Below are positions 1 through 64,000 of a stretch of 64,000 bases of DNA, in pieces. Made by a program: the position numbers and the translations under genes. The notes below the pieces were generated by a model. That model was not told where the DNA came from. It saw nothing but the letters and a program-made list of their open reading frames with translations, and did no database searches. This DNA is from Escherichia phage vB_EcoM_ESCO32, in the sequence record OM386658.1. The stretch is one strand, 5' to 3'. How positions within the stretch are numbered: position 1 is the first letter of the stretch; every line of letters starts with the position of its first letter.

Positions 1-450
1 GCACAGGGCGGTATCCGAAATAGTGTATTAGCAGCTATTGCTCCAAATGAGTCCAGTAGTCTTGTAAGTAATACGACTAACTCTGTGTATCCTGTACGTG
101 ATACTATAGTTTATAAACAAAGCCAAAAGGGTAATGTTCTGTTTATTGTGCCAGACTACGATAAACTAAAAGATATTTACCAATCGGCTTGGGATACACC
201 AGATAAAGATATGGCTGAAGCATATGGGCTGTTGACTAAATTCTTAGATCAAGGTGCATCATGTGATAAGTGGATTGACTATTCTAAGATGGAAGGTGGT
301 CGTTTATCCATTAAATCAGAAATGCAATATATTCTTCAGTTTGCAAAACTTGGTGGTAAATCTTTGTACTATCTAAATAGCAGAACAAAATCGGCAACCT
401 CACTCGCTCAAGAGGATGAAGAATCCGGTTGTGAGGCTTGTAAGATGTAA
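1..450 (+). CDS. nrdA: class Ia ribonucleotide reductase large subunit, C-terminal part (5' end lies outside window)
   Basis: Frame 1 is open from base 1; C-terminal tail ...EDEESGCEACKM carries the redox Cys pair typical of R1 C-termini; nrdB follows. Confidence 0.75.
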   Translation, partial: AQGGIRNSVLAAIAPNESSSLVSNTTNSVYPVRDTIVYKQSQKGNVLFIVPDYDKLKDIYQSAWDTPDKDMAEAYGLLTKFLDQGASCDKWIDYSKMEGGRLSIKSEMQYILQFAKLGGKSLYYLNSRTKSATSLAQEDEESGCEACKM

Positions 451-457
451 TGAAACT

Positions 458-480
458 AGGGGGCTTTGTCCCCCCTTTCT
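458..480 (+). terminator. rho-independent terminator-like hairpin after nrdA
   Basis: GGGGG-cttTgt-CCCCC stem-loop followed by T-rich run; approx coordinates. Confidence 0.45.
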
Positions 481-491
481 TAAGGAGGAAT

Positions 492-827
492 ATGCCTACA
501 TTAGTTGTATTACCTGGAGCAACACCACAAAGACGCTGGGGAAATTATACACTGGTAGATAGTAAAGATTTTACATTCGATTGGTGTTGTCATTATATTG
601 CAGGTTTTCAATTTTCCAGTGTTGAAATATGGGCTTCCAATGATCCCATAGCTACCTGGTATGCTTTAACCAGAGCAAGGTATGAGGGAGAGGTTACTAT
701 ACTACTCACAAAGAGTGTATGGGACGCATTAGAGAAGGCTTACCTAGATGATGGTATGGAGAGAGAACACATTGATACAATAAAAGCAATGTGTGATATT
801 GTGGAGGATTTAAATGGCAGCAATTAA
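492..827 (+). CDS. hypothetical protein
   Basis: Track ORF 450..827 trimmed to ATG 492 preceded by TAAGGAGG; overlaps nrdB start by 14 nt; no recognisable domain. Confidence 0.55.
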   Translation: MPTLVVLPGATPQRRWGNYTLVDSKDFTFDWCCHYIAGFQFSSVEIWASNDPIATWYALTRARYEGEVTILLTKSVWDALEKAYLDDGMEREHIDTIKAMCDIVEDLNGSN

Positions 828-1899
828 CTTATACAACGACACTTACAAAGAAGGTTTCTACCCTGTATTTTTGGGAGAACAGTTAGGTATTTTTGATTCT
901 ATTAATGTAACATACCCAGAAATGCATCGTCTGTACAAACTACAAAAACAGCAAGATTGGGATGAAAACGAAGTAAACTTAGATCAGACACGAAAAGATT
1001 TCGTAGCTTGTTCTAAAAGCAACTATGATGTTATGATCAAAAACCTATCTTTCCAATGGGAAAATGATTCACTTGCTAAATCAATCATCACTTTGTTTGC
1101 ACCATTTTTAAGCAACAACGAAGCATGTGCAATGATGATGAAGCAATCAGAAATGGAAGTTTTACACGCTTTGACATATTCTGAAATTATTCGTCAGTGT
1201 ATCCCTAATCCAAATGAAGTTATCGATCAGATTATGGAGAACGAAAGAATCTTCCAGAGGATGGGTATAGTTGAAGAGATAATGAGTGATCTGGCAGAGG
1301 CAGGACATAAATATGCTCTAGGTCTGATTGAGAAGGATGATAACCTTCGTCTACTGATTCTGAAAGGAATGATTGCACTTATCGGTCTGGAAGGTATTCA
1401 GTTCATCTCCTCTTTTGCTGCAACATTTGCCTTAGCAGAGCAGCAATTGTTTGTAGGTGCAGCTAAACTCATTCAAAAAATTATGTTGGATGAACTATTG
1501 CACGTTAAAATGGATTATGCTATTATTGATGCACTGCTGAAAGATCCTGTCTGGAGAAAAGTATACGAAGATAATATCGACGTTCTGACAGAAATTCTTG
1601 ACACAGTAGTTGGACAAGAGGAAGATTGGTGTGACTATCTGTTTAGTGAAGGAAGGATTATCGTTGGCGGTAACGCAGAGTTGTTCAAACTTTGGGTTTA
1701 CTTCAATGCCGCGCCTATCTATCGCAGACTGAAAATGAAACACAAATTCCGTGCACCTAAGAAAAGTCCACTGCCTTGGATGGATGTTTGGTTAAATCCA
1801 GATCAAATTCAAGCAGCAGCACAAGAGATCCAAATTACAGCTTACAAACTGAATTCAGCAAATAAAGATGTAAGTGATGACGAGGAGTTAGACTTTTAA
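814..1899 (+). CDS. nrdB: class Ia ribonucleotide reductase small subunit (R2)
   Basis: 361 aa; motif EGIQFISSFAATFALAEQQLF...DELLH matches R2 di-iron site pattern; acidic C-terminal tail DDEELDF; GGAGG SD before ATG. Confidence 0.9.
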   Translation: MAAINLYNDTYKEGFYPVFLGEQLGIFDSINVTYPEMHRLYKLQKQQDWDENEVNLDQTRKDFVACSKSNYDVMIKNLSFQWENDSLAKSIITLFAPFLSNNEACAMMMKQSEMEVLHALTYSEIIRQCIPNPNEVIDQIMENERIFQRMGIVEEIMSDLAEAGHKYALGLIEKDDNLRLLILKGMIALIGLEGIQFISSFAATFALAEQQLFVGAAKLIQKIMLDELLHVKMDYAIIDALLKDPVWRKVYEDNIDVLTEILDTVVGQEEDWCDYLFSEGRIIVGGNAELFKLWVYFNAAPIYRRLKMKHKFRAPKKSPLPWMDVWLNPDQIQAAAQEIQITAYKLNSANKDVSDDEELDF

Positions 1900-2117
1900 T
1901 GAAACTACTTTGTGTTGGATTAATTTCTGACTTCAAAGACGTTTTCGAAAAGGGAGCCTCTTACGAGGCTTCCGAATTACAGAATGGTTTCTGTGATGTT
2001 TACGGCAAACGTTTAAAAAAGAATGGTGATCATTGGCTAGGAGTTATGTCTTGCGGTCACATTATAGTTAATGGTGTAGCCAAGTTTGAAATTATCAAAG
2101 GAGAAAAAGATGATTGA
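1899..2117 (+). CDS. hypothetical protein
   Basis: Track ORF; TAATG overlap with nrdB stop. Confidence 0.5.
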   Translation: MKLLCVGLISDFKDVFEKGASYEASELQNGFCDVYGKRLKKNGDHWLGVMSCGHIIVNGVAKFEIIKGEKDD

Positions 2118-2292
2118 TTTTGTTGATGTAGATATTAATTCTGACTTAACAGAAGATGAAGGTGGCGCTTTTGTGTGTTCAGATGGAGAAAAATGTTTTA
2201 CTCTGATGGTAGAAACTTATGACGGTATCACAGAAATTCTATTAACAGAGAATGAGTTAAAACAGATGTTAGAAAAGATTGAGGAGCTTTAA
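2110..2292 (+). CDS. hypothetical acidic protein
   Basis: Track ORF 2086..2292 trimmed to ATG 2110 preceded by AAGGAG. Confidence 0.5.
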   Translation: MIDFVDVDINSDLTEDEGGAFVCSDGEKCFTLMVETYDGITEILLTENELKQMLEKIEEL

Positions 2293-2294
2293 TA

Positions 2295-2441
2295 ATGGAT
2301 GATGTAAGTATTTGTCCTATCTGCGGGGGTACTGGGAATTTTATTGTTAGTATGGAACAATTTATTCCTTGTTGGAATTGTAACGGTTTAGGTTTCGTTC
2401 ATACAGAAGAAAAAGAAGAGGAGGAAGATAGTGGGAGTTGA
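2295..2441 (+). CDS. small Cys-rich (CxxC...CxxC) zinc-ribbon-like protein, 48 aa
   Basis: ORF below track threshold: MDDVSICPICGGTGN...CWNCNG...; starts 3 nt after upstream stop. Confidence 0.4.
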   Translation: MDDVSICPICGGTGNFIVSMEQFIPCWNCNGLGFVHTEEKEEEEDSGS

Positions 2442-2757
2442 TATTGCATGGCGTATGTTACAGGGTGCACCTTTTAATAAATGGGAAGAGGCTGTAGGAG
2501 AAGATCCTAAAATTGAAGAAGAATTTGATGGAGATTTGAACTGGTTCTTACAAGAAGGTCTTGATTTAAGTCGTATCTCTCCTTTCTATGATGCTGATGA
2601 ATCTTATTGCATATATGGCATTTATTTAGAAGGTGGCGAAGGAAGTATAGCTGTAGATCTTGAGCAACTAAATAAGAATGCAAAAGAAGCCTATGCACAA
2701 CTTCTTGAAAAATATAACATTGAAACGGAAACTATTATTTCTCAACACGTTTGGTAA
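2431..2757 (+). CDS. hypothetical protein
   Basis: Track ORF with GTG start 6 nt after GAGGAGG; in-frame ATG at 2455 is an alternative start. Confidence 0.5.
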   Translation: MGVDIAWRMLQGAPFNKWEEAVGEDPKIEEEFDGDLNWFLQEGLDLSRISPFYDADESYCIYGIYLEGGEGSIAVDLEQLNKNAKEAYAQLLEKYNIETETIISQHVW

Positions 2758-2770
2758 GGAGGATAGTAGA

Positions 2771-2968
2771 ATGATGCTAGATCAACTGATCAATGCTCCT
2801 CGCGTAACAGTAAGTCCAAAAACATTTGCATCACTTTTAGAAGATGCTAAAGAGGTTTATAACTTTACTGAAGAAGAGCTTCCTGTTCCTGTTGAAAAAG
2901 GTTCCAGATGGTTGTTTTATGAAGGTATTATTTTTACTGAAGGGAATAATTGGAAGGAGACTAAATGA
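2771..2968 (+). CDS. hypothetical protein
   Basis: Track ORF 2678..2968 trimmed to ATG 2771 preceded by AAGGAGG. Confidence 0.5.
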   Translation: MMLDQLINAPRVTVSPKTFASLLEDAKEVYNFTEEELPVPVEKGSRWLFYEGIIFTEGNNWKETK

Positions 2969-3954
2969 AATACTTAGTAACAGGTGGTTTAGGCTTTATT
3001 GGAAGTGCGGTAGTTCGTTTCCTGGCTAAAAATACTAAGAACGATATTTACGTTATAGATAAATGGGGTTACGCTTCAGATCCTAGAAATTTAGCAGAAA
3101 CACCTAATGTAAAGTTTTGTCGTGTTGACTTGACAAATGCGCAGGTAACTGCTAAGATTGTGGCAGATGTTAATCCAGATTATATAATGCATCTTGCAGC
3201 AGAAAGTCACGTAGATAATTCAATAGCATCACCGAGTGTTTTTATAAATTCAAATATTGTTGGGACATTTAATCTTCTAGAAGCTGTTCGTTTAATGGGA
3301 GATAAATCAAATCTTAAAATGTTCCATCATATTTCAACAGATGAAGTGTATGGTGATCTGGAAGAAGGGGATTATCCGTTTACAGAACAGAATCCTTATA
3401 AGCCAAGTAGTCCATATGCTGCATCTAAGGCAGCAAGCGATCATTTGGTAAGAGCGTGGCATCGTACTTATGGTATTCCGACAGTTATAACAAATTGTTC
3501 AAATAATTTTGGAGCATATCATCATCCAGAAAAACTAATACCTAAAACGATAACAAATATCTTGATGCATAAACCAATCCCTGTTTATGGCAATGGTCTT
3601 CAAGTAAGAGATTGGTTATACGTTGACGATCACGCAGAAGCATTACACCTAGTAGTAACTAAAGGCAAATCTGGAGAAACATATAATATTGGGAGCAGAA
3701 ACCCTAGAACTAATATTGATGTAATCTATATGATTTGTGATTATATGGATGCGGTGTATCCATCTGAAACAGATGCTTGTAGCCTCATTGAGATGGTTAC
3801 AGATAGACCTGGACATGATTTAAGATATGAAGTGAATCCTTATAAGATTGAAAAGGAATTAGGGTGGAAAGCTAAAGGCACATTTGAAGAAAAACTTTAT
3901 TCAACCATTGATTGGTATGTAGATAACAAAGAGTGGTGGGAAAATAAAGTTTAA
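2965..3954 (+). CDS. rmlB: dTDP-glucose 4,6-dehydratase
   Basis: 329 aa; N-terminal TGGLGFIGS Rossmann motif, YxxxK ([10 protein letters not shown]) catalytic motif, overall RfbB/RmlB-like. Confidence 0.9.
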
Positions 3955-3962
3955 GGAGGAGT

Positions 3963-4832
3963 ATGAAAGGTATTATCTTAGCAGGTGGTAGTGGAACAAG
4001 ACTTTACCCAGTTACTAAAGGGGTTAGTAAACAACTATTACCAATTTATGATAAGCCTATGATTTATTATCCGCTCTCTGTCCTAATGCTTTCTGGAATT
4101 AGGGAAATACTAATAATTACAACACCAGAAGATCAAATTAATTTTGTAAATCTTCTAGGTGATGGTTCTTCTTTTGGTATTTCCCTACAGTATGCAATAC
4201 AGGATAGCCCAAAAGGTTTAGCAGAAGCGTTTATTATTGGTGAGAACTTTATTGGTGAAGATTCTGTAGCACTTGTGCTAGGTGATAATTTATTCTTTGG
4301 TCAGAGTTTTGGTAGCATTTTAGATTCTGCTAAAGAACATATTGAAAAGAATGGTGGAGCTAATATTTTTGGGTATCACGTAAATGATCCTGAAAGATTT
4401 GGTGTTGTTGAGTTTGATTCTGAAGGTACAGTGGTGAGTATTGAAGAAAAACCAAAAGCACCAAAAAGCAACTACGCAATCACAGGCTTGTACTTTTACG
4501 ATAATTCTGTTATACAGAAAGCTAAGAGCGTTAAACCTTCTGCTAGAGGGGAGTTAGAGATTACAGATATAAATGAGATGTACTGGAAAGAAAAGACTTT
4601 ACGTGTCTGTAAACTAGGAAGAGGTTTCACTTGGCTGGATACAGGAACACATGAAAGTCTTATGGAAGCATCTCAATTTGTTCATGCAATAGAAAAGCAA
4701 CAAGGTATGAAGGTTGCATGCCTGGAAGAGATTGCTTTTAAAAATGAATGGATTACTTTAGACTCTGTAAAAAGTTCTGGAGAGGTTTTAAGTAAAACAG
4801 ACTACGGTAAGTATTTACTTAAATTAAAATAA
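3963..4832 (+). CDS. rmlA: glucose-1-phosphate thymidylyltransferase
   Basis: 289 aa; N-terminus [18 protein letters not shown]...[17 protein letters not shown] is the RmlA signature. Confidence 0.9.
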
Positions 4833-4844
4833 AGGGGGAATTAA

Positions 4845-5399
4845 ATGATTCAAGCAACAAAAATCGAAGATTTGTTGATCATTCAACCTGACGTTTACGG
4901 AGATGAACGTGGCTTTTTCTTAGAAAGTTTTAATCAGGCTTTATATGATCAATACATAGGTAAACAAAACTTTGTCCAAGATAACCATTCACGTTCTATT
5001 CGAGGAGTTCTACGTGGGCTTCATTTTCAAAAGAAAAACCCACAAGGGAAGTTAGTACGTTGTGTTCGTGGTGAAGTTTATGATGTTGCTGTAGATATTA
5101 GGGTTGGTAGTCCAACATTTGGAGAATGGGTAGGTGTTCTCTTATCTGAAAAGAATAAAACACAATTTTGGATTCCTCCTGGTTTCGCTCATGGCTTTGT
5201 TGTGATTAGTGACATTGCTGATTTTGAATATAAATGTACAGAATATTACGATCCGACTTCAGAGTGTAGTCTTGCGTGGAATGATCCAGATATCAATATT
5301 GATTGGGGTTTTGATTTAATCTTTAATGATATTAATTTTAAACCTATCTTGTCACAAAAAGATCAGGAAGCCAAAACACTAAAGGAGATCATATTTTGA
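4845..5399 (+). CDS. rmlC: dTDP-4-dehydrorhamnose 3,5-epimerase
   Basis: 184 aa cupin-type; RGFFLESF and RGLHFQ motifs typical of RmlC. Confidence 0.9.
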   Translation: MIQATKIEDLLIIQPDVYGDERGFFLESFNQALYDQYIGKQNFVQDNHSRSIRGVLRGLHFQKKNPQGKLVRCVRGEVYDVAVDIRVGSPTFGEWVGVLLSEKNKTQFWIPPGFAHGFVVISDIADFEYKCTEYYDPTSECSLAWNDPDINIDWGFDLIFNDINFKPILSQKDQEAKTLKEIIF

Positions 5400-6226
5400 C
5401 AAAATTTTTAATCTTTGGTTCAAAAGGTCAATTAGGACAATCTTTGGCAAAAGTTGCACCAGAAGATGTTATTTTGATTGAAGCAAGTGATATAGACATT
5501 ACCAACTTTAAAGATGTTATGAATAGTCTTGTACAGCACGTGCCTGATGTTGTTGTGAATTGTGCGGCTTACACGGCAGTAGATAAAGCTGAAGAAGATG
5601 TTAACACCTGTATAAATGTTAATGCATACGGTGCAACAAACATTGCCAAAGCATGTAATGATTTACTGATACAGTTTGTACATATTTCAACAGACTATGT
5701 TTTTGATGGGCATGTTGCTGGCACAGAAGATAGTAAAACAAACCCCTTGAACACCTACGGTTACAGTAAACAATTAGGTGAAACTTTAGTACAAACAGTT
5801 TGTCCTACAGCACTTACTATCAGAACAGCTTCTGTTTATAGTGAATTTGGACATAACTTTTTGAAAACTATGTTGGAACGCTACAACGGTGGTCAAAAAG
5901 AATTTAATGTAGTATGTGATCATTTGTCGTGTCCTACTTATGCACCTGATCTTGCAGAAACAATTTTTAAACTTGTAAAAGATGGTGTAAATAGTAAAAT
6001 TGTACACTATGCAGGTGCAGATTATATTTCTTGGTATGATTTTGCACGAAAGATATTTCTTGTTATAGATTTATCTGTTACAGTTAATCCTGTATCTGCT
6101 TCAACCTATAATTCCAAAGCAGTCAGACCAGCAACATCTTATTTAAAAACAGATCCTACTTTAAATCCGCGAAGTGTTGATAGCGGTATTGTAAGAACTT
6201 TAACTATACTTTTAAACAAGGAGTGA
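5396..6226 (+). CDS. rmlD: dTDP-4-dehydrorhamnose reductase
   Basis: 276 aa; TTG start overlapping rmlC stop, AAGGAG upstream; FGSKGQLGQ Rossmann motif, STDYVFDG motif as in RmlD. Confidence 0.85.
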   Translation: MTKFLIFGSKGQLGQSLAKVAPEDVILIEASDIDITNFKDVMNSLVQHVPDVVVNCAAYTAVDKAEEDVNTCINVNAYGATNIAKACNDLLIQFVHISTDYVFDGHVAGTEDSKTNPLNTYGYSKQLGETLVQTVCPTALTIRTASVYSEFGHNFLKTMLERYNGGQKEFNVVCDHLSCPTYAPDLAETIFKLVKDGVNSKIVHYAGADYISWYDFARKIFLVIDLSVTVNPVSASTYNSKAVRPATSYLKTDPTLNPRSVDSGIVRTLTILLNKE

Positions 6227-6228
6227 AA

Positions 6229-6489
6229 ATGAATTTTATTATCTACGGTAAACCAAATTGTCCTTTCTGCACTAACGCTAAGATTCTACTAGAACAGCGT
6301 GAACAGGATTTTAAATACCTTACCTTAGATGAAGACTATTCTTTAGATCAGATTCAGAATCTGGTTTTAGAGAAAACAGGTGTTCTACCACGCACATTTC
6401 CTCAGATTTTTGTGGAAGATGGTGAACAGCTAACCCACGTAGGAGGTTTTTCTGAACTACGTGAATTCATGGCTCAGATTGCGGAGTAA
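6229..6489 (+). CDS. nrdC: glutaredoxin-like thioredoxin (T4 NrdC-type)
   Basis: Track ORF trimmed to ATG 6229 after AAGGAG; CPFC active site near N-terminus, about 87 aa. Confidence 0.8.
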   Translation: MNFIIYGKPNCPFCTNAKILLEQREQDFKYLTLDEDYSLDQIQNLVLEKTGVLPRTFPQIFVEDGEQLTHVGGFSELREFMAQIAE

Positions 6490-6493
6490 CAAT

Positions 6494-6637
6494 ATGAAAG
6501 GTAAACAGAAACGTAAGATCTTTTCTCGTGCTTTGGCAACAGAGCTTAAGTCCCAAACTAAAAAGACGAAGCCTAAACGTGAAATGTCTCCTGAACACCT
6601 ACTGTTTCAAGAGCTAGATCATGGGGAGGGCGACTAA
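6494..6637 (+). CDS. small basic protein, 47 aa
   Basis: ORF below track threshold with GGAG SD; fills the nrdC-e gap. Confidence 0.35.
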   Translation: MKGKQKRKIFSRALATELKSQTKKTKPKREMSPEHLLFQELDHGEGD

Positions 6638-6649
6638 TATAAGGAAAAC

Positions 6650-7150
6650 ATGGCTAAAGTAGTTGATGTGTTTGATATGTTACGTTTTGATGAAGGACTA
6701 AAGCTAACTGTATATCCTGATACCGAAGGGTATTGGACAGTTGGTATTGGACACCTTCTGACAAAACTCAAAGATAAAGCAGAAGCTATACGCATTCTTG
6801 ATAACTTAGTAGGTAGAAAAACCAATGGAGTTATTACTGAAGCGGAAGCTAGAAGAATCTTTGAAAGTGACGTAAAGAAAGCGATACAACAAATCCATTC
6901 AAGTACCATATTATCTCCTATTTACGATAAAGTAAGTCCTAATCGTAAAATGGCTATTATTAATATGGTATTTCAAATGGGGTTGAAAGGTGCAGAATCT
7001 TTCAAAAATAGCTTGACTTTAGTGAGTAATTCATATTATACTCAAGCCTCTATAAATTTACGTAAAAGTAAATGGTATCGCCAAACGCCTAATCGCGCAG
7101 AGCGTGTAATTCAGGTGCTTAAAACTGGAACATTAGACGCTTATAACTAA
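6650..7150 (+). CDS. e: T4-type lysozyme (endolysin, muramidase)
   Basis: 166 aa; near-collinear with T4 lysozyme: MLRFDEGLKLTVYPDTEGYWTVGIGHLLTK...NMVFQMG...SKWYRQTPNRAERVIQVLKTGTLDAY. Confidence 0.9.
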   Translation: MAKVVDVFDMLRFDEGLKLTVYPDTEGYWTVGIGHLLTKLKDKAEAIRILDNLVGRKTNGVITEAEARRIFESDVKKAIQQIHSSTILSPIYDKVSPNRKMAIINMVFQMGLKGAESFKNSLTLVSNSYYTQASINLRKSKWYRQTPNRAERVIQVLKTGTLDAYN

Positions 7151-7152
7151 AC

Positions 7153-7174
7153 AAAGGGGCGAAAGCCCCTTTTA
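7153..7174 (+). terminator. rho-independent terminator
   Basis: GGGGC-GAAA-GCCCC hairpin plus TTTT directly after lysozyme stop. Confidence 0.6.
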
Positions 7175-7188
7175 TAAGGAGTGCAAAC

Positions 7189-7941
7189 ATGGGAAATAAA
7201 ACCGCAAAGGCTCGTCGTCAATCAGCAGCCAATGATGACAAACGTGCCAGTCGTTATGCGGCTAAAGCAGTAGGAAATGATGATTACCGTCTTGATGAAT
7301 TTACCCCTGTTGGGAATCAAGAAGCTATTGTAAGAAGCATGGTTTGGAATGATTTAACCATTGTTAACGCCCCAGCAGGAACAGGAAAAACGACAACAGC
7401 ACTATGGAAAGCATTGCAAATGCTTAAAGCTGGTGATTTCAGAAAGTTGATTTTCCTTAAAAACCCGACAGAAGTAGGTGATGACCAGATTGGTTTCTTA
7501 TCTGGAGATAAAACTGATAAACTAGCAGCACACTACGAATCAACTAAACGAATTTTCCAACAGTTTATGACTGCAAATAAATTGGAAAACGATATTGCAA
7601 GTGGCAAAATTGAACTTAATATTCCAAACTATGCACTAGGTGCTACGTGGGATAACAGCATTATTCTTATTGATGAAGTTCAACTTATGTCACCAAACAC
7701 AGTAAAACTTCTTCTTGAGCGAGCAGGTCTTAATACACGAATTGTCATTATGGGCGATGTTAATCAAACATATGCAATTAAACGAAGAGCTAACGGGTTA
7801 GGTGATTTGTTAGATCGTGTTGTTCCTATTAACGAAGAAGGAGAAAGGGAAGCTATTGTAGATTTTATTGGTTATGTTGAAATGACAACTGCTGATAACC
7901 AACGTTCCCGTTTGTCTCAGTTCATCACGGAAGTATATTAA
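7189..7941 (+). CDS. phoH: PhoH-like ATPase
   Basis: 250 aa; Walker A GTGKTT and Walker B ILIDEVQ, overall PhoH-like. Confidence 0.85.
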   Translation: MGNKTAKARRQSAANDDKRASRYAAKAVGNDDYRLDEFTPVGNQEAIVRSMVWNDLTIVNAPAGTGKTTTALWKALQMLKAGDFRKLIFLKNPTEVGDDQIGFLSGDKTDKLAAHYESTKRIFQQFMTANKLENDIASGKIELNIPNYALGATWDNSIILIDEVQLMSPNTVKLLLERAGLNTRIVIMGDVNQTYAIKRRANGLGDLLDRVVPINEEGEREAIVDFIGYVEMTTADNQRSRLSQFITEVY

Positions 7942-7977
7942 TAATTACAAGGCAAGGATGCCTGTTATGGAGGTTAA

Positions 7978-8472
7978 ATGACGCTAATTGAGATTGATCG
8001 CAATGGTATTGATGAATGCTATCAAGCTGGCTTAGTTAAGCCGAATGAGTTTAGACAGATTTATATTGACAAGATTGAAAAAGAGATATCTCTTCGTTTA
8101 GAGAACATGACAACTTTGCAAAAAGTTCAGATGTTTTTTAGTTGGTTAAAAGGCGAGGATTGGCTAACTAAATATTACCAGGAATTATCTGATAGTCAAG
8201 AAGGCTTGTTTGAGTGTATAATAAATATAGCTGGGTCTAATTCAGAATTACTCCTGATTGATGAAGAAGATTCTAAACTTCTTTTTCTTAGCAGTATCTT
8301 TCACAAGAAATCTATGTTAGTAAGAAATTGCAGTGATTTACTAAATCATCCACTAACAAGAACTAATAAAATTCTTGTGGATAAAGAAACACTAAGAGCT
8401 ATTGATTACCTCCGTAAATATGTAAGCGGTGGTAAAGCAGTCCTTAAAACACTACAGGAGGAAGTACAATGA
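7978..8472 (+). CDS. hypothetical protein
   Basis: Track ORF; GGAGG SD. Confidence 0.6.
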   Translation: MTLIEIDRNGIDECYQAGLVKPNEFRQIYIDKIEKEISLRLENMTTLQKVQMFFSWLKGEDWLTKYYQELSDSQEGLFECIINIAGSNSELLLIDEEDSKLLFLSSIFHKKSMLVRNCSDLLNHPLTRTNKILVDKETLRAIDYLRKYVSGGKAVLKTLQEEVQ

Positions 8473-9122
8473 CAACAATTATTGCAACACATAACAAAAT
8501 TCTATCTGATGGTAAAGTAACAGTAGGTAATCGAGTAGACACTTTAAATTTCAAGAAAGTGCGTAAAATTGGGGATTACCTTGTTGGTGGTGCAGGACGT
8601 CTGTCTTCTATCCTGACTTTCTTTTCTTGGTTCGAACAAAACTTACAGTGCCAGGCAGCACAAGAGACAATCCCAGGTTTGGTGATCCAGTCAGATCCTG
8701 ATAAAGAAGATGAAGAGTTTGTGGCATTAGTTGTTCACCCAGACGGTAAAATTTATATGCACGAGGGTAACAATCCAACGCGAGCATATCCTTTAACTGA
8801 AGATTATTATGCTGTTGGTAGTGGGGCAGATTTTGCTTTAGCAGCTTTAGACGCTGGGGCAACCCCAGAAGAAGCGATGGAAGTTGCAAAACTGCGAGAT
8901 GCTTTTTCAGGCGGTGAAACTTTTATCGAAGAGATCGAAGAACAACTGGAGTTAACAGCGGAAGATATTCTGAACTTCAGCAAGGAGCAACTAATTAGTA
9001 TGCTGTTGACTGGTGATCCTGATAGTGATGAAGCTGAAAGTATTTTAGCAGAAATGAAAGAATCACAAGAAAAAGTATTGACAGTCTCTGAAAAACTTGA
9101 TAAAGTGTCCTCTGATAATTAA
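8469..9122 (+). CDS. HslV / proteasome beta-like Ntn-hydrolase peptidase with acidic C-terminal extension
   Basis: 217 aa; MTTII N-terminus (Thr directly after Met), KKVRKI, GGAGRLSSILTFFSWFEQNL and YAVGSGADFALAALDAG align with HslV TTIV...KKVRRL...GFAGGTADAFTLFELFE...IAIGSGGPYAQAAA; about 70 extra acidic C-terminal residues. Confidence 0.6.
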   Translation: MTTIIATHNKILSDGKVTVGNRVDTLNFKKVRKIGDYLVGGAGRLSSILTFFSWFEQNLQCQAAQETIPGLVIQSDPDKEDEEFVALVVHPDGKIYMHEGNNPTRAYPLTEDYYAVGSGADFALAALDAGATPEEAMEVAKLRDAFSGGETFIEEIEEQLELTAEDILNFSKEQLISMLLTGDPDSDEAESILAEMKESQEKVLTVSEKLDKVSSDN

Positions 9123-9130
9123 TCTAGTAT

Positions 9131-9152
9131 AAACCCCCGCAAGGGGGTTATT
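9131..9152 (+). terminator. rho-independent terminator
   Basis: CCCCC-GCAA-GGGGG hairpin followed by TTATT. Confidence 0.55.
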
Positions 9153-9162
9153 AGGAGGAGAT

Positions 9163-9591
9163 ATGTTACCAGTACCTGTAATCTTTGTAGAAAAAGCCTA
9201 CTACTCTTTAGAACAAAATTGTAAAAGAGCTAAAAATTTTATTGAAAGTTTAGCAGAACAGCGTTACACTGTATCTAAAAAGGGATGGTTCAGAACTTCA
9301 CAATATTTAGTCAACCCTTTCGGAGAAGTTCGTGTGTTGTATGGCAACACAGAAAATATCTTAGAAAGAATGTTAGAACTAGACAGGATCTCCTCCTGTG
9401 ATTATCAACTGTTGAAATTTTACGATGTGTCAGAAAACGTTAAAAACTTTCTTGATGACTTATGTAAACGAAAAACAGAAGAAGATACAATACCAGTATC
9501 TATGGAAGAATTAACGTTCTTAAGAGATATTATGGTTTTTGAAGAAAACCCTGAAATCACAAAAGAGGAGATTTTAAGTAGTGGCAAATAA
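9163..9591 (+). CDS. hypothetical protein
   Basis: Track ORF; AGGAGGAG SD. Confidence 0.6.
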   Translation: MLPVPVIFVEKAYYSLEQNCKRAKNFIESLAEQRYTVSKKGWFRTSQYLVNPFGEVRVLYGNTENILERMLELDRISSCDYQLLKFYDVSENVKNFLDDLCKRKTEEDTIPVSMEELTFLRDIMVFEENPEITKEEILSSGK

Positions 9592-10090
9592 GTATGATCG
9601 TCCACCAACTGATTACTATCCTACTCCACAAAAATGTATAAATGCATTATTTAGTGTAATAGATTTTAATAACCTTAAAGAAGAAGGTTTTATTTTTGCA
9701 GAACCGTGTAAAGGCGCTGCTGCTGCAATTTATCAACATTTTCCAGAAGGATCAGAATATTGTGAGTTAGAAGAAGGGAAGGATTATTTTAACCACGAAT
9801 GGCATACTAAGCCGGATATTATAATCACAAATCCACCATTCAGACTTGCACTTGAGTTCTTGCAAAAGAGCTTAAAAGAAGCAGACGTTTGCATATACTT
9901 GTTGCGTCTTGGGTTCCTAGAGTCTATTAAACGAAGGGAATTCCATAAACAGAATCCACCAACAAATTTGATTGTTCTTTCTGAACGACCATCTTTTGTT
10001 GCAGGTGGTACTGATAAGACAGCATATGCTTGGTACGTCTACGACCCAAAAAACAGGCTGGGTTTAACTCAACCTTTCTATTTTGTTTAA
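9581..10090 (+). CDS. putative DNA N6-adenine (amino-) methyltransferase
   Basis: 169 aa, GTG start; NPPF catalytic tetrapeptide (motif IV) downstream of YYPTP and AEPCKGAAAA AdoMet-like segment. Confidence 0.55.
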   Translation: MANKYDRPPTDYYPTPQKCINALFSVIDFNNLKEEGFIFAEPCKGAAAAIYQHFPEGSEYCELEEGKDYFNHEWHTKPDIIITNPPFRLALEFLQKSLKEADVCIYLLRLGFLESIKRREFHKQNPPTNLIVLSERPSFVAGGTDKTAYAWYVYDPKNRLGLTQPFYFV

Positions 10091-10103
10091 GAGGAGCATT
10101 TTT

Positions 10104-10334
10104 ATGACCGAGAAATTTATTGTTACTATGGAACTCACCTTTGATGAAGAAGATTTTGATCTTCATGTATCAACTAAAGCAGATAACATTCACACAACAC
10201 AGAGTGTTGCAATCGCTATGTTCTTTAAGCAAGCAATTGCAAAACAAGCTGAAGTGTGTGCTGGTTTAGCTGTAGAGTACGCAGAAGTTGTCAAGGTTCT
10301 TGAAAGTGCTCGCAACAACGATTGGGATGAATAA
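10104..10334 (+). CDS. hypothetical protein
   Basis: Track ORF 10083..10334 trimmed to ATG 10104 after GAGGAG. Confidence 0.5.
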   Translation: MTEKFIVTMELTFDEEDFDLHVSTKADNIHTTQSVAIAMFFKQAIAKQAEVCAGLAVEYAEVVKVLESARNNDWDE

Positions 10335-10537
10335 TGGCATACAATTACTATCTGGTATATTTTAACGAAACTAAGAAAAAAGACACAGGAACTAATGTTT
10401 ATGCGGAATCCGAAGAACACGCAAAAGCTATTGGTTCAGTGCTTCTTTCTAGAATAGCAGGTGAAGAAATTCCTGTAGAGGCTATCTTTGCAGAAGTTGA
10501 CCCTGATATTCAAGAAGATGATATTACCACTACTTAA
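10334..10537 (+). CDS. hypothetical acidic protein
   Basis: Track ORF; TAATG overlap with upstream stop. Confidence 0.45.
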   Translation: MAYNYYLVYFNETKKKDTGTNVYAESEEHAKAIGSVLLSRIAGEEIPVEAIFAEVDPDIQEDDITTT

Positions 10538-10540
10538 CTG

Positions 10541-10569
10541 TTGACTTTAACATTAAGGTAGTGCATACT
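10541..10569 (+). promoter_or_regulatory. sigma70-like promoter upstream of recombinase gene
   Basis: TTGACT - 17 nt - CATACT; approx. Confidence 0.4.
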
Positions 10570-10594
10570 TCCTGCAACAGAACAGGAGGGTATT

Positions 10595-11257
10595 ATGAAG
10601 TTTGTACTGTATCATCGACTTTCTAAGAAGAAACAACAAGGCAACCAGTATGGTATAGAATCACAGGAAGCAGATATCCAACGCTTCCTGGATTCACAAG
10701 AAAATTATACTATTGTAGGTAGCTTTGCAGAGTTTTATTCTGGTAAAGGCGATTGGAAGCAACGTAGAGAGCTTGTAAAAGCTGTTAATCTTTGCAAAGA
10801 AACAGGTGCTACACTTGTTGTTGCTAAGGTTGACCGTCTGGGACGTAACACAGCTTCTGTTGCAACCTTGTTAGAGATGATTAATGTACGGATAGCAACT
10901 ATGCCCTCCGCTGAAAATATGATAATAAATATTTTAGCAGTTCTGGCAGAAGAAGAGGCTCGTGCAATATCTGATCGTGTTAAGAAGAGCCTTAAGGTAG
11001 CAAAAGCGAAGGGAACGCTTCTTGGTGCAGCAAACCCTAAATACAAAAGAACAGATTATACGAAAACGGAAGAAGCAAAACGCTCAAGAGAGTTTGCGCT
11101 TTCTTTAAAAGATTCTTTAGTTGCATACAGAGCTTGTAAAACGCCATATATGACGATTGCAAAGCATCTGAATGAATCAGGAAAGAGAACTATTCGTGGG
11201 AGTTTGTTCGATGCCAAAGCGGTACAACGTCTTTGTGCAAAATTGAATATTAAATAA
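10595..11257 (+). CDS. serine recombinase (resolvase/invertase family)
   Basis: 220 aa; N-terminal YHRLSKKKQ with catalytic Ser, VAKVDRLGRN matches the resolvase DRLGR motif, AVLAEEEARAISDRVKKSLKVAKAKG region, C-terminal HTH-like tail. Confidence 0.8.
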   Translation: MKFVLYHRLSKKKQQGNQYGIESQEADIQRFLDSQENYTIVGSFAEFYSGKGDWKQRRELVKAVNLCKETGATLVVAKVDRLGRNTASVATLLEMINVRIATMPSAENMIINILAVLAEEEARAISDRVKKSLKVAKAKGTLLGAANPKYKRTDYTKTEEAKRSREFALSLKDSLVAYRACKTPYMTIAKHLNESGKRTIRGSLFDAKAVQRLCAKLNIK

Positions 11258-11266
11258 GGAGGAAAC

Positions 11267-11470
11267 ATGGCAGTTCAATCTTTTGAGGAGACTGTTAAAA
11301 AACAATTCCTATCGAAGCGAGCGATGGTTGAATTTTTGCATTTTCTCGAAGTAGATAGGGTACTTATTGAGACTACACCAGATGGTAACTGGCAAGTCTC
11401 GTATATTGCCACCAGGCATATCGTAGACAGTACGAAAGAAGAAAGTTCGGAAGTTACGGTTGCTAGTTAA
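11267..11470 (+). CDS. hypothetical protein
   Basis: Track ORF; AAGGAGG SD. Confidence 0.55.
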   Translation: MAVQSFEETVKKQFLSKRAMVEFLHFLEVDRVLIETTPDGNWQVSYIATRHIVDSTKEESSEVTVAS

Positions 11471-11481
11471 AGGAGTTAAAT

Positions 11482-12054
11482 ATGCGTTTAGCTTTTAACG
11501 GGAAGATAAGCACAGCAAACATATTGTCAGCAGTAGGATTATTAGGTAAAAAATTCACACCTTTCAGTTTACCAGTTTGTGTAGATTTTGATCATGTGTT
11601 TGATATTAATAATCCTTCACGTTGTATCGCCAGAAGTAATATTGATAACCCAAGTGAAAATCTGTTTTATATTACTAAACCATCCCAAGCAATTTTGAAT
11701 CAATGGGAAGCAGGTCTGATTAAACCAGGTAAATATTTTGCATTACTACCTTGTAAATCATTGGCTATAGAGGACAGTCTAAACTATGCAAACAATCTTG
11801 TTGTTACAGCATTCATTGTCTCAGAAAAAGAAGAAACTGCGGCACTTGCAAACACTGTTAAATCTTTGTATGATGCTTTGGGTGTTACTTACACTACCTT
11901 CGTTTGTGAAGATATTCCACATTGCGTTGAATTCGTGGTGAATGGTGTAACTGTATGTCGTGTAGAAACAACTCAAGACGAAGACGTTTTTATTACTGTA
12001 GCCGATGTAATATCTGAACCTGTGTTTAGTTACGCAGTTTCATTAACACATTAA
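11482..12054 (+). CDS. hypothetical protein
   Basis: Track ORF; AAAGGAG SD. Confidence 0.6.
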   Translation: MRLAFNGKISTANILSAVGLLGKKFTPFSLPVCVDFDHVFDINNPSRCIARSNIDNPSENLFYITKPSQAILNQWEAGLIKPGKYFALLPCKSLAIEDSLNYANNLVVTAFIVSEKEETAALANTVKSLYDALGVTYTTFVCEDIPHCVEFVVNGVTVCRVETTQDEDVFITVADVISEPVFSYAVSLTH

Positions 12055-12064
12055 GGAGAAGGGG

Positions 12065-12391
12065 ATGAAAATAACGACAGAACAGGCTTTAATAGACAAA
12101 GGAAGGGAAATCTTAGAAAGTCATTTGGAGGATATTCAAAGGACTCCAGGGTATCTCGGCTGGCGTATACAAGAAGCCGTCGATTTTCTACCCCGTAAAA
12201 ATAAAGAGATTGAAGTAAGATCTCTATTCCTCCTTGTTAAAGTAGATGGTGACGCTATATACAAAGATGTAGCGTCTCACATTGAACAAATAGAAGAAAA
12301 AGCCTACAAAGAATTTGCAGATCTTGTTGTAGAACATAATATAGAAGGTAAAGTTAATATCTTTATACTTATGGATTTTGAGGAGAGTTGA
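12065..12391 (+). CDS. hypothetical protein
   Basis: Track ORF; AAGGAG SD. Confidence 0.6.
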   Translation: MKITTEQALIDKGREILESHLEDIQRTPGYLGWRIQEAVDFLPRKNKEIEVRSLFLLVKVDGDAIYKDVASHIEQIEEKAYKEFADLVVEHNIEGKVNIFILMDFEES

Positions 12392-13134
12392 TGTTAGTAT
12401 ATCAAGAAATTAGTGTAAAAGATGATCAAGACCTGTTTATTATTGGTGATTTACATGGTTGCTTTGATTTGTATCAGAAGGGTGTTAATACTTTAGGTAT
12501 CCGAGATCAAGATGTTGTTGTATCTTTAGGAGATCTTACAGATCGCGGCAAGCAGAATTTTCGTTGTGTTGTTGAATTCACCAGAAAGCTAAATCGTTAT
12601 GGTATTCGTGGAAATCATGAAGATATGATGATTAAAGGGTTGCTAGAAGGTGATAGACGATATTACGAATGTTGGTTTCAGAACGGAGGCCATACAGTTC
12701 TAGACGAGTGTGGAGAAGAGGGTGCAACTGCTCTTGCTTTGATGCTAGAAGATTTACCTGTTGTACTTGTTGTCAATTATCGTAATATGAAACTAGGCTT
12801 TATTCACGGTGGGTATCCTTCAGTTTTGGAACATTTACCAGTAACAGAAGTTTTGCCATTTTGTTTGAATATGAATAAAGAGCAAGTTTCTCGATTCACA
12901 GAATCTTTAATGTGGGATCGTGATATGATAGATTGCGCACTTGAAGGGATTCTTCTTCCTAGGGTTTCAGGAGTAGATTATGTATTTCACGGGCATTCTT
13001 ATGTTCCTAAACCTGTAATTAGCAGTAATAGGGTATATATGGACACAGGATCTTGCTTCAATGGTAATTTAACCTTTGCATATTTTGATGATTCAAATAC
13101 GTTACAATTTTATTCTACTTTAGAGGAGGATTAA
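12391..13134 (+). CDS. Ser/Thr protein phosphatase (calcineurin-like metallophosphoesterase, lambda-PPase type)
   Basis: Motifs GDLHGC, GDLTDRG, GNHE in canonical order; ATG 12391 after GAGGAG. Confidence 0.8.
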   Translation: MLVYQEISVKDDQDLFIIGDLHGCFDLYQKGVNTLGIRDQDVVVSLGDLTDRGKQNFRCVVEFTRKLNRYGIRGNHEDMMIKGLLEGDRRYYECWFQNGGHTVLDECGEEGATALALMLEDLPVVLVVNYRNMKLGFIHGGYPSVLEHLPVTEVLPFCLNMNKEQVSRFTESLMWDRDMIDCALEGILLPRVSGVDYVFHGHSYVPKPVISSNRVYMDTGSCFNGNLTFAYFDDSNTLQFYSTLEED

Positions 13135-13454
13135 TGTATAAAATCACAATTAAAGAAACAGTAGGAGAACTTACGAAAGAAACTACTATTGAGACGGAAG
13201 ATGTTGAGTTAGTCCAAGAGCTTTTATTTCCAAAACCAGAAATAAAAGACAATGATGAACAGTTGGATGAAGATAATGAGACAGCAAGGGATAAATGGAA
13301 GAAACAATTAGCGGAGATTTGGAAAAAGCCTGAAGTAACTCCTCCATACGATCCTCGTAGACCTTATTATCCTTGGGAAATTGGAAGCCCTTGGTTTACG
13401 TACCCTATTACTCCAATTGTTAATCCAATTGTTACTCCCAATATTACTTGTTAA
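13134..13454 (+). CDS. hypothetical Pro-rich protein
   Basis: Track ORF; GGAGG SD. Confidence 0.5.
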   Translation: MYKITIKETVGELTKETTIETEDVELVQELLFPKPEIKDNDEQLDEDNETARDKWKKQLAEIWKKPEVTPPYDPRRPYYPWEIGSPWFTYPITPIVNPIVTPNITC

Positions 13455-13464
13455 GGAGAAAACC

Positions 13465-14043
13465 ATGAGCGATTTATTCTACACAGGTGTTGGTAGCAGA
13501 GATATTACAGACGAAGAATGGGATACTATGGTATCTGTTGCAAAATGGTTATCTACATGGTTCATTTTGCGGTCTGGTAAAGCAGAAGGTGCAGATTCCG
13601 CATTTGAATGCGGGGTATATGATAGTGGGAACAATACGAAGAAAGAAATATACATCCCTTGGCTCTCGTTTAAAGGTAATGAGATAGAGGGAGAGGTTAT
13701 TGTTCTTGACAGACCAGATAGTGTAAACTATGCTTTAACCTTACAATATGCAAAAGAATTGCATCCAGCTTGGGACAGATTATCTCAAGGTGCTAAAAAA
13801 TTACATCAAAGAAATATCCACCAAGTTCTTGGAAGAGATCTTGAGAATCCAAAACCATCTTGTTTTCTTTTAGCTTGTGCAAATACAGATAAAAATGGAG
13901 ATCCTTTAGGTGGTACAAGAACAGCTTGGATGTTGGCTAAAAAGTTTAATGTCCCTTGTTTTAATATTCGAGGTAAAAGTAAAAAACAAATTTTCGAATT
14001 TATTAAGCCTATTTTAGAGGAGAATGGTCTTGTCCAGAAATAA
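13465..14043 (+). CDS. DprA/Smf-like (SLOG Rossmann) protein
   Basis: Track ORF trimmed to ATG 13465 after AAGGAG; GVGSRDITDEE...LRSGKAEGADSAFE fits the GSR...SG.A.G.D pattern of DprA/LOG-type Rossmann domains. Confidence 0.5.
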   Translation: MSDLFYTGVGSRDITDEEWDTMVSVAKWLSTWFILRSGKAEGADSAFECGVYDSGNNTKKEIYIPWLSFKGNEIEGEVIVLDRPDSVNYALTLQYAKELHPAWDRLSQGAKKLHQRNIHQVLGRDLENPKPSCFLLACANTDKNGDPLGGTRTAWMLAKKFNVPCFNIRGKSKKQIFEFIKPILEENGLVQK

Positions 14044-14548
14044 TATAAGCGTCATTAAAGATAGTTTTATTGATGTAACAAACGATATTGTACCTACAAT
14101 ACAATATATAGTTGAGGCACAAGGTTTAAACTTTATACGTGATAAAGTTAAGATTGTTTTTCATAACACTCCAGGTTTTGTAATAGTAGATTCAACAAAA
14201 ACGATGTATCCTACAGATCTGATTACTTTAGACAAAAACTTAACACAAGAAGAAGTAGAAATTCTTAACCTCTATTGGTTAGGTTTTAAAAGATACGAGG
14301 ATACAGCTTTATCCCGAATGTCAACTATTTTAGCTAACATTCTGGTTCGGAAAATTTCTAAACTATGGGATGAAGAAAACCCAGATGAAATAGTTTTACA
14401 CTTTGCTAAACCGGAAGACGGGGCATATGATATAGACACATCTGAAATGGCTTACGGGTTTATTATTTCTGGTAATGTATTACAGATGGAATCTTTATTG
14501 TATGTTGAGACAGTAAAACACAATAACAACTACGAGGAGGTTGTATGA
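14024..14548 (+). CDS. hypothetical protein
   Basis: Track ORF; SD is very close to ATG 14024, so in-frame TTG 14030 may be the true start. Confidence 0.5.
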   Translation: MVLSRNNISVIKDSFIDVTNDIVPTIQYIVEAQGLNFIRDKVKIVFHNTPGFVIVDSTKTMYPTDLITLDKNLTQEEVEILNLYWLGFKRYEDTALSRMSTILANILVRKISKLWDEENPDEIVLHFAKPEDGAYDIDTSEMAYGFIISGNVLQMESLLYVETVKHNNNYEEVV

Positions 14549-14802
14549 AAGGTTTAGAGTTTAACTTTGTAGATGCGTGGGAAGGATGGGATGAACTAGG
14601 AGTAGGGGATTTATGTTTTTATGATGTTACCTTGAAGGAAGAATACAAACATCTAGCTCCTAGTGAAGATTGCGATGTGATTCTATCTATCCTATTAAGT
14701 CAGTCTATAGTGCAATTTGATTTTCTAAAAGGTAGTGAGTGTATTGAAAGTAAAGCATTCCGTTTAGAAGTTTCTCTTGGTGAAGAAGTTCCTGTAGAAT
14801 AA
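14545..14802 (+). CDS. hypothetical protein
   Basis: Track ORF; GAGGAGG SD. Confidence 0.55.
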   Translation: MKGLEFNFVDAWEGWDELGVGDLCFYDVTLKEEYKHLAPSEDCDVILSILLSQSIVQFDFLKGSECIESKAFRLEVSLGEEVPVE

Positions 14803-14805
14803 TAT

Positions 14806-14829
14806 AAACCCGCTTCGGCGGGTTTTTTG
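14806..14829 (+). terminator. rho-independent terminator
   Basis: CCCGC-TTCG-GCGGG hairpin plus TTTTTT. Confidence 0.65.
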
Positions 14830-14858
14830 TTGACAACACCAGTTTTTTCGAATAAACT
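14830..14858 (+). promoter_or_regulatory. sigma70-like promoter
   Basis: TTGACA - 17 nt - TAAACT directly after the terminator, about 25 nt before gene 14885. Confidence 0.45.
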
Positions 14859-14884
14859 ACAGAAAAACAGAAGAGGAGATTAGC

Positions 14885-15295
14885 ATGTATTATAGTGATT
14901 ATTTTGTAAACCCAACAAAAGAACAACTTCAATCAGCAGTGGATAAGATGCAGATTGTAGTTAAAGAATGTGAGAAAATAAGAAAACAACTACAAGAAGA
15001 GACTGTTGTTGCTAATAAATGGTTTGGTCTTAAGAAGAAAGTTGTTAGTAAACACGATATCATCCTTGAAAAAGCAAAAACGACAGGAACTAGTTACGCC
15101 TTACAAGCCTTGTTACTAAATTACATTGATATAGAACAACATTCTCTTCTGCACTGTTGGCTTAACAGCCCTGGTATTGAGGATCTCTTGTTCTGGTTAT
15201 CGTGTGAATCTGTACTTTTAAATGAGAATGAGGCTTATCGTTTAAACTTCTGCCTCAAGGCAGAATTACCAGCTAGTGTTAAGGAGAAGAAGTAA
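14885..15295 (+). CDS. hypothetical protein
   Basis: Track ORF; AGAGGAG SD. Confidence 0.6.
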   Translation: MYYSDYFVNPTKEQLQSAVDKMQIVVKECEKIRKQLQEETVVANKWFGLKKKVVSKHDIILEKAKTTGTSYALQALLLNYIDIEQHSLLHCWLNSPGIEDLLFWLSCESVLLNENEAYRLNFCLKAELPASVKEKK

Positions 15296-15297
15296 TA

Positions 15298-16287
15298 ATG
15301 AAAGTTTTAAGTCTTTTTGATGGTATGTCAGGAGGAATGCTTGCGCTAAAAAGTGCAGGTATTGAAGTAGATACATATTATGCTTCAGAATTAGACAAAT
15401 TCGCCATAGCTGAAAGCCAAGCAAATTTTCCAGATATTATTCAGTTAGGTGATGTTACAAAATGGAGAGAATGGGATATTCCGTGGGGAGAAATTGATCT
15501 TTTGTTAGGTGGTAGTCCGTGTCAAGGCTTCTCTTCTTCTGGTAAGGGTTTGAACTTTCAAGATCCGCGATCTAAGCTATTCTTCGAATATGTTGAGATT
15601 CTTGAACATATTAAAAAGTTTAACCCTAATGTTAAGTTCATGCTTGAAAACGTTAAGATGAAAGTGGAGTGGGAAAACGTGATCACAAGTTACTTAGGTG
15701 TTGATCCCGTATTCATTAACTCCGCAGATTTCACGGCACAAAATAGACAACGTTTATACTGGTGCAACTGGGAAATAAAACCTTGGGATATTACCAATGA
15801 AGTGTTGCAAGATATCATTGAAGATGATAGTATCGTAGACAGAGATAAGGCTTATTGCATAGATGCAAATTATGCCAAAGGTGGTAATATAGAACAGTAT
15901 TTTGAAAAGAGTCGCAGACAACTGGTTTTTTATCCGGCAGCAATATATGGGCGTAGAATTAATGAAAATGGTAAACGTAGTACATCTAAAACTGATCGTT
16001 TGGTACATTGTTTGGAAGTTCAGGACAGTGAAAAAACTCGTTGCCTCACGACTGTGCCTAAAGACGTACTATTAGCCTACATTCCACCTGGAAGATATCT
16101 AGATGCCTTTGAAAAATTGAGTGAAGGCGTACATTATAGAAAGTTAACGGTTAAAGAGTGTTGCCGCTTGCAAGGTGTGCCAGATGATTACTTTAAAGTG
16201 AGTAGTAACACACAAGCATATAAGATGTTAGGCAATGGTTGGACTATACCTGTCATTGCACATATTCTTAAATGTATGGAGGAATAA
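15298..16287 (+). CDS. DNA (cytosine-5)-methyltransferase
   Basis: 329 aa; motif I LSLFDGMSGG, motif IV GGSPCQGFS, motif VI ENV, C-terminal RLQGVPDDY and GNGW. Confidence 0.85.
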   Translation: MKVLSLFDGMSGGMLALKSAGIEVDTYYASELDKFAIAESQANFPDIIQLGDVTKWREWDIPWGEIDLLLGGSPCQGFSSSGKGLNFQDPRSKLFFEYVEILEHIKKFNPNVKFMLENVKMKVEWENVITSYLGVDPVFINSADFTAQNRQRLYWCNWEIKPWDITNEVLQDIIEDDSIVDRDKAYCIDANYAKGGNIEQYFEKSRRQLVFYPAAIYGRRINENGKRSTSKTDRLVHCLEVQDSEKTRCLTTVPKDVLLAYIPPGRYLDAFEKLSEGVHYRKLTVKECCRLQGVPDDYFKVSSNTQAYKMLGNGWTIPVIAHILKCMEE

Positions 16288-16409
16288 TGGAAACATTGTG
16301 GAAAGGCTGGAAGACTGCTCTGATAGCTTTTATAATTCCATTAACTTTTCTTGGTTGGTGTTTTTGGGAATTTATCTTTTGGTTAATTTCCCATATACAT
16401 TGGGGGTAA
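16287..16409 (+). CDS. small hydrophobic peptide, 40 aa
   Basis: ORF below threshold, TAATG overlap with methyltransferase stop; predicted TM helix. Confidence 0.35.
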   Translation: METLWKGWKTALIAFIIPLTFLGWCFWEFIFWLISHIHWG

Positions 16410-16410
16410 T

Positions 16411-17019
16411 ATGACTCAAAAAGTTGCATATCAAGTAGATCGTGAAGATGGTGAAGGTAGTGTTGTAGTTTTTGATACACATGGCCTTGCAGCAAGACGC
16501 AAAGGAGCTTGTCTACTGGACATTGGTGGTGAAGATGAATACTGCACTGTACGTAGAGTAAAAGAATTTGATCAATATGCTGAAAAAGGTTTTGTACCTG
16601 TGAAAGCACTATTAGAAGCTGGATGGTGGATACCTAGTGCACATGATTATGATATTTTGGAAGATACAGATGAATTCAACAGCGAGGATTTTGTTTTTTC
16701 TCTGGATGAAAAATGCGTTTGGAAAGACTGGGATGAAATGGAACGCCATGCTTATTTTATAAACGAAGCATTAGATCGTAAAACTTGGTTTGAAAATACA
16801 GTTAAAGCAGCGTATCCTCAATTTACTTTTACACAGTTTTGGGGTGGCCCACATCATATTACTCATACAGCATATTTCGAGTTCCCAGGTTCACGTTATA
16901 AAGGTACTGTTTATTGGGATTGGGACGAGGACAAAGAACCTTCTGCTCAAGACTTCCGTTGCTATGTTTGTCAAGGTGATCAAGAAGCCCTTGACAAGTA
17001 CCTTAAAAGTCTGGTATAA
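16411..17019 (+). CDS. hypothetical protein
   Basis: Track ORF. Confidence 0.6.
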   Translation: MTQKVAYQVDREDGEGSVVVFDTHGLAARRKGACLLDIGGEDEYCTVRRVKEFDQYAEKGFVPVKALLEAGWWIPSAHDYDILEDTDEFNSEDFVFSLDEKCVWKDWDEMERHAYFINEALDRKTWFENTVKAAYPQFTFTQFWGGPHHITHTAYFEFPGSRYKGTVYWDWDEDKEPSAQDFRCYVCQGDQEALDKYLKSLV

Positions 17020-17035
17020 TCCGTAAAACTTAACC

Positions 17036-17061
17036 AAAGCCCCCAGGCAGGGGCTTTATTT
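17036..17061 (+). terminator. rho-independent terminator
   Basis: GCCCC-caggca-GGGGC hairpin plus TTTATTT. Confidence 0.55.
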
Positions 17062-17074
17062 GTCTGGAGAATAT

Positions 17075-17605
17075 ATGGGTTTTGATGACATGTTATTATA
17101 TGAGGAGGCTTGTGTGAAAGAAGCTATGGCTTTACCAGTTTTATCTATTGATATTACAACAGTAGACACTTTTTCAGATTGTGAAACGTGTGGATCGTAT
17201 TCGTCTATTGTACATGAGGTTAGTGGGGATTTAGGCACTTACGAAGATGGAGATTATGCAAGTTGTTTAGGTGATAATCGAGATGGTGAAGTGGCGAATG
17301 TTGCAAACTGGATTGCTTCTAAGTTAAAAGAAAGAAATCGTCCGTTCCCTAATCTTCTTACACCAGAAGCTATGCTTAAAGCTGAACAAGAGATGTATGA
17401 TTATGGTTATAAAGTAGATTATGACTATAATGATCCTAAATATAAAAAATTGAGTGACAAGTATTGGGAACTAGCTAATGCTTATGATAAATACTACTCT
17501 ACAGAAAACATTGTTAAATTGTTTTTAGATTTTGGAGTAGAAATTAATTGGGATTTCGAAGAGGAAGAGCGTTACGACGCATCTTCTTGGGATGATGATT
17601 ACTAA
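17075..17605 (+). CDS. hypothetical acidic protein
   Basis: Track ORF 17060..17605 trimmed to first ATG. Confidence 0.55.
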   Translation: MGFDDMLLYEEACVKEAMALPVLSIDITTVDTFSDCETCGSYSSIVHEVSGDLGTYEDGDYASCLGDNRDGEVANVANWIASKLKERNRPFPNLLTPEAMLKAEQEMYDYGYKVDYDYNDPKYKKLSDKYWELANAYDKYYSTENIVKLFLDFGVEINWDFEEEERYDASSWDDDY

Positions 17606-17616
17606 GAGGATATTGA

Positions 17617-18429
17617 ATGCGAAGAGTAATTTTTGTTAGTGGCGCAGGTTTAAGTGCAGACAGTGGGATTCGAACGTTCCGAACAGACACAGATAGTGGT
17701 CGTGCCTTATGGGAAGAATATGACTTAGAAGAGGTCTGCGATATTGGAGCTTTCCAAGCAGGTTATCGTGTGAGAACATCTCCAGATCTTCCAGTGGTCG
17801 GTGGTGTAGACGAGAACGGTATGGACTTGTATGCCAAAACACACGAATTTTATAACAAAAGACGTGTTGAGCTTAAAGATGTACAACCTAATGCTGCACA
17901 TATTCAAATAGCAAGGTGGTTTAAGGAATATCCTAACCAAGTAGTAAACTTGACAACAAACGTTGATGACCTACTAGAGCGAGCAGGTGTAGACAGGGAT
18001 TCTGTTATTCACGTGCACGGATATCTTCCTGAAGTAGTTTACCGTATGCATCCTGGAGATTACAAAACACTGGTAGACATTGGTTACAATAGTATAAACA
18101 TAGATGATTATAACTGGGTGAAGCCTAATGTTGTATTTTTTGGTGAGGCTGCACCTTTGTATGCAGATATGGCTCACTTGTTTGATACTTTGACCATGCA
18201 AGATTTGGTTGTTGTAGTAGGATGTTCAAACCAAGTTATCAATTTTAATTGGGAATTATTCCCTGCACTTAATATGGGTACAAAAATGATCGTTGTTAAC
18301 CCAGGAATTAATTACGAAGAAACTCTTCTTTACGAAGATAGAGGAGTCTTTGTTTATAGAGAAAAGGCAGCAGATGCTTTTAGCAATCCTGCTTTCATAA
18401 AAATGATAGAAGATCATTTGACTAAGTAA
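17617..18429 (+). CDS. Sir2-family (sirtuin-like) NAD-binding protein
   Basis: 270 aa; N-terminal VIFVSGAGLSADSGIRTFR matches the Sir2 GAGISxxxGIPxFR motif; GGAG SD. Confidence 0.7.
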   Translation: MRRVIFVSGAGLSADSGIRTFRTDTDSGRALWEEYDLEEVCDIGAFQAGYRVRTSPDLPVVGGVDENGMDLYAKTHEFYNKRRVELKDVQPNAAHIQIARWFKEYPNQVVNLTTNVDDLLERAGVDRDSVIHVHGYLPEVVYRMHPGDYKTLVDIGYNSINIDDYNWVKPNVVFFGEAAPLYADMAHLFDTLTMQDLVVVVGCSNQVINFNWELFPALNMGTKMIVVNPGINYEETLLYEDRGVFVYREKAADAFSNPAFIKMIEDHLTK

Positions 18430-18436
18430 CTTAACC

Positions 18437-18460
18437 AAGGGGGCGAAAGCCCCTTTTCTT
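18437..18460 (+). terminator. rho-independent terminator
   Basis: GGGGC-GAAA-GCCCC hairpin plus TTTT. Confidence 0.6.
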
Positions 18461-18473
18461 ATAGGAGAATATT

Positions 18474-18731
18474 ATGACCACAGAACAAATCGTTAAAGAC
18501 CATTTTATGATGCACTACGTTTATTACTTCAATAATAATCAACAGAAAGGTGAGGGATTTTGTTATCTATCTGCACAACAAGGTTTTGGTATCCGTCAAG
18601 CAGATATTAACGGGGCAGTGGCTGGGATTACAAAAGGCTTGGTTGCAAACCTTAAAGACAATGTTGTTGTTGTCCCAACATGCATCTCTTATCTCTCAAC
18701 CTGTCCTGAAGAAGATTTTATGCATTCCTAA
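18474..18731 (+). CDS. hypothetical protein
   Basis: Track ORF; AGGAG SD. Confidence 0.55.
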   Translation: MTTEQIVKDHFMMHYVYYFNNNQQKGEGFCYLSAQQGFGIRQADINGAVAGITKGLVANLKDNVVVVPTCISYLSTCPEEDFMHS

Positions 18732-18797
18732 AACCTCCTGTAACGCATTCTAACGCACTTTTTATTTTAGTAATACGTTTCCCTACCTTATGCAAAC

Positions 18798-18833
18798 AAA
18801 AGCCCCTAGAAGCGATTCTAGGGGCTTTATTTT
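18798..18833. terminator. bidirectional terminator at convergence of plus and minus transcription units
   Basis: 10-bp stem AGCCCCTAGA/TCTAGGGGCT flanked by A-run and T-run. Confidence 0.6.
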
Positions 18834-18906
18834 AGTCTTCTGTAAAATATCCTATGACAACAATGATAAAGATGATTAACACTACGATACTCTCTAGTAA
18901 AGTCAT

Positions 18907-19128
18907 CTATAAATCTCGTTCATATAGTTCAATTATCAATTCATCCTCTGCTGTTATCGTACCAATTTGCCAAGTGTGAAGATAAACCTCTGTGTAAGAG
19001 TGTATCTTACTATCTAACAAGCACAACCACGTATTGTTGCTTACCTTTTCTTGAATATGAACCTTAACCACGAAAGGGTGAGGGTTATCTACTAAGAAAC
19101 CAATACTACCTTCTACAACTACAGACAT
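18907..19128 (-). CDS. hypothetical protein
   Basis: Track ORF; AGGAGG SD. Confidence 0.55.
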   Translation of the reverse strand: MSVVVEGSIGFLVDNPHPFVVKVHIQEKVSNNTWLCLLDSKIHSYTEVYLHTWQIGTITAEDELIIELYERDL

Positions 19129-19184
19129 AATACCTCCTATTGTTTATGCTAAAAGTGTTTATAACATATAAAGAGCATATATAC

Positions 19185-19210
19185 AAGAAAACCCGCCGAA
19201 GCGGGTTTAT
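19185..19210 (-). terminator. rho-independent terminator (minus strand)
   Basis: ACCCGC-TTCG-GCGGGT hairpin with T-run on minus strand, just downstream of gene 19214..19537. Confidence 0.55.
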
Positions 19211-19213
19211 GCG

Positions 19214-19537
19214 TTATACAATGTGTTTTGTTTTAACGTGCGAAGATTTAAAAATCTTATTATGTAATGAAATACGATTATCACGGAACACATAATAGTT
19301 AGCAACATCTGGCTTATCAACACAGAGTGTAGCCACAACTTTCATAGGTATAGATACATTCTCACGAAGAGTAACACTACCTTTCAAACGTTCAGATGAA
19401 ATGTGAATCAAACCTTCTTTTTCATCAATGACAACTTCTTTAACATTTTTGAAATTATAACAAGAGTTGTCAATATAAGATACCCTTGCCTTTGTTTGCT
19501 TCTGTTTAGGACGAGAACCAGTGTTTATTTTTTGCAT
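19214..19537 (-). CDS. hypothetical protein
   Basis: Track ORF; AAGGA SD. Confidence 0.55.
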   Translation of the reverse strand: MQKINTGSRPKQKQTKARVSYIDNSCYNFKNVKEVVIDEKEGLIHISSERLKGSVTLRENVSIPMKVVATLCVDKPDVANYYVFRDNRISLHNKIFKSSHVKTKHIV

Positions 19538-19545
19538 AGTTTTCC

Positions 19546-19833
19546 TTATTTGCTTTCACGAGCAAAATAATAATTTTCATATTCATTACGTGTAACGATT
19601 TCTGGATGATCAGGTTCACCGTAACTAAGTTTAACTTCAGGATACACTTTGGTGTTGAACAGACACGTAACACCTCTCATATAATATCCTGTAGGACTTA
19701 AAACAACATCATCTTCACTTACACTTGAGAATTTTATTTCACCATTAGTATCTTTGACGACAATAAGAGCATGTTCAGGCCAATCAAGATTTTCTTCTTT
19801 TAGTTTTTCATAAACTTCTTGTACTAGTTCCAT
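19546..19833 (-). CDS. hypothetical protein
   Basis: Track ORF; GAGGAGG SD. Confidence 0.6.
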   Translation of the reverse strand: MELVQEVYEKLKEENLDWPEHALIVVKDTNGEIKFSSVSEDDVVLSPTGYYMRGVTCLFNTKVYPEVKLSYGEPDHPEIVTRNEYENYYFARESK

Positions 19834-19842
19834 ATTGCCTCC

Positions 19843-20016
19843 TCAGATTACAAATTTTTCTTCTTCTGGTTTCTCGTAGTTGGGAGAATAAACGTGGGAT
19901 GGATTAAAACCTTTAAAGCTACCTCGCCCTTTTCGTGGACAATTGAACGTCTTAGCTTGGTGATCACCAAAAGATTTACCACAATGTACACATTTATAAT
20001 TGGTATCTTTGAACAT
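19843..20016 (-). CDS. small Cys-rich zinc-finger-like protein, 57 aa
   Basis: MFKDTNYKCVHCGKSF...FNCPRKG; strong AAGGAG SD; better supported than the overlapping track ORF 19848..20045 in another frame. Confidence 0.45.
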   Translation of the reverse strand: MFKDTNYKCVHCGKSFGDHQAKTFNCPRKGRGSFKGFNPSHVYSPNYEKPEEEKFVI

Positions 20017-20172
20017 TTTACTCTCCTTTGAAAGATAGGCTGCACAATAGTACAGCCTTTTAGAAAATTAGTGTTTAAATTTTTCGATTACTTCGTCAAC
20101 TTTAGCGATGATAACATCCTGATACTTGTGACCAAAATAACCAACAACAACACCAACAATAAACGTCATCAT

Positions 20173-20772
20173 TTACTTCTCCTTTTTAACTATAATGGCT
20201 TCTTCATTCAGAGTAAACAGCAAGGAAGATGTATCACCAACACACCTTGCACCTGGAATGAGTTCTAAAATTTTAGAGGATATAGCAATAGTAGTGTCAT
20301 CCAGTACGTATTCCCCAGGTAACAATCTTAATGTTATTGGAAAATCTACAGATGCCAGACCAGAGAACATCCCATCATTCAGAAGAATAACTTCTAAACC
20401 GCTATCTTCTTGTTGTGCATTATGCACTTTTTCAGGTAAGAAGTCAATACATTGATTTAAAATTTCTACATCTAATTCTACACCAGTCCTAGCCTTATAA
20501 ACTCTAGCCAAATCTATGATCCGAGAATCAATGCTGGCGTAAGGAGATTCCAAGTGTTTTGGGTCAATAGGAGCAACGCGTAATTTACTATCGAGAGATA
20601 CCCACGTTACAATCCACATTTCACCAACCCCAGGTTGATCTCGCGCAGTAAGGAATTCTACTAATGCTCCAGGATTAGGCATTATGTAATCTTGTGTGAT
20701 CAACATGTTCTTCACTCGCAAAAGCATTCCTGGCTTTAGTAAGCCCTTCTCACCACTCCAATATTCTTTCAT
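20173..20772 (-). CDS. hypothetical protein
   Basis: Track ORF 20173..20817 trimmed to ATG with CAGGAGTG SD. Confidence 0.55.
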   Translation of the reverse strand: MKEYWSGEKGLLKPGMLLRVKNMLITQDYIMPNPGALVEFLTARDQPGVGEMWIVTWVSLDSKLRVAPIDPKHLESPYASIDSRIIDLARVYKARTGVELDVEILNQCIDFLPEKVHNAQQEDSGLEVILLNDGMFSGLASVDFPITLRLLPGEYVLDDTTIAISSKILELIPGARCVGDTSSLLFTLNEEAIIVKKEK

Positions 20773-20785
20773 TTTCACTCCTGAT

Positions 20786-21058
20786 TTAATGTCGTAGTTC
20801 ACTAAACTTACAAACAAAGTGAACGTTAAGAAAAGTTAGTTTTCGATCTGGTGTAAACTCTGTTACTGTTTTATACACCTGTGCAATACCGAACCTGTTG
20901 ACAGCAGGTACTGACAATTGGCTTATACACTTTATAGCTGATAGTTTTGCCTCTTCTTCAGATGCAAAATAGGTAAACATACCTTCTTCGTCAACTATAA
21001 TCTCTTGTGTAACACAGTCTACAAAACAAAAGAAGACGTTAGGTAATTTTTCCGACAT
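20786..21058 (-). CDS. hypothetical protein
   Basis: Track ORF 20786..21175 trimmed to internal ATG (the 5' part overlaps next gene in another frame). Confidence 0.45.
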   Translation of the reverse strand: MSEKLPNVFFCFVDCVTQEIIVDEEGMFTYFASEEEAKLSAIKCISQLSVPAVNRFGIAQVYKTVTEFTPDRKLTFLNVHFVCKFSELRH

Positions 21059-21059
21059 A

Positions 21060-21272
21060 TTAGTTGTTCCTGTACTTAGAGAACAAAGTATTGACCAACC
21101 AATCAGCAAACAGTAGTCCAAGTGTACCAATACCGTAACCAATAAGCATAATGTAAGGCACGGCTTTATTTTCATTACCTGTCATTACTTCGGGAAAAAT
21201 CAAAAATACGATACCGTTACCAACGATAATCCAAAACATAAGAAACACAAAAACACGAAGCAACATTCCCAT
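21060..21272 (-). CDS. small membrane protein (two predicted TM helices)
   Basis: Track ORF; AGGAGG SD; hydrophobic. Confidence 0.55.
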   Translation of the reverse strand: MGMLLRVFVFLMFWIIVGNGIVFLIFPEVMTGNENKAVPYIMLIGYGIGTLGLLFADWLVNTLFSKYRNN

Positions 21273-21273
21273 A

Positions 21274-21456
21274 TTATTCTTCCTCCTTCACTTCTTCAAC
21301 TTTACGAAGCATACGTTTATCAAATGTAGCTTTCTGTAGTTGCTCATTAACATCAAACCACACTACTTCGCAAGTATCATAAGTAGATACCATTACAGTC
21401 ATTAACATTTCTTCACTGGCAAGACGTACAATATCACCTGTTTTAATATTTACCAT
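21274..21456 (-). CDS. hypothetical protein
   Basis: Track ORF; GGAGG SD. Confidence 0.5.
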   Translation of the reverse strand: MVNIKTGDIVRLASEEMLMTVMVSTYDTCEVVWFDVNEQLQKATFDKRMLRKVEEVKEEE

Positions 21457-21860
21457 AACTCCTCCAGAAGTTTACCAAGTTTAGTTTTAAATTCATTATC
21501 CCACGCTATACGAACTATGTCAAGATCACCTTGTGCATTACGTTTTGTATCTAAGTAGTAACCACCATGCTCATAGCGGTGTTTTATATGCTCGATCAGA
21601 CGTTCTTTATCACTCTTAGATAAATAATCATCAAACTCCCCATTGAAAAGATCTAAGATTGTTTGTCTATTATCTCCTAATTGAGTGATTCTAAAGCTAA
21701 TCAGACACCCCTGTAAACCTATATCTGTTTGTTTAAGAGAAAACCCATGACCAAAGCCGCCTGTAACTATAACAAGCGGTTTTCCTGTGATAGAGCTTTT
21801 AATAACATCTTGCTTAGGTTCTGCCAAAGATGTTAGAAACCCTTTTAACCATTTGAACAT
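21450..21860 (-). CDS. hypothetical protein
   Basis: Track ORF; AGGAGGG SD. Confidence 0.55.
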   Translation of the reverse strand: MFKWLKGFLTSLAEPKQDVIKSSITGKPLVIVTGGFGHGFSLKQTDIGLQGCLISFRITQLGDNRQTILDLFNGEFDDYLSKSDKERLIEHIKHRYEHGGYYLDTKRNAQGDLDIVRIAWDNEFKTKLGKLLEELW

Positions 21861-21965
21861 AAACCCTCCTGTGTGGCGTGGCTTTGCCTAAGCGCCGAAG
21901 GCGCGGATCAAATATAAGCTGAATTTATTACGCCCAGGTAGCCAGGGCGCATAAATATCAGAAAT

Positions 21966-22214
21966 TTACCATCGAATAACTATTCGAGTAAAGTTTTCAT
22001 CGTAATGAGATGTTTCTGTATCAATAAAAGTTGAAAAACCTTCAGCATCCAAGCTAACTTTTACGAAAGTTGGATAAAGCGTGTATATAGCAGCTTCTCT
22101 GTCCCCATCTTTAGCTGCTCTTTCAATATACGCGTAGATGCTTTGTAAACTCTCTTTTGCTTTGTTAAGTTCTGCGTTTTCTGCCAGTTCTCTCATTTTA
22201 TCTGCTACAGTCAT
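21966..22214 (-). CDS. hypothetical protein
   Basis: Track ORF. Confidence 0.5.
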   Translation of the reverse strand: MTVADKMRELAENAELNKAKESLQSIYAYIERAAKDGDREAAIYTLYPTFVKVSLDAEGFSTFIDTETSHYDENFTRIVIRW

Positions 22215-22483
22215 TTGTCAGTATCCTTTTCAATAAAGCCTGTGGTTTTACAAGGTACACATTCATACATTTGTCCAACATCTGCAACCACCCAACCCAT
22301 TCCATTGCAATAAGGACAGATTGTTTTGTTCTCTTTAGCATACACAGCCAGAAGTCTTTCTTCTAGCTTGTTGTAATCAGCAAGAAGAACATAGTCTCCT
22401 TCTGGATCTGGTACAATATCACATTGACCAGCAGCACCTTGGCTGTACACCTCTAAATCATATCGTGTAACCATTATTCCCAC
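22211..22483 (-). CDS. hypothetical Cys-containing protein
   Basis: Track ORF; CPYCNG...CVPCK pairs. Confidence 0.5.
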   Translation of the reverse strand: MGIMVTRYDLEVYSQGAAGQCDIVPDPEGDYVLLADYNKLEERLLAVYAKENKTICPYCNGMGWVVADVGQMYECVPCKTTGFIEKDTDK

Positions 22484-22692
22484 TCCGCAATCAGTTTTGG
22501 ATTTTCTGCACGAGAATAGAATGTTGTAATGTCACCGTAAGTGTACTCTTGTTCCGACAGTTTTACAAGAGAGATCATTTCACGATCTGGAGTACCAGGA
22601 ATCCAGTCAAATACAGCAACGCCACGTGGTGTTACATAGAAACCAGATGTATTACCCGTAAACTTATCTTTTCCTTTATATAATTTGTACAC
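22474..22692 (-). CDS. hypothetical protein
   Basis: Track ORF, GTG start after GAGGAG. Confidence 0.5.
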   Translation of the reverse strand: MYKLYKGKDKFTGNTSGFYVTPRGVAVFDWIPGTPDREMISLVKLSEQEYTYGDITTFYSRAENPKLIAEWE

Positions 22693-22751
22693 TTTCTACT
22701 CCTCATAGATAGAATCTATTAAAAACCTGCTATCAATCGGTATAAACAGTT

Positions 22752-22818
22752 TTACTTTTCGTAAAAAACATGCTACCCTAATCTTATATACCGAGCGATA
22801 GCGAGGTAGAGAATATTC
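22752..22818 (+). repeat. conserved intergenic element, copy A (promoter-like)
   Basis: 18-nt core AAAAACATGCTACCCTAA plus GAGCGA.AGCGAG.TAG shared with copy B at 51214..51280; reads as TTTACT - 17 nt - TGcTACCCT extended -10. Confidence 0.45.
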
Positions 22819-22899
22819 CATGTTATACATGGAAAGAGTATATGTAATGTTACTAACTCTATAACTAACTATATACTCTTTATACCTTACTTACTACTC

Positions 22900-23142
22900 T
22901 TATTGAAGTTCAAAGATATCCCCATCTCCATCATATCCATACTCTAACTCTCCTGTATCATATAATACAATAAAGTCTGTATCATCTTCAATAAAAGATT
23001 TAGCATAATCTACTAACTCTTCATTATCTTCATACCCTTCCAGGTACTCAATACGACCATTGATACATTTAGCTGCAACAACTCCTGGGCCATTGCTTGG
23101 AGTCCACTCACTGTATACTCGCATACCTAATTCTTTAATCAT
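22900..23142 (-). CDS. hypothetical acidic protein
   Basis: Track ORF 22900..23163 trimmed to ATG after AGGAGA. Confidence 0.5.
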   Translation of the reverse strand: MIKELGMRVYSEWTPSNGPGVVAAKCINGRIEYLEGYEDNEELVDYAKSFIEDDTDFIVLYDTGELEYGYDGDGDIFELQ

Positions 23143-23359
23143 TGTTTGTCTCCTCATAATCAATGTAGTTGTAACACTTATTCTTTAAGAAATCTTCTGC
23201 TTGTTTCTTGTGTTTTAGAATGATGCACTTCTCTTTATTCTGTTCTACATCATTATGTAGATTGTATAAGTTAGATGCACCATACAGAATACCAATTAAC
23301 AAAAGCAAAAAGATTGCGGTTGATAACAAAAATTGTTGCAACTTGTTTACAGACTTCAT
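23135..23359 (-). CDS. membrane protein, paralogue of 27853..28071
   Basis: Track ORF; N-terminal TM helix; C-terminal KEKCIILKHKKQAEDFL shared with paralogue. Confidence 0.55.
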   Translation of the reverse strand: MKSVNKLQQFLLSTAIFLLLLIGILYGASNLYNLHNDVEQNKEKCIILKHKKQAEDFLKNKCYNYIDYEETNND

Positions 23360-23412
23360 AAACCCTCCTTATCGTTAGTACACATTGATACTAACAAGAA
23401 GTTAAGATCGTG

Positions 23413-23586
23413 TCAACATCTTTGTGTTAATTTTATCCACTGTTCACATTCTTCTTTTGTGTCGTACTCTACAGGCTTTCCTGTATCATTTCCACAACCA
23501 TCTCCGAACGTAGCCCACCAGGAGAATAGAAAACAAGTTTCTCTTACTCTCCACTTATTGGCATAAGGTACAACATAATAACTCAT
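23413..23586 (-). CDS. small Cys-rich protein, 57 aa
   Basis: ORF below threshold; ATGA overlap with upstream stop; fills gap. Confidence 0.3.
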   Translation of the reverse strand: MSYYVVPYANKWRVRETCFLFSWWATFGDGCGNDTGKPVEYDTKEECEQWIKLTQRC

Positions 23587-23834
23587 AAGATTGTGATCCT
23601 TAGCTCATTTTCTAAGGTATGTCTCACACATTCTTTGAAATTGTTATCAATATAAACCACACGTACTCCATGAGGTGTTTCTTTACATTCAAACACATTA
23701 TATACAGTGTCAGATAAGACATGTTGTACGTTTACTTGTCCAATACCATCTTTAACCACAACCATTACTTTCAGTAAACTTGTATGGTTTTTAACTTCAT
23801 CTTCTACGTATGCTACAACATCTTTGATATTCAT
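23583..23834 (-). CDS. hypothetical protein
   Basis: Track ORF. Confidence 0.55.
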   Translation of the reverse strand: MNIKDVVAYVEDEVKNHTSLLKVMVVVKDGIGQVNVQHVLSDTVYNVFECKETPHGVRVVYIDNNFKECVRHTLENELRITIL

Positions 23835-24130
23835 CGTTTCTCCTGTTTAAGTACGATATAAGATTGACGAGATTTCCATCGTCCTATCTTAACAAGGCAA
23901 ATAATGCCTCTCTTTAACAGATATTTCATATCTTCGTCATAAGCTGTTTGCAATTGCCACTTACTGTTAACAGGAAGAGAACCATGTACCCTTAAATGAG
24001 CTAACAAATACTTTCTTCGCTCCTTCCCATAAGGCAGATATTGCCATTCTTTCTTTGATACAGGTTCATGTACTTTACGATGCCAGTAAGTAAGGTGTCT
24101 TCTTTTATGTAAACCCCTATTCCTTACCAT
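23831..24130 (-). CDS. hypothetical basic protein
   Basis: Track ORF. Confidence 0.5.
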   Translation of the reverse strand: MVRNRGLHKRRHLTYWHRKVHEPVSKKEWQYLPYGKERRKYLLAHLRVHGSLPVNSKWQLQTAYDEDMKYLLKRGIICLVKIGRWKSRQSYIVLKQEKR

Positions 24131-24369
24131 TATACCTCTACCTCCGTTACCCCAGGATCTCTAGTCCAGGTGTAGTAGAGCATACCATCTTCTTTCAGTG
24201 CAATGCGATCACTTTCGTCTCGAAGATATAGGTCACATACTACGCGCAGTTGCGGATCTGATCCGAGTAGTTCTGAAACAATAAGGTCATCACCGCTCAT
24301 ACGAGCAACAATCACTGCATATTGACCAGTATCTGCATCAAAAATTGGTTGTCCGATGTTTAATTGCAT
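24130..24369 (-). CDS. hypothetical protein
   Basis: Track ORF. Confidence 0.5.
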   Translation of the reverse strand: MQLNIGQPIFDADTGQYAVIVARMSGDDLIVSELLGSDPQLRVVCDLYLRDESDRIALKEDGMLYYTWTRDPGVTEVEV

Positions 24370-24554
24370 TGTGTTGTCTCCTTATTCAGTACGTTGTTTT
24401 GTGCTGCGCACCAGCACTCATAAAAACCTTGGGTTAATGGCATAGTGTAATTTCCAGAAGGATCTCTTTCGAGATCCCCATCTGCATAACAACCACTACC
24501 TAAGAACCATTTTTCAAAATCGGATAAATCATACCAATCTACACTATTTTTCAT
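24360..24554 (-). CDS. hypothetical protein
   Basis: Track ORF 24360..24641 trimmed to ATG adjacent to upstream stop. Confidence 0.4.
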   Translation of the reverse strand: MKNSVDWYDLSDFEKWFLGSGCYADGDLERDPSGNYTMPLTQGFYECWCAAQNNVLNKETTQCN

Positions 24555-24555
24555 A

Positions 24556-25014
24556 TTATACTGTCTTATACCCGACAATGGCAACCTGATTCGTAGGCTT
24601 CCAACGACCAATAATCTCACCAGAAATCTCTGTGCTACCATTTATGTATTGGTAATGGGTATCATCATGATTAACCCACGCCATAACGTCAAGAGTAGGG
24701 GTTTTGACGTGTACCAGTAGTGTAGCCCATTCTGGGGCTTCTTTAATATCTACAGAATCTTGCCAATCTTCTTCGATGTGCCAAGTAGGTTCACCATCAA
24801 CATCTGTAATGAAGAAACGAGCTTTCATACGTTTAAAGAACATTGGTGTATACCCGTGATCGCACTCTGGGATAAAATCATCCATTGTCTCGTCATAGGT
24901 GAAATATTGTCCATCTTTGTAATGAAAAGATGCACAAAATAGTTCATTACGAGCAGGAACATGCCATACAGCTACAAAACTACGACCATGTGGATAATGT
25001 TTAACCTCTTGCAT
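24556..25014 (-). CDS. hypothetical protein
   Basis: Track ORF trimmed to ATG after AAGGAG. Confidence 0.55.
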   Translation of the reverse strand: MQEVKHYPHGRSFVAVWHVPARNELFCASFHYKDGQYFTYDETMDDFIPECDHGYTPMFFKRMKARFFITDVDGEPTWHIEEDWQDSVDIKEAPEWATLLVHVKTPTLDVMAWVNHDDTHYQYINGSTEISGEIIGRWKPTNQVAIVGYKTV

Positions 25015-25030
25015 AGTTTTCTCCTTATTT

Positions 25031-25375
25031 TTATTCAAAAGAATCAATTCGATTTTGTTCTATGTCAATTGCAGCATCTAAGATAAGTTTTAATGCTTCA
25101 AATTGCAAGTGTTCTTCTAAAGAGAAGACGTATAAAACAACGGATTCCAAGTAAGACAGCACCCCAAGACTAAGAGTTGCAATTTCTACTCCTGCATCGG
25201 AGAAGCCTGTTTGCAAAACTTCTTTGAAGAAACGTTGTTTATCAACAATAGCAGATAAAATAAGCGTTTTACACTCGTCTGCTGATCGTACTGTGCAGTA
25301 TATGTTGCTAAAAGAATCTAGCCACATTTTGATCATACCCTGTCGGTACATAAGGATTTCAATATCAGCCAACAT
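25031..25375 (-). CDS. hypothetical protein
   Basis: Track ORF 25031..25474 trimmed to ATG after GAGGAG. Confidence 0.5.
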   Translation of the reverse strand: MLADIEILMYRQGMIKMWLDSFSNIYCTVRSADECKTLILSAIVDKQRFFKEVLQTGFSDAGVEIATLSLGVLSYLESVVLYVFSLEEHLQFEALKLILDAAIDIEQNRIDSFE

Positions 25376-25376
25376 A

Positions 25377-25544
25377 TTATTTCTCCTCTGGAGAGAGATT
25401 AGGATTGATTTGATAGTAAAAATCAAAATCCTTGTGTTGATCGCACCATTCTTGAGCTTCTTTAAATGACGCAAATTGCATAGTGAATGTTGCCATCCAC
25501 GTGTTCATACTTTTATTGAACTTGTCGATAAAAAATGTTTGCAT
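25377..25544 (-). CDS. hypothetical protein
   Basis: Track ORF 25377..25565 trimmed to ATG after GGGAGG. Confidence 0.45.
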   Translation of the reverse strand: MQTFFIDKFNKSMNTWMATFTMQFASFKEAQEWCDQHKDFDFYYQINPNLSPEEK

Positions 25545-25762
25545 TATTCCTCCCATTTTATCCAAAGGCAGTATTCTGGAACATAAACCTCCTTCCCTTT
25601 GTTATTTACAAAGGTGTACTCCACAAATTCTGCTTTATATGTTTTGTTATATTCCTCTGCTGCTGGCACAGGACATTTTGTAATGCGCGTTTCAGTCCAA
25701 CGGCGGTGTATAACCGCCTTGTTCTTTGGATCAAATGGATGTATAAAGTGCGTTTTACTCAT
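25544..25762 (-). CDS. hypothetical protein
   Basis: Track ORF. Confidence 0.5.
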   Translation of the reverse strand: MSKTHFIHPFDPKNKAVIHRRWTETRITKCPVPAAEEYNKTYKAEFVEYTFVNNKGKEVYVPEYCLWIKWEE

Positions 25763-26159
25763 GCGCCATTTCCACCAGATTTTTAATCATAGTCTCTCGA
25801 CAGAGATTCCACATATCTGAAGCAACCATAGAGGCATATTCATCGGGGTTGGATTCTGGTAAAATCTCTTTAACGGCTTCTGGTGTCGGGTTGCACATAG
25901 CGGGTAGTGCTTTAAGTGCATCTTCAATAGAGAGCTTCTTACCTTCACTGTAAATAACTTCGTAATCATAGTCATTTACATCTTCTGGAATATCTCGATC
26001 CAGGAAACGTACAGTAGAGTTATGCATTTTGTTCATAGCTTCACTAACACCAGCGCCACAAAGCTGTGCAACTTCTTTAGAGATACAGTCACAAATAACA
26101 ACTTCGTAAGGCTTTCCACCATAATACTGCGCATTATATTTGATTTTAACAGACCACAT
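25755..26159 (-). CDS. hypothetical protein
   Basis: Track ORF; AAGGAG SD. Confidence 0.55.
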   Translation of the reverse strand: MWSVKIKYNAQYYGGKPYEVVICDCISKEVAQLCGAGVSEAMNKMHNSTVRFLDRDIPEDVNDYDYEVIYSEGKKLSIEDALKALPAMCNPTPEAVKEILPESNPDEYASMVASDMWNLCRETMIKNLVEMAHE

Positions 26160-26169
26160 ATTACTCTCC

Positions 26170-26856
26170 TTATTTAACGTGTTTTAGCAATTCAATGTTG
26201 GCAGAATAGTTTTCACCACAATTAGTAACGCTCAACAGTGACCATTTACAAGAGAATACACCTTTTAGATGATCTGGAACACACATCAGCGGAACATAAA
26301 CTGTTTCTGAATCTTCTGTTTGCTCTGTTTTGTTAACATTGCAACAAAATGGCAATACATCATCATGAATCATTTTACATTCACTCAAATTATCTAACAT
26401 ATGTGAAACTTGTTCTGAAGTTTCAAACATTTGTGCTTCACAAGCCAGCGCACCAACCACTTGATAAGCCTCTCCACACAAATCTTCTAGTTCTAAAATA
26501 CGTTCAGACATAGCTTCGATGATTGCTGATCGTGCTTCCACCTTAGTTTCTGCTTCTTTAATTTTCTTCTCAAGTTCTGCAATGTACTTCAGTAGCGCAC
26601 TAACAACATCTTGAGTATTTTCTTGGTCATCTTGGGAAATTTTTACCAAAGAAGAAGCTGCTTTGCAACGTACTTTAGGTTCTACATAACCAAAAGTCAT
26701 ATTTTCCGAAGAAGATTGTTGTGAAAACCAGTGTTTGTTCGAAGAAAACACAGGTTCATCTTCAAACCAGAACACATCTCCAGTGATATCACGAGCCATG
26801 AAATTTGCATTGTCTGGAACTTCGTAACGATGCCCTTCAAACATAATCTCTTTCAT
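26170..26856 (-). CDS. hypothetical protein with central coiled-coil-like segment
   Basis: Track ORF; GGAGG SD. Confidence 0.55.
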   Translation of the reverse strand: MKEIMFEGHRYEVPDNANFMARDITGDVFWFEDEPVFSSNKHWFSQQSSSENMTFGYVEPKVRCKAASSLVKISQDDQENTQDVVSALLKYIAELEKKIKEAETKVEARSAIIEAMSERILELEDLCGEAYQVVGALACEAQMFETSEQVSHMLDNLSECKMIHDDVLPFCCNVNKTEQTEDSETVYVPLMCVPDHLKGVFSCKWSLLSVTNCGENYSANIELLKHVK

Positions 26857-27440
26857 TACACATCCTCCATTTGGAACATCTCTTTGTGGTTAGAATAGAT
26901 CTGTTTGAAAATCTTGTCAAGGCGTTCATATGATTCTTTATGCTCTTGTTTCCATCCATGATTTCGGATTTTATCTGCCAAATCATAAGCCTCGCATAAA
27001 ACTTTGGCAAAGTTGGTATTATCTATAGCACAAGCCTCAAAACCTTGAACTAAACCCTCTACATCATACCATGTATAGTCAGAGTCACTAGGAGTCTTTC
27101 CTGCATCGGCTAAACGTTGCCTCACCCATTCGATACGTTTTTCATTCAAATGGCACTTACCTTCTCTACACTCTTGTTCTAATTCTTCTTTAGATTCATT
27201 GAATGGGTGAAGGACAGGTAGCTCTGCTTTTTGCAATTGCTCCAGATATTCTCCTACAATGCGCATAGCTTCACTGTGTGTACACTTTCTACCTGTGTGC
27301 CAGTAACGGAAGATACTTTCTGTTAAACAGATGTTTTTACTAAACATCGCATTATCTTTAACATTCGATCTATTAACCCAGTCTATATAATATACATAAA
27401 ACTGCAATAATTCATAACTGCTTGGTATAATTTTACTCAT
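26856..27440 (-). CDS. member of 4-gene paralogue family (LxFY...PFN...H.N..R..WV..R)
   Basis: Track ORF; AAGGAG SD; shares motifs with 28064..28432, 30356..30724, 30714..31091. Confidence 0.6.
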   Translation of the reverse strand: MSKIIPSSYELLQFYVYYIDWVNRSNVKDNAMFSKNICLTESIFRYWHTGRKCTHSEAMRIVGEYLEQLQKAELPVLHPFNESKEELEQECREGKCHLNEKRIEWVRQRLADAGKTPSDSDYTWYDVEGLVQGFEACAIDNTNFAKVLCEAYDLADKIRNHGWKQEHKESYERLDKIFKQIYSNHKEMFQMEDV

Positions 27441-27449
27441 AACCTCTCC

Positions 27450-27617
27450 TTAATTGTGAAAAATGTTATCGATCAGTATGACTAGTAGTACGAGGACAGA
27501 AGGGAGCAGGAATAGAAATCTTAACATTATGTGATGCGTGTGAGAAGCGGCTTTAGCGCCAGCCGCCAATAAGCCTACTAATCCTACAATAAAGAGCAGT
27601 TGTTCAGGGACACCCAT
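27450..27617 (-). CDS. small membrane protein, about 55 aa
   Basis: ORF below threshold; hydrophobic; approx coordinates. Confidence 0.3.
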   Translation of the reverse strand: MGVPEQLLFIVGLVGLLAAGAKAASHTHHIMLRFLFLLPSVLVLLVILIDNIFHN

Positions 27618-27618
27618 A

Positions 27619-27843
27619 TTATGGAACACTTGGATACTCCGTAAGTTTGGCTAATAGTTGGATATGTGGACACGTAAACTGTTGTCCTGGATAGCGTGAG
27701 CTAATGTCATCCAGTAAAGCAATCACAGCATTGTGCAATGCTTCGTAATCCTCATAATACACCATCTCTCCATTAGGATCTTCAACAATATCACAGTGAC
27801 AAGCGTGAGCAGTACACGCATCCCATTCCAGACGTTTTACCAT
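27619..27843 (-). CDS. hypothetical Cys/His-rich protein
   Basis: Track ORF; AAGGAGGG SD. Confidence 0.55.
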   Translation of the reverse strand: MVKRLEWDACTAHACHCDIVEDPNGEMVYYEDYEALHNAVIALLDDISSRYPGQQFTCPHIQLLAKLTEYPSVP

Positions 27844-27852
27844 AAACCCTCC

Positions 27853-28071
27853 TTACTCATACATTTGATAAGATACATAACGATTGCAATCAAGTGCGAG
27901 AAACTTTTCAGCATCTCTTTGATGCTTGAACACAATACACTGTTCTTTTTTAGCTGCACTTTCACGAGCTTCTCTTGCCATATACTCACCTAAACGAATG
28001 ATACTAGAGAATAACACGTATGCAAGAATAAGACAAATAGTGATTGCACAGAAAGTTTTAAACTTAACCAT
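27853..28071 (-). CDS. membrane protein, paralogue of 23135..23359
   Basis: Track ORF 27853..28101 trimmed to ATG after GGAGG; KEQCIVFKHQRDAEKFL shared with paralogue. Confidence 0.5.
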   Translation of the reverse strand: MVKFKTFCAITICLILAYVLFSSIIRLGEYMAREARESAAKKEQCIVFKHQRDAEKFLALDCNRYVSYQMYE

Positions 28072-28432
28072 TGTATTCCTCCATATCACGAATACGATCA
28101 ATCACCCATTGTACACGTTCTTTATTAAGGTGTGCAATGCCTAACTCTGTTTCCGTAAAGTAATGTGAGAAATCTGTATTAAATGGGTGTAAATGGTTCA
28201 AACCCGCTTTCTTAAACTGTTCCTTCATTTCCTCTCGTACAGAGGACTGGAGGTTTGCTACATTCTCAACATCTTTTATCCAAGCAATATTGTACAAGAA
28301 GTCTACAAGACACGTGCAAAGACCATAATGCTTTTTGCTAAAGTTTGTATCTTCTTGTTCTAACCACCACTCATAAAATTGTAGCAAATAGGGGCTGCTT
28401 TTCATGTTACACACTTTATTATTTTCTTGCAT
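28064..28432 (-). CDS. paralogue family member
   Basis: Track ORF; AAGGAG SD; LLQFYEWW...GLCTCL...HPFN...HLNKERVQWVIDRI. Confidence 0.6.
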   Translation of the reverse strand: MQENNKVCNMKSSPYLLQFYEWWLEQEDTNFSKKHYGLCTCLVDFLYNIAWIKDVENVANLQSSVREEMKEQFKKAGLNHLHPFNTDFSHYFTETELGIAHLNKERVQWVIDRIRDMEEYNG

Positions 28433-28441
28433 GGCTTCTCC

Positions 28442-28741
28442 TTAATGCCAATCTACGATCACTGAATCTACAAAACCCTCTTTGGTGTTTAAAGCATACA
28501 CCTTACTAAGCCCACGCTCTCGTAGTGCTTCCATAGCAAGATCAATCAAATCAACTTGGCGTTTCCTTGCTTGTTCATTTGTCGGATAGTCATCCAAACC
28601 GAAAACAGATGGTTTAAATGCTTTGGAGTATTTACCAGTTTTAGCCTGATCATAACAGTCCTGAATAACTTCATCAATAGGAAACCATAAACCTTCCCCG
28701 CTTTGCTTTGCAATACAGCGCAGTTTTTCTGTAACAGTCAT
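28442..28741 (-). CDS. hypothetical protein
   Basis: Track ORF; AAAGGAGAGG SD. Confidence 0.55.
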   Translation of the reverse strand: MTVTEKLRCIAKQSGEGLWFPIDEVIQDCYDQAKTGKYSKAFKPSVFGLDDYPTNEQARKRQVDLIDLAMEALRERGLSKVYALNTKEGFVDSVIVDWH

Positions 28742-28950
28742 TCTTCCTCTCCTTTCAATTTATACTCAAAGATACCATTCTTAATGTTATCTGTCAAATA
28801 AAGGTTATCTTCTATCTCTTCTTTTGTATACACATAAGCCTCCTTTTCCACGTCTGTCAGACCTTGCATCGGAGCTAGTAGCCACCAGCCCCGCCAGTCA
28901 AACATAGGAGACTTATCAGATACACGAAGAATGTATCTGGCATTACACAT
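28738..28950 (-). CDS. hypothetical protein
   Basis: Track ORF; start uncertain. Confidence 0.45.
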   Translation of the reverse strand: MCNARYILRVSDKSPMFDWRGWWLLAPMQGLTDVEKEAYVYTKEEIEDNLYLTDNIKNGIFEYKLKGEEE

Positions 28951-28953
28951 ATA

Positions 28954-29406
28954 TTATACGATGTTCACACTAATATCTGCAACACCAACAAGAGAATAGA
29001 CTTCAACTACACTCTGTGTACGATCCAGCTTGTAACGTTTCGCCTCTTTTTCAACTTCCTCACGGGAGATGGTTTCCATGATCGGAACTCCATCCACTAC
29101 AAGCAGGTATTTCTCTTCGTGTTTACTTTTTGGTGCTTCCTCTAAGACTTCTACAAAATACTCAAACTCACTTTTTGCAAGCAACGTGTAACACTGAAGA
29201 AAGTCTCCTTCATTTTGAGCGATAATTTCTTGTTCTCCTGCTAAGGATTGCAAAGCAGTGACACCATACCAATCATCCACATCTAATACACGAAAATAGG
29301 AATCACCTAAAAAAGAAGCAATCCTGCTATTACACTCAGACATGTTAGCAAACTTACGGATATAAGATGGGTTTTTAAAACGATACACTTTACCAATTTC
29401 AAACAT
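28954..29406 (-). CDS. hypothetical protein
   Basis: Track ORF; AAGGA SD. Confidence 0.55.
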   Translation of the reverse strand: MFEIGKVYRFKNPSYIRKFANMSECNSRIASFLGDSYFRVLDVDDWYGVTALQSLAGEQEIIAQNEGDFLQCYTLLAKSEFEYFVEVLEEAPKSKHEEKYLLVVDGVPIMETISREEVEKEAKRYKLDRTQSVVEVYSLVGVADISVNIV

Positions 29407-29417
29407 TACACAAATCC

Positions 29418-29594
29418 TTATTGTTCAAGAGTAAAAGGAATGATTTCACTATAGCTGTATTGCATGGCATTCACTTCTGCTTCTGCACGTTGTGCTAGTT
29501 CTAATGTTGCACAGATCTTGTAAGGTACAGTGCTGCATTGGCTCCAGCCTGGGGTATTCTTTGTTACTAAGTACACAGTAGTTTGTTTATCCAT
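29418..29594 (-). CDS. small protein, 58 aa
   Basis: ORF below threshold; GAGAGGAAAAG SD; fills gap. Confidence 0.35.
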   Translation of the reverse strand: MDKQTTVYLVTKNTPGWSQCSTVPYKICATLELAQRAEAEVNAMQYSYSEIIPFTLEQ

Positions 29595-29609
29595 CTTCTT
29601 TTCCTCTCT

Positions 29610-29825
29610 TTAAACAGTATATTCGTGTGGAAGGAAAACATAATCTTCTCCTTCAACAACATCAACTACTTCCCACTTCCAGCCAGGTACTTGGCTCATT
29701 GTCTTGAATGACACATAAGCAACTCCGCTGTAAGCGATATCGGCATCTAATATAAGAGGGAAAGCAACGTGTGTCAACCCCAGATAACCACAATTATTTT
29801 CAATACACACCTGAATGCTTTTCAT
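29610..29825 (-). CDS. hypothetical protein
   Basis: Track ORF 29610..29870 trimmed to ATG overlapping upstream stop. Confidence 0.45.
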   Translation of the reverse strand: MKSIQVCIENNCGYLGLTHVAFPLILDADIAYSGVAYVSFKTMSQVPGWKWEVVDVVEGEDYVFLPHEYTV

Positions 29826-29826
29826 G

Positions 29827-30285
29827 TTATGCTCCATTAAAGACGGGGCGTGTAGCATTACGTTCATCATTCACTGTAATAAGGTTTTTCATAACCATAA
29901 CACCCTGAATATAGCCTAGCCAACGATGGCGTTTGGTTTCAGACATACCATTACTCCCATCCTGAATTTCACTCAACATCCACAGTAAGTGGGGAACACC
30001 TGTTTCACTGGTATCTGGATCTTCTACAGAACTAAGAATCGTTTCATAGCGTTCACAAATTTCTGGGTAGAATTCATAATCCTGTTGTACATCTCGCATT
30101 TCTCGAATGAAGTGACGAGCAATAGGCTTCCCACGAAAATATTCATTGATGAAATCAATAACACACATCTCGCTGCCTGTCACCACGGAAGGCGTTCCTA
30201 TGTTAAATTGAACACTCACACCGCATTCTTTTACAAGATTATGTACACGCTCCGTGTTAGCAAGATACAAAGATACAGTTTTCAT
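29827..30285 (-). CDS. hypothetical protein
   Basis: Track ORF; GAGAGGTG SD. Confidence 0.55.
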   Translation of the reverse strand: MKTVSLYLANTERVHNLVKECGVSVQFNIGTPSVVTGSEMCVIDFINEYFRGKPIARHFIREMRDVQQDYEFYPEICERYETILSSVEDPDTSETGVPHLLWMLSEIQDGSNGMSETKRHRWLGYIQGVMVMKNLITVNDERNATRPVFNGA

Positions 30286-30355
30286 TTACACCTCTCATTA
30301 GTAGTTTGTTATGCGCGATATTGCATATTTTATGGAACACAGTGTACAGGCATTT

Positions 30356-30724
30356 CTATTCAATGCAAGCATTATTTGCATCTTCGATTCTGTCTTTCAC
30401 CCATTGAAGACGTAACGTGTTGGTATGACACGCCAAGTCTATACACTCTGAAAGGTAATCCATGCAATCTGCATTGAACGGAAGATTGTAGTCCAGTCCT
30501 GCACATGTAAATTGTTTCCTCATTTCGTATTTCAAACTATCCAACAAACGATCACGCCATCTTTTATCTTCTTCTCTAGTTACCTCACCAACAAAATCAT
30601 CTACATAATCTACCAGACAACCACATAAGCCACTCGTTGTGCGATTCATTGCAGGATGGTTGGCAATCCATGCTTTATAGAATCGTATTAAAGCTGCACT
30701 ACTCAACGGAATATTACTTTTCAT
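30356..30724 (-). CDS. paralogue family member
   Basis: Track ORF; LIRFYKAW...GLCGCL...LPFN...HTNTLRLQWVKDRI. Confidence 0.6.
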   Translation of the reverse strand: MKSNIPLSSAALIRFYKAWIANHPAMNRTTSGLCGCLVDYVDDFVGEVTREEDKRWRDRLLDSLKYEMRKQFTCAGLDYNLPFNADCMDYLSECIDLACHTNTLRLQWVKDRIEDANNACIE

Positions 30725-31091
30725 TATTACCCCCTAACACCAAACATGAATCGGCAATACGATCTTTCACCCACTGCAATCTCCCTGGGTTAGTATGGCA
30801 AGAATGTTTCTTACCTTCATCTTCATAACACAGAAGGTCATCATTAAAGGGCAGGAAGGAGGATAGCCCAGCACACGTGAATTGCAATTTCATCTCTTCT
30901 AGCGTTTTACTACGAACCATCTTGAAATGTTCTATATCTTCTTGCGTAGGTTTTTTCTTTGACATAGTGGTTGCCAGATAATCCATAAGGCAAATACACA
31001 AACCAACATTCTCACGATGCATTGAGGAATGATCTTCCATCCATGCTTTGTAAAATTCTAACAGCAGTGGACTGCTAAGAGGAACACACAT
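30714..31091 (-). CDS. paralogue family member
   Basis: Track ORF 30714..31148 trimmed to ATG after AAGGAG (matches paralogue N-termini); LLEFYKAW...GLCICL...LPFN...HTNPGRLQWVKDRI. Confidence 0.55.
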   Translation of the reverse strand: MCVPLSSPLLLEFYKAWMEDHSSMHRENVGLCICLMDYLATTMSKKKPTQEDIEHFKMVRSKTLEEMKLQFTCAGLSSFLPFNDDLLCYEDEGKKHSCHTNPGRLQWVKDRIADSCLVLGGNNEK

Positions 31092-31461
31092 ATCAGACTC
31101 CTTTATAAATTTACGTTTCATGCCACACATCATACAGCATCTTTTCATCTATTACAAGAACAGCAACATAGAAACATCATTAATGGAGGGCTTAGTATAG
31201 GAATTAGTATAGGTATTCCCTATCAATTATTCTATATATACCTATTATTTTTAACACACCCCTTTGTACATAATATAGACAAATAAATATCTATGCCACA
31301 AAAATTTTCCGGTATACCCGATTTATTTCGACACACCCTTTTTCATAAGCGTAAAGTCAATAATATCAATAACTTGCCGCAAAATACTGCTCGCTTGCGA
31401 GAGGTGCTTAACGCGATTTTCAGCGCCCCCCGATTTCTGCCGACCGTCCCCCTCAAATATC

Positions 31462-31480
31462 AATGAGAATAATTATCATT
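31462..31480. promoter_or_regulatory. Fur-box-like palindrome
   Basis: AATGAGAATAATTATCATT, followed by TTGCAT; approx. Confidence 0.4.
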
Positions 31481-31658
31481 TGCATTATCATTCAATGACT
31501 TATAAGACTTTTGATTATTTTCTGAGCAAGAAAGGTACTACTCACAACAAAACAGATAAATTCTAAGTAAATCAATGGCTTGGCAAGTCTAAACATCTAT
31601 ATACACCTTGCCAAATGAAATGATCTGGCGTGAAATAGTGCCACCCGTGGAAGATAAC

Positions 31659-31675
31659 TGATAATGATTATCATT
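31659..31675. promoter_or_regulatory. Fur-box-like palindrome (best copy)
   Basis: ctGATAATGATTATCATTtgc matches 16 of 19 positions of Fur consensus GATAATGATAATCATTATC; preceded by GATAAC hexamer. Confidence 0.45.
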
Positions 31676-32542
31676 TGCATACTTTCTGTACTATAAAACC
31701 GACTAAAAATCAAGATAATTCTGATTTATTGCGCTTTTAAGAAAGTAGGCTCAACAAATAGGGGAATACATTGCAACAAATGAGGTATGTTATAGGGGCA
31801 ATAGTATGAAAAATCATCTATTCAGATAAAATAATTTTGCGCAATAGTGGCAATATTTTTCTTGACAAGAAAGATTTCTTTGTGTTCACATAGCGCCCCC
31901 TGGAGGGTGGCGCATTATGATCATCAGTGTCATTATTCATTTCAGTGTTATTATTCACCATGTTTATTATATGCAGCTTATATTATAGCCAATGTTCTAA
32001 ACATTAGCTAATAATAACGCACCGCAACAATGTAAGGGAATACAATATACTCGTATATTGTTGCGCTTGCAATTGTTGCAAGCTACATAAGCACAAATAA
32101 TAACTATCGGTGATGGTTATTATGTGGGGTGTGTAGTTGCGTTATTATTAGCCGCCTATGTGTCCGGCATAGGCTGCTAATGATACGCTTGCGAATTATA
32201 TTTCTTGTTATAGTTATTGTATGAAATGATTACTACATGAAATGGTTATTTAGGTAATAGATAGGGAGGTAAAGATTAGATCATAAATAGATAGGATATT
32301 AATTATTTAGCAATGTTACTAACAATTTAATAGTTACTTTGTGCAACAATTCGATAGATTATAGTTATAGTTTTAAGGGTTAGATAGATTATAGTTAGCT
32401 TAGTAATGATTTACATTGATTATTGTTGTTTAATATAAGGTTATCAATAAGATAGTAACAGTATGTTATAAATAAAAGTAAGATAATTAGCTTTAATTTA
32501 GTTAGATAACTTATTATTTTATAAGTTAGATGGTCTTAAGTT

Positions 32543-32561
32543 AAGAATGATTATCATTATT
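32543..32561. promoter_or_regulatory. Fur-box-like palindrome
   Basis: AAGAATGATTATCATTATT. Confidence 0.4.
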
Positions 32562-32597
32562 GCATTATGCAGTTTATTGCATAAATAATCAGCTATA

Positions 32598-32618
32598 AAT
32601 GAAAATGATTATCACTTA
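32598..32618. promoter_or_regulatory. Fur-box-like palindrome
   Basis: AAATGAAAATGATTATCACTT; the segment AATGATTATCACTTA recurs at about 44268. Confidence 0.4.
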
Positions 32619-32821
32619 AGAGGAAAGACAAGAAAAAGGCTGTTTTTGCCAGATAGTTACATTGAGAAATTAAAAATAAGCGGTCTAAAACACGTTGTAA
32701 GCGCCTTATGATCTTCATGGTATGGTTGTTCATCTGCTCCTTGATTAGCTCGATACCGCGATCTATTCACTTTTTTCGGTGAACGTTTTTGATAGGTAAA
32801 AGCTATCATCTTTATTTAGGT

Positions 32822-32850
32822 AAAAAGAAAGGGCGCTTTGTGCGCCCTGG
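32822..32850 (-). terminator. rho-independent terminator (minus strand)
   Basis: GGGCGC-TTTGT-GCGCCC hairpin with T-run on minus strand after gene 32864..33247; same hairpin family at 34304 and 38518. Confidence 0.6.
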
Positions 32851-32863
32851 TGTGAAATGTTAT

Positions 32864-33247
32864 TTACTTATAAGCCGGATCGTTTGTTATATCAATCCAA
32901 TGAGCTAAATTAATTTTATTTTTTGCTTTCATTTTCTCGATCAAACGTTCGGCTAATGTCTCGGAACGAATATAAACATGCTCGCTAAAATCTTGCCCGG
33001 TTTCTTCGTCGATCATCTCGCGATATTCAATTTTCCCGATAAACGCATGATTCAGCGCATAAGTTTTACCCGTGTACCAGTTATGTAAATGGATCTCGCA
33101 TTTATAATCATCGCTATACCCTTCGGTTGTTCTAACTTCAACCAGATCGCCTTTAAACACTGATAAGCACCACATAGGATCACGATCTACAGCGCCGTTA
33201 AAATCTTTACCGTTTACAGTAGCCGCCAGGTTGATGATATTGCTCAT
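32864..33247 (-). CDS. hypothetical protein
   Basis: Track ORF; GAGGA SD. Confidence 0.6.
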   Translation of the reverse strand: MSNIINLAATVNGKDFNGAVDRDPMWCLSVFKGDLVEVRTTEGYSDDYKCEIHLHNWYTGKTYALNHAFIGKIEYREMIDEETGQDFSEHVYIRSETLAERLIEKMKAKNKINLAHWIDITNDPAYK

Positions 33248-33322
33248 GGTGATTCCTCGTTTACCGTTTAAAATTGCTTGCCCTACACGATAACTATAAG
33301 TTAACAGAGGCTATAAAGCAAG

Positions 33323-33553
33323 TTATTTTTCAAAAAATTTTTCTGCTGTGATATTCTTCCCAGTGGGGTTAGCTACTTTCAAAATTTTATCATGTACTGG
33401 ACGCCCGAAAGAATAAGATCCGTATACAGTAAACCAATAATCGCCGTCAGGCTGTACTATTACCGCCGCATAGGGTACGCCTTTTTCGTTATTGCTGACA
33501 AAATAGATCACATTGCCGTTAATAGCCTCAGCGCGTTTAATTTGTTCGATCAT
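33323..33553 (-). CDS. hypothetical protein
   Basis: Track ORF; preceded by PeSL-like cassette. Confidence 0.55.
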   Translation of the reverse strand: MIEQIKRAEAINGNVIYFVSNNEKGVPYAAVIVQPDGDYWFTVYGSYSFGRPVHDKILKVANPTGKNITAEKFFEK

Positions 33554-33571
33554 GATATGATTCCTATATTG

Positions 33572-33632
33572 GGCGGGAAACCATTTCCCGCCTTACGTGA
33601 TACATCTTAGTATAAGGGCGATCCGGTGTCAA
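33572..33632 (-). promoter_or_regulatory. PeSL-like cassette (early promoter + 5' stem-loop)
   Basis: Minus strand TTGACA - 17 nt - TAAGAT, then perfect 9-bp hairpin GGCGGGAAA-cca-TTTCCCGCC, then SD and ATG. Confidence 0.55.
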
Positions 33633-33645
33633 TAGATAAAGTTAA

Positions 33646-33882
33646 TTATTTTGCATAATCAATAACAGCGCATATTTTATCATTTACATCTTGTAAATCA
33701 AAGGCATAGGCGATCTTGCCTTGTAATTTTCCACGGGTGAAACAGATACGATAAACGCCGTTTTTACTGTCATCTTCTGATTTTAGTATTTTTGCAACTG
33801 TTGCAATTAACAGATCATCAGAGTAAGCGATAAAACCGCCACGTAAAATAGGTGATTTTTTGAGGATCATGACTTCTTTCAT
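33646..33882 (-). CDS. hypothetical protein
   Basis: Track ORF 33646..33930 trimmed to ATG after AGGAAAAG. Confidence 0.5.
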   Translation of the reverse strand: MKEVMILKKSPILRGGFIAYSDDLLIATVAKILKSEDDSKNGVYRICFTRGKLQGKIAYAFDLQDVNDKICAVIDYAK

Positions 33883-34303
33883 TTTCTTTTCCTGTTTTCG
33901 TTTTGGGTATGTTCTACCCTCTAAAAACAATATTAAACTGTTGTGATTTATCGGTCAATAGATGAGATTGTAAAGATTTGATAGTTTATTCCTTTGATGT
34001 TTTGTTATTTAATAGATATTAGCTATCAATATATAGCGGGATCTTCCGGTGATTATCTTCCCCTGTCCCCAGGTGCCGCCCGTTCCATAATAATAATCAA
34101 AAGCAGGATAAAAGGCAAGATAAAAGGCAAATTATTCCCTATGTGCTTTAAACGCTCTAAACAGCTTTCTAACAGCTTTTTCATCCTGGCAAGGTGATTA
34201 GTCATTGTTACCTTGTTTAAGCGGTTATAATCGGTTTTAGGCTGTTTTACGCCACCTTTTACGTTTATTCTTTACGTGTTACTTCCATCGTGAAAAAAGA
34301 ATA

Positions 34304-34335
34304 CAAAAAAGGGCGCTTAGTGCGCCCCTTTCTTT
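34304..34335 (-). terminator. rho-independent terminator
   Basis: GGGCGC-TTAGT-GCGCCC hairpin flanked by A and T runs. Confidence 0.6.
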
Positions 34336-34344
34336 TACCGTGTA

Positions 34345-34734
34345 TTAATATTCGTTATAATACATCGCTAACTTTTCATCAAAAGCCGATTGACGATCTG
34401 CATACTCCCAAAACATTTCTTGATCCTGTTGTTCGTCATCATCCATCATGTTGAATTGCGCAACCTCCTGGTAAGTGATCGCCATATTATAACGATAGGT
34501 GATCTCTTCTGCGATGTTTTCCGGTAAAGATGATTCTACACTGTCTAACAGCATATTTAACATCATTTCAGCCGCTTTTTCATCATTATCAAAGCAGTAA
34601 GCAGACCATGCCGCATGATGTTTATTTTTCATCTTTGCAATCAAGCCGTTGACTAAAAAAGGCGCTACGTTGTTAACGATACCCTGTAAAGATTGGAATT
34701 TTTCAACGTTAGAAACAGAAACCAGGTTGCGCAT
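34345..34734 (-). CDS. hypothetical acidic protein
   Basis: Track ORF 34345..34770 trimmed to ATG (longer form would run through the hairpin). Confidence 0.5.
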   Translation of the reverse strand: MRNLVSVSNVEKFQSLQGIVNNVAPFLVNGLIAKMKNKHHAAWSAYCFDNDEKAAEMMLNMLLDSVESSLPENIAEEITYRYNMAITYQEVAQFNMMDDDEQQDQEMFWEYADRQSAFDEKLAMYYNEY

Positions 34735-34757
34735 AGTATTTACCTTTTTGATTACCT

Positions 34758-34816
34758 GGCGGGAAACCATTTCCCGCCTACGTGGTAAATAATACCATAT
34801 TGGGGATCGGTGTCAA
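34758..34816 (-). promoter_or_regulatory. PeSL-like cassette
   Basis: TTGACA - 16 nt - TATTAT then GGCGGGAAA-cca-TTTCCCGCC hairpin. Confidence 0.55.
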
Positions 34817-34822
34817 TACTTT

Positions 34823-35209
34823 TTATTCAATATAAATCAAATTATCTTCACCAATGTAAGCATGCACCGATGGCATTAATTTAGCTGCATTTGTTAGGCG
34901 GTTGGCGGTGTTAGTAGTGTATATTTCAGGGCGATCCCAAAAGCCTACGCCGTGACCGTTACGGGTGAAATGTAAGTCATTCCCGATCTGGTTTGCTGTT
35001 GCGCCGTCGCTCATTGCCTCAGAGATAGCAGCATCATTGGCATCACAATAAGCCGCTACGTCATGAATGATCCGCTGATGGGCTTGATCTGAAAAATCAT
35101 AATCGTCTAAGTTATCAATAAAATAGCCTTCATGATCCCTGGCGGATTCAGCAAAAATAAAGGCTTCTTTATAACCGTTGATGATTTCAATAATGATTTC
35201 AGTTTTCAT
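34823..35209 (-). CDS. hypothetical protein
   Basis: Track ORF. Confidence 0.55.
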   Translation of the reverse strand: MKTEIIIEIINGYKEAFIFAESARDHEGYFIDNLDDYDFSDQAHQRIIHDVAAYCDANDAAISEAMSDGATANQIGNDLHFTRNGHGVGFWDRPEIYTTNTANRLTNAAKLMPSVHAYIGEDNLIYIE

Positions 35210-35421
35210 GCTGTACGCTCGACAATAATAATGGTTTGCGGTATCTCGTTTTCTACTACTAACAAGGCTTTTTTCTGTGTGATAGATATTTTAACACGTT
35301 GTAAAGTAGCGGTAAAATCTTTCATTTCATTATGCGCGGATTTAGTGCAATGCCATATTTCAGGTTTACCAATTTGCAAGCCGCGTAAAAATTCTGTTTT
35401 ACCTGTCTTATTCGTGATCAT
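35206..35421 (-). CDS. hypothetical protein
   Basis: Track ORF 35206..35439 trimmed to ATG after AAGGTG. Confidence 0.5.
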   Translation of the reverse strand: MITNKTGKTEFLRGLQIGKPEIWHCTKSAHNEMKDFTATLQRVKISITQKKALLVVENEIPQTIIIVERTA

Positions 35422-35431
35422 TTGATTCACC

Positions 35432-35536
35432 TTATCCAATACCGTGGGAAGATAGGATCATGTTAGCCATAGTTGCAACCAATCCAACCGATAACACCAG
35501 GCCAACTACTACAACCGTGAAAATTTTCTCTAACAT
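35432..35536 (-). CDS. small hydrophobic peptide, 34 aa
   Basis: MLEKIFTVVVVGLVLSVGLVATMANMILSSHGIG; GAGGGTAG SD; sits behind a PeSL-like cassette. Confidence 0.35.
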   Translation of the reverse strand: MLEKIFTVVVVGLVLSVGLVATMANMILSSHGIG

Positions 35537-35554
35537 GATTCTACCCTCATTAAT

Positions 35555-35616
35555 GGGCGTTGCCTTATTGCCCCGCCCTATGTCGTACACTTTACCAGAT
35601 AACTGAATATTGTCAA
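35555..35616 (-). promoter_or_regulatory. PeSL-like cassette (variant hairpin)
   Basis: TTGACA - 16 nt - TAAAGT then GGGCG...CGCCC hairpin; approx. Confidence 0.45.
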
Positions 35617-35617
35617 A

Positions 35618-35812
35618 CTATTTTTTACAAGGGATCAGTAAACTTCTTGCTACCGCTTCACGTAAACCTTTACTTTTTATTAAATCTATTGTTGCAGGGT
35701 GGCAAGTAAAAGCCTTTGACCATTTTTGATCACCTGGTTTACGGGCGAAAATGTAAACTTCTCCGTCGATTTCATCCCAACGAGTATTGCTTGTTAGTTT
35801 TTTAAGCGCCAT
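35618..35812 (-). CDS. hypothetical protein
   Basis: Track ORF 35618..35842 trimmed to ATG downstream of hairpin. Confidence 0.5.
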   Translation of the reverse strand: MALKKLTSNTRWDEIDGEVYIFARKPGDQKWSKAFTCHPATIDLIKSKGLREAVARSLLIPCKK

Positions 35813-35835
35813 GCTGATTTCTCTTTTAGTTATGA

Positions 35836-35891
35836 GCGGCACTATTGCCGCCCTACGAAATACATTCTACCCGATTTATAATTGTTGTCAA
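35836..35891 (-). promoter_or_regulatory. PeSL-like cassette
   Basis: TTGACA - 16 nt - TAGAAT then GCGGCA-ctat-TGCCGC hairpin. Confidence 0.5.
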
Positions 35892-35892
35892 A

Positions 35893-36162
35893 CTATTTTT
35901 TCAAGCTCGACCAGTCAAAACACGGGGCGATCTCGTTAAAACTTGTGCCCTGTAAAGCACATAATTTTTTAGCAATAGCCGCCGTGACCTGGCGCTGTAC
36001 GCGCGGATCTGCTACTGATTGGAGAAAGTAGGCGGCTTTATATGTGATCATGCTTTCGCCTGTTTCCTTGTTAACGTGGTGCACGGTTTTAGCCTTATCA
36101 TCTTTTACCAGGGTGTAACCGGATTCGATGGCCTTGATTGCAACGTCCAATGATATTTTCAT
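35893..36162 (-). CDS. hypothetical protein
   Basis: Track ORF. Confidence 0.55.
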   Translation of the reverse strand: MKISLDVAIKAIESGYTLVKDDKAKTVHHVNKETGESMITYKAAYFLQSVADPRVQRQVTAAIAKKLCALQGTSFNEIAPCFDWSSLKK

Positions 36163-36181
36163 GATTTATCTCTTTATTGAT

Positions 36182-36203
36182 GGCGGGGAATACTCCCCCC
36201 GCC
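36182..36203 (-). promoter_or_regulatory. leader stem-loop (PeSL-type hairpin without adjacent -35/-10)
   Basis: GGCGGGGAA-tact-CCCCCCGCC, about 20 nt upstream of gene 35893..36162 start. Confidence 0.4.
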
Positions 36204-36210
36204 TTATTAA

Positions 36211-36381
36211 TTACTCTTCATCGTCGCCGTTGTAGTATTCAATGCCGTTTTCATCGGTTACGGTAATATTAACGCCACCGATAGCAACACGATCACGGGC
36301 AAACGTCATGGCTTCATTTAAATCTTCAGACCAAAAAATATTGTGACCTTTGCGCGATACATAAAACATAGTCGGGATCAT
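36211..36381 (-). CDS. small protein, 56 aa
   Basis: ORF below threshold; AGAAGAGAAAC SD; behind a PeSL-like cassette. Confidence 0.4.
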   Translation of the reverse strand: MIPTMFYVSRKGHNIFWSEDLNEAMTFARDRVAIGGVNITVTDENGIEYYNGDDEE

Positions 36382-36404
36382 GATTTGTTTCTCTTCTGTT
36401 GTGA

Positions 36405-36464
36405 GCGGGAAACCACTTCCCGCCCTATGTGATAAACTTTACTACGTTGTTTTTCTGCTGTCAA
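36405..36464 (-). promoter_or_regulatory. PeSL-like cassette
   Basis: TTGACA - 17 nt - TAAAGT then GCGGGAA-accac-TTCCCGC hairpin. Confidence 0.5.
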
Positions 36465-36465
36465 A

Positions 36466-36750
36466 TTATTTTTTAATGTTTTGCCCTACAAAATTGATCA
36501 CTTCCTTAAGCTGTTTCTCAGTCATGATCGTGCCTGGTAATTCTTCTTTGATTTCTTCCGGTAAATAGATATTACCGCGCCAAGTTAATAAACAACAGTT
36601 TTGATCTTCGCAGATGGAATAAGAGAAGATCCACTCATTATCATTCTCAAGCTCCCAAAAGCACAAAAAATCTTCTTTCCCTAAGTTTTCAACGGTTAAG
36701 CATAATCCGCGACGTGCTGCATAGTTGGAAAGTGCTTTTGTGATCTTCAT
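36466..36750 (-). CDS. hypothetical Cys-rich protein
   Basis: Track ORF. Confidence 0.55.
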   Translation of the reverse strand: MKITKALSNYAARRGLCLTVENLGKEDFLCFWELENDNEWIFSYSICEDQNCCLLTWRGNIYLPEEIKEELPGTIMTEKQLKEVINFVGQNIKK

Positions 36751-36769
36751 AGCTTATCTCTTCTTTTAA

Positions 36770-36832
36770 GGCGGGGAAACCATTTCCCCGCTCTATGAGA
36801 TACAATATACTACCCGTTCGGTGTGCTGTCAA
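36770..36832 (-). promoter_or_regulatory. PeSL-like cassette
   Basis: TTGACA - 17 nt - TATATT then GCGGGGAAA-cca-TTTCCCCGC hairpin. Confidence 0.55.
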
Positions 36833-37156
36833 TCAATAATCTTCAATATTTTCTACATTGACAAAAGCATGTTTATTTTCTAAGTTTTCGCCGTACCATT
36901 GCCCCATGTTGATTTCTGCGGTGCGCAACCAGGACATGCCGCGTTGTATCTTTTTACTTGCAATCTCGATCCGGCTTTTGCATAGTGCTTTCGCTTGCAA
37001 TGTAAAAACACTATTGCCCTGTAATGCTTCCAGGTCATCATGTGCAAGGCGATACTCTTTAAAGCCTGATTCTATCATTTCAATAGCATCAAGTAAACGC
37101 GCGCGATGATAGAAAAAATCAGAGTTATCCAAATAAACACCGATCACAGATTTCAT
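36833..37156 (-). CDS. hypothetical protein
   Basis: Track ORF 36833..37216 trimmed to ATG after AAAAGGG. Confidence 0.5.
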   Translation of the reverse strand: MKSVIGVYLDNSDFFYHRARLLDAIEMIESGFKEYRLAHDDLEALQGNSVFTLQAKALCKSRIEIASKKIQRGMSWLRTAEINMGQWYGENLENKHAFVNVENIEDY

Positions 37157-37256
37157 AATTTTACCCTTTTGTTTGCGGCCTTTGCCGTTTTCAAGATATA
37201 TTTTAAAGCATAACAAAAAATTGTCAAACCTTTAAAGCGTACAACTATAAAACCTA

Positions 37257-37376
37257 TTAAAACACAATATATAACAACATGGCTATAGTAGCAATATAAC
37301 ATAAAACCATGCTTGTTTTCCTTCCTTCCTCATATGCTGGATTTATTACGCTATACTGTACGGGAATAACTTTCAT
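37257..37376 (-). CDS. small protein with hydrophobic C-terminus, 39 aa
   Basis: ORF below threshold; AAGGAAAC SD; approx. Confidence 0.3.
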   Translation of the reverse strand: MKVIPVQYSVINPAYEEGRKTSMVLCYIATIAMLLYIVF

Positions 37377-37385
37377 GTTGTTTCC

Positions 37386-37481
37386 TTAATGTCTTAAAAC
37401 GTGGTTTACAATAGAAACAAGTATACAGAAGAAAAAAGATCCTGACAATAAGATCCCGAAAAATAAATGTAAATAGGGCAT
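37386..37481 (-). CDS. small hydrophobic peptide, 31 aa
   Basis: MPYLHLFFGILLSGSFFFCILVSIVNHVLRH; strong TAAGGAG SD. Confidence 0.35.
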   Translation of the reverse strand: MPYLHLFFGILLSGSFFFCILVSIVNHVLRH

Positions 37482-37485
37482 GGTT

Positions 37486-37788
37486 TTACTCCTTAAAAAA
37501 ATCATTGACAATTAAACTGATAACGCCCAGCACCAGATCACCAGGTAGCGCCGCGCTTTCGTTGTTGCTTATTTGCACTTCCTCACTAGTACCAGCATGA
37601 TAAATCGCATGGTAAGCAATAGTATAATAACCTTTCGTTATTTCTTTAAGATTAATGATTAGCACGTTATTTGTTTCATCTTGAAACAATTTAGCGGTGA
37701 TAGTATTGTTTTCTTTTACACTATCGACTTTTATTGATGGATCAGTTACACCAGAAAAAAGAAAAAACGTTTTAGCTATGCCGTTCAT
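37486..37788 (-). CDS. hypothetical protein
   Basis: Track ORF; AAAGGAG SD. Confidence 0.6.
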   Translation of the reverse strand: MNGIAKTFFLFSGVTDPSIKVDSVKENNTITAKLFQDETNNVLIINLKEITKGYYTIAYHAIYHAGTSEEVQISNNESAALPGDLVLGVISLIVNDFFKE

Positions 37789-37835
37789 GTAGTTCTCCTT
37801 TGTTGTGTGTATCTTATAACGTGCTTTCTATGTTG

Positions 37836-38237
37836 TCAATCTTTTATCTCGGTGCATTTTGCTAGGGTATACGTTGCAAGTGCTGACACTAGTTTTTCAT
37901 TGCTACGATCTGCGGCTGTACTGTGTACTTTTTGAATACTTTTTAGCCACGGCGTAAAGTTTTGAGTAGTAAGCACACTAGTAATAATTTCACATGGCAC
38001 GTTTTCATTTAAACCGTTAGCTATAGATTTATCTATTTTTGCCGTTAGTTGTGTAACAGCACCATAAGCGATCATGTGTGAATCCTCCATGATTTCATCG
38101 GGGATCGCATTATTAATGATCATCACGTTTTCCATTGCATCAACGGCGCTTAATTCTGCTACTGTGGAGGATATTGCCGCGTGAGATGTTCCAACCATGC
38201 CAAAAGAGATTAAACCAGCGATCAATAATTTTTTCAT
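37836..38237 (-). CDS. predicted secreted/periplasmic protein (signal peptide)
   Basis: Track ORF trimmed to MKKLLIAGLISFGMVGTSHA-AISS: n/h/c regions with AxA-type cleavage site. Confidence 0.55.
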   Translation of the reverse strand: MKKLLIAGLISFGMVGTSHAAISSTVAELSAVDAMENVMIINNAIPDEIMEDSHMIAYGAVTQLTAKIDKSIANGLNENVPCEIITSVLTTQNFTPWLKSIQKVHSTAADRSNEKLVSALATYTLAKCTEIKD

Positions 38238-38245
38238 TTCTTGCC

Positions 38246-38428
38246 TCATATATGTTTTATTGAGATTATATTGTCACTATATACAACGTTTTTCAACGTG
38301 TCAATAAAAATCTTATTGCCTTCAATCCCCAGGATCACGCCGCTAGTTATGAAGCCATATTGATCACGGTATCGGGCGCATAACCTTTGCCCCTGGGCTA
38401 GTGCCTTGCTTATTTCTTCTAATCTCAT
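38246..38428 (-). CDS. hypothetical protein
   Basis: Track ORF; AGGAG SD. Confidence 0.55.
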   Translation of the reverse strand: MRLEEISKALAQGQRLCARYRDQYGFITSGVILGIEGNKIFIDTLKNVVYSDNIISIKHI

Positions 38429-38517
38429 TTTAAAGCTCCTGTAAAGCCGTCTAACGTTGATTTATAGGCTTGCCCTGGCGTTACCATTGCCTATGGGTAA
38501 CAAGCCTCTATATAAGC

Positions 38518-38546
38518 TAAAAGGGCGCTTATTGCGCCCTTTTTTG
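38518..38546 (-). terminator. rho-independent terminator
   Basis: GGGCGC-TTATT-GCGCCC hairpin plus T-run. Confidence 0.6.
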
Positions 38547-38684
38547 TTATTCGTTCCAGTATCTTTTTGTGCTGCGATCTCTTTTTGTTTTGTTCCGCTT
38601 ATCGCCTTTCTTGGTGATCTCTTCGTTCCAATTTTTACGCGCCTTGCTGCGGTTGAATTTTTCGATCTGCTGTGATGCGTTCAT
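38547..38684 (-). CDS. small basic protein, 45 aa
   Basis: ORF below threshold; AGAGGAAAAAAC SD and own terminator. Confidence 0.4.
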   Translation of the reverse strand: MNASQQIEKFNRSKARKNWNEEITKKGDKRNKTKRDRSTKRYWNE

Positions 38685-38699
38685 GTTTTTTCCTCTTAA

Positions 38700-39059
38700 T
38701 TACGCCACGTTATGCTGTTTTGCCAGGATTACGATCATGCTTGCAATATATAACCAATAATTTTCCCGCTCACGGGTAACGGTTGTTTCTTTGCTTGTTT
38801 CTTTTATGTACTTCCATTCAATTAACAAGTGATCGATCTCGTTATAATCAAAAGCAATATTGACTTCTGACGGTAAACCTTGTAACCATGAGGCTATTGC
38901 CTTGATCACGTTATAATTGTAACGTTTTTGATTATCGGGATACCAGTATTCAGAGTTAAAACGGCGCATCAGTTCGGTGATCTTTTCTTTTTCGGTTGTA
39001 GTACCATCAAAAGAAATAGCCGACACAATGTAAGTTTTAATTGCTTTTACTGATTTCAT
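38700..39059 (-). CDS. hypothetical protein
   Basis: Track ORF; behind PeSL-like cassette. Confidence 0.6.
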   Translation of the reverse strand: MKSVKAIKTYIVSAISFDGTTTEKEKITELMRRFNSEYWYPDNQKRYNYNVIKAIASWLQGLPSEVNIAFDYNEIDHLLIEWKYIKETSKETTVTRERENYWLYIASMIVILAKQHNVA

Positions 39060-39079
39060 AATCTTATCTCTTTATTGAT

Positions 39080-39139
39080 GGCGGGAAACCATTTCCCGCC
39101 GTTGTTGTTACTTTACTTATAAATGATGCTACTGTCAAA
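39080..39139 (-). promoter_or_regulatory. PeSL-like cassette
   Basis: TTGACA - 17 nt - TAAAGT then GGCGGGAAA-cca-TTTCCCGCC hairpin then conserved leader ATCAATAAAGAGATAA. Confidence 0.55.
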
Positions 39140-39145
39140 CGGATA

Positions 39146-39316
39146 TTATTTGTTTTTTAACGTTAATGTTCCCAGCTTATCAGCGTGACGCAGACCAGGA
39201 AAGATCCATTTTCCTGATTCATCTTTTACCGGGGCTTTAAGCGTAGCGCCCAGATTGGCGGCATTAACTTTACGTGCAACGTTGCGAGCGGCTTCACGGG
39301 TGGCGAAAGTGATCAT
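39146..39316 (-). CDS. small protein, 56 aa
   Basis: ORF below threshold; AGAGGAAAACACC SD; behind PeSL-like cassette. Confidence 0.4.
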   Translation of the reverse strand: MITFATREAARNVARKVNAANLGATLKAPVKDESGKWIFPGLRHADKLGTLTLKNK

Positions 39317-39340
39317 GGTGTTTTCCTCTTCTCTTTGTTA

Positions 39341-39401
39341 GGCGGTGGGCTATTCCACCGCCTTGATGAATATAGTTTACTTTATTTTGTTAAGATTGCA
39401 A
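39341..39401 (-). promoter_or_regulatory. PeSL-like cassette (variant)
   Basis: TTGCAA - 16 nt - TAAACT then GGCGGTGG-gctatt-CCACCGCC hairpin. Confidence 0.45.
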
Positions 39402-39407
39402 GCGGTT

Positions 39408-39623
39408 TTATGAAATAATTGTCAAAGTAAAATCATAATCTTTTGACAGTTTATATTGTACCTTGTTCCCGTAATAGTCACCTTTACGTAAAGATCCGCG
39501 AATACCTATTACATCCTTTACATCTTTAAGATTTTTCACGCCTGTAATGTCTTTATTGAAATGATCGTGATCAGAAAATAAAACCTGCTTTGCATTTTTT
39601 AACAATGTGCGGATATTAGCCAT
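39408..39623 (-). CDS. hypothetical protein
   Basis: Track ORF. Confidence 0.55.
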   Translation of the reverse strand: MANIRTLLKNAKQVLFSDHDHFNKDITGVKNLKDVKDVIGIRGSLRKGDYYGNKVQYKLSKDYDFTLTIIS

Positions 39624-39645
39624 TTGATAATCTCTCTCACTATGA

Positions 39646-39701
39646 GCGGCACTATTGCCGCCCTATGAATTACATTTTACTAATTTTAGTTATCTTGTCA
39701 A
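39646..39701 (-). promoter_or_regulatory. PeSL-like cassette
   Basis: TTGACA - 16 nt - TAAAAT then GCGGCA-ctat-TGCCGC hairpin. Confidence 0.5.
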
Positions 39702-39709
39702 TATTATTT

Positions 39710-39937
39710 TTAGTTTAATGCATCCAGGCACAACAAGCGATCAACATTTAGATCGGTTAGGCTAATCGTTGGCACCTGGTAGGATTCGATATATTCGACG
39801 CTCGACCACTGACCAAAATTAGCGACCGCCCAGCTATTCAAGGAAGAGTGAAGATCATCCCCTTTCTTCTCTGTGATGACTGCTACTACCTGGGAGCTTC
39901 CAACCGTACCGGATACGCGAACAATAACGATAGCCAT
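39710..39937 (-). CDS. hypothetical protein
   Basis: Track ORF. Confidence 0.55.
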   Translation of the reverse strand: MAIVIVRVSGTVGSSQVVAVITEKKGDDLHSSLNSWAVANFGQWSSVEYIESYQVPTISLTDLNVDRLLCLDALN

Positions 39938-39959
39938 AATTATAACCTTTCTTTGATTT

Positions 39960-40019
39960 GGCGGGAAACCATTTCCCGCCCTATGTGATAAACTATACCA
40001 GAATATAAAACGTTGTCAA
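39960..40019 (-). promoter_or_regulatory. PeSL-like cassette
   Basis: TTGACA - 16 nt - TATAGT then GGCGGGAAA-cca-TTTCCCGCC hairpin. Confidence 0.55.
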
Positions 40020-40028
40020 CTGTTTTTA

Positions 40029-40268
40029 TTACATTCCAACCATAGCGGCACGGATTGCAGTTTTACTATACTTGAATCCGTCCGGTGTTTTATCTTGTCC
40101 AGTTTGCTCCAGGAATAACATCATATCACGCGCGGCATCATTCTTATTTGTATTAGCTGCGATAAATTCACGCGCAAGATTATAAAAACCTTCATCGTTG
40201 TTGATCCAAAGGCTTACATTCCAATGAGTTTTGTTTTTGTGACCGTTGTACATTTTAGATTTAGCCAT
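40029..40268 (-). CDS. hypothetical protein
   Basis: Track ORF 40029..40325 trimmed to ATG downstream of hairpin. Confidence 0.5.
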   Translation of the reverse strand: MAKSKMYNGHKNKTHWNVSLWINNDEGFYNLAREFIAANTNKNDAARDMMLFLEQTGQDKTPDGFKYSKTAIRAAMVGM

Positions 40269-40292
40269 GATGTTAATCTCTTTTTCAGTGAG

Positions 40293-40351
40293 GCGGGAAC
40301 TATTCCCGCTCTCTATGCAAAACATTATACGCCTTTAAACCTAGTTTGCAA
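40293..40351 (-). promoter_or_regulatory. PeSL-like cassette
   Basis: TTGCAA - 16 nt - TATAAT then GCGGGAA-ctat-TCCCGC hairpin. Confidence 0.5.
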
Positions 40352-40370
40352 GTGCTTTTTAAAAATATGC

Positions 40371-40601
40371 TTAGATTGCAATCGCGTCTAGGCTATAATA
40401 ATAATAAGTGCCGTATTGGTGTACTTTATTACCTTTTATTTCAGTGCTGAATGAATCCGAACGATTAGCATATGATGTTAATTTATAATACTTTGCTTTA
40501 CTAATACGTTGCCATACACCGCAGATCCGCTGTAAGTAAGTAGTTTTATTAGTAGTAGTATCTTTTACGGTTTTAACTTCGGTCATATACATATTAGCCA
40601 T
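40371..40601 (-). CDS. hypothetical protein
   Basis: Track ORF 40371..40634 trimmed to ATG downstream of hairpin. Confidence 0.5.
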   Translation of the reverse strand: MANMYMTEVKTVKDTTTNKTTYLQRICGVWQRISKAKYYKLTSYANRSDSFSTEIKGNKVHQYGTYYYYSLDAIAI

Positions 40602-40621
40602 TTTATTATACCTAGTTATAG

Positions 40622-40683
40622 GCGGGGGAACCATTCCCCCGTCCTGATATGAAACATTTTACGCTTTTTATTCGTGCTGTCAA
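40622..40683 (-). promoter_or_regulatory. PeSL-like cassette
   Basis: TTGACA - 16 nt - TAAAAT then GCGGGGGAA-cca-TTCCCCCG hairpin. Confidence 0.5.
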
Positions 40684-40689
40684 TGCTTT

Positions 40690-41055
40690 TTATAAATCTT
40701 TTTTACGTTTAACATCGCTTGCATGACTGTATACAGCGATCCCATTGTCACGGCAAAAACGGGAAAGGTAAGCATAATTTGAAAAGTCTTTGCCTTCCAG
40801 GTTGATGACCTTGCTAAACTCTTCCAGGGCAACGGTATCAAAATGATCCCCGTAACCATAGTGAAACGGAACGTTAACGACTTCAATCAGTTTACCGCCG
40901 ATCTCAACGTCAACCATCAAAGAGAAATAAGTATTACCATAAGACTTTTGAAACCAGCGACGGGCGCTAATATGTACCGCTTCAATGCTGGATAGTTCAA
41001 TTTTAGCAGTGTTAGCCAGGGTAGCATAAGCAGAAACATTGATATTTTTAGCCAT
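40690..41055 (-). CDS. hypothetical protein
   Basis: Track ORF. Confidence 0.55.
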   Translation of the reverse strand: MAKNINVSAYATLANTAKIELSSIEAVHISARRWFQKSYGNTYFSLMVDVEIGGKLIEVVNVPFHYGYGDHFDTVALEEFSKVINLEGKDFSNYAYLSRFCRDNGIAVYSHASDVKRKKDL

Positions 41056-41150
41056 AGTCTTTAATCTCTTTTGATTAGTTAGGAGTATTCCCGATAAAAG
41101 TTATTATGCTTGTACTATCGTTCGTTGTCAATAGCACAAGACTAAAACTT

Positions 41151-41330
41151 TTAACGATAATCATCATATGCTTTATTGACCTGGCGAATATAGCATTCAA
41201 AAGCTAGATCAATAGATTTATATTCACGGATATAATTACCATAGGAAACCACATACATTTCTATAGCTTCCTCATATGCCAGGAGGATAGAATCTAAACC
41301 TACGATCTCAGTCTTCGCAATAATAGCCAT
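41151..41330 (-). CDS. hypothetical protein, 59 aa
   Basis: ORF just below track threshold; TAAGGAATAAAAGC SD; own TTGACA-16-TATAAT promoter. Confidence 0.45.
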   Translation of the reverse strand: MAIIAKTEIVGLDSILLAYEEAIEMYVVSYGNYIREYKSIDLAFECYIRQVNKAYDDYR

Positions 41331-41389
41331 GCTTTTATTCCTTAGTAATGTTTCAATCTATATAAGCATTATAGCTTACTGATTTTAGG

Positions 41390-41472
41390 TGTCAACTGAT
41401 TTTTTATTTCACCTTTGAGAAGTTGCCCCGCTCTATGTGGTACATATTACGGGGCTTGTTTGCATATGTCAA
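41390..41472 (-). promoter_or_regulatory. tandem sigma70-like promoters with variant leader hairpin
   Basis: Two TTGACA boxes about 77 nt apart with TATAAT / TAATAT -10 elements and GCCCCG...CGGGGC hairpin between them; approx. Confidence 0.4.
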
Positions 41473-41475
41473 CCC

Positions 41476-42030
41476 TTACACAATGCAATTTTCATAATTT
41501 TTTAAGGCTTGTATTTTTTCCTCTTCTGTCGGCGTGTATGGCTGGATCTCTTCCTCTTCCATGTTAGGCATGATTTCTTCCTCTTCCTCCTGGTCGTCCT
41601 GGTCTTCCTCTTGCGCTATGGTAACAAGTTTATTGATCTTCTCCTGGGCTTTAATCAATTTTGCATCTAGCACCATTTTAGCGGTGTTGTATACAGTCCA
41701 TGCCATGCGCTTTTCTTCGTATGCCTTATCTAGTGCGGCTAATTTAGCGGGATACTCTTCTAACACCTTAAAAGCCGGATCAATGCTATATAAGGGATTA
41801 TTTTTAGCGTCATCGCTTGGATCTGCGGCGCTTGCAATGTCAGCGTTACCGTTTGCCAGCCAACCAGGGCGAACGGATCGCGTCTTTGTGTGACCGTTGC
41901 TCTTTGCCGCTCGATTCCCTATCTGCTCCCCGCTGTACCCTACCATGTGATCGATCATGTCATCTGGTATTATGCGCGGATCATTAGCGTCATGCTTTAC
42001 CCATGACTGGATCACATATTCACGCCCCAT
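41476..42030 (-). CDS. hypothetical protein with acidic coiled-coil C-terminus
   Basis: Track ORF. Confidence 0.6.
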   Translation of the reverse strand: MGREYVIQSWVKHDANDPRIIPDDMIDHMVGYSGEQIGNRAAKSNGHTKTRSVRPGWLANGNADIASAADPSDDAKNNPLYSIDPAFKVLEEYPAKLAALDKAYEEKRMAWTVYNTAKMVLDAKLIKAQEKINKLVTIAQEEDQDDQEEEEEIMPNMEEEEIQPYTPTEEEKIQALKNYENCIV

Positions 42031-42292
42031 GTTCGTTCGCCTCTTCTGTTAGTAGTTTACACACCTTAAACATGCTTGCCGCGTCTTTTGACGGTAGCCA
42101 GCCTATGCGATACACTCCAGGATCTGGATTCGTTATATCCGTTAGTTGGGCATTACGATGATTAAAAATAGTGTAACCGCCGCCAGCACGGGGATAAACA
42201 TTATCTTTAAACCTGATAGCGTATCTCGCCAGGTTGAACGTCGTAGCATGTTCAAAAGCGATCACATTATCAAAAACTTTTAGAAAAAACAA
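42020..42292 (-). CDS. hypothetical protein
   Basis: Track ORF, TTG start 7 nt after GGAGGA. Confidence 0.5.
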   Translation of the reverse strand: MFFLKVFDNVIAFEHATTFNLARYAIRFKDNVYPRAGGGYTIFNHRNAQLTDITNPDPGVYRIGWLPSKDAASMFKVCKLLTEEANEHGA

Positions 42293-42294
42293 GA

Positions 42295-42441
42295 TTATCC
42301 TCCCCAGCGTTTAAAGCCCGTTGCACGGTTATTTTTTAACTCTCGTTTTAGTCTCTTGCAACGGTTTACAAGTGCAAACCGTGCCGGAGTGGTAACAGTA
42401 GCGCCGTTTTTGGTGTGAATACTCATTACATATTGTTTCAT
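42295..42441 (-). CDS. small basic protein, 48 aa
   Basis: ORF below threshold; AGGATAAAA SD; behind PeSL-like cassette. Confidence 0.35.
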   Translation of the reverse strand: MKQYVMSIHTKNGATVTTPARFALVNRCKRLKRELKNNRATGFKRWGG

Positions 42442-42460
42442 AAAGTTTTATCCTATGTAA

Positions 42461-42513
42461 GCGGGAACTATTCCCGCTTTAAGATAGCTTATCAGGTTTT
42501 AGTGCAATGTCAA
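42461..42513 (-). promoter_or_regulatory. PeSL-like cassette
   Basis: TTGACA - 16 nt - TAAGCT then GCGGGAA-ctat-TCCCGC hairpin. Confidence 0.5.
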
Positions 42514-42519
42514 CCGTTT

Positions 42520-42882
42520 TTATTCGTAAATTTTACCGCTTTCCACCCATACCATAACACGGCGCATGTTATCCCATGCATCTTGTCGCAGATTTAAGGC
42601 ATGCAATTCTTCCGTGGTGCTCATACCTGGAACGGGCTTATTATACGTTACAAAGAGATCGCCAGCATATTCATAAGCCAGGGTAAGATCACATTGAATC
42701 ATCTTTTTAATCATAGCATCAAGCATCATATTAGCGGCATGTTGATCACGTTTTAACGGTAATGTCGCGATCTGTGTGCGATAGCTTTCGATCCGTGCAT
42801 CCACTGCATCACGCGAAAGATTTTTCACGTCATCGCGGAAAGATACCAGGTTTAACATGATAGTATTGATTTGCTTGCTCAT
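42520..42882 (-). CDS. hypothetical protein
   Basis: Track ORF. Confidence 0.6.
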   Translation of the reverse strand: MSKQINTIMLNLVSFRDDVKNLSRDAVDARIESYRTQIATLPLKRDQHAANMMLDAMIKKMIQCDLTLAYEYAGDLFVTYNKPVPGMSTTEELHALNLRQDAWDNMRRVMVWVESGKIYE

Positions 42883-42904
42883 TGTGTTACCCTTTCTTTG
42901 ATTT

Positions 42905-42964
42905 GGCGGGAAACCATTTCCCGCCCTATGTGGTATATATTACTAAATTATTTTTCAGTGTCAA
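42905..42964 (-). promoter_or_regulatory. PeSL-like cassette
   Basis: TTGACA - 16 nt - TAATAT then GGCGGGAAA-cca-TTTCCCGCC hairpin. Confidence 0.55.
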
Positions 42965-42967
42965 GCC

Positions 42968-43240
42968 TTAAAGCAAAAATGCTACATCTTGCGCTTTTAG
43001 TGTAGTGTCGATCATTTTCGGGCTTTTATAATCAACAAAGCGCGCGGTTTTTTCAATAGCGAAACCTAAATAATCTTGCTTATTGAAATTACATTCTTTT
43101 TTAAATGTTTCCCGTGCCACGGTGATCGCTGCATCCAGGGATAAACGCCCATCAATATTAATATTAGCGAAAGATCCGCCACCGCGCATAGGTTTACCAG
43201 TGATACCCATTACGATCATTGATGCGCTATATGATGCCAT
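42968..43240 (-). CDS. hypothetical protein
   Basis: Track ORF. Confidence 0.55.
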   Translation of the reverse strand: MASYSASMIVMGITGKPMRGGGSFANINIDGRLSLDAAITVARETFKKECNFNKQDYLGFAIEKTARFVDYKSPKMIDTTLKAQDVAFLL

Positions 43241-43254
43241 GATTATTTCTCTCT

Positions 43255-43310
43255 TCTGTTATGAGCGGCACTATTGCCGCCCTATGTGATACATCTTATC
43301 AGATTAAAAA
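43255..43310 (-). promoter_or_regulatory. PeSL-like cassette
   Basis: TTGATA - 16 nt - TAAGAT then GCGGCA-ctat-TGCCGC hairpin. Confidence 0.5.
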
Positions 43311-43328
43311 ACGTTATCAAGAATATTT

Positions 43329-43424
43329 TTAAAAAATAATAACCGCTACTACAACCCAAAATGGAACGGCGAGAATGATAGCGTTAATCGTTCCAACCGC
43401 CAAGCTGTTTTCTTTCTTGATCAT
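43329..43424 (-). CDS. small hydrophobic peptide, 31 aa
   Basis: MIKKENSLAVGTINAIILAVPFWVVVAVIIF; weak SD; approx. Confidence 0.3.
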   Translation of the reverse strand: MIKKENSLAVGTINAIILAVPFWVVVAVIIF

Positions 43425-43692
43425 CGTTATCAACCTTTTATAAGTAATGTTATTGTGACGGTGGATTGTGGAGATCCTCACCTTTGCCCGTCCTGCATTG
43501 CGCCCTCCTTTTGTTTATTGTCGTTGTGCCTCGCCCCCCTCGACAAGATGAATAATACGCTACCAGGTGAGGAACGTCAACCCCTTTTTTAATCTTTTTT
43601 TCATTTCTTTTTTGCTTGCTATCTATAAAGGAAAGGGGCTATTATCTTTCTACCGCGCCAACCAGGGCGCACATCAAAGAAAGGGCGATACC

Positions 43693-43959
43693 ATGACAAA
43701 TACTACTTTACACCTCATGCACTCATTAGGCTGGCAAGGCGGCACGGTGCACCAGGTAGCAAGCGCAACGGGCTTAAAGGTTGAAACCGTTCTCAACCTG
43801 GGCGATCATAAGGTGGAAGAAATAGATCATTTTGATACGTTCGCAAATGGTTATCTATGGGCTTGCAGTGGCGGCGGGGAAAGCAAGATCCCACCAGGGG
43901 CGCGGGGTGATATGTATTTTTGGTTAGGTGTCCTATCCTGGCAAGAAAACAAAAAATAA
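43693..43959 (+). CDS. hypothetical protein (lone plus-strand gene at edge of minus-strand block)
   Basis: Track ORF 43567..43959 trimmed to ATG 43693; upstream TTGCTA-18-TATTAT and small hairpin. Confidence 0.45.
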   Translation: MTNTTLHLMHSLGWQGGTVHQVASATGLKVETVLNLGDHKVEEIDHFDTFANGYLWACSGGGESKIPPGARGDMYFWLGVLSWQENKK

Positions 43960-43961
43960 TA

Positions 43962-43990
43962 TTGACAAGCCCAGGGATCGGGCTTATACT
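43962..43990 (+). promoter_or_regulatory. near-consensus sigma70 promoter with no ORF downstream
   Basis: TTGACA - 17 nt - TATACT; downstream about 200 nt are GC-rich with inverted repeats and no SD-ATG ORF. Confidence 0.5.
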
Positions 43991-44221
43991 GTCTTACATA
44001 CAGAAGAGGAAGCGCCACCCCCACGGCGTAAAGGCGGGGCTAACATACCAGGGCACTACTGGTTGGAAGGTTGATCGCCGGTAGCTCGTCTAAAATAAAT
44101 TTGTAAAGAAATGTAAAGATAAAAATAATTGCTTGCTTTTGTTGTTGGTTATGCTATTCTTATTGTATGGCGAGGGGACACGGGAGCGCGAGACAAACAC
44201 CGCCCCTGCGCGTTATTCTCT

Positions 44222-44332
44222 AAATGAGAAAATTCTCATTTGCTAATGATTCTCATTCTCTTACTGAGAATGATTATCACTTACATAGTTAAATGATAAT
44301 GATTCTCATTTACAAATGAGAATCATTATCAT
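44222..44332. promoter_or_regulatory. cluster of five Fur-box-like palindromes
   Basis: AAATGAGAAAATTCTCATTT; TAATGATTCTCATT; GAGAATGATTATCACTT; GATAATGATTCTCATTTAC (15 of 19 to Fur consensus); AATGAGAATCATTATCAT. Confidence 0.45.
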
Positions 44333-44354
44333 ACGCACACCTATAAAAACACGA

Positions 44355-44557
44355 AATTGAACTTTTCATTTTTGATTTTTCTACGGAAAAAGGCAAAAAA
44401 ACTTTAAATAAACTGGGGAATTTTTAAAAAATTGAAGTTTTCATTTTCTAAACCTGGATAGAAATACGTACAAAAACTTTAAATAATTTTGACCAAACTT
44501 GAACTTTTCATTTTCTAAATTTGTACCCAAAAATCTGTAAAAACTTTAAATAATTTT
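44355..44557. repeat. three tandem direct repeats of a 66-76 bp unit
   Basis: Each unit has TTGAA(C/G)TTTTCATTTT and AAAAACTTTAAATAA boxes separated by about 22 variable nt; approx. Confidence 0.55.
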
Positions 44558-44772
44558 GTCCTTTTTATAAAAATGATTTTACTGTTCTGTTATAAATAGT
44601 AGCTAAGAGATAATGTGTCTTTTAAAAACCAAATAGCATAGTCCAACAAACAAATTAAATAATTTATTAACAGAGTACAAAATAATACTTACTCTGGATA
44701 TATTATTCAGAGGGTGAATTTCCGTACATGAAACCCACACCCCTTTTTATAAAAATAAAAATTTTCAAAATA

Positions 44773-45324
44773 TCAGGAAATATCAGATTGTGCTTTTAGA
44801 TAAACAGCAAGGTCTGTATGCCATTTTCCTAAAAGATTTTGTCCTTTCCAACAGTCCTTATTTTCCACATCACGATCCCACATCCCCATTTTGATACCAT
44901 AAATAGAATCATAAGGGCTTGCCTCTACGAACTCCTTATCGGCGTAAGCAATAAGTTTATTTTTGAGATCTTCATTTTGTGTGTATTTAAGATACAAACC
45001 ACGCTTGACAATCTTCTCTCGTAAAGAAGTCCAGGTATCTTCATCATAATCTTTAACTAATCTGCCTAGTCGCTTATAATATGCTTGTTCTTTTTCTCCT
45101 GTATATCTTAGACCTCCGGTTAAAATAGAAGATGCAATGTTGTAATCATAAAATAAACATGCTTTTCTCCACATCATATATTGTTCCACACAAGTAAATT
45201 CAACAGAACTTGTAATAGAATTATTATACTTGGGAGCTAAAGGTTCAATAAAAGATGATAGATACCAGTTGCTAAATTCATCTTTTGCCGAGAAGAAGAA
45301 CACATACTTATCAGTAATCCGCAT
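44773..45324 (-). CDS. NADAR-domain protein (YbiA/DUF1768-like)
   Basis: 183 aa; FSNWY...VEQYMMWRKACLF...GQNLLGKWHTDL resemble YbiA/NADAR motifs FSNF...SEHYFQAQKF...N.LG; AAGGAGG SD. Confidence 0.55.
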   Translation of the reverse strand: MRITDKYVFFFSAKDEFSNWYLSSFIEPLAPKYNNSITSSVEFTCVEQYMMWRKACLFYDYNIASSILTGGLRYTGEKEQAYYKRLGRLVKDYDEDTWTSLREKIVKRGLYLKYTQNEDLKNKLIAYADKEFVEASPYDSIYGIKMGMWDRDVENKDCWKGQNLLGKWHTDLAVYLKAQSDIS

Positions 45325-46503
45325 TTACACCTCCTTACTGTATACTAACTTGCCACCATGTTGTGTAATAATTTTTTGAAGATTTTCCAAATCAGAAGCA
45401 CTTACTGTTTCTGTATGACCATCTTTCAACTCTCTTGCTGTTAAAATACCAGTTTTTAGTTTTTTCTTTATAGCTCTTTCAGCAGCCTTACACTGTTTCA
45501 CTGTACTAAAATCATATAAACAAATACGCTCCATAAAAAACATATTATGCCTATTTTGATTGTTTAATCGCCTGTCACTATCTTTAGCTATGCCAAACTT
45601 AAGAGCAACTATAATATCATTATCTTTAACAATATTAATATATAATTGCTGTTGACTATGACCTGCACATTGTGGACAACCTTGACCGTGGCTTAATAAG
45701 TTATTAACACGCCCTATCTGCTCCCCATGCACAAGACAAAGATATTTAAACTTACCTGTAGAAGATGGTTTGGTAATCCAATCTACCCAGACATACCCTT
45801 TCCCTTCTACTTCCTTTTTTACCCTATAGGTGATCTGGTCTTCTGTATACTGATAGTTCCCACAACGACACGGAATGTACCCTTGTTTAAGGCGATTTCC
45901 TTTAGAGTAAAATTTACCATCACAAACACCTGCTTGAACATATTCATCATGAGAGCAAACAGGACATTCAACCATCCAGGTAATATGCCTACATCCTTTA
46001 CCCCGTGTTCCTGTGTTAGTGAAGATAGTGCCTTCCTTAAATTTCCCTGTAGAAAAGAAACCTGCAATATGTTGATCGTCGGACATTGTTTGTTTCTCCC
46101 TCCTACATTGTGGACAACCTCGACCGACTTTAAATTGATCAATTGCTGTACTTTGCCATCTATTCCCACAATGGCACAACAAATCAAGTTTTGTGTAACA
46201 CCCTTTCCATTCTCCAACGTACCCTAATACTTGATACTCCTTCTTCTGTGCTATCTCTTCCAAGATCGGTAATTCTGCTTCCCATGTTAACGGCTTATTC
46301 CTTGCACATGTCGGACAACCACGTCCATTCTTAAAATCATTAATGCTCGTGGTGTTCCATTCTCCATGATCAGAGCAAGATAGCTTAAGTTTAGTCTTGT
46401 TCCCTTTCCATTCTCCCGTCCATCCTAAGATTTGGATTTGCTTACTCTCTGCTATTGGTTGACACTCTTCTTTATATTGTTCCCATGATTTTGGTGCTAC
46501 CAT
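45325..46503 (-). CDS. putative nuclease: triplicated Zn-ribbon repeats plus C-terminal GIY-YIG-like (T5orf172-type) domain
   Basis: 392 aa; three repeats of G(W/Y)xGEWKG..TKLxLxC...GRGCPxC; C-terminal LYINIVKDNDIIVALKFGIAKDSDRRL resembles the T5orf172 pattern. Confidence 0.5.
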   Translation of the reverse strand: MVAPKSWEQYKEECQPIAESKQIQILGWTGEWKGNKTKLKLSCSDHGEWNTTSINDFKNGRGCPTCARNKPLTWEAELPILEEIAQKKEYQVLGYVGEWKGCYTKLDLLCHCGNRWQSTAIDQFKVGRGCPQCRREKQTMSDDQHIAGFFSTGKFKEGTIFTNTGTRGKGCRHITWMVECPVCSHDEYVQAGVCDGKFYSKGNRLKQGYIPCRCGNYQYTEDQITYRVKKEVEGKGYVWVDWITKPSSTGKFKYLCLVHGEQIGRVNNLLSHGQGCPQCAGHSQQQLYINIVKDNDIIVALKFGIAKDSDRRLNNQNRHNMFFMERICLYDFSTVKQCKAAERAIKKKLKTGILTARELKDGHTETVSASDLENLQKIITQHGGKLVYSKEV

Positions 46504-46540
46504 CTACTACTCCTTTTATTAAATCTGGCATCAATACAAG

Positions 46541-46566
46541 AAAACCCGCCGGAGCGGGTTTTTATT
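46541..46566. terminator. bidirectional rho-independent terminator
   Basis: AACCCGC-cgga-GCGGGTT hairpin flanked by A and T runs, downstream of gene 46578..47705. Confidence 0.6.
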
Positions 46567-46577
46567 TGCTGGCTTAC

Positions 46578-47705
46578 TTAAAACACGCTTGCCAAAGTTG
46601 CACCATTGGTGATAGTTGGTTCCAGAACAATACGGAAAGAATCTTCTGGATCATCACTAAACACAACGATTTTACCACCTGTAATAAGATCTGCTTTCAT
46701 TTTTGTCGCATTCAATGGAATTCGAGCATCGCCTTCATCATCAAAAACCACGTAAGAGCTATTAGCAAGGGCTTCTTTAGAGTCTGCATCACTTGGAGAT
46801 GACAAGTACACGTCTAGTGTGCACGAGCCACCTAAAAAGATTGCAGGTGTAAAGTTATGCCAACTAGATACCCAGCTAACTTTCTGAAGTTTTCCATTAA
46901 TAACAACGCTACTGATATCCCATTTATTACCCCCACCCAAAGAAACGCCCATCATAGAGATACATTCTTTAAAGGATAAATCAGGGTAGAAATTAAGTTC
47001 TTCTACTATACCTTGGATCACATCAAAGGACAACTCTAAACTTACATCCCAAAGTCTTTGGAAATTATCAAAGTGTGCTTTGTTATCCAGGTTTTTATCT
47101 AAATAGTCAATCATAGTTTCTAGTGAGATTTTATCATAATTAAAATTATAAAACACACGACTAGGACGATTTAAAAAGAATTCAGAGATAAAACCACTGT
47201 TTTTAGTCAGAATAAACAGTTTATTACCACTGCCAGTACCATCTAACAAAGTGAGAAGTGCTTCTTGATCTTGTTTCTTCTCATACACTTTATCAAACTC
47301 GTCAAAAATAATCACTGCTTTGTCGGTGATCTTGCTAATAAGTTCAATGAAATTAGCATCACTGTAGGCTTGAGTAACCATAATAGTAGGAATACCTTCT
47401 TCTACAAGGTCACGACTAATGAGTTTGGCTAACATAGTTTTACCACTACCCTTAGTTCCTGTCAGAAGCAATCCTGTATTTTTACCTTGTGCACTCCGGC
47501 GATGGAATGTACGGATAACGTGATTTGCTCGTTTTTCTGTTTCACCATACAGAACATCCGGTACACCTGTCAGATTACCACGGCTTAAAAAATAATTGCC
47601 AAGGGGATCACGACTAACAGTATAGAATCCAGGTGGAAGATAGTTAGATTCCACGCCCATATCTTTATTTACACTTACAATATCACCATAAATCGTGTAT
47701 TTCAT
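46578..47705 (-). CDS. P-loop (AAA-like) ATPase, paralogue of 62467..63627
   Basis: 375 aa; Walker A GTKGSGKT, Walker B IIFDEFD; collinear similarity to the 62467..63627 product. Confidence 0.65.
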   Translation of the reverse strand: MKYTIYGDIVSVNKDMGVESNYLPPGFYTVSRDPLGNYFLSRGNLTGVPDVLYGETEKRANHVIRTFHRRSAQGKNTGLLLTGTKGSGKTMLAKLISRDLVEEGIPTIMVTQAYSDANFIELISKITDKAVIIFDEFDKVYEKKQDQEALLTLLDGTGSGNKLFILTKNSGFISEFFLNRPSRVFYNFNYDKISLETMIDYLDKNLDNKAHFDNFQRLWDVSLELSFDVIQGIVEELNFYPDLSFKECISMMGVSLGGGNKWDISSVVINGKLQKVSWVSSWHNFTPAIFLGGSCTLDVYLSSPSDADSKEALANSSYVVFDDEGDARIPLNATKMKADLITGGKIVVFSDDPEDSFRIVLEPTITNGATLASVF

Positions 47706-47716
47706 TTTAACCCCTT

Positions 47717-48154
47717 TTATTTTTGTTGAGATGAACGAATTAAATCAGCAGCAAATTCAATCAGATACACTTTTGGTGCAATAATGATTTTTAGCCAATC
47801 AAAATTCGAAAAGAAAATAACAAATCCTAAAAAGAAAAAGAAAGCACAGACAACAAGGCCAACAATAGGTAAAGCAGATACTTCACCATAGCGATCTCGT
47901 GACCACAGGCATTCTTTATCTTTAATTGCTTTTACGAGGTTCCGCACAGCAATAAAAGTAATAAACATAAAGCAAATACTAAAAAGTTGCCATAAACCTG
48001 CGGATACTGCTTTCCACACTAATAGTTGATGGATTACTTCTGGAATTTGTTGTTTTCCAAACTCTACAACATCACTCATTGTTTGAATAGTGACGTTAAC
48101 CATGTTCAGAAGTACATCCGTTGCTTTATCTGCGATTGCGTTTGTTTTACTCAT
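47717..48154 (-). CDS. membrane protein (multiple TM helices)
   Basis: Track ORF; hydrophobic segments. Confidence 0.55.
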   Translation of the reverse strand: MSKTNAIADKATDVLLNMVNVTIQTMSDVVEFGKQQIPEVIHQLLVWKAVSAGLWQLFSICFMFITFIAVRNLVKAIKDKECLWSRDRYGEVSALPIVGLVVCAFFFFLGFVIFFSNFDWLKIIIAPKVYLIEFAADLIRSSQQK

Positions 48155-48168
48155 TCTTTATTCCTCAC

Positions 48169-48342
48169 TTACCTTTTAAGGAAACCAATCATAATGAAGA
48201 ACCACATCCAGGCAGGAGAGATAATAAAGCCAAAGAAACCGCAAATAACCGCTTTCTTAATCTCTTCCAGACAACCCACCAGGAAAAGAACGAGTGAGAC
48301 TACAATCCAAATAGCCATAAATACTGTAACAAAGAAACTCAT
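48169..48342 (-). CDS. small membrane protein, 57 aa
   Basis: ORF below threshold; GGAGAAAGG SD; two hydrophobic segments. Confidence 0.4.
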   Translation of the reverse strand: MSFFVTVFMAIWIVVSLVLFLVGCLEEIKKAVICGFFGFIISPAWMWFFIMIGFLKR

Positions 48343-48362
48343 ACCTTTCTCCCGTCTGTATT

Positions 48363-48614
48363 TTAAAATTCAACCACCACTTTATCGAGGTGCTCTGCTT
48401 CAACTTGATCTAATGTTAACACCTCAACTAAACCCTTGTCAATACCTAATTTAATAACATCAACATATTGTCCAAACAGATCCTGGATAGATATCTTGTG
48501 TTCGACAACAACAACCACTTCATTCCCTTTTGTGAATTCTCTCCATACACGTCCACATTTGAAAATAAAGTCTGCTTCATCTGCTGTTATCATTTTAGGT
48601 TTGATACTTAACAT
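48363..48614 (-). CDS. hypothetical protein
   Basis: Track ORF. Confidence 0.55.
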   Translation of the reverse strand: MLSIKPKMITADEADFIFKCGRVWREFTKGNEVVVVVEHKISIQDLFGQYVDVIKLGIDKGLVEVLTLDQVEAEHLDKVVVEF

Positions 48615-48952
48615 TATAAAACTCCGTACTCTGGTTCAATATTATGCTTACGACAAATGGCATCCCAACGCTCATTACCAAAACTTCTTCCATGTAGTGC
48701 ATCGTATGCGAAATGTTCTGCCAACCACATTACTACACCATCTGGTTCAGTGTCAAGCGGAATTCGAAACTCTCGATCATAACGCATACGGAGAACAAAC
48801 TCATTACCGTCTTCCAGCAGGTGCATATGACTTTTAGCTCGTGATGCCAAATCGAAGAAAGGAGGTTCATCGTTCCAAACGTGACGCTCAACTTCAACAC
48901 CATGATCAACTACCAAAGTGGCAATTACTTCTCTCATTTCTTTACTAAACAT
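48614..48952 (-). CDS. hypothetical protein
   Basis: Track ORF; AGGAGGG SD. Confidence 0.55.
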   Translation of the reverse strand: MFSKEMREVIATLVVDHGVEVERHVWNDEPPFFDLASRAKSHMHLLEDGNEFVLRMRYDREFRIPLDTEPDGVVMWLAEHFAYDALHGRSFGNERWDAICRKHNIEPEYGVL

Positions 48953-49050
48953 ATTAAAGCCCTCCTAATTTAATAGTCCACTCAACACCTGTTAGATAAC
49001 TTCTTTACACAAGTATACTAAGAACATATAAGTGATTTTACCAGATATGT

Positions 49051-49404
49051 TTAGCTCCACAAATTATGGAAATACTTAGCAAACAAAATACGACCTTCTA
49101 AACGCTTTTGCCGTTGTTTTTCATTAACTTCTTCAGGTGGAGTTGAATCCTTAAAAGAGGACTCCATTTTTTCAAGAATTTCTAACCAGTGTTCTGCTGC
49201 TCGTTCTTCCATATAAGGTAGATAGTCACCTTTAGCGTGTGGGTACATCCGACGAAGTAACCCGCTAGGAATTTTAACATTGTTTGTGGCTATCACTTTT
49301 GCACGATATGCAGAAAGTGCGTTGTAGATCAGTTTACTTAGTGTCACATCCAGATCAAGAAGATCACTCTCTTCAAATTGAATTTTATCGTGTACAATTT
49401 TCAT
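49051..49404 (-). CDS. hypothetical protein
   Basis: Track ORF; AAGGAG SD. Confidence 0.55.
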   Translation of the reverse strand: MKIVHDKIQFEESDLLDLDVTLSKLIYNALSAYRAKVIATNNVKIPSGLLRRMYPHAKGDYLPYMEERAAEHWLEILEKMESSFKDSTPPEEVNEKQRQKRLEGRILFAKYFHNLWS

Positions 49405-49415
49405 ATCACTCTCCT

Positions 49416-49706
49416 TTATAGTAAAACACGTTTTGCACTGCTTGGTGCATTGTCGAACATGTTTATCACTTTGTCAAGTTTGTGTATTAACTCGTTCGTA
49501 ATGTTCCACTCTTTGTATGATCTCCATTGTTTCTTATTCTCACCTACCTGGTGTAAAACTTTGATTGGTGCATTCAAACGTACATTGCGTTCTTTGTCCT
49601 CTTCAAAAGAGGCTAACCATTTTTCGTTATGCCCATGAACAGCAATAATAATGCCAAAACCATCAAAAGTTTCTGTAATATTCTTAGTTGCTAGTGTGAT
49701 GTTCAT
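49416..49706 (-). CDS. hypothetical protein
   Basis: Track ORF; AGAGG SD. Confidence 0.55.
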   Translation of the reverse strand: MNITLATKNITETFDGFGIIIAVHGHNEKWLASFEEDKERNVRLNAPIKVLHQVGENKKQWRSYKEWNITNELIHKLDKVINMFDNAPSSAKRVLL

Positions 49707-49765
49707 ATCTAACCTCTTTTGTTACGATACCCACAGAGTACCAGAAACTAATTTCAAATCAAGTA

Positions 49766-49793
49766 TTGACATACATTTTTATTTTGTTAAGAT
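49766..49793 (+). promoter_or_regulatory. sigma70-like promoter at strand switch
   Basis: TTGACA - 16 nt - TAAGAT, about 30 nt before gene 49825. Confidence 0.45.
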
Positions 49794-49824
49794 TAGCGCA
49801 TACCAAATGAAAGGAGAAAAACAA

Positions 49825-50004
49825 ATGCAAAACATCGAACTAACTTCTATCGAAGCTAAAGAAGCAATGAAGGAAGATAGACGTGTTGAACATAACCGTT
49901 TTTGCGGTGGTGAGTGGTTTGAGATGGAATTCAGATCGGAAGTTTGGCAAGGGAGTGATGGGGCTGTAATCAAAAAGGAAAGAAGAAATGATCTACAAAA
50001 ATAA
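49825..50004 (+). CDS. hypothetical protein, 59 aa
   Basis: Track ORF 49651..50004 trimmed to ATG after AAAGGAG. Confidence 0.5.
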   Translation: MQNIELTSIEAKEAMKEDRRVEHNRFCGGEWFEMEFRSEVWQGSDGAVIKKERRNDLQK

Positions 50005-50140
50005 GTTCACTGGCTGTCTGCGTAAATTTATTGACAAAAAAGGGTATGTTTCTGTTGACAATGGTGTTACGTGGGTGCAAAATGGCACTTCAGAACAACT
50101 GGTCAAGGCTTTACCTTACTACGAGGAGTTTACAAAATGA
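49988..50140 (+). CDS. small protein, 50 aa
   Basis: ORF below threshold; AAAGGAAAG SD; ATGA overlap with next gene. Confidence 0.35.
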   Translation: MIYKNKFTGCLRKFIDKKGYVSVDNGVTWVQNGTSEQLVKALPYYEEFTK

Positions 50141-50337
50141 CAGAATGGGTAAAAGTAGAAGATCCATACGATATCCCACTAGGTGAGTATGTGGTGGTAA
50201 TGGAAGATGGTGAAAAAGGGTATTGTGAAGTGCATAAAAGTATGTCTGGTAAGATTATTGTGGTGAACCATCATTTTCACTTTGATTACCCTCCTATTGT
50301 GGCATATATGCCTTTACCTAAATATGAAGGGGATTAA
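50137..50337 (+). CDS. hypothetical protein
   Basis: Track ORF 50071..50337 trimmed to ATG 50137 after GAGGAG. Confidence 0.5.
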   Translation: MTEWVKVEDPYDIPLGEYVVVMEDGEKGYCEVHKSMSGKIIVVNHHFHFDYPPIVAYMPLPKYEGD

Positions 50338-50484
50338 ATGTTATTCTTTAAACTTAATATTGCTTTTTGTTTGTTTGCAAACATTGCATTCTGGGTACTA
50401 GGTAGTGTAAAATTAGGCTACTTCTTTACTGTACTACAAGCTATTTGTTTAGCTGGTCAAATAATCACTAAGGGGCGAGTATGA
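50338..50484 (+). CDS. small membrane peptide, 48 aa
   Basis: ORF below threshold; hydrophobic; ATGA overlap with next gene. Confidence 0.3.
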   Translation: MLFFKLNIAFCLFANIAFWVLGSVKLGYFFTVLQAICLAGQIITKGRV

Positions 50485-50909
50485 CACAACAAATTCAAGA
50501 CAAATTTAATGAACTCTATCCAGCAAGTGAAAGCGGCACTCATAACGTGCGTAAATCGCTCTATAACGTCTTTAAAGCAGGATGGGAGGCTTGCCTTCAG
50601 GCTCAAGAAAAACCAGCGTCAGAGACGCGTAACGGCTTTTATATCCCGATTGTTGAAAGTGAGGAAGGATGGGGTAGCAAACATGATGGTTATATGGTAG
50701 GATTCACCATAGAAGATCTTGAAGAACGCCGTAAAGTCTTTGAGGCAGCTAATACAGAAAAGTATGGCTACTATTATGAACGACCTGTTCGTTACATTCC
50801 TGTTGTGCTTAGTCCTAAAGCTGTTGAAACAATGTCTGCAACAGAAAAAGAAAGGACGCGCCATTGTGTATGGTTTGATGATATTGACGACTTTCGATTT
50901 GGAGAATAA
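50481..50909 (+). CDS. hypothetical protein
   Basis: Track ORF. Confidence 0.55.
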   Translation: MTQQIQDKFNELYPASESGTHNVRKSLYNVFKAGWEACLQAQEKPASETRNGFYIPIVESEEGWGSKHDGYMVGFTIEDLEERRKVFEAANTEKYGYYYERPVRYIPVVLSPKAVETMSATEKERTRHCVWFDDIDDFRFGE

Positions 50910-50912
50910 TTT

Positions 50913-51185
50913 ATGAAAAATAAACACCCTTACTATCAACTATTGCATGTACTGCGCCGATTGCGCAATAAGCAGATTGAAGATTTCCGTCACTTCAAGC
51001 GTGATCGTGTGAATCGTCAATGGATGGATCATCGTTTCTTCTCTTTAACTGTACGTAAGTTCCGTGAAGAGATTAAGAAGACAGACCAGGTAATTGCAGG
51101 TGCTAAACGTGCAATCTCTATGTCAAAAATCACAGGTGTAAATCATATGTACGACTTCAAAACAGACTCTGTTGTACCTATGTAA
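50913..51185 (+). CDS. hypothetical basic protein
   Basis: Track ORF. Confidence 0.55.
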   Translation: MKNKHPYYQLLHVLRRLRNKQIEDFRHFKRDRVNRQWMDHRFFSLTVRKFREEIKKTDQVIAGAKRAISMSKITGVNHMYDFKTDSVVPM

Positions 51186-51213
51186 AGTATTTTGTAAAGT
51201 TTTGTGGAGAGTA

Positions 51214-51280
51214 TTGACTTTTTCAGAAAAACATGCTACCCTAAACCTGAAAGGTGACGAGCGAAGCGAGTTAGTATTCT
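51214..51280 (+). repeat. conserved intergenic element, copy B (promoter-like)
   Basis: TTGACT - 17 nt - TGcTACCCT with the same 18-nt core AAAAACATGCTACCCTAA and GAGCGAAGCGAGTTAG as copy A; followed by hairpin GTTCCTG...CAGGAAC and gene 51349. Confidence 0.5.
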
Positions 51281-51348
51281 CTATAGATATTGTTCCTGTC
51301 ACTCATGGAGGGGCAGGAACAGAGTATATTACTGTATAGGAGAATGCT

Positions 51349-51555
51349 ATGGATATTACTACACTAAAGTTTATACTTCTCTTCTTACTTATAGTTATAG
51401 GATTAATTGTTATACCCTATCTATATGTCTACATGTTATCTCGTAAGTATGGTTATGAGCGTATACCATTTTACTATTTAATACCTGTCTTAGTTATCTA
51501 TCTATTTCTCTTTTGTAGATATTGTCCTGAACTAGTCCTGAACATTGGAAGTTAG
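51349..51555 (+). CDS. small membrane protein
   Basis: Track ORF; AGGAGAA SD; two hydrophobic helices. Confidence 0.55.
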   Translation: MDITTLKFILLFLLIVIGLIVIPYLYVYMLSRKYGYERIPFYYLIPVLVIYLFLFCRYCPELVLNIGS

Positions 51556-51674
51556 AACCTGTTGAAGTTTACCATCGTGTATGGAAGACAAAATACAGAT
51601 CTAACAGTAATTAGTTATTGACTCTATCTACTAAATAATCTAGACTCTATGTAAAGTTTACTAAGGAGATTACT

Positions 51675-51839
51675 ATGCAAAACATTTCTATCACTAAAAC
51701 AAAAAGATCTGTACCTAAACTTACTCACTCTACCTACCCTGTTATCATCCGAAAAGGAAAAGAATGGATTAAAGATGATCATGGTGGTTATGTAGAAGTG
51801 TCAAAGCTGAAAGAAGCAGAAGTTAACTTTGTACGCTAA
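51675..51839 (+). CDS. small protein, 54 aa
   Basis: ORF below threshold; AAGGAG SD; N-terminus MQNI like gene 49825. Confidence 0.4.
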   Translation: MQNISITKTKRSVPKLTHSTYPVIIRKGKEWIKDDHGGYVEVSKLKEAEVNFVR

Positions 51840-51849
51840 GGAGTAGATT

Positions 51850-52131
51850 ATGACTGAAGAGTTTAAGCAATGGTTTGATAAAAACTTTCTACCCCATCTG
51901 TGGCCTAATGAAGAAGAACGTCAAGAGATGATGATCTACACTTGGCTTGCCTGGCGGGATGGCATCCGTAGCAAAGAAGCACAGGAAGAGGAACCTATTG
52001 CTTACATCTTTAAACATCCGGCAGGTAAGTTGTTTTGGGCTTTAACAGACGAAAGTAATAAAGATCACCATGATGTTATTCCTGTGTATGCCAAGAACAA
52101 TGTGAAGGATCAATCAGATGACAATGTATAG
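51850..52131 (+). CDS. hypothetical protein
   Basis: Track ORF; AAGGAG SD. Confidence 0.55.
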   Translation: MTEEFKQWFDKNFLPHLWPNEEERQEMMIYTWLAWRDGIRSKEAQEEEPIAYIFKHPAGKLFWALTDESNKDHHDVIPVYAKNNVKDQSDDNV

Positions 52132-52600
52132 CATATGGGGTAGAATGGGTGAAGACCATGACTACTATTGCTTGAAAAGTAACGTTGAACAGGCAGATGT
52201 TGATCAAATTATAAAGCACTACCTGAAAACATGGCGTGAGGTGGAGTTTAGAGAGTTCGCTATCCTCCATAGTCAAGAAGGAGAAAAGGAGATAGACATG
52301 AGTACACTAACTAAAGCAGTACAAACGCATAAGGAATACGAGGAAGCAGTTAAAGACGAAGTGAACCCTACTTCACTGACGTTCGAAAACCTTACTCCTT
52401 TATTTTGGTCATATGATGGTAATGAAATTTTTACACATGATACACCAGAGGCTGTTAAAAATTGGGAAGGCTGTTGTAATTCCTATGAGGTATTATATGT
52501 CGTAGAAGAAGATGATACGTACATTATGTTCCGCATAGATAACGGTTGTGGTGATCAGTGGGATATTGTTCTTTCTAAACATTTGCAATTGGGTGGTTAA
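52118..52600 (+). CDS. hypothetical protein
   Basis: Track ORF. Confidence 0.55.
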   Translation: MTMYSIWGRMGEDHDYYCLKSNVEQADVDQIIKHYLKTWREVEFREFAILHSQEGEKEIDMSTLTKAVQTHKEYEEAVKDEVNPTSLTFENLTPLFWSYDGNEIFTHDTPEAVKNWEGCCNSYEVLYVVEEDDTYIMFRIDNGCGDQWDIVLSKHLQLGG

Positions 52601-52601
52601 A

Positions 52602-52964
52602 ATGCTAAAGTACCTGATGATCACTTGGTTATGTTTACTTTCATTTGCGGGACATGCAACAGAGGGTTTTAAACTTGGTGCTGACGGTACTAAATTCTTT
52701 ACATATTGGGGTGGGAAAGCCTTATACCAAGAAGAAAAGAATAGCATAGAGTGTACGGTTAGTAAGAAGATTAAATCAGTAGATCAATATGGGGATGCCT
52801 ATACTGGTGTAGGTTTTAACTGTGGAAAAGATTTATTTCTATTTGTTAAGAAGTATTTAGATGTTAACCTTGTATTGCTTATTGTTGTAGATCCTGCTAA
52901 GTTTGAAGAGCGTAAAGCATATCGTGCAGATATGTTCCTAGAATATGATGATAAGGAGAAATAA
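52602..52964 (+). CDS. predicted secreted protein (signal peptide)
   Basis: Track ORF 52548..52964 trimmed to ATG 52602; MLKYLMITWLCLLSFAGHA-TEG signal-peptide-like N-terminus. Confidence 0.5.
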   Translation: MLKYLMITWLCLLSFAGHATEGFKLGADGTKFFTYWGGKALYQEEKNSIECTVSKKIKSVDQYGDAYTGVGFNCGKDLFLFVKKYLDVNLVLLIVVDPAKFEERKAYRADMFLEYDDKEK

Positions 52965-53315
52965 ATGCTTGATGTAATTATTAATGGTGTTAAATATATT
53001 CCTTATGTAGAGAAAAGCAATCCTGATGCCTTGGATGTTATGTTTGAGGATTCAGATCTTGGTACTGTCACTGTACGGGAATATTTCCGACAACTACTCT
53101 CTACGTTATGGAGAGAAGAAGAGTGTTTTAATGGTAAACGTCCATTTGGTAACTCATGCTGGCAATTTGATATGATCCGCGCCTTAATTGAGGCAGGGTA
53201 TATTGAAGGTACAGTTGTGTACGATGAAGATGGATATCCAGAAGAGACTGACTACGACAGCAAAGAAGCTAATAAATTTATACAGGGCTTGATTGCACAG
53301 ATGTGTTTGGGTTAA
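52965..53315 (+). CDS. hypothetical protein
   Basis: Track ORF; AAGGAG SD. Confidence 0.55.
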   Translation: MLDVIINGVKYIPYVEKSNPDALDVMFEDSDLGTVTVREYFRQLLSTLWREEECFNGKRPFGNSCWQFDMIRALIEAGYIEGTVVYDEDGYPEETDYDSKEANKFIQGLIAQMCLG

Positions 53316-53316
53316 T

Positions 53317-53703
53317 ATGAAAGTATTAAATTTTTACCACTTAGGTAAAGTAATACCTGAAGGTGCAGTTTACATTGGCAGAGCTATGCCTCATATGGGG
53401 TTAAAAGCCTCAAAGTTTGCAAATCCTTTTAAGTTAAAGGATGATGAACCACGAGGGTCAACTATACAAAGATATAAAGAGTGGTTGTGGGAACAAATTC
53501 GTTGTGGTAAAATCACTCTTGAGGATTTGTTAGAATTAGAAGGGAAAGACTTAGTTTGCTTCTGCGCACCTCAACCTTGTCATGGTGATGTGTTGGTAGC
53601 AGCGGTTGCTTGGGCTAGAACAGAGTGGGATAAAAGGCATCCTACTTACACAGATGATTATTGGATTTGGGAGGATATTTATGAAGACTACACAAGAAAT
53701 TAA
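53317..53703 (+). CDS. DUF4326-like protein
   Basis: Track ORF trimmed to ATG 53317; YIGRAMP...FANPF...CFCAPQPCHGDVL motif pattern recalled for DUF4326. Confidence 0.45.
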   Translation: MKVLNFYHLGKVIPEGAVYIGRAMPHMGLKASKFANPFKLKDDEPRGSTIQRYKEWLWEQIRCGKITLEDLLELEGKDLVCFCAPQPCHGDVLVAAVAWARTEWDKRHPTYTDDYWIWEDIYEDYTRN

Positions 53704-54046
53704 GGTATTTGATCTGTCAGGCTTAGATATGGAAAAAGCAACCCTGTATCATCACGATAAAGATAATATTACGTACATCTACATCGGAGCAGATAAATAT
53801 AACATTCCTGAAAACTCCCTAGCGGTAATGAAGGAAGGGGATATGCCTTTGCAAGAGAAGATGATTGGTTTTTCCTTTCGTCAAGATGTTAAGATGGATG
53901 GTGTTATTGCTATCTTCCAGGTAGACGAGTTTTATATGGTTACTTTTGTCACACCAAATTTCACCAATATCAATGGGGAAGAGGCAGCAAACGATGTTAT
54001 TGTTCTAACGTTGGGTAATGCCTTAAAAGATTTAGAAAACGTTTAA
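53681..54046 (+). CDS. hypothetical protein
   Basis: Track ORF 53606..54046 trimmed to ATG 53681. Confidence 0.5.
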   Translation: MKTTQEIKVFDLSGLDMEKATLYHHDKDNITYIYIGADKYNIPENSLAVMKEGDMPLQEKMIGFSFRQDVKMDGVIAIFQVDEFYMVTFVTPNFTNINGEEAANDVIVLTLGNALKDLENV

Positions 54047-54067
54047 CAAACCAATAAGGAAAATATA

Positions 54068-54583
54068 ATGTTTTTTGATGCTCAATCTCCACTTGTTGAC
54101 TCTGTAAGCAGGGCGGTAATATATCCAGACTTTGATGAAAGAGAAATATGGCTTAAGGAACACCACTATGATCCAGAAAATGTCAACTGGTGCAATCTGG
54201 ATGTTGGTAAGTATCCGCGAGATAAGGGCATCTTGAAATATTATGCTTGCTATACGGTGGATAACATCTATGAATACTACGTGTTTCGTAGTTTGATTAT
54301 CCATTTAAATAAATTGGGTGCTCTAACAGGGGATTCTCAATTCACTCTAGGCCACTATAAACCATTTAAGAAAGGTGGAGAGCACTTTCCAAGCAATTGG
54401 ATTATACAAACATTAAAAGATAATTCTCGTGCTAGTGATGTTATCCCAGACAAAAAAGAAAAGTGGACATGGCATGAGCAAATGGAGTATATTATACAAC
54501 ATATGCCACAACGTGTATTGTATGAGGAAAAGTTGGTCAACCGTTGTGCCGAGTTAATACAGATTGTTAAAGGGTTTTACTAG
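54068..54583 (+). CDS. hypothetical protein
   Basis: Track ORF; AAGGAAAA SD. Confidence 0.55.
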   Translation: MFFDAQSPLVDSVSRAVIYPDFDEREIWLKEHHYDPENVNWCNLDVGKYPRDKGILKYYACYTVDNIYEYYVFRSLIIHLNKLGALTGDSQFTLGHYKPFKKGGEHFPSNWIIQTLKDNSRASDVIPDKKEKWTWHEQMEYIIQHMPQRVLYEEKLVNRCAELIQIVKGFY

Positions 54584-54591
54584 GGGGAAAT

Positions 54592-55068
54592 ATGTCTAAA
54601 CGTTTTGGTCGTAATCAAAAAAGAAAGTTAAGTGCTCAACTAGCAGCTTTGCAAAAAGAGGTTAACACTTTACAAAAAAGTGTTTGTGAACTTAAGGAAC
54701 AAAACCAACTTGAAAAAGAGTGTATCCAGCTTACACAGGAAGTTATTGGTGAGTATTTTCCTTCACTAGTTCCTAAGAAGGTGGCTCTTAGGGAAAATCT
54801 ACCTTTTACCTTGTCCTTAATGCAAGCAAATGATAGATTCCAAACTGAAACTGATGATTTGATGTTTGCAATGCATCAATTACATGGTTTAGAATATACA
54901 GCACAAGTGGATAAACTTCGTAACATGTTATATGTGCGGGTAGAAACACCTAAAGGTGAGACAGTAGCTTTTAATTATAATTTCCAACAGCTACCTGATC
55001 ATATTATTGAACAAATTTTAAAACGAGATTTTGTTCCTATGCTTGTTAAACAAATTAAGAGAGGTTGA
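54592..55068 (+). CDS. hypothetical protein
   Basis: Track ORF; AGGGGGAAA SD. Confidence 0.55.
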   Translation: MSKRFGRNQKRKLSAQLAALQKEVNTLQKSVCELKEQNQLEKECIQLTQEVIGEYFPSLVPKKVALRENLPFTLSLMQANDRFQTETDDLMFAMHQLHGLEYTAQVDKLRNMLYVRVETPKGETVAFNYNFQQLPDHIIEQILKRDFVPMLVKQIKRG

Positions 55069-55069
55069 A

Positions 55070-57844
55070 ATGGCTAAGAAAGAGTTGAGCTTCACTCCGA
55101 CAGAAGAGCAAACAGCTATTAAGGAGGCTTTTCCAGACCATCGCTTTTTAACTATCCAAGCTAAATCTGGGTCAGGCAAAACGTCAACACTTTATTTGCT
55201 GGCTAACAGTACAGAAGATCGCATTCTTTACTTAGCTTTCAATAAAAGCATGGCAGAAGAAGCACGACGTAAGATGCCACTAAATGTAGAATGCCGTACA
55301 TTGCATTCTATTTGCTATCAATTCCTGGATCATCGTTTACGTGCAAAACTGTCACGACCAGAAGGACAGTATGTTAACGTTGCAGGTACAGGTAGTGAGA
55401 TAGCAAAGAAATTTAAGATTAATAATCTTATTGATAAACGAGGGAAAACACTTTTAACTCGTGCTATGATCGGTTTAATGATCAAGCAAACCGTAGGTAA
55501 GTTTGAATTTTCGGATGATCCTTTTATCAGCCGTAAACATTTTCCTAGTGTACATCTTGCAGATATTAAAAGAAAAGGTATTAACGAACACAAACTAATT
55601 ACAGAAGTAGTTAAGTATGCAAAACAATTGTGGCGAGAGCGCATCGATCCTAACACAGACACTTTGATGACGCATGACACCTATGTAAAATTGTTTGAAT
55701 TATCTGGTGCTGATCTTGGTTATGATATTATTTTTGGTGATGAATTCCAGGATGTTAACCCTGCATTCTTATCTATTCTGCGAAATGCTAAATCTGCAAA
55801 ACAAATTGTGGTAGTGGGCGATGAATTCCAATGTGTGTCGGAAAACACGGTACTTAATACCGAGAATGGTCAGGTTACAATGAAAGACCTGCAAATCGGT
55901 GATAAGGTAGAGTCTTATTCTAATGGTAAAGTTACATTTAGAAAAGTAACAAATAAGACTTTATCTACACGTACAAAAGGTAGGAATATTATTACTGCCA
56001 CAGGTAAAACTTTAGATATGACACATAACCATCGTATTTGGGCTTCATCCTATGTTCTGAAAGATGATCAGATGGTGGTATACCTAATGTGGAGGAAAGA
56101 TTTAGGTTTCCGAGTAGGGATCACTAACAAATTCGATGATAAAGAAGGTTTTTCTAAACTGGGGCAACGTACACGTTCTGAAAAAGCACAGAAATTGTGG
56201 GTGTTGGATATTGTTGAAAACCGTGAAGCTGCTATGGAAAAAGAAATGGCATACAGTTTACAATATGGCATTCCTACTTGTGTATTTGAAGCAAGTTCAC
56301 GCGGCATTAATCAAGAAAGGATCAATAACATTTTTGAACAATTCGGACAAAACGGTTTTAAACTTTTAGAGGATAAAGATTATCATTTTGCTTATCCACA
56401 TTGGCACAGCATCAATTGTGCAGTAGATGAAAGAAAAATGTTAACAGTGACTTTGCGAGCACAAGGTTGTAAAGGAACACAAGTTAGTTTTGAGTGGACA
56501 GAAAGTGAAATGTCAATCTATGCTTCACTCATTGAAGCAGGTGTAAGCGTAAGTGTTGCTAAGTTGGAAGGTCGTTACCGTGTACGTAAATATTTCAATT
56601 CTTATCGTGAAGCATTGAGTTTTGCACAAAAGATCCTTGAAATAGTGCCGTTTGCATCTTTAAAAGAATGCATGTCCTCTGTGAACACCGCCAAATATAC
56701 TTTAATTCCGGCGGCGGGTTTGTTTAAAGGCATGTCTGTGTTGGTAAAAGATGGTGATACTGTAACGGCAGAAGAAATTGTGGACATTGTAGATAGTGAA
56801 GGTATCTATTATGATATTGAAGTAGAGGATACTGCTAACTTCTTTGGCAATGAAATTCTTAGCCACAACTGCATTTATCAATTTAGAGGTAGCTCTAATA
56901 TGATGATTGAAACAGCTAAGTATGGGGCAGAGCTTCCATTAACTGCTTGCTTCCGTTTTGGCCCCAAAGTGGCAAACATTGCCAATATGATTTTAAGCGA
57001 TAAAGAACCTTTGCGTCATCCTTTGGTTGGTAAAGGCTTTGATACTGTAGTAGGTAGCTACAAATCAGATGTTGTAGACTATACAAAACCTTACACTATC
57101 ATCTTTCGCAAGAATTTAACCTTGCTTATGGAGGCAATGGATCGTATTGCAGATGGGGAAGAAATTATTATTAACGTAGACACCAGGGATTTTATCTCTA
57201 TGGTAGATAGTGTTAATGCTCTTCGGAGAGGAGATATTGAGAAAGTAAAACATGAAACTGTATTACCTTACGCAGACTGGGATGAATTTGTTGAGTGTGC
57301 AGAGGCTGATCCAGATGCTAAACGCTTGTTAAACATTGTAGTTTCTGGTAAGGCAAACACTATAGCACATACACTTAGAACGCATAGAAATTCTCCTACA
57401 GCAAAAGTCACACTGACTACAGCACATAAGTCTAAAGGTTTGGAGTGGGATCAGGTTATTGTTGCTAATGATTTTCCTTCCAATTATGATAAAAAGACTG
57501 GTGAGTGGGTAGGACTAGAAGAGGCAGAGCGAAACCTACTGTATGTAGCGCATACCCGTTGTGTTAAATGCTTACAATGGAACACAACCGTACAGGAGAT
57601 TATAGATATCAACCGTGTTGCAACAGAGAAAGTACCAACAAGCACCACTTTACCGATCAATGGTATTAAACTTGGTGTATTTGGCGCTGGCACATCTCGA
57701 AAAGCTGTAGAAAAATTTGTTGCAGATTCTTTTGATGGTAACTATAATCATGCACAAGCATATGAGAGTTGGCTAGAGGAAGGTGAAGGTGATTTTTTAG
57801 GTGAAATAAATCTTTTACCAGACATAAATAAACTGGTAAACTAA
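55070..57844 (+). CDS. UvrD/PcrA-like superfamily 1 helicase containing an intein
   Basis: Track ORF trimmed to ATG 55070; Walker A AKSGSGKTST, motif II IIFGDEFQD; motif III is split (VVVGDEFQ / CIYQFRGSS) by a 346-aa insertion. Confidence 0.8.
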   Translation: MAKKELSFTPTEEQTAIKEAFPDHRFLTIQAKSGSGKTSTLYLLANSTEDRILYLAFNKSMAEEARRKMPLNVECRTLHSICYQFLDHRLRAKLSRPEGQYVNVAGTGSEIAKKFKINNLIDKRGKTLLTRAMIGLMIKQTVGKFEFSDDPFISRKHFPSVHLADIKRKGINEHKLITEVVKYAKQLWRERIDPNTDTLMTHDTYVKLFELSGADLGYDIIFGDEFQDVNPAFLSILRNAKSAKQIVVVGDEFQCVSENTVLNTENGQVTMKDLQIGDKVESYSNGKVTFRKVTNKTLSTRTKGRNIITATGKTLDMTHNHRIWASSYVLKDDQMVVYLMWRKDLGFRVGITNKFDDKEGFSKLGQRTRSEKAQKLWVLDIVENREAAMEKEMAYSLQYGIPTCVFEASSRGINQERINNIFEQFGQNGFKLLEDKDYHFAYPHWHSINCAVDERKMLTVTLRAQGCKGTQVSFEWTESEMSIYASLIEAGVSVSVAKLEGRYRVRKYFNSYREALSFAQKILEIVPFASLKECMSSVNTAKYTLIPAAGLFKGMSVLVKDGDTVTAEEIVDIVDSEGIYYDIEVEDTANFFGNEILSHNCIYQFRGSSNMMIETAKYGAELPLTACFRFGPKVANIANMILSDKEPLRHPLVGKGFDTVVGSYKSDVVDYTKPYTIIFRKNLTLLMEAMDRIADGEEIIINVDTRDFISMVDSVNALRRGDIEKVKHETVLPYADWDEFVECAEADPDAKRLLNIVVSGKANTIAHTLRTHRNSPTAKVTLTTAHKSKGLEWDQVIVANDFPSNYDKKTGEWVGLEEAERNLLYVAHTRCVKCLQWNTTVQEIIDINRVATEKVPTSTTLPINGIKLGVFGAGTSRKAVEKFVADSFDGNYNHAQAYESWLEEGEGDFLGEINLLPDINKLVN
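55832..56869 (+). mobile_element. intein (346 aa) inserted in helicase motif III
   Basis: Starts with Cys (CVSENTVLN, block A), block B LDMTHNHRIW, C-terminal blocks YYDIEVEDTANFFGNEILSHN ending His-Asn, followed by +1 Cys; size implies an internal endonuclease-like domain. Confidence 0.75.
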
Positions 57845-57854
57845 GGGGGTTAAA

Positions 57855-58106
57855 GTGGCAGGGTATCATTTGAAGGAGATTAGCAAAGAGGAATATGGTT
57901 CTGTTGCTAAGATTCAAGAAGAGCTTTATGAACTTCAAGATGCTATTGATCAAGATTGCAAGCTGATGCAACTTATTGAGTTATCAGATATTGTAGGCGC
58001 TGTTGAAGGTGTTCTTGAACAGCATTTTCCTGGTATGACGCTTCAAGATTTGATCACTATGTCAAACATTACTAAACGTGCATTCCGCAATGGAGGTCGA
58101 TCATGA
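57855..58106 (+). CDS. possible MazG-like nucleotide pyrophosphohydrolase
   Basis: 83 aa, GTG start after AAGGGGG; EExxEL...ELSDIVGAVEGVLE pattern weakly like MazG-family helices. Confidence 0.35.
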   Translation: MAGYHLKEISKEEYGSVAKIQEELYELQDAIDQDCKLMQLIELSDIVGAVEGVLEQHFPGMTLQDLITMSNITKRAFRNGGRS

Positions 58107-58675
58107 ATGTTGCAGTAATAGCTCAAGCTATTGATTACTATGGTCGATTTGCACAAATGTTAGAAGTTCCATATCTCGTGGATGCTGATATACTGGCGTA
58201 TACACTACCAGAAAATAAAGAGGATCGCCCATTAGGGCATCCTAACGGTAAATACTATGTAGCTAGTGCAGAACAATCTTTCCTGCAAATGGAGAAGGAT
58301 GGTTTTGAATTTGCAGTAGGTAATCCGTATATGGCACTAACACCATGTTACCGCACAGAAGAAAATTTAGATGATACCCATTTTAATATTTTCTTGAAAT
58401 TGGAGTTGATTGAGTTCTACCCTGATGCTACAATTGAAGAGTATGCTAACTCTATACGCTGTTTCTTCTCTACTTATTATGGAGTTAAAACATATTTAGT
58501 ACCCACTAATATTGGGGTTGACGTAGAGGATGAATATGGTTTAGAATTAGGTTCATTCGGTATGAGGGAGTCTCCAAGAGGTCATCCTTATATCTATGCA
58601 ACAGGTATTGCGGAGCCTAGGGCTTCACTGGCAATAAACCGTGTTGTAAATAACATTCAAAGCATTAGCAAATAA
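58103..58675 (+). CDS. hypothetical protein
   Basis: Track ORF. Confidence 0.55.
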   Translation: MNVAVIAQAIDYYGRFAQMLEVPYLVDADILAYTLPENKEDRPLGHPNGKYYVASAEQSFLQMEKDGFEFAVGNPYMALTPCYRTEENLDDTHFNIFLKLELIEFYPDATIEEYANSIRCFFSTYYGVKTYLVPTNIGVDVEDEYGLELGSFGMRESPRGHPYIYATGIAEPRASLAINRVVNNIQSISK

Positions 58676-58687
58676 AAGGAGAATAGA

Positions 58688-59122
58688 ATGTCTATTGTGA
58701 CACAAATGAAAGCAGATCGTATCTTAGCACGTACAACCGATAAGGGTGCTTTTGCTTTGTTAACTAATATTATTGGTGAGTTTGACCTTGCTCGTACTCA
58801 AAAGGCAAATCTAAACAAATCAGAAGACGATATTATGATTAACATTGTTAAGATTGGTATTGCACACGCTAAAGAGGAACTAGACTCACTTAAGAAAGTT
58901 AATGCCTCCATTAGCAAATGTGAGCGAGCTATGCGTGATATCACCACTCTGGAAAAATATTTGCCAGAAATGCTATCTGAAGATGATCTTCGAGCTATTG
59001 CTGAAGAATTTGCCTTGACAGGCAAGAAAATGCCAGATATGATGAAACACCTTAAAGCAGAGTATCCGAATCAATATGATGGAAAACTTGCTTCTACCAT
59101 TGCAAAAGAAATTTTAAACTAA
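58688..59122 (+). CDS. GatB/YqeY-domain protein
   Basis: 144 aa; EKYLPEMLSEDDLRAIAEEF matches the YqeY motif EEYLPEQLSEEEL; AAAGGAG SD. Confidence 0.6.
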   Translation: MSIVTQMKADRILARTTDKGAFALLTNIIGEFDLARTQKANLNKSEDDIMINIVKIGIAHAKEELDSLKKVNASISKCERAMRDITTLEKYLPEMLSEDDLRAIAEEFALTGKKMPDMMKHLKAEYPNQYDGKLASTIAKEILN

Positions 59123-59139
59123 TTTAGAAGGAGAACATA

Positions 59140-60090
59140 ATGATTGCATTTTACGCTAATAAACTGGAAGTTAAAAAAGCAGCAGAAGAGATGGGTATCC
59201 TGCATATTCTTAACGAAGCAATTCACAAGAGTTTTGGTTACACAACTGAAGCAGAAATCAATGATCTGATTCACAGTGTTAATGATTTGTTCTTCTACCC
59301 TAACTTTCTACAGCAGTTAGATGGTTGTGGATTTGAATATATGGAGCTTCATCCTGAATATACATTTATGGAAGTAACACCTGAAGGTTTTCTGGAGATT
59401 ATTCGTACTGAATATCTTGCTAAAGAGGATAAAGAAAAAGATATGGCTGAAAAAGTACAACTGACTGTGCATAATACGTGTTTCCTGGATACTGAGGCCA
59501 CGGAAGAAAATATTAATTATCTGCTTTCCGTTTGTAATCCTCGTTGTCCACAACCACATTGGAAAAATGCAGATCATTATCTAATGTATTCAACTGAAGA
59601 AAACATTACTTTCTTCGATGAAAACAGTGGTATTAATGGTGCACATAAGAATTCTCCATATAGGAAAGATCGGTTTGTAGTTGATGTAAAAACATTTACT
59701 AAACTGTTTGATGAGTATTATTCAAAAAATGAAAGTAAGACTGAATCTTCACCAAAACCACGTTTTCGCCGACCGCGTAAACCTGTGCCTACTCGTTCTG
59801 TAAGTTATGTTCGTATCATTTACACTACACAGCAGGTATATACTCTTAAGAACGTAAGTGCTCTTACTGTACAAGAAGATGCAATTAATATTGTGCGCAA
59901 TAATGTTATTACAGAGGGTATTGAGGAAAAGATTATGTCTGTTATCGATCCTAAACTTGTTATGGCAATCATTATTAATGAACCAAAAGGTGTAACAACA
60001 TTGTTCCGAAATATTCACGGTACTTGGGAAACTCAAGTTGACGGTTTGACTTCTGACGGTTGTACACGTATTACCAAAAACCTTGACTAA
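59140..60090 (+). CDS. hypothetical protein
   Basis: Track ORF; GAAGGAG SD. Confidence 0.6.
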   Translation: MIAFYANKLEVKKAAEEMGILHILNEAIHKSFGYTTEAEINDLIHSVNDLFFYPNFLQQLDGCGFEYMELHPEYTFMEVTPEGFLEIIRTEYLAKEDKEKDMAEKVQLTVHNTCFLDTEATEENINYLLSVCNPRCPQPHWKNADHYLMYSTEENITFFDENSGINGAHKNSPYRKDRFVVDVKTFTKLFDEYYSKNESKTESSPKPRFRRPRKPVPTRSVSYVRIIYTTQQVYTLKNVSALTVQEDAINIVRNNVITEGIEEKIMSVIDPKLVMAIIINEPKGVTTLFRNIHGTWETQVDGLTSDGCTRITKNLD

Positions 60091-60137
60091 GATCAAGGAC
60101 AATCTTACGAAAAAGATTTAAAATAAAGATCCACCCT

Positions 60138-60166
60138 AAAGCCAGCTTAATGCTGGCTTTTATTTT
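60138..60166 (+). terminator. rho-independent terminator
   Basis: GCCAGC-ttaat-GCTGGC hairpin plus TTTTATTTT. Confidence 0.55.
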
Positions 60167-60179
60167 CCACGGAGGATTA

Positions 60180-61979
60180 ATGACCCAAAAACTATATGAG
60201 GATGTAATCGGATTCCTCGAACAAACATCCGAAGAATTTACTCGTGAAAATGCAAACAAACCTGCAATGATTGTTAATACTCACCGAGACTTACTAGCAG
60301 GTATCCTAAGCAAGCACATGGCAATGACCCATATTTTACCGGAAGATCTGGCAGAATGGCATAAGAGTGGGTATGGTCACATTCACGATTTAGATTATTT
60401 ACTCTCACCTCTAACTAATTGTTGCCTGGTAAATTACCAAGATATGCTTGAGAACGGTTTCCGTATTGGTAATGCGCATATTGAAAAACCAAAATCTATT
60501 GGCGTAGCAACTACTGTCCTAACTCAAATTATTCAAGCAGTAGCTTCTAGCCAATATGGTGGACAAACTTGTGCACATGTTGATACTGGGCTTAGTCAAT
60601 ACGTTAAAGCAAGTTTTAATAAAATATATGCCGATGTTGGCGATTATGATATTGCTATGCGTATGGTAGATAAACAGGTCTATGATGCAATGCAAACTTT
60701 AATCTACCAGGTGAACACTCTAATGAGTGTAAATGGTCAGTCACCTTTTATAACAATTAGTTTAGGTTTGGATACCTCTGCTTTTGGTAGAATGATCACT
60801 AAAAACTACCTAATGGTGCACAAACAAGGATTGGGAAAAGATAGGGTAACTCCTGTGTTTCCTAAAGTTATCTTCTTCTTGGAAGATGGTGTTAACATGA
60901 AAGCTGGCGATCCAAATTATGATTTGAAGCAACTGGCAATGGAGTGTTGTGCTGAACGCATTTATCCTGATTTTATCTCTGTACCTTTAAACAAAGAAGT
61001 TACAGGATCTTCAGATGGTCGCGTTACAAGCATGGGTTGCCGTAGCTTCTTGTCATACTATGCAACAGAGCAAGGTGAAAAATATGATGGTCGTTTCAAC
61101 TTAGGCGTAGTTTCTTTAAACTTACCTATCATTGCAGCAGAGTCCCGTGAAAAGGGCATCTTATTTACTGAACTGTTGGAACAACATATGGAGATGGCGT
61201 ATAAGGCACATATGCTACGTGTTAACCGTATTAGACATACCAAAGCATCTCAAAACCCTACATTGTTTATGGAAGGGGCTTTAGCTCGACTAGAAGCTAA
61301 TGAAGAGATTGGTAAACTATTCGAAGGTGGTTATGCCTCTATTAGTATCGGTTATGTAGGTTTAGCAGAAGCTATGGAGATTTTATACCCAGGTAACACC
61401 AATCCAAAAGCAATGGGTAAAAACATCCTTCAATATATGAAGGATATCTGTGGCACATTTAAAGAACGTTCTGGTTTAGCTTTTAGTTTGTATGGAACAC
61501 CAGCAGAATCCTTGTGCTATAAATTTGCCAAAGCATTAAATGATCGCTATCCTGGTTCTATTGATCGTGACTACTTGACAAACTCTTTCCATCAACCTGT
61601 GTGGATGCACACTACCCCGTTCCAAAAGTGGGATTATGAGGAAGGTTTTGCACAAATCAGTAATGGTGGGAACATAGGTTATGTAGAAACACCAAACCTT
61701 AAAAATAACTTGCAAGCACTGGAAACTCTTGTAGATTATGCCTACAACAAAATTCCTTATTTTGGCGTGAACCAACCTGTAGATCAGTGTTTCAAATGTG
61801 GTTTTCATGGTGAATTTAAGGCAACAGCTAAAGGCTTCGAGTGTCCAAGTTGTGGCAATCATGAGGAAGAATCTATATCTGTAATCAGAAGAGTGTCAGG
61901 ATATCTTTCTGCCCCTAACTCTCGCCCTTATAATAAAGGTAAAATGCAAGAGGTATTAGAAAGGGAGAAACATTTTTGA
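60180..61979 (+). CDS. nrdD: anaerobic ribonucleoside-triphosphate reductase (class III)
   Basis: Track ORF trimmed to ATG 60180 after GGAGG; about 599 aa; C-terminal Cys cluster CFKCGFHG...CPSCG and glycyl-radical-type RRVSGYL motif. Confidence 0.85.
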   Translation: MTQKLYEDVIGFLEQTSEEFTRENANKPAMIVNTHRDLLAGILSKHMAMTHILPEDLAEWHKSGYGHIHDLDYLLSPLTNCCLVNYQDMLENGFRIGNAHIEKPKSIGVATTVLTQIIQAVASSQYGGQTCAHVDTGLSQYVKASFNKIYADVGDYDIAMRMVDKQVYDAMQTLIYQVNTLMSVNGQSPFITISLGLDTSAFGRMITKNYLMVHKQGLGKDRVTPVFPKVIFFLEDGVNMKAGDPNYDLKQLAMECCAERIYPDFISVPLNKEVTGSSDGRVTSMGCRSFLSYYATEQGEKYDGRFNLGVVSLNLPIIAAESREKGILFTELLEQHMEMAYKAHMLRVNRIRHTKASQNPTLFMEGALARLEANEEIGKLFEGGYASISIGYVGLAEAMEILYPGNTNPKAMGKNILQYMKDICGTFKERSGLAFSLYGTPAESLCYKFAKALNDRYPGSIDRDYLTNSFHQPVWMHTTPFQKWDYEEGFAQISNGGNIGYVETPNLKNNLQALETLVDYAYNKIPYFGVNQPVDQCFKCGFHGEFKATAKGFECPSCGNHEEESISVIRRVSGYLSAPNSRPYNKGKMQEVLEREKHF

Positions 61980-62446
61980 ATTACGCCGGATATGAACCTG
62001 TTGACATGCTCAACGGTGACGGTGTAAGATGCTCTTTGTGGGTGAGCGGTTGTAGCCACGGTTGCCGTGGCTGCTTTAACCAGAAAGCCTGGTCGTATAA
62101 CTACGGACAAGAGTTCACTACTGAAACATTAGATCTTATCTTGAAAGATTTATCTCGACCTTTCATTAAAGGATTAACAGTTTTAGGTGGTGAACCTCTT
62201 GACAAAGAGAACATTGACACTGTAGCGTATGTTCTTGAGAAGGTAAGAGATTGTTTTGGAAACAAAAAAGATATTGTCTTATACACAGGATATCTTTTTG
62301 AAGAAATTCCAGAGAAAATTAAAAAACTGGTTGACATAGTGATAGATGGTAAGTATGATATGAATCAACCAACAACGAAACGTTATAGAGGCTCAGATAA
62401 TCAACGAATGTGGGTTAAGAAAGACAACATTTGGGAATCTGACTAA
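61976..62446 (+). CDS. nrdG: anaerobic RNR activating protein (radical SAM)
   Basis: 156 aa; TTG start overlapping nrdD stop; N-terminus NYAGYEPVDMLNGDGVRCSLWVSGCSHGCRGC parallels T4 NrdG MNYHQYYPVDIVNGPGTRCTLFVSGC...C..C. Confidence 0.85.
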   Translation: MNYAGYEPVDMLNGDGVRCSLWVSGCSHGCRGCFNQKAWSYNYGQEFTTETLDLILKDLSRPFIKGLTVLGGEPLDKENIDTVAYVLEKVRDCFGNKKDIVLYTGYLFEEIPEKIKKLVDIVIDGKYDMNQPTTKRYRGSDNQRMWVKKDNIWESD

Positions 62447-62466
62447 ATTAAATAGAGGAGAAAACT

Positions 62467-63627
62467 ATGTTTACAGTATTCGGCAATCAAATCTTCCTGC
62501 GTCAGAAATCTGGTACAGATATTGAAGAAATTCCAGCAGGAACTTTTGGTGTAGGTGTTACTCAAAGTGGTGAGTTCTTCCTGTATCCTAAAAACGATAT
62601 GGAAGTGCCTTCAGTAACATACGGTGATACTGATGATAAATCAGAACGTATTATCAAAACGTTCCTTAGCCGCAAAGGTAAAAACACAGGTGTTCTCCTT
62701 GAGGGTACGAAAGGTAGCGGTAAAACTTTGCAAGCTAAAATGCTGTCTTCTGCTCTTCGTGAAATGGGTATTCCTACTATTTCTATCGGCAGTGCTTTTA
62801 ATGGCGAAGGTTTTATCAATTTTATGTCTAAAATCACACAACCTGTGATGATTATGATCGATGAATTTGATAAACTGTATGCTGAAAAAGATGCACAAGA
62901 TGGTTTGCTTACCCTGTTGGATGGTGTTGGTGGCTACGACAAACTGTTTGTATTGACTAAAAATGATGGTTATGTATCAGAATTTTTGCGTAATCGTCCT
63001 AGCCGTATTTTCTACAGTTTTAGCTATAAGAAACTACCTAAAGCTACTATGGATGATTATCTGGCTAAAAATCTGGAGAACAAAGCCTTCTTACCAGATT
63101 TTGAAACGCTTTATAATCTCTCCGTGGATTTGAACTTTGATATTGTTCAGTCATTAGTAGAAGAACTTAACCGTTACCCTAATGACAAATTCTCTGATGC
63201 ACTTGCATTGATGGGTATCAGTATTACTGAACACCGCTATGCTGCAAAAGAGGTTAAACTTCTGAAAGTTAACGGTGTAGATCGTACAGGAGATGTTTCG
63301 TCAGATACCGATATTGACGGTATGACAGCACAAGGTTTGTTTAGCGGTAATCGTTATGTTGTAGCTGTAGACCATAAACTAGGTGAAGAGCATCTTCCTG
63401 AAATGGAAGGGATTGTTACCGTAGAAGATAAAGATGAAGAAGGTGACTACTACTGGGGTGTAGACCGTATCTTGCTAACGTATGATGAAAAACACATTCG
63501 TACAATGGGTGGTGACGGTTATCACTTTATGTTCACCGATGATAAAGGTAACAACATTGAAGTTGTTATTAAAAACAAAGAACGTAAAAACTACACAGAG
63601 TATGTGTTTGGTGGTCGTTCTTACTAA
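62467..63627 (+). CDS. P-loop (AAA-like) ATPase, paralogue of 46578..47705
   Basis: 386 aa; Walker A GTKGSGKT, Walker B IMIDEFD; AGGAG SD. Confidence 0.7.
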   Translation: MFTVFGNQIFLRQKSGTDIEEIPAGTFGVGVTQSGEFFLYPKNDMEVPSVTYGDTDDKSERIIKTFLSRKGKNTGVLLEGTKGSGKTLQAKMLSSALREMGIPTISIGSAFNGEGFINFMSKITQPVMIMIDEFDKLYAEKDAQDGLLTLLDGVGGYDKLFVLTKNDGYVSEFLRNRPSRIFYSFSYKKLPKATMDDYLAKNLENKAFLPDFETLYNLSVDLNFDIVQSLVEELNRYPNDKFSDALALMGISITEHRYAAKEVKLLKVNGVDRTGDVSSDTDIDGMTAQGLFSGNRYVVAVDHKLGEEHLPEMEGIVTVEDKDEEGDYYWGVDRILLTYDEKHIRTMGGDGYHFMFTDDKGNNIEVVIKNKERKNYTEYVFGGRSY

Positions 63628-63633
63628 GTGATA

Positions 63634-63660
63634 AAAGGAGGCGAAAGCCTCCTTTATTTA
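63634..63660 (+). terminator. rho-independent terminator
   Basis: GGAGGC-GAAA-GCCTCC hairpin plus TTTATTT. Confidence 0.6.
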
Positions 63661-63673
63661 TATGGAGGGTATT

Positions 63674-63865
63674 ATGGATCATTATTTTGTTTTTAAAGAT
63701 AAAGTTGATACCGCAGGTGGTCACGTTGCTAAAAATGATCGTGACATTAAAGAAGTATTAGGAGATCTGATTAACATTTTAGAACAAAAAGAGTTGCTTT
63801 TAGATAAGGATATTGCTAGACTTCTGGGTGTGGGGATAAGTGACATACAAAGATTACCATTCTAA
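63674..63865 (+). CDS. hypothetical protein
   Basis: Track ORF 63662..63865 trimmed to ATG after GGAGGG. Confidence 0.5.
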   Translation: MDHYFVFKDKVDTAGGHVAKNDRDIKEVLGDLINILEQKELLLDKDIARLLGVGISDIQRLPF

Positions 63866-63876
63866 AGGGGAAGAAA

Positions 63877-64000
63877 ATGCTTACAGATGATGAATATAAA
63901 GCTATCCAGGAAAAACTAACGGAGCTTGAAATTCTTGCTGTCAATATTAAAGATCAATCACATGCTGGAAAGTTACTACAGCAAGAGATCAATAAAATTA
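63877..64000 (+). CDS. hypothetical protein, N-terminal part (3' end outside window)
   Basis: ATG after AAGGGGAAGAAA; open to end of window. Confidence 0.4.
   Translation, partial: MLTDDEYKAIQEKLTELEILAVNIKDQSHAGKLLQQEINKI

What the first reader, a model, noticed from the sequence alone, without database searches (positions are those of the whole stretch)
12391..14043. Lambda-type protein phosphatase and DprA/SLOG-like Rossmann protein as neighbours
A metallophosphoesterase with all three signature motifs lies two genes upstream of a protein with the GSR...SG.A.G.D Rossmann pattern of DprA/LOG/SLOG domains, which are implicated in nucleotide-signal or DNA processing. Together with the Sir2-like and NADAR genes this adds to a signalling / counter-defence theme.
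Basis: partly seen in the sequence, partly recalled or inferred. Interest (0 to 1): 0.4.

Follow-up and report, generated by a model that had tools for sequence, protein, structure and literature searches.

The report
Known phage phosphatase and SLOG neighbours
Both genes are real and already annotated in phi92-like coliphages; they sit together by shared ancestry, and homologues of the SLOG protein are fused to NADAR and DUF4326, both also encoded elsewhere in this window.

Summary
The window is a phi92-like E. coli myophage (Justusliebigvirus), 98-99% identical to published genomes.

- **Phosphatase.** Gene 12391-13134 (phi92 gp049) is a lambda-type PPP phosphatase. It matches PDB 1G5B at E=2e-29 and has every metal-ligand motif.
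- **Prior annotation.** Public records already name the two genes "NinI-like phosphatase" and "DprA-like protein".
- **Adjacency.** The pairing is lineage synteny. Among 42 SLOG sequence clusters, a phosphatase lies within 6 kb in 6, three of which belong to one syntenic lineage. The two families also have very different host distributions.
- **Other links.** Homologues of this SLOG family are fused to NADAR and DUF4326. Macro, NADAR or DUF4326 genes lie nearby in 10 of 42 clusters. The window itself encodes standalone NADAR, DUF4326 and Sir2.

The NAD+/ADP-ribose counter-defence theme is therefore supported and already published as a prediction (Iyer et al. 2022). The phosphatase-SLOG coupling is not supported. 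The biochemical function of the SLOG protein remains untested.

The parts
12391..13134 (+). phi92 gp049 homologue: lambda/PrpA/PrpB-type PPP metallophosphatase, 247 aa. GDLHG at 12445-12459, GDLTDRG at 12529-12549, GNHE at 12610-12621, IHGG at 12802-12813, HGHS at 12988-12999.
   Evidence: PF00149 3e-13; phrog_246 'NinI-like serine-threonine phosphatase' 2e-75; NCBIfam PrpA/PrpB models 5e-27 and 1e-23, below the equivalog cut-offs; PDB 1G5B 2e-29; motif positions.
13134..13454 (+). phi92 gp048 homologue, 106 aa: acidic N-terminal half, proline-rich C-terminus, function unknown. Its start overlaps the phosphatase stop (TAATG).
   Evidence: phrog_15301 1e-51, no Pfam or NCBIfam hit. Found directly upstream of the SLOG gene only in the phi92-like supergroup (3 SLOG clusters).
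13465..14043 (+). phi92 gp047 homologue (100% identical to phi92 gp047): stand-alone DprA-type SLOG domain, 192 aa. GVGSR at 13486-13500, SGKAEGAD at 13573-13596, PWLSF at 13657-13671, HPAW at 13762-13773, LHQRNIHQVLG at 13801-13833, GGTRTA at 13909-13926.
14024..14548 (+). phi92 gp046 homologue, 174 aa, unknown function. Overlaps the SLOG gene by 20 nt and is conserved only in close relatives.
   Evidence: phrog_8569 8e-57, no significant Pfam hit; present in 6 of 83 loci.
17617..18429 (+). Sir2-family protein (context): the last annotated enzyme gene of the same rightward gene block.
   Evidence: PF02146 3e-22, phrog_2162 3e-105.
44773..45324 (-). NADAR-domain protein (context). This domain is found fused to homologues of the SLOG protein.
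   Evidence: PF08719 3e-36. NADAR-SLOG fusions P0136 and P0194, and giant proteins P0121/P0122.
53293..53703 (+). DUF4326-domain protein (context). This domain is found fused to homologues of the SLOG protein. Its homologue lies between the phosphatase and the SLOG gene in locus L051.
   Evidence: PF14216 2e-21. Fusions P0072, P0183, P0205 and P0222. L051 4893-5249 is 56% identical.

Best explanation
These are two independent accessory genes of a phi92-like lytic coliphage, both already annotated. They are neighbours because of lineage-specific gene order.

(1) gp049 is a Mn2+-dependent lambda/PrpA/PrpB-type phosphoprotein phosphatase. The fold, motifs and metal ligands are shown. The substrate is inferred, most likely host or phage phospho-Ser/Thr/Tyr proteins during takeover.

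(2) gp047 is a single-domain SLOG protein of the DprA sequence type. It lacks the SAM and winged-helix domains of bacterial DprA. It has the conserved DprA base-binding pocket (GSR loop plus LxxRN helix) and further family-specific invariant polar residues (R36, D44, H100, H114, Q120, S132, T151). I infer that it binds, and possibly cleaves, a nucleotide-type ligand. The ligand would be an ADP-ribose derivative or an ADP-ribosylated base in single-stranded nucleic acid. It would act in the same NAD+/ADP-ribose counter-defence pathway as the phage's NADAR and DUF4326 proteins. The inference rests on repeated fusion of this exact family to those two domains, and on frequent proximity to Macro, NADAR, DUF4326 and NAD-salvage genes in other phages.

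Shown: identity, fold, motifs, fusions, neighbourhood statistics. Inferred: the ligand, any catalysis, and the counter-defence role.
For: - Phage identity: 98-99% nucleotide identity to arall, inny, phi92 and EmilieFrey, with the same annotations.
- Phosphatase.
- SLOG fold.
- DprA-domain signatures as defined in PMC3950713 (G-S/T/A-R and F/L/Y-x-x-R-N/D): present as G10-S11-R12 and L113-x-x-R116-N117, invariant or nearly invariant in 238 members.
- Manual motif alignment to E. coli Smf from the sequences printed: GSR, SGxAxGxD, RN, (S/G)G(S/T)xxTA.
- Size of the family: 6080 cluster representatives at E<=1e-3, mostly 170-200 aa stand-alone proteins; 1508 phage records.
- Fusions among the top 150 representatives: NADAR-SLOG (P0136, P0194); DUF4326-SLOG (P0183, P0205, P0222); SLOG-DUF4326 (P0072); giant proteins combining this SLOG with YAcAr, SLOG cluster 4 and NADAR (P0121, P0122).
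- Neighbourhoods: Macro in 6, NADAR in 2 and DUF4326 in 2 SLOG clusters, all distinct, so 10 of 42. NAMPT plus PRPP synthetase, NAD-dependent ligase and RNA ligase were also seen.
- In the syntenic locus L051 a DUF4326 gene sits inside the phosphatase-gp48-SLOG block.
[quoted passage not shown] NADAR hydrolyses ADP-ribosyl-guanine in DNA (PMC11543638, PMC11125620). Deleting a 'Smf/DprA' SLOG gene (ORF83) in phage DruSM1 lowers plating on AVAST type III (10.1101/2024.04.14.589459).
- Against a phosphatase dependency.
Against: - No biochemical or genetic data exist for gp047 or any verified member of its family.
- In this window the SLOG gene is not next to NADAR or DUF4326 (31 and 40 kb away).
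- PhoH, not an ADPr enzyme, is the commonest neighbour (13 of 42 clusters).
- Fused proteins are a small minority of the family.
The related Seuratvirus CAjan has no homologue.
- The phosphatase lies within 6 kb of the SLOG gene in four apparently independent lineages, so a loose functional association cannot be excluded.
Confidence: 0.55

Rival explanations
1. gp047 is what its database name says: a phage DprA-like recombination mediator or ssDNA-binding protein. It would protect ssDNA and load a recombinase during replication and recombination.
Against: It has a single 192-aa domain, without the SAM and C-terminal winged-helix domains. The PF02481 scores checked in 20 homologues are all below the gathering cut-off (19-24 bits against 29.6). 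The family pI is near neutral (median 7.8; gp047 6.8). There is a large family-specific insertion (aa ~65-110) with its own invariant residues. Recurrent fusions are to NADAR and DUF4326, not to recombination proteins. The EVADES preprint found that the related ORF83 lacks the DprA dimerisation and RecA-binding residues (10.1101/2025.06.06.658234).
Confidence: 0.2
2. gp047 is a LOG-like phosphoribohydrolase. It would cleave the N-glycosidic bond of AMP or another free nucleotide, as proposed in silico for DruSM1 ORF83, and so alter nucleotide pools or destroy a nucleotide signal.
Against: The LOG signature PGGxGTxxE is replaced by LGGTRTAWML, with no acidic residue at the catalytic Glu position (motif from PMC3950713). 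There was no PF03641 hit in any of the 67 members. hhalign to E. coli PpnN covers only the N-terminal loop, at E=0.27.
Confidence: 0.12
3. The phosphatase, gp048 and the SLOG protein form one functional cassette. For example, the SLOG protein would bind or cleave an ADPr-derived or cyclic-nucleotide signal, and the metallophosphatase would remove its phosphate.
For: The block is conserved in all 12 loci with >=62% SLOG identity and in the divergent locus L051. A distantly related lambda-type phosphatase (25-28% identity) lies 0.2-5.5 kb from the SLOG gene in three other lineages that share no other gene with the window within the 12-kb loci compared (L079, L049, L022/L035). The fused partner DUF4326 is itself predicted to be a phosphatase-like domain acting on ribose-linked phosphates (PMC9503650), so a phosphate-removing partner is plausible. 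In L051, DUF4326 sits inside the block.
Against: Only 6 of 42 SLOG clusters have the phosphatase within 6 kb, and 3 of 42 within two genes. No metallophosphatase fusion appears among the 20 multi-domain proteins scanned. Host distributions are largely non-overlapping, so at least about two thirds of SLOG-bearing phage records cannot carry this phosphatase. The phosphatase's closest relatives are protein phosphatases (lambda PP, PrpA/B) rather than nucleotide phosphodiesterases.
Confidence: 0.1

Closest known systems
Bacteriophage lambda Ser/Thr protein phosphatase (NinI/ORF221, PDB 1G5B) and E. coli PrpA/PrpB
   Same: The alignment is full-length (E=2e-29). D20, H22, N75 and H76 match in number, D48 and R52 correspond to lambda D49 and R53, and the two downstream His ligands are present. 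It belongs to the same PHROG (phrog_246).
   Different: About 33% identity. It has a ~25-residue insertion between the fourth and fifth motifs and a longer C-terminus. It scores below the NCBIfam equivalog cut-offs (95 bits against 326). The substrate and biological role in this phage are unknown.
Rossmann-fold (DprA/Smf, PF02481) domain of bacterial DprA, e.g. H. pylori DprA (4LJK/4LJR), R. palustris 3MAJ, E. coli Smf
   Different: No SAM or winged-helix domain. A ~45-residue insertion after strand 3 carries invariant PW..F and HPAW. Scores are below the Pfam gathering threshold. Dimerisation and RecA contacts are unverified. Its fusion partners are NADAR and DUF4326.
Viral SLOG domains of the NAD+/ADP-ribose network (Iyer, Burroughs, Anantharaman, Aravind 2022, PMC9503650)
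   Same: A stand-alone SLOG protein in a medium-to-large caudovirus. It shows fusions to NADAR and DUF4326 and co-residence with Sir2, NADAR and DUF4326 in one genome, which is the pattern described there.
Phage DruSM1 ORF83 ('Smf/DprA' SLOG, anti-AVAST type III; Ojima et al. 2024 preprint; EVADES preprint 2025)
   Same: A small phage SLOG protein annotated as DprA/Smf, with an R-N pair and a Thr in the predicted nucleotide pocket. Its homologues are fused to DUF4326.
   Different: The spacing between the RN pair and the Thr differs (22 against 34 residues). The Seuratvirus relative CAjan has no gp047 homologue. The anti-Avs3 phenotype rests on one deletion mutant.
LOG / PpnN phosphoribohydrolases (PF03641)
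   Different: The PGGxGTxxE motif lacks its catalytic Glu, and there is no profile match.

Membership tests
PPP-family lambda-type phosphatase (PF00149; lambda PP/PrpA/PrpB group) | Motif I GDxHG, motif II GDxxDR(G), motif III GNH(E/D) | tested here: met
   GDLHG at aa 19-23, GDLTDRG at 47-53, GNHE at 74-77, aligned to the same motifs of 1G5B.
PPP-family lambda-type phosphatase (PF00149; lambda PP/PrpA/PrpB group) | Two downstream His metal ligands (lambda H139 and H186) | tested here: met
   IHGG (H139) aligns with lambda 'CHADYP', and HGHS aligns with lambda 'FGHT'.
PPP-family lambda-type phosphatase (PF00149; lambda PP/PrpA/PrpB group) | Profile score above the curated threshold | tested here: met
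   PF00149 scores 51 bits against a cut-off of 21.5. The NCBIfam PrpA/PrpB equivalog cut-offs are not reached (95 against 326 bits), so it is a family member, not a PrpA/PrpB orthologue.
PPP-family lambda-type phosphatase (PF00149; lambda PP/PrpA/PrpB group) | Mn2+-dependent phosphomonoesterase activity on phosphoproteins | not testable with these tools
   Needs an enzyme assay.
SLOG superfamily (SMF/DprA-LOG Rossmannoid) | Three-layer alpha/beta Rossmannoid fold with best structural matches to SLOG members | tested here: met
SLOG superfamily (SMF/DprA-LOG Rossmannoid) | Gly-rich nucleotide-contacting loop after strand 1, and the SGxAxGxD element after strand 2 | tested here: met
   G8-x-G10-S11-R12 and S37-G38-x-A40-x-G42-x-D44 are invariant or at least 93% conserved in 238 members.
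DprA/Smf domain (PF02481) | Signature motifs G-S/T/A-R and F/L/Y-x-x-R-N/D (Wang et al. 2014, PMC3950713) | tested here: met
   G10-S11-R12 and L113-H-Q-R116-N117. R12, R116 and N117 are 99-100% conserved and L113 95%.
DprA/Smf domain (PF02481) | Pfam profile score above the gathering threshold | tested here: not met
   The query has no hit at E<=0.1. 57 of 67 homologues hit at E<=1, with a best E of 3.6e-6. Among the 20 homologues scanned, PF02481 scores were 19-24 bits against a cut-off of 29.6. The profile search of PDB reaches DprA chains only at E=0.03-0.5, over the N-terminal 45 residues.
DprA/Smf domain (PF02481) | Typical architecture: SAM-like N-domain, Rossmann domain, and usually a C-terminal winged-helix (DML1) domain | tested here: not met
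   The protein is 192 aa and the Rossmann domain spans the whole of it.
DprA/Smf domain (PF02481) | Dimerisation, ssDNA binding and RecA loading | not testable with these tools
LOG / lysine-decarboxylase-like phosphoribohydrolases (PF03641) | PGGxGTxxE motif with catalytic Glu | tested here: not met
   The equivalent segment is L148-GGTRTAWML, with no acidic residue. A154 is 99% conserved. No PF03641 hit in 67 members.
YpsA / YAcAr (cpYpsA) clades of SLOG (PF06908, PF10686) | Profile match to the clade models | tested here: not met
   The phosphatase is within 6 kb in 6 of 42 SLOG clusters, three of them one syntenic lineage. Metallophos appears in 3 of 143 genes within two positions of the SLOG gene. 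No fusion was found. Genus distributions are discordant.

The most novel reading that the evidence does not exclude
phrog_768 is present in about 3% of sequenced phage genomes and has more than 6000 clusters at 50% identity. It could be an uncharacterised DprA-derived enzyme or sensor that uses the DprA base-flipping pocket to recognise ADP-ribosylated bases in ssDNA, or free ADPr-derived immune signals. It would then hand them to NADAR and DUF4326 for removal. That would make it a widespread third component of phage defence against DarT-, Thoeris- or RES-type NAD+-based immunity. In phi92-like phages the lambda-type phosphatase might serve as an analogous phosphate-removing partner.
Probability: 0.3. 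Interest if true: 0.6.

Novelty: already known. Interest (0 to 1): 0.2.

Why it matters
As a finding in this window it adds little. The sequence is a known phage, and gp047 is 100% identical to phi92 gp047. Both genes already carry these names in GenBank and RefSeq records. The NAD+/ADP-ribose counter-defence reading of viral SLOG, NADAR, DUF4326 and Sir2 genes has been published as a prediction.

The useful result concerns which genes to test together. The SLOG family is very large, experimentally untouched and probably mis-named as a 'DNA recombination mediator'. Its fusion and neighbourhood partners (NADAR, DUF4326, Macro) point to concrete experiments, with ADP-ribosylated DNA or ADPr-derived signals as candidate ligands. 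The phosphatase should not be assumed to belong to the same pathway.

Tried and rejected
- Direct sequence search of PDB with gp047: only a chance hit.
- Profile search of PDB: DprA chains at E 0.03-0.5, N-terminal motif only.
- hhalign of the family against E. coli Smf and PpnN: only the N-terminal loop aligns. I therefore aligned the C-terminal motifs by eye from the sequences.
- PADLOC models: no hit for the phosphatase, gp048, gp047 or gp046, so these are not captured defence-system components.
- DruSM1 ORF83: I tried to link gp047 to it experimentally. The ORF83 sequence is not in the papers or supplements held. The Seuratvirus CAjan has no homologue of the family.
- 'Phage phosphatases counter aRES' (10.64898/2026.01.28.702374): I checked it for an explanation of the phosphatase. 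That phosphatase is a Macro-domain enzyme, not a metallophosphatase.
- The mycobacteriophage metallophosphoesterase Gp48 (PMC12287305): it disrupts host genomic DNA integrity and is not a lambda-type protein phosphatase.
- Functional operon reading: rejected as uninformative. Every gene from the RNR genes to Sir2 (window 1-18,900) is co-directional with overlapping or nearly abutting stops and starts.
Full report
**What the window is.** A 4-kb stretch around the finding is 98-99% identical to about 55 published Escherichia phages of the genus Justusliebigvirus: arall, inny, phi92, EmilieFrey/Bas61, VEcB and others. In those records the genes under the finding are already named 'NinI-like serine-threonine phosphatase' or 'putative phosphatase', and 'DprA-like DNA recombination-mediator protein'. 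The genes correspond to phi92 gp049, gp048 and gp047. They lie inside a long rightward block that runs from the ribonucleotide reductase genes through dTDP-rhamnose genes, endolysin, PhoH, an HslV-like peptidase, two DNA methyltransferases and a serine recombinase to a Sir2 gene (window ~1-18,900).

**Checking the observation.** The phosphatase ORF is 12391-13134. Its ATG shares a base with the upstream TGA and follows a GAGGAG RBS.
- It has GDLHG (aa 19-23), GDLTDRG (47-53) and GNHE (74-77), plus the two later His ligands IHGG and HGHS.
- It scores PF00149 E=3e-13 and phrog_246 E=2e-75.
- It aligns over residues 3-230 with the solved lambda phosphatase 1G5B at E=2e-29, with all catalytic positions matched.
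- The best NCBIfam models are the protein phosphatases PrpA and PrpB (5e-27, 1e-23). ApaH- and PrpE-type nucleotide hydrolases follow far behind.

The next gene (13134-13454, 106 aa) is a PHROG of unknown function.

The SLOG-like gene starts at the ATG at 13465, behind AAGGAG, and ends at 14043, giving 192 aa. The only correction is the start codon.

**What gp047 is.**
- The protein itself gives no Pfam, NCBIfam or PDB sequence hit, but it matches phrog_768 at 9e-60.
- An alignment of 67 homologues produced an AlphaFold model with mean pLDDT 97.
- Sequence does pick one. 57 of 67 homologues give weak PF02481 (DprA) hits and 12 give SLOG cluster 4 hits. None of the 25 families listed is YpsA, YAcAr or LOG.
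- Wang et al. (PMC3950713) defined two signatures of the ssDNA-binding DprA domain, G-S/T/A-R and F/L/Y-x-x-R-N/D. In HpDprA these form the pocket that takes up a thymine. gp047 has G10-S11-R12 and L113-H-Q-R116-N117, and R12, R116 and N117 are conserved in 99-100% of 238 family members.
- Laid beside E. coli Smf, the order GSR ... SGxAxGxD ... RN ... (S/G)G(S/T)xxTA ... final strand is the same.
- The LOG motif PGGxGTxxE is not present. The segment reads LGGTRTAWML, with no Glu.
- The protein is a single domain without the SAM and winged-helix domains of DprA. It has a ~45-residue insertion with its own invariant residues (P65, W66, F69, H100), and the PF02481 scores checked in 20 homologues are all below the gathering threshold.

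I therefore call it a DprA-type SLOG domain protein. I do not file it as a DprA orthologue.

**How big the family is.** A filter-free profile search found 6080 cluster representatives at E<=1e-3 and 2632 at E<=1e-30. Almost all are stand-alone proteins of 170-200 aa. tblastn finds the family in 1508 of 50,697 phage records, across Klebsiella, Pseudomonas, Escherichia, Vibrio, Aeromonas and Acinetobacter phages. Foldseek against viral models finds the same phage proteins.

**Is the phosphatase a partner?** I fetched 80 viral loci containing a family member and added three annotated phage loci. I then clustered the SLOG proteins at 70% identity, which gave 42 clusters.
- A lambda-type phosphatase lies within 6 kb in 17 loci, or 6 clusters.
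- Three of these clusters (0, 1 and 25/L051) are syntenic with the window over PhoH, HslV, methyltransferase and recombinase, so they count as one lineage.
- The other three (L049; L079; L022/L035) share only these two genes with the window and carry distant phosphatases of 25-28% identity.
- For comparison, PhoH is within 6 kb in 13 clusters and Macro in 6.
- Among 143 genes within two positions of the SLOG gene, one locus per cluster, Metallophos occurs 3 times and PhoH 4 times.
- No metallophosphatase fusion was seen among the 20 multi-domain proteins scanned.
- The phosphatase family has a different distribution: Vibrio 373, Escherichia 332, Salmonella 292, Pseudomonas 15. The SLOG family has Klebsiella 312, Pseudomonas 282, Escherichia 179, Salmonella 53. 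Most SLOG-bearing phages therefore have no such phosphatase.

I conclude that the adjacency is inherited gene order, with at most a weak tendency for the two accessory genes to share the same early/middle gene region.

**What the SLOG family is linked to.** Of the multi-domain proteins among the best 150 representatives:
- two are NADAR-SLOG (P0136, P0194);
- three are DUF4326-SLOG (P0183, P0205, P0222);
- one from the first search is SLOG-DUF4326 (P0072);
- two giant proteins combine this SLOG with YAcAr, SLOG cluster 4 and NADAR (P0121, P0122).

Within 6 kb of the SLOG gene, Macro (6 clusters), NADAR (2) and DUF4326 (2) occur in ten different clusters. NAMPT plus PRPP synthetase, NAD-dependent DNA ligase and RNA ligase are also neighbours in single lineages.

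The window itself encodes stand-alone NADAR (44773-45324, minus strand; 3e-36), DUF4326 (53293-53703; 2e-21) and Sir2 (17617-18429). In the syntenic locus L051, a 56%-identical DUF4326 gene sits between the phosphatase and gp48-SLOG.

**Comparison with the literature.**
- Iyer et al. (PMC7824862 and PMC9503650) described viral SLOG domains as fused to Macro, NADAR and DUF4326 and as co-occurring with them. They predicted that these domains sense or cleave ADP-ribose derivatives made by host immunity, and that DUF4326 is a rhodanese-phosphatase-like domain acting on ribose-linked phosphates. They state that this is experimentally uncharacterised.
- NADAR enzymes have since been shown to remove ADP-ribose from guanine in DNA (abstract of PMC11543638; PMC11125620).
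- A deletion of a 'Smf/DprA' gene (ORF83) in phage DruSM1 reduced plating on AVAST type III. A later preprint predicted AMP binding through an R-N pair and a Thr, and noted DUF4326-fused homologues.
- I could not obtain the ORF83 sequence. The related phage CAjan has no family member, so the link to gp047 remains a lead only.
- I found no experimental work on gp047 or phrog_768 in the library.

**Mechanism.**
- Best supported: gp049 is a Mn2+-dependent protein phosphatase of unknown target. gp047 uses the conserved DprA-type pocket, plus additional invariant polar residues (R36, D44, H100, H114, Q120, S132, T151), to bind and possibly process a nucleotide-type ligand in the NAD+/ADP-ribose conflict, together with NADAR and DUF4326.
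- Undecided: whether the ligand is a free ADPr derivative or an ADP-ribosylated base in ssDNA. The DprA pocket and the DNA-directed activity of NADAR make the second option attractive. The near-neutral pI of the family (median 7.8) gives no support to general DNA binding.
- Rivals: a true recombination mediator, a LOG-like nucleotide N-glycosidase, or a phosphatase-SLOG cassette. Each is listed with its evidence.

**Verdict.** Novelty: already known. Interest is low, and what remains of it attaches to the uncharacterised, very widespread SLOG family rather than to this locus.

Noticed in passing
window 53293-53703 (+); L051 4893-5249: A DUF4326 gene (PF14216 2e-21) lies 40 kb from the SLOG gene. 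In the syntenic but divergent viral contig L051, its 56%-identical homologue sits between the lambda-type phosphatase and gp48-SLOG. DUF4326 is also fused to homologues of the SLOG protein.
   Followed up: partly
window 44773-47705 (-): The NADAR gene (44773-45324) is followed by a protein with four CapR-homology repeats plus a T5orf172 domain (45325-46503), and by an AAA/STAND-like ATPase (46578-47705). Whether these three form a unit was not examined. NADAR also matches the PADLOC candidate model PDC-M42C (2e-34).
   Followed up: no
window 11482-12054 (+), 17060-17605 (+): These proteins carry the PHROG or GenBank names 'histidyl tRNA synthetase' or 'putative aminoacyl-tRNA synthetase', but have no significant Pfam hit (11482-12054 also has no NCBIfam hit). 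The name looks unreliable.
   Followed up: partly
window 2965-6226 (+): Four genes are annotated in EmilieFrey as the dTDP-rhamnose pathway (RmlB, RmlA, RmlC and RmlD-like), inside the phage nucleotide-metabolism block. This is unusual cargo that may relate to DNA or surface modification.
   Followed up: no
window 10595-11257 (+): A serine recombinase/invertase-like gene (220 aa) sits in a strictly lytic myophage and is conserved in relatives (L011 72% identity, L051 39%).
   Followed up: no
window 7189-7941 (+) and 83 related loci: PhoH-like ATPase is the commonest gene near the SLOG family. It lies within 6 kb in 13 of 42 SLOG clusters and is often the immediately upstream gene. The meaning is unknown, and it may only reflect the ubiquity of PhoH in large phages.
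   Followed up: partly
window 19000-44700 (-): About 25 kb is made up almost entirely of small leftward ORFs of unknown function, presumably early genes. GC skew switches sign at ~18.5 kb, ~32 kb and ~50 kb, matching the changes in transcription direction.
   Followed up: no
P0121, P0122 (1475 and 1488 aa, from the representative library): Giant proteins combine this SLOG family with YAcAr, SLOG cluster 4 and NADAR domains. They resemble the 'polyvalent proteins' of phages and conjugative elements. Their source genomes were not looked up.
   Followed up: no

What the first reader, a model, noticed from the sequence alone, without database searches (positions are those of the whole stretch)
17617..18429. 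Sir2-like NAD-binding protein encoded by the phage
The N-terminal motif VIFVSGAGLSADSGIRTFR is the Sir2 Rossmann/NAD-binding signature. Sir2 domains are known as effectors of bacterial anti-phage systems; a phage-borne copy could instead be a deacylase / ADP-ribosyltransferase acting on host targets or a counter-defence enzyme. It is bracketed by its own terminators.
Basis: partly seen in the sequence, partly recalled or inferred. Interest (0 to 1): 0.6.

Follow-up and report, generated by a model that had tools for sequence, protein, structure and literature searches.

The report
Phage sirtuin of the T5.102 family
This is a real and probably active NAD-using sirtuin gene in a phi92-like E. 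coli phage; the family is already annotated in about a thousand phage genomes, and I found no experimental test of what it acts on.

Summary
The ORF at 17617-18429 (+), 270 aa, is a genuine Sir2-family protein (Pfam SIR2 3e-22; PHROG 2162 2.5e-105). The window is a Justusliebigvirus (phi92-like) coliphage. The same gene is already annotated as Sir2/sirtuin in 983 phage records, including T5 (T5.102).

Sequence and predicted fold (pLDDT 92) place it in the canonical CobB/Sir2Af1/SIRT5 lineage, not with defence-type NADase SIR2 domains or SirTM. The NAD-binding loop, Asn115/Asp117, catalytic His134 and the class III Tyr79/Arg82 pair are conserved.

Three things are unusual. All zinc-binding cysteines are gone. 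The invariant Gln of TQNID is an invariant Thr, the state printed for two NADase-type SIR2 chains. It also falls far below the CobB equivalog cut-offs.

It is co-transcribed with an unknown 176-aa acidic protein, so it does not have an upstream terminator of its own.

I found no experimental work. A 2022 comparative-genomics paper predicts an RNA-repair (Tpt1-like) role. I confirmed the supporting neighbourhoods in other phages, but in this lineage the RNA ligase cluster lies about 30 kb away, T5-like carriers mostly lack such a ligase, and the family is acidic.

Best guess: an NAD-dependent deacylase of anionic acyl-lysines (about 0.4). Ordinary finding; modest interest.

The parts
16991..17020 (+). 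Sigma-70-type promoter-like site (TTGACA, 18 nt, TATAAT, with TG before the -10) overlapping the end of the 202-aa ORF 16411-17019. It is a possible host-RNAP promoter for the two-gene unit.
   Evidence: 12 of 12 consensus matches, the only perfect site in 16300-19300. Sequence. Function not tested.
17027..17057 (+). 11-nt motif AACTTAACCAA (17027-17037) running into a GC-rich hairpin (17036-17057) with a weak T tail. This terminator-like element lies upstream of the two-gene unit.
   Evidence: (-13.1 kcal/mol, z only -0.8). It was also scored as a terminator on the - strand.
17075..17605 (+). Upstream ORF of 176 aa (ATG at 17075; the ORF listing extends it to a TTG at 17060). It is very acidic (pI 4.05), has four invariant Cys (C13, C36xxC39, C64) and an acidic C-terminal tail, and is co-transcribed with the sirtuin. 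Function unknown.
17604..17610 (+). Shine-Dalgarno sequence AAGAGGA for the sirtuin gene. It overlaps the TAA stop of the upstream ORF.
   Evidence: Sequence.
17617..18429 (+). Sirtuin CDS of 270 aa, belonging to PHROG 2162 (the family of T5.102).
17641..17682 (+). NAD-binding loop GAGLSADSGIRTFR (residues 9-22).
   Evidence: Aligned to CobB GAGISAESGIRTFR. S13, S16, F21 and R22 are invariant and G9, A10, G11 and G17 are conserved in at least 90% of 56 homologues.
17851..17862 (+). Tyr79 and Arg82, the class III sirtuin YxxR pair (CobB Y92/R95, SIRT5 Y102/R105) that binds the carboxylate of succinyl- or malonyl-lysine.
   Evidence: Alignment; invariant; CobB numbering checked; role of the pair from PMC4253809.
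17953..17967 (+). TTNVD (residues 113-117) in place of the canonical TQNID. Asn115 and Asp117 are kept and Gln is replaced by Thr114.
   Evidence: T114, N115, V116, D117 invariant; Thr co-varies with loss of the Cys ligands, Fisher p = 1e-13; TTNYD/TTNFD printed for the SIR2 chains KomC and FAM118B.
18016..18018 (+). Catalytic His134 in VIHVHG.
   Evidence: Aligned to CobB H147 in IHMHG; invariant.
18022..18126 (+). Small-domain beta module (residues 136-170) at the position of the sirtuin zinc ribbon. It contains no cysteine.
   Evidence: 0 Cys against 4 in CobB; three strands 135-143, 151-154 and 167-172; block pLDDT 96-97.
18136..18147 (+). FFGE loop (residues 174-177), the counterpart of the canonical VWFGE loop.
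   Evidence: F174, F175 and E177 invariant.
18428..18463 (+). Second copy of AACTTAACCAA (18428-18438), then an intrinsic terminator hairpin (18437-18455) and a T-rich tail, starting at the sirtuin stop codon.
   Evidence: (-15 kcal/mol, z -2.7).

Best explanation
The gene encodes a catalytically competent sirtuin of a phage-associated branch of the canonical (CobB/Sir2Af1/SIRT5, class III-like) lineage. It binds NAD+, expels nicotinamide and, with His134 as general base, passes the ADP-ribosyl group to an oxygen nucleophile on a substrate. The most likely substrate is an acyl-lysine, probably carrying a negatively charged acyl group such as succinyl or malonyl, on host or phage proteins. On that reading it is an NAD-dependent protein deacylase that the phage brings in as an auxiliary enzyme. 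It is transcribed as the second gene of a two-gene unit, with an unknown acidic protein ahead of it, possibly from a host-type promoter. Shown here: family membership, conserved catalytic and NAD-pocket residues, a canonical sirtuin fold, and the operon layout. Inferred: actual NAD turnover, the acceptor, and the targets.
Against: The Gln of TQNID, which I take from background knowledge to be conserved in characterised deacylase sirtuins, is an invariant Thr. That residue was printed at this position for two SIR2 chains, the NADase KomC and FAM118B. All zinc ligands are lost, and the zinc module is reported as required for deacetylation by canonical sirtuins (PMC12700824). The segment after the GTS motif is a clade-specific GCSNQVINFNW rather than GTSxxVxP. 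Scores fall far below the NCBIfam CobB cut-offs (86 against 320 bits; 106 against 243). E. coli already has CobB. Gene neighbourhoods in other phages point towards RNA-end repair enzymes rather than protein modification. No biochemical data were found.
Confidence: 0.4

Rival explanations
1. RNA-repair sirtuin, as predicted by Iyer, Burroughs, Anantharaman and Aravind in 2022. The enzyme would use NAD+ the way Tpt1/KptA does: it would ADP-ribosylate a 2'-phosphate (or a terminal phosphate) on cleaved or re-ligated RNA, typically tRNA cut by host anticodon nucleases, and release ADP-ribose cyclic phosphate. It would work alongside phage RNA ligase, kinase, cREC, HAD and calcineurin-type phosphoesterases.
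For: PMC9503650 makes this prediction for this clade and names phage V5, Mydo and SP15. I confirmed the neighbourhoods independently. In Vequintavirus AlexBoehm the order is RNA_lig_T4_1, cREC_REC ('cyclic-phosphate processing'), sirtuin, with polynucleotide kinase and a phosphoesterase alongside and a tRNA array nearby. In Mydo the order is phosphoesterase, RNA ligase, P-loop kinase, sirtuin, DNA ligase. In T5, HAD_SAK_2 ('Swiss Army Knife RNA repair') lies three genes downstream. More distant zinc-less relatives sit next to RlaP (twice), PTH2 (overlapping gene), HAD_SAK_2 and NADAR; a bacterial copy sits next to a calcineurin-like phosphoesterase. The two-step chemistry of sirtuins and Tpt1 is formally parallel (background knowledge). 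The Tyr/Arg pair could bind a phosphate as readily as a carboxylate (inference).
Against: The evidence is contextual only. Across 18 lineages in 52 viral loci no neighbour is universal. In this phage lineage the phosphoesterase, RNA ligase and kinase cluster lies about 30 kb from the sirtuin and outside the window. Rnl1-type ligase is found in 811 phage records but only 14 named Salmonella, against 289 for the sirtuin, so most T5-like carriers lack it. A T4-type kinase/ligase pathway leaves no 2'-phosphate to remove (background knowledge). The family is uniformly acidic, which is unusual for an RNA-binding enzyme. To my knowledge no sirtuin has been shown to act on RNA.
Confidence: 0.27
2. NAD+ glycohydrolase, or an ADP-ribosyltransferase acting on a non-acyl acceptor (a host protein side chain or a small molecule). 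On this reading the Gln-to-Thr change and the loss of zinc mark a shift away from deacylation towards the chemistry of SIR2_2 or SirTM enzymes, used for host takeover or to feed ADP-ribose and nicotinamide into phage pathways.
For: KomC, an NADase, reads TTNYD and FAM118B reads TTNFD at this motif; ThsA, DSR2 and a SIR2-HerA-type chain were also retrieved by the probe, though their alignments were not printed. SIR2_2 proteins lack the zinc module. In 143 cluster representatives Thr co-varies with loss of the Cys ligands (33 and 8 against 12 and 77; Fisher p = 1e-13), which suggests a coordinated functional shift. The phage lineage carries several ADP-ribose-processing genes: NADAR in the window (44773-45324), and a macrodomain protein and a PRPP synthetase-like plus Nampt-like pair in the closest annotated genome.
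Confidence: 0.2
3. Counter-defence enzyme that protects the phage from NAD-depleting immunity or destroys NAD-derived immune signals.
For: The evidence is only circumstantial. The phage lineage invests in NAD and ADP-ribose genes, and the sirtuin lies near NAMPT or a NadR-like gene in some relatives.
Against: A sirtuin consumes NAD+ rather than restoring it. The counters to an NAD-depleting system reported in the paper I read are NAD+-biosynthesis genes (PMC11482910). No paper found links a phage sirtuin to anti-defence.
Confidence: 0.05

Closest known systems
Phage sirtuin family typified by T5.102 (PHROG 2162), also found in rV5-like, Mydo-like, phi92-like and phAPEC8-like phages
   Same: The protein matches PHROG 2162 full length at E 2.5e-105. 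It is 99.6% identical to the annotated 'putative Sir2-like protein' of Escherichia phage arall, 52.8% to T5, 56% to Mydo and 48% to Vequintavirus copies. It shares the invariant TTNVD motif, the cysteine-free module and the Tyr/Arg pair with them.
   Different: Nothing material. In this subfamily (Stephanstirmvirinae) the gene is paired with a lineage-specific 176-aa acidic ORF and sits apart from the RNA ligase cluster.
E. coli CobB and the other class III (SIRT5-type) lysine deacylases, plus Sir2Af1
   Same: These are the best sequence and structure matches. They share the NAD loop, the Asn/Asp pocket residues, the catalytic His, the FGE loop and the YxxR carboxylate-binding pair.
   Different: Identity is only 27-29%. 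Gln129 of CobB is Thr here, and none of the four Cys that CobB has in the zinc-module segment is present. There is an insertion of about 20 residues in the helical module (residues about 46-70) and a different segment after the GTS motif. Scores are far below the CobB equivalog cut-offs.
Defence-type NADase SIR2 domains (SIR2_2: ThsA, DSR2, SIR2-HerA, KomC, FAM118B)
   Same: Thr is found at the motif position (TTNxD; printed for KomC and FAM118B) and the zinc ligands are absent.
SirTM, the macrodomain-linked ADP-ribosylating sirtuins
   Different: No macrodomain gene is adjacent; the nearest one in the related genome lies about 46 kb away. Sequence identity is 12-14%.
Tpt1/KptA RNA 2'-phosphotransferase
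   Same: The similarity is only a proposed functional analogy: NAD+-dependent removal of a phosphate by way of an ADP-ribosylated intermediate (PMC9503650).
   Different: The fold is unrelated and the protein is not a family member. The analogy has not been tested experimentally.

Membership tests
Sir2/sirtuin superfamily (Pfam PF02146) | Score above the Pfam gathering threshold | tested here: met
   79.9 bits against a cut-off of 24, E 3e-22.
Sir2/sirtuin superfamily | Rossmann-fold large domain plus a small domain, with structural similarity to solved sirtuins | tested here: met
Sir2/sirtuin superfamily | NAD-binding GAGxS...SGIxxFR loop, Asn/Asp of the nicotinamide pocket and the catalytic His of the HG motif | tested here: met
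   GAGLSADSGIRTFR, N115, D117 and H134, conserved in 56 homologues and aligned to CobB.
Canonical deacylase sirtuins (SIR2 subfamily) | Invariant Gln in the TQNID motif | tested here: not met
   Thr114 is invariant in the phage clade.
Canonical deacylase sirtuins (SIR2 subfamily) | Cys ligands of the structural zinc in the small domain | tested here: not met
   There is no Cys in residues 136-168, and the whole protein has only C41 and C203. The beta module itself is predicted to persist. Metal content cannot be tested with these tools.
Class III sirtuins (SIRT5/CobB type) | The Tyr-x-x-Arg pair that binds the carboxylate of anionic acyl-lysines | tested here: met
   Y79 and R82 are invariant and align to CobB Y92 and R95. 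The role of the pair is taken from PMC4253809.
CobB equivalog (NCBIfam NF040867, PRK00481 subfamilies) | Score above the curated equivalog or subfamily cut-off | tested here: not met
   86.4 against 320 bits, 106.3 against 243 and 82.7 against 318.
NAD-dependent protein deacylase (activity) | NAD+-dependent removal of acyl groups from lysine with formation of O-acyl-ADP-ribose | not testable with these tools
   This needs an enzyme assay. No published assay of any phage sirtuin was found.
Phage sirtuin family PHROG 2162 (T5.102-like) | Full-length profile match and presence in phage genomes | tested here: met
   E 2.5e-105 over residues 1-269; 983 phage records hold a relative, 912 of them covering at least 80% of the query.
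Defence-associated SIR2 NADases (ThsA, DSR1/2, SIR2-HerA, SPARSA and others) | Match to a PADLOC defence SIR2 model, the SIR2_2-type fold, and fusion or pairing with a sensor | tested here: not met
SirTM (macrodomain-linked sirtuins) | Operon with a macrodomain protein | tested here: not met
   The neighbours are a 176-aa acidic ORF and an 85-aa ORF. The macrodomain gene of the related genome lies about 46 kb away.
Predicted phage RNA-repair sirtuin systems (Iyer et al. 2022) | Conserved neighbourhood with RNA ligase, cREC, kinase, MazG, HAD or calcineurin phosphoesterase genes | tested here: inconclusive
   The feature is met in Vequintavirus, Mydo and T5. In this window only a calcineurin-like phosphoesterase lies nearby, 4.5 kb upstream. 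No RNA ligase or kinase homologue is in the window, and the cluster is about 30 kb away in the related genome.

The most novel reading that the evidence does not exclude
The zinc-less TTNVD sirtuin clade of phages may not be a protein deacylase at all. It could be the first sirtuin that acts on nucleic acid, using NAD+ to ADP-ribosylate and remove a phosphate on damaged tRNA or RNA ends (Tpt1-like) as part of phage repair of host anticodon-nuclease damage. This idea was published as a prediction in 2022 and, as far as I could find, has not been tested.
Probability: 0.27. Interest if true: 0.75.

Novelty: already known. Interest (0 to 1): 0.33.

Why it matters
Sirtuin genes are present in about 2% of sequenced phage records (983 of 50,697), including the classic model T5 and several groups used in phage therapy work. 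I found no experiment that says what they do. This copy sits in a phage group that infects E. coli K-12 (the BASEL phage EmilieFrey is 98% identical), so knockouts and biochemistry are straightforward. If the enzyme is a deacylase, it would show phages resetting host protein acylation. If it acts on RNA, or is an NADase, it would extend the known chemistry of canonical sirtuins. It would also explain the coordinated loss of the zinc site and of the motif Gln. As a scan finding, however, it re-detects a gene that is already annotated.

Tried and rejected

2. CobB orthologue: NCBIfam scores are a third or less of the cut-offs. Rejected as an equivalog.

3. RNA-repair partners inside the window: tblastn with RNA ligase, cREC, kinase, phosphoesterase, MazG-like and T5 neighbour proteins found only the sirtuin itself. 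There are no tRNA genes in the window.

4. A universal neighbour: clustering ORFs from 52 IMG/VR loci (18 lineages) found none. The most widespread one is a DprA-like/SLOG protein in 7 lineages, 3-8 kb away.

6. Literature: five searches for experimental work on phage sirtuins found none (and 18 for the PhageMaP paper, whose 'Sir2' mentions concern the host Sir2-HerA system). Searches for the role of the motif Gln ('TQNID', 'Q140L', 'TTNYD') gave nothing useful.

7. Foreign origin of the gene: GC content (0.36-0.41) and strand skew match the flanks.

8. The AACTTAACCAA motif as a repeated regulatory element: it occurs exactly only at the two sites flanking the unit, and the count with one mismatch is not above chance.

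Full report

An ATG-initiated ORF runs from 17617 to 18429 on the + strand and encodes 270 aa. A Shine-Dalgarno AAGAGGA lies 6 nt upstream of the ATG.

It scores 79.9 bits on Pfam SIR2 against a cut-off of 24 (E 3e-22). It matches PHROG 2162 'Sir2 (NAD-dependent deacetylase)' over its whole length at E 2.5e-105.

The window is phage DNA. A 4-kb stretch is 98.3% identical to Escherichia phage EmilieFrey (Justusliebigvirus, Stephanstirmvirinae, the phi92-like phages), and 55 further records hold most of the stretch.

Differences from three close relatives are mostly synonymous. GC content and strand skew match the flanks.

The statement about terminators is only half right. A good hairpin with a T tail starts at the stop codon (18437-18455). 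The nearest upstream terminator-like hairpin (17036-17057) precedes the previous ORF (17075-17605). That ORF ends 11 nt before the sirtuin start, with nothing between them. The transcription unit is therefore two genes, possibly driven by a perfect sigma-70-type promoter at 16991-17020.

**2. What is it?**

By sequence, the nearest solved relatives are all lysine deacylases: CobB, Sir2Af1/2, Sir2Tm and SIRT5.

It is therefore a member of the canonical sirtuin lineage, not a captured defence effector.

**3. Which catalytic features are kept?**

The following are conserved across the 56 phage homologues (alignment to CobB; CobB numbering checked):
- the GAGxS...SGIxxFR loop;
- P91, N92 and H95;
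- N115 and D117;
- the catalytic His134 (CobB H147);
- F174, F175 and E177;
- G202 and S204;
- N228.

Tyr79 and Arg82 are also invariant. They correspond to CobB Y92/R95 and SIRT5 Y102/R105, the pair that recognises the carboxylate of succinyl- and malonyl-lysine (PMC4253809).

**4. Which features are lost?**

First, the Gln of TQNID is an invariant Thr, giving TTNVD.

Second, the region that forms the zinc ribbon in canonical sirtuins contains no cysteine at all, against four in CobB. It is still predicted as a confident three-stranded module.

Third, there is an insertion of about 20 residues in the helical module, and a clade-specific GCSNQVINFNW replaces GTSxxVxP.

In 143 representatives of 50%-identity clusters from an exhaustive search, Thr and loss of the cysteines go together: 33 Thr with two Cys or fewer, 8 Thr with three or more, 12 Gln with two or fewer, and 77 Gln with three or more (Fisher p = 1e-13).

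A short probe showed TTNYD in KomC and TTNFD in FAM118B. The same probe retrieved ThsA, DSR2 and a SIR2-HerA-type chain, but their alignments were not printed. SIR2_2 proteins also lack the zinc module, which is reported as needed for deacetylation by canonical sirtuins (PMC12700824).

NCBIfam places the protein far below every CobB cut-off.

In short, it has a canonical fold and pocket, with two changes that converge on the NADase type.

**5. Distribution**

tblastn finds relatives in 983 of 50,697 phage records. These include T5 (52.8% identity, T5.102), T5-like Salmonella and Klebsiella phages, rV5-like phages (about 48%), Mydo-like phages (56%), Phapecoctavirus (65-69%), phage 7-11 and Vibrio jumbo phages (about 38%). 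Nearly all are already annotated as Sir2 or sirtuin.

The more distant zinc-less relatives are mostly on phage-like metagenomic contigs. One bacterial chromosomal copy also turned up.

**6. Genomic context**

In this lineage the sirtuin follows a 176-aa very acidic protein (pI 4.05). That protein has four invariant cysteines and an acidic tail, and it is found only in Stephanstirmvirinae-like phages. Neither sequence nor fold searches explain it.

Further upstream lie:
- a 202-aa unknown ORF;
- a Dcm-type methyltransferase;
- a DprA-like/SLOG protein;
- a calcineurin-like phosphoesterase.

The closest annotated genome also has, outside the window:
- a phosphoesterase, RNA ligase and polynucleotide kinase cluster about 30 kb away;
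- a PRPP synthetase-like plus nicotinamide phosphoribosyltransferase pair;
- a tRNA array;
- a macrodomain protein.

A NADAR gene lies inside the window.

Across 52 IMG/VR loci in 18 sirtuin lineages, no neighbour is universal.

**7. Does the published RNA-repair prediction hold?**

Iyer et al. (PMC9503650) proposed that most phage sirtuins act like KptA/Tpt1 on RNA 2'-phosphates. Their argument rests on neighbourhoods with RNA ligase, cREC, kinase, MazG, HAD and phosphoesterase genes.

I reproduced those neighbourhoods:
- RNA_lig_T4_1, cREC_REC, sirtuin in Vequintavirus;
- RNA ligase, kinase, sirtuin, DNA ligase in Mydo;
- HAD_SAK_2 three genes downstream in T5.

I also found new contexts in distant relatives:
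- RlaP, SIR2, NADAR;
- SIR2 overlapping PTH2;
- SIR2 overlapping a NadR-like gene, with HAD_SAK_2 nearby;
- NAMPT and RlaP close to SIR2.

A bacterial copy is paired with a Metallophos phosphoesterase.

Several points weigh against the prediction. The link is absent in this phage. Most T5-like carriers lack an Rnl1-type ligase: 14 Salmonella-named records have the ligase against 289 with the sirtuin. A T4-type repair pathway leaves no 2'-phosphate (background knowledge). The whole family is acidic, with pI 4.65-6.05.

**8. Verdict on mechanism**

That it is an NAD-cleaving sirtuin is well supported. The acceptor is not established.

I rank the possibilities as follows:
- a deacylase of anionic acyl-lysines, about 0.4 (homology, fold, the intact acyl pocket with Tyr/Arg, the acidic surface);
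- RNA-end ADP-ribosylation or dephosphorylation, about 0.27 (recurrent but non-universal context);
- NADase or another ADP-ribosyl transfer, about 0.2 (Thr motif, zinc loss, ADP-ribose-processing genes in the phage);
- a counter-defence role against NAD depletion, about 0.05.

**9. Novelty**

The gene, its family and its annotation are already known, and a functional prediction has been published. What this analysis adds is small: the co-variation of the Thr motif with zinc-ligand loss inside an otherwise canonical fold, the retained class III Tyr/Arg pair, the acidic character of the family, and the two-gene operon in phi92-like phages.

I found no experimental characterisation in the searchable literature. 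The function therefore remains an open and easily testable question in E. coli K-12 phages.

Noticed in passing
window 17027-17037 and 18428-18438: An exact 11-nt direct repeat, AACTTAACCAA, occurs only twice in the 64-kb window. Each copy runs straight into a GC-rich terminator-type hairpin, and the two copies flank the two-gene unit (acidic ORF plus sirtuin). This could be a shared terminator architecture or a trace of cassette insertion.
   Followed up: partly
window 17075-17605 (+): The ORF co-transcribed with the sirtuin is very acidic (pI 4.05), with invariant C13, C36xxC39 and C64 and an acidic tail. It is restricted to Stephanstirmvirinae-like phages and has no recognisable fold relative. 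GenBank calls it 'putative aminoacyl-tRNA synthetase', which I could not substantiate; the only hint is a sub-threshold PhetRS_B1 hit at E 0.03.
   Followed up: yes
window 16991-17057 (+): A perfect sigma-70 consensus promoter (12 of 12, with an extended -10 TG) sits inside the end of the 202-aa ORF. A terminator-like hairpin follows it within 16 nt. A promoter followed so closely by a hairpin is an odd arrangement.
   Followed up: no
window 44773-45324 (-) and 45325-46503 (-): A NADAR-domain protein (E 3e-36) lies next to a protein with CapR repeats and a T5orf172 domain. It is another member of the NAD/ADP-ribose network in the same phage.
   Followed up: partly
window 13465-14043 (+): A DprA-like/SLOG Rossmannoid protein (phrog_768) recurs within 3-8 kb of the sirtuin in 7 of 18 lineages, including some T5-like ones. 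It is the most widely shared neighbour found.
   Followed up: partly
window 12388-13134 (+): A calcineurin-like phosphoesterase lies 4.5 kb upstream of the sirtuin. A bacterial zinc-less sirtuin relative (L071/L072) has a Metallophos gene immediately downstream, so this pairing may be meaningful.
   Followed up: partly
L002 6142-6648 (phage T5 gene T5.105): RefSeq labels T5.105 'Sir2 (NAD-dependent deacetylase)', but it is a HAD_SAK_2 phosphatase (Pfam E 4e-20). This looks like an annotation error that may propagate.
   Followed up: yes
window 2965-6226 (+): Four consecutive genes correspond to those annotated in the near-identical EmilieFrey genome as the dTDP-rhamnose pathway (dTDP-glucose 4,6-dehydratase, glucose-1-phosphate thymidylyltransferase, 3,5-epimerase, reductase). 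That is unusual cargo for a lytic phage.
   Followed up: no
window 10595-11257 (+): A serine recombinase/resolvase (Pfam Resolvase, E 8e-22) is encoded in a phage group that I understand to be strictly lytic.
   Followed up: no
phage records MG065661, MG065655 and MG065672: Records named 'Campylobacter phage' C9, C2 and A141 carry sirtuin and RNA ligase genes. The RNA ligase genes of C2 and A141 are about 97-98% identical to that of a Vequintavirus coliphage. This suggests mislabelled or contaminating coliphage genomes.
   Followed up: no
NC_027356.1 (phage DT57C): In the T5-like phage DT57C only residues 193-228 of the sirtuin are matched under a feature still annotated 'sir2'. The gene may be truncated or disrupted there, which would mean it is dispensable.
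   Followed up: no

What the first reader, a model, noticed from the sequence alone, without database searches (positions are those of the whole stretch)
22752..22818. About 65-bp promoter-like element present twice, 28 kb apart
Copies at 22752..22818 and 51214..51280 share an 18-nt identical core AAAAACATGCTACCCTAA plus GAGCGA(t/a)AGCGAG(g/t)TAG. Both read as an extended -10 promoter (TGcTACCCT) with a -35-like hexamer 17 nt upstream, in the same orientation on the plus strand. Copy B precedes plus-strand gene 51349. Copy A points antisense into the minus-strand gene block, so it may make an antisense or small RNA.
Basis: seen in the sequence. Interest (0 to 1): 0.5.

Follow-up and report, generated by a model that had tools for sequence, protein, structure and literature searches.

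The report
Conserved phage promoter with leader hairpin
The repeat is real: it looks like a host-type promoter joined to an unusually stable short hairpin, kept at three fixed places in phi92-like phage genomes and in some chromosomal islands, but nobody has yet shown that it is transcribed.

Summary
The window comes from a phi92-like coliphage (Justusliebigvirus, 99.7% identical to phage outra). It holds exactly two copies of the element. A third copy (C) lies outside the window.

The shared unit runs about 60 nt from the -35 hexamer to the end of the first hairpin, and about 95-115 nt with a second hairpin and AGAGTATAT. Its parts are:
- a -35 hexamer, TTGAC(T/A), or TTTACT in copy A;
- a 17-18 nt spacer;
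- an extended -10, TG(C)-TACCCT-AA;
- a pyrimidine/purine start position 7 nt further on;

That box is the core of a hairpin. It has a variable, covarying outer stem, tandem G·A/A·G pairs, two G-C pairs and a GNA or GNNA loop (Hirao's GCGNAGC "mini-hairpin").

Related genera (phAPEC8-like phages, Klebsiella and Citrobacter phages) keep the element at the same three positions:
- A is antisense in the early block.
- B follows gp209, mostly ahead of a small membrane-protein gene.
- C sits in a divergent gap ahead of the NAD, tRNA and structural block.

Flanking proteins are only 35-42% identical. Integrase-primase islands of Enterobacteriaceae also carry the element.

Best reading: a sigma-70-type promoter with a 5' leader hairpin. 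No transcription data exist, so this stays an inference. Copy A as an antisense promoter is plausible.

The parts
22751..22756 (+). Copy A, -35-like hexamer TTTACT
   Evidence: Lies 17 nt upstream of TACCCT. The homologous position is TTGAC(T/A) in 19 of 21 family members.
22771..22781 (+). Copy A, extended -10 TGC-TACCCT plus the invariant AA
   Evidence: The T, the G and TACCCTAA are invariant in 21 distinct copies; the C between them is 90% or more. It lies within the 18-nt identical core.
22786..22786 (+). Copy A, predicted transcription start (A, 7 nt after the -10 hexamer); inferred
   Evidence: A pyrimidine/purine step at this position occurs in 18 of 21 copies. No experimental data.
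22789..22808 (+). Copy A, hairpin HP2: TACC / GA-GC-GATA-GC-GA / GGTA
   Evidence: RNA fold ((((..((....))..)))) at -7.9 kcal/mol, z = -3.8. Outer-stem covariation. The core GCGATAGC fits the GCGNNAGC mini-hairpin rule (PMC13037366).
22816..22843 (+). Copy A, second hairpin HP3 (TTCCATG-TTATA-CATGGAA) followed by AGAGTATAT, both shared with copy B
   Evidence: Compensatory changes appear in relatives: TTTCATG/CATGAAA in L066 and GTTTCAT/ATGAAAC in phAPEC8.
51214..51219 (+). Copy B, -35 hexamer TTGACT
51234..51244 (+). Copy B, extended -10 TGC-TACCCT plus AA
51249..51249 (+). Copy B, predicted transcription start (G); inferred
51255..51273 (+). Copy B, hairpin HP2: TGAC / GA-GC-GAA-GC-GA / GTTA (contains a G·T wobble)
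   Evidence: RNA fold .((((..((...))..)))). at -3.5 kcal/mol. Covariation. The core GCGAAGC is the prototype mini-hairpin.
51292..51329 (+). Copy B, hairpin HP3 (GTTCCTG...CAGGAAC) followed by AGAGTATAT; part of a structured 5' leader
   Evidence: The 99-nt leader folds at -32.9 kcal/mol, z = -4.1. It is conserved in B-type copies of other phages.
51349..51555 (+). Gene downstream of copy B (phi92 gp208 family, 68-aa predicted membrane protein); AGGAG ribosome-binding site at 51338-51342
   Evidence: The homolog behind the B-type copy of Klebsiella phage KP13-26 is 35% identical. The same N-terminus MD(V/I)..T follows the B-type copies of most of the other phages examined.
22474..22692 (-). 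Gene next to copy A on the opposite strand (phi92 gp024 family); marks the syntenic position of A-type copies
   Evidence: The phAPEC8 neighbour is 37% identical and sits in the same relative position and orientation.

Best explanation
The element is a conserved promoter-plus-leader module that host RNA polymerase would read. It has a near-consensus -35 hexamer (TTGACT/A), a 17-18 nt spacer, and an extended -10 (TG, C at -13, TACCCT). The -10 core and the discriminator are C-rich. A pyrimidine/purine start site lies 7 nt further on.

The transcript would begin, after about 0-9 unpaired bases, with a very stable hairpin (HP2). HP2 has a variable outer stem, tandem sheared G·A pairs, two G-C pairs and a GNA or GNNA loop.

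Each phi92-like genome has three such modules:
- B drives a structured leader and the gp208-family gene at the head of the replication and nucleotide-metabolism block.
- C fires from the divergent gap towards the NAD-salvage, tRNA and structural block.
- A fires against the direction of the distal early genes, so it would make an antisense transcript or interfere with early transcription.

What is shown: the sequence architecture, its copy number, strand-specific covariation of HP2, and positional conservation across genera.

What is inferred: that transcription starts here, that HP2 acts in the RNA (as a 5' stabiliser or a protein-binding tag), and what the copy A transcript does.
For: - Non-random repeat. 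There are exactly three copies per genome, at 63.7-78 bits against 13.7 or less for everything else.
- Promoter signature in 21 distinct copies: -35, TG and TACCCTAA are invariant or nearly so, spacing is 17-18 nt, the spacer sequence varies, and Y-1/R+1 occurs in 18 of 21.
- The same phage has about 25 ordinary sigma-70 promoters, each followed by a 5' hairpin. Promoter plus leader hairpin is therefore its general design.
- HP2 is predicted by RNA folding in A, B and C. On the alignment, 73% of cells pair against 32-54% when the partner is slid. The covariation score is 0.299 against 0.143, reached by 0 of 500 shuffles. Pair 7-22 reads C-G in 12 copies, A-U in 7 and U-A in 1. The contiguous stem averages 3.1 bp against 1.9 in permutations.
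- G·T wobbles and the G·A pairs exist only on the + strand. The structure therefore belongs to the RNA-like strand.
- The HP2 core starts 6-11 nt after the predicted start in every copy.
- Selection: the A-type copy in phAPEC8 keeps its antisense position next to a gp024 homolog of 37% identity. B-type copies follow gp209 homologs (41.6%) and mostly precede gp208 homologs (35%). C-type copies always sit in the divergent gap.
- The sequence upstream of the -35 hexamer is unrelated between copy types.
Against: - No transcription start data exist.
- TACCCT matches TATAAT at only 3 of 6 positions, so the generic promoter scan did not list either copy.
- About half of the copies have a small, weak hairpin (HP1) that spans the predicted start site. 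It could not form in an RNA that starts there.
- The loop repertoire (GAA, GCA, GATA, GAAA, GTAA) fits the DNA mini-hairpin rule GCGNAGC/GCGNNAGC at least as well as the RNA GNRA rule. The review reports that the RNA version is much less stable than the DNA version.
- Copy A has no gene and no terminator downstream.
- The exact invariance of the -10 core is more than sigma-70 recognition alone would demand.
Confidence: 0.6

Rival explanations
1. A replication-initiation signal. Transcription from the promoter forms an R-loop that primes DNA synthesis, as at the T4 oriF/oriG middle-promoter origins. The extraordinarily stable DNA mini-hairpin forms on the displaced non-template strand. There it keeps the loop open or acts as a single-strand initiation (primase-loading) signal, as at the G4, St-1 and alpha3 origins or at ssiA.
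For: - The core GCGNAGC/GCGNNAGC is exactly the DNA mini-hairpin reported at the primase sites of phages G4, St-1 and alpha3, at ssiA, and in N4 hairpin promoters.
- The loops include non-GNRA GATA, which fits the DNA rule.
- The structure is specific to the non-template strand.
- Copies A and C are followed by AT-rich non-coding DNA. C-type leaders carry 2-4 GATC motifs.
- An origin would not need a gene downstream, which would explain copy A.
- In the islands the module sits ahead of a primase operon.
Against: - Copy B runs straight into a ribosome-binding site and a gene, with no AT-rich unwinding region.
- Cumulative GC skew only follows gene orientation and shows no inflection at A.
- A separate iteron-like non-coding region at 44354-44574 is a more conventional origin candidate.
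- Three origins sharing an invariant -10 core is not a known design.
- Nothing here tests replication.
Confidence: 0.12
2. The promoter is real, but HP2 is the cis-site of a dedicated regulator. It could be a nut- or put-like RNA element, or the binding site of a phage protein, that makes the polymerase termination-resistant or otherwise co-regulates the three transcription units. The chromosomal islands would copy it in order to respond to these phages.
For: - The hairpin core and its fixed distance from the start are invariant across genera, which is more than stability alone would need.
- The copies sit near or at the heads of long gene blocks that contain terminator-like hairpins.
- The order, a conserved pyrimidine-rich box TGCTACCCTAA followed by a GNRA-like hairpin, loosely recalls lambda boxA-boxB (own knowledge; a lead only).
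- The same module lies ahead of the operon of integrase-primase islands.
Against: - The boxA-like stretch overlaps the -10 and would lie upstream of the predicted start, so it would not be in the RNA.
- It does not match the boxA consensus.
- No N-, Q- or other antiterminator homolog was identified. Flanking proteins have no known family.
- The same hairpin core is a hugely abundant repeat in unrelated bacteria. This argues for a generic structural optimum rather than a specific protein site.
Confidence: 0.12
3. Not a promoter. It would be a strand-specific structured element (HP1, HP2 and HP3) acting within longer + strand transcripts or in single-stranded DNA, for example as a processing, stability or recombination site. 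The -35/-10 resemblance would then be incidental.
For: - HP1 spans the predicted start and shows compensatory variants: AAAC/GTTT, AACC/GGTT, ACCC/GGGT, ACCT/AGGT.
- The -10 core is a weak match, 3 of 6.
Against: - C-type copies lie in divergent gaps, and A-type copies lie behind opposite-strand genes. No upstream + strand transcript is expected to cover them.
- The conserved TTGAC at a fixed 17-18 nt with TG and Y/R at +1 would be an unlikely coincidence.
- HP1 is weak (0 to -4.4 kcal/mol) and absent from about half of the copies, including window copy A.
Confidence: 0.07
4. A chance repeat or a neutral recent duplication with no function.
For: Only two copies in 64 kb; AT-rich genome.
Against: - Chance expectation is about 0.
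- The element is conserved at syntenic sites in genera whose flanking proteins are 35-42% identical.
- It shows compensatory changes.
Confidence: 0.01

Closest known systems
E. coli sigma-70 extended -10 promoters (TGnTATAAT class), including the -13C variants favoured by sigma-S
   Same: The -35 hexamer TTGACT/A, the 17-18 nt spacer, TG at -15/-14, T-12, A-11, T-7, C at -13 and a purine start 7 nt downstream.
   Different: The -10 core is an invariant CCC and the discriminator is C-rich. The whole TG(C)-TACCCT-AA stretch is almost frozen across genera: every base is invariant except the C at -13, which is G in phAPEC8 and A in L023. Ordinary promoters, including about 25 others in this window, vary at these positions. 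Sigma-factor preference was not tested.
5'-terminal stem-loops that stabilise bacterial and phage mRNAs (the ompA 5' UTR type; own knowledge)
   Same: A hairpin within a few nucleotides of the predicted 5' end. The phage's early promoters follow the same plan.
   Different: The hairpin core is sequence-invariant (GA-GC-GNA-GC-GA) rather than merely any stable stem. The unpaired 5' leader may reach 6-9 nt in some copies, longer than is optimal for protection. No half-life data exist.
Hirao mini-hairpin DNA, d(GCGNAGC)/d(GCGNNAGC), at the G4, St-1 and alpha3 primase origins, at ssiA and in N4 virion-polymerase promoters (PMC13037366)
   Same: The core sequence fits the rule in almost every copy: GCGAAGC, GCGCAGC, GCGATAGC, GCGAAAGC, GCGTAAGC. 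The one exception is the Citrobacter Tr1 B-type copy, GCGAATGC.
   Different: Here the mini-hairpin is extended by tandem G·A pairs and an outer stem. It lies downstream of a sigma-70-type promoter in a double-stranded DNA phage. No giant N4-type virion polymerase is annotated in the genome. Neither DNA hairpin formation nor priming was tested.
Lambda nut (boxA-boxB) and HK022 put antitermination sites (own knowledge)
   Same: A promoter-proximal hairpin with a GNRA-like loop, near or at the head of long transcription units.
   Different: There is no boxA match in the transcribed part. No N-like protein was identified. The hairpin is closer to the start than nut or put sites are.
Phage antisense RNAs from internal promoters (lambda oop, P22 sar, P1 c4; own knowledge)
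   Same: Copy A is a promoter-like element facing against a block of genes.
   Different: No terminator defines a short RNA. Rfam shows no match. The same module also drives sense genes at B and C.

Membership tests
Sigma-70 extended -10 promoter | A -35 hexamer resembling TTGACA, 16-18 nt upstream of the -10 | tested here: met
   TTGACT (B), TTTACT (A) and TTGACA (C). The spacer is 17 nt in the window copies and 17-18 nt in 21 family members.
Sigma-70 extended -10 promoter | TG at -15/-14 and a -10 hexamer with T-12, A-11 and T-7 | tested here: met
   TGCTACCCT. The T, G and TACCCT are invariant in all 21 copies. The hexamer matches TATAAT at 3 of 6 positions, which are the three critical ones.
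Sigma-70 extended -10 promoter | A mapped transcription start 6-8 nt downstream, dependent on the holoenzyme | not testable with these tools
   Only the sequence preference could be checked: pyrimidine/purine at positions 6/7 in 18 of 21 copies.
Hirao mini-hairpin (GCGNAGC / GCGNNAGC) | Sequence GCG-N(1-2)-AGC | tested here: met
   GCGATAGC (A), GCGAAGC (B), GCGCAGC (C). Variants GAAA and GTAA occur in relatives. The one exception is GCGAATGC in the Tr1 B-type copy.
Hirao mini-hairpin (GCGNAGC / GCGNNAGC) | Extraordinary thermal and nuclease stability of the single strand | not testable with these tools
   Nearest-neighbour DNA parameters give 0 to -2.5 kcal/mol. The review states that such models do not capture this motif.
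Lambda-type nut site | A boxA sequence (CGCTCTTA / TGCTCTTTAACA) in the transcript, upstream of a boxB hairpin | tested here: not met
   The only similar stretch, TGCTACCCTAA, overlaps the -10 and lies upstream of the predicted start. It differs from the consensus.
Lambda-type nut site | A cognate N-like antiterminator encoded by the phage | not tested
   Neighbouring small proteins, including the basic 90-aa gp209, have no known family. No genome-wide search was done.
N4-type hairpin promoter | A giant virion RNA polymerase in the genome, and a hairpin upstream of the start | tested here: not met
   The largest annotated proteins in phage outra are under 1000 aa, and none is annotated as an RNA polymerase. 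The hairpin lies downstream of the predicted start.
T4-type promoter-primed origin | A promoter followed by an AT-rich DNA-unwinding element | tested here: inconclusive
   AT-rich non-coding DNA follows A and C but not B. GC skew is uninformative.
Any Rfam RNA family | A covariance-model match at or near the gathering score | tested here: not met
   There are no matches in the window at gathering score. Around copy A and the island copy there are only noise hits at E up to 10. Nothing was found at the bacterial hairpin loci.

The most novel reading that the evidence does not exclude
The invariant -10 region and GA-zipped hairpin form the recognition tag of a dedicated regulatory circuit. A phage factor would bind the nascent hairpin, or its non-template DNA form. 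This would switch on the three units, or make them termination-resistant, including an antisense unit that shuts off early genes. Integrase-primase islands of Enterobacteriaceae would have copied the tag so that their replication operon fires only when a Stephanstirmvirinae phage infects. That would be a helper-sensing satellite promoter.
Probability: 0.12. Interest if true: 0.7.

Novelty: new variant of a known kind. Interest (0 to 1): 0.42.

Why it matters
The transcription programme of phi92-, phAPEC8- and rV5-type phages is almost unstudied, although these broad-host-range phages are used in therapy collections. This element gives three precisely placed, testable start sites that form a promoter class distinct from the roughly 25 ordinary early promoters. 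It includes a conserved antisense unit in the early region.

It also shows a natural use of the tandem-GA/mini-hairpin motif next to a promoter. And it links lytic phages to small chromosomal islands through a shared regulatory module, which is how satellites are often recognised.

If it turns out to be only a promoter with a stabilising leader, it is useful for annotation: spurious ORFs such as phAPEC8_0059 are currently called across it. It would not be surprising, though.

Tried and rejected
- **tRNA and Rfam.** tRNA and tmRNA scans and Rfam at gathering score found nothing in the window. Permissive Rfam scans around copy A, the island copy and eight bacterial loci gave only noise.
- **Bacterial and metagenome hits.** Scans with TACCCTAA...CGAGCG..GCGAG returned more than 200 loci from unrelated bacteria. 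I first took this as a universal module. Inspection showed that most belong to a very abundant repeat, tgtcat(t/c)cCGAGCGnAGCGAGg(a/g)atc. A further 59 hairpin cores without TACCCTAA lie in the same 1.3 Mb. Telomere-like CCCTAA arrays add more hits. The Desulfovibrio and Planctomycete multi-copy hits are single repeat families. The TACCCTAA association outside phages and islands is therefore best explained by chance.
- **Third repeat member at 39107-39137** (family D12). It is the reverse strand of an ordinary early promoter, not a family member.
- **GC skew as an origin test.** It follows gene orientation only.
- **HP1, the small hairpin across the start site.** It is significant in sum (p about 0.001 against shuffles). 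It is weak, absent from half the copies, and the test is inflated by relatedness. I left it unexplained.
- **DNA-parameter folding.** Uninformative for this motif.
- **Literature.** No paper holds the motif or maps transcripts of these phages.
- **Host mimicry.** The island leader has no match in 5,426 complete E. coli genomes.
- **Island gene in phages.** The first island ORF has no tblastn match in phage records.
- **Flanking proteins.** All belong to families of unknown function.

Full report
**What the window is.** Both copies and their surroundings are 97-99.7% identical to about 55 phi92-like coliphages (Justusliebigvirus, Stephanstirmvirinae). The closest is phage outra, MN850645.1. The window is the reverse complement of the phi92 and outra records. 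Genes run on the + strand at 1-18.7 kb, on the - strand at 18.9-48.3 kb (small early genes), and on the + strand again from 48.4 kb. Copy A lies in the 207-nt gap between phi92 gp023 and gp024, both on the - strand. Copy B lies in the 163-nt gap between gp209 and gp208, both on the + strand. Neither record annotates anything there.

- The 18-nt core occurs exactly twice. No further site appears at up to 3 mismatches, against 0.19 expected. The 31-nt version that includes the -35 hexamer also occurs twice, against 0.00 expected.
- The second box differs by a 1-nt indel (GAGCGATAGCGAG versus GAGCGAAGCGAG), not by a substitution.
- The similarity continues into a second hairpin and the nonamer AGAGTATAT. 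The shared unit is therefore about 95-115 nt rather than 65.

**A third copy exists.** Scanning the whole outra genome found copy C at 15894-15955. This is outside the window, in the divergent gap between outra_29 and outra_30. That gap heads the block carrying nicotinate phosphoribosyltransferase, 17 tRNA genes, terminase and the structural genes. A covariance model built from 21 distinct copies scores the three sites at 63.7-78 bits and nothing else above 13.7 bits in 145 kb. There are three copies per genome and two in this window.

**Promoter architecture.** BLAST and pattern scans recovered the element from these sources:
- Phapecoctavirus (phAPEC8);
- Klebsiella phage KP13-26;
- Citrobacter phage Tr1;
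- several IMG/VR and metagenome contigs of about 150 kb.

In the alignment of 21 distinct sequences:
- the TTGAC of the -35 hexamer is invariant or nearly so (TTTAC only in the A copies of phi92-like phages);
- the spacer is 17 nt, or 18 nt in five copies, and varies in sequence apart from a T-rich start and an A-rich end;
- T, G and TACCCTAA are invariant, and the C at -13 is nearly so.

Seven nucleotides after the hexamer, 18 of 21 copies have a pyrimidine followed by a purine. Conserved hexamers at a fixed distance across a variable spacer are the classical signature of a sigma-70 promoter. The TG and the C at -13 place it in the extended -10 class. The -13C preference of sigma-S is my own knowledge and is a lead only.

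The window's other promoters have ordinary AT-rich -10 hexamers. About 25 TTGACA-N16-18-TAnnnT sites lie on the - strand between 33.6 and 43.6 kb (47 matches in all against 12.7 in shuffles). Each is followed at about +5 by a GC hairpin, GGCGGGAAATGGTTTCCCGCC. Promoter plus 5' hairpin is therefore this phage's general design. The element under study is a distinct, rare subclass with a frozen, C-rich -10 and discriminator. The generic scan missed it because TACCCT scores only 3 of 6.

**The GAGCGA.AGCGAG box is a hairpin.** It reads: outer stem / G A / G C / G(N)NA loop / G C / G A / outer stem. RNA folding returns exactly this shape for A (-7.9 kcal/mol, z = -3.8), B (-3.5) and C (-5.5).
- The outer stem differs between copies but stays complementary: TACC/GGTA in A, TGAC/GTTA in B, TTAC/GTAG in phAPEC8, TTCC/GGGG in Tr1, TTAAC/GTTAA in L023 and TCCTATC/GATAGGA in L022.
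- On the alignment, 73% of cells pair, against 32-54% when the partner is slid.
- The covariation score is 0.299 against 0.143, reached by 0 of 500 shuffles.
- One pair reads C-G in 12 copies, A-U in 7 and U-A in 1. Another is paired in 22 of 23 through U·G, U-A, C-G, A-U and G·U.
- The sequences are related, so these numbers overstate independence. Even so, several changes are true double substitutions.
- The G·T wobbles and the tandem G·A pairs exist only on the + strand. The complement would carry A·C and C·T mismatches. This rules out a cruciform or a palindromic protein site. It points to the RNA or to the non-template DNA strand.
- The inner part, GCGNAGC or GCGNNAGC, is the "mini-hairpin" of Hirao and colleagues. 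The review reports it as extraordinarily stable as DNA and less so as RNA. It reports the motif at the G4, St-1 and alpha3 primase origins, at ssiA and in N4 hairpin promoters (PMC13037366).
- The core begins 6-11 nt after the predicted start in every copy. The hairpin would therefore sit 0-9 nt from the RNA 5' end.

**Three conserved positions.**
- A-type copies (window, L066, L012, phAPEC8) always face a block of opposite-strand genes. In phAPEC8 the neighbour is a gp024 homolog of 37% identity.
- B-type copies follow a gp209 homolog (41.6% identity in L071). In most of the phages examined they lie 60-95 nt ahead of a gp208-family membrane-protein gene (35% identity in KP13-26).
- C-type copies sit in the divergent gap ahead of NAD-salvage genes. 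They are followed by about 200 nt of AT-rich leader with GATC-containing motifs and then a second promoter.

The sequence upstream of the -35 hexamer is unrelated between copy types. Conservation of a non-coding unit of about 60 nt between genomes whose neighbouring proteins share 35-42% identity indicates purifying selection. It removes the chance and neutral-duplication readings.

**An unexpected relative.** The same module (-35, TGCTACCCTAA, HP2 and a related HP3) lies between an integrase gene and an operon in three other contigs. One is a Scandinavium chromosome contig (L157), one an IMG/VR contig (L021) and one an uncultured-bacterium contig (L165). The operon encodes two unknown proteins, an endonuclease VII-like protein and a P4/D5-type primase (DUF5906). 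An HTH repressor lies at the far end. This gene set looks like a phage satellite, but I did not test that.

**Scan hits set aside.** The metagenome and genome scans returned more than 200 loci from unrelated bacteria. Most belong to a very abundant repeat whose hairpin has the same GAGCG(N)AGCGA core. There the upstream TACCCTAA is best explained by chance. A further 59 cores without it lie in the same 1.3 Mb, and the hits also include telomere-like arrays and single multi-copy families. The core is evidently a widespread structural optimum. That tempers any claim that it is a specific protein site.

**Mechanism.**
- Most likely (about 0.6), these are three host-polymerase promoters whose transcripts begin with a stable leader hairpin.
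- B and C feed the two large non-early gene blocks.
- A produces transcription against the distal early genes.
- The strong recognition elements combined with a C-rich -10 core and discriminator suggest a promoter limited at the opening step, and so open to regulation. This is inference.
- HP2 most simply protects or marks the 5' end.

Rivals that the data do not exclude are:
- a promoter-primed origin with a DNA mini-hairpin on the displaced strand (0.12);
- a nut- or put-like site, or another regulator-binding site (0.12);
- a structured element that is not a promoter (0.07). The weak HP1 hairpin across the start site favours this. The divergent and antisense contexts argue against it.

Nothing here measures transcription, and no paper in the library does.

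**Verdict.** The repeat is real, non-random, conserved and larger than described. The promoter interpretation is well supported by comparison but unproven. The second box is a strand-specific hairpin. The element has not been described (no Rfam match, no annotation, no paper found in the library searched). It is of a familiar kind, so I rate it a new variant of a known kind, of moderate interest.

Noticed in passing
window 31449-31680, 32543-32618, 44242-44338: Fur-box-like sequences (GATAATGATAATCATTATC, up to 3 mismatches) occur 6 times against 0.04 expected. Five of the six cluster in the two largest non-coding gaps, 31.15-32.65 kb and 43.96-44.60 kb; the sixth is at 56372. They might be iron-regulated phage promoters or might titrate Fur.
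   Followed up: partly
window 44354-44574: Three direct repeats of about 70-75 bp (AAATTGAACTTTTCATTTT...AAAAACTTTAAATAA) lie in a 640-bp non-coding gap next to the Fur-like boxes. They look like iterons and are a candidate replication origin or promoter array.
   Followed up: no
window 33550-43600, minus strand: About 25 consensus sigma-70 promoters (TTGACA-N16-18-TAnnnT) are each followed within about 5-10 nt by a conserved CATAGGGCGG motif and a GC hairpin (GGCGGGAAATGGTTTCCCGCC). This is a repeated promoter-plus-5'-hairpin cassette ahead of small early genes.
   Followed up: partly
L157 4400-5500 (Scandinavium MAG chromosome), L021 3400-9800, L165: Small integrative islands carry the phage's promoter-hairpin module between the integrase gene and the operon. 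The gene order is integrase, non-coding leader of about 0.9 kb, two unknown ORFs, an endonuclease VII-like gene, a P4/D5-type primase and an HTH repressor. They are possibly phage satellites.
   Followed up: partly
loci L024-L243 (bacterial genomes and metagenomes): A very abundant bacterial repeat, tgtcat(t/c)cCGAGCG(N)AGCGAGg(a/g)atc, shares the same tandem-GA/mini-hairpin core. It occurs in Bacteroidales, Acidobacteriota, Alphaproteobacteria, Planctomycetota and others. It has no Rfam family.
   Followed up: partly
L003 15960-16170 (outra); L017, L023, L090, L093: C-type copies are followed by an AT-rich leader of about 200 nt. It carries 2-4 AGATCT/GATC motifs (GATCTAACAGAC), a TTAATTAA, and a second sigma-70 promoter just ahead of the first gene.
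   Followed up: no
L014 1470-1589 (phAPEC8 20383-20502): The annotated 39-aa CDS phAPEC8_0059 lies on the opposite strand directly over the A-type element and is probably spurious. Some Justusliebigvirus records likewise call hypothetical proteins over copies B or C.
   Followed up: no
window 7148-7173, 18432-18457, 63630-63655; 19175-19208, 46528-46561: Repeated intrinsic-terminator-like hairpins have tips that are also mini-hairpin sequences, for example GGGGCGAAAGCCCC followed by TTTT.
   Followed up: no
window 22780-22792, 51243-51256 and homologous sites: A small hairpin (HP1; for example ACCT-GAA-AGGT in copy B, with AACC/GGTT, AAAC/GTTT and ACCC/GGGT in relatives) spans the predicted transcription start in about half of the copies. 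It could not form in an RNA that starts there. Unexplained.
   Followed up: partly
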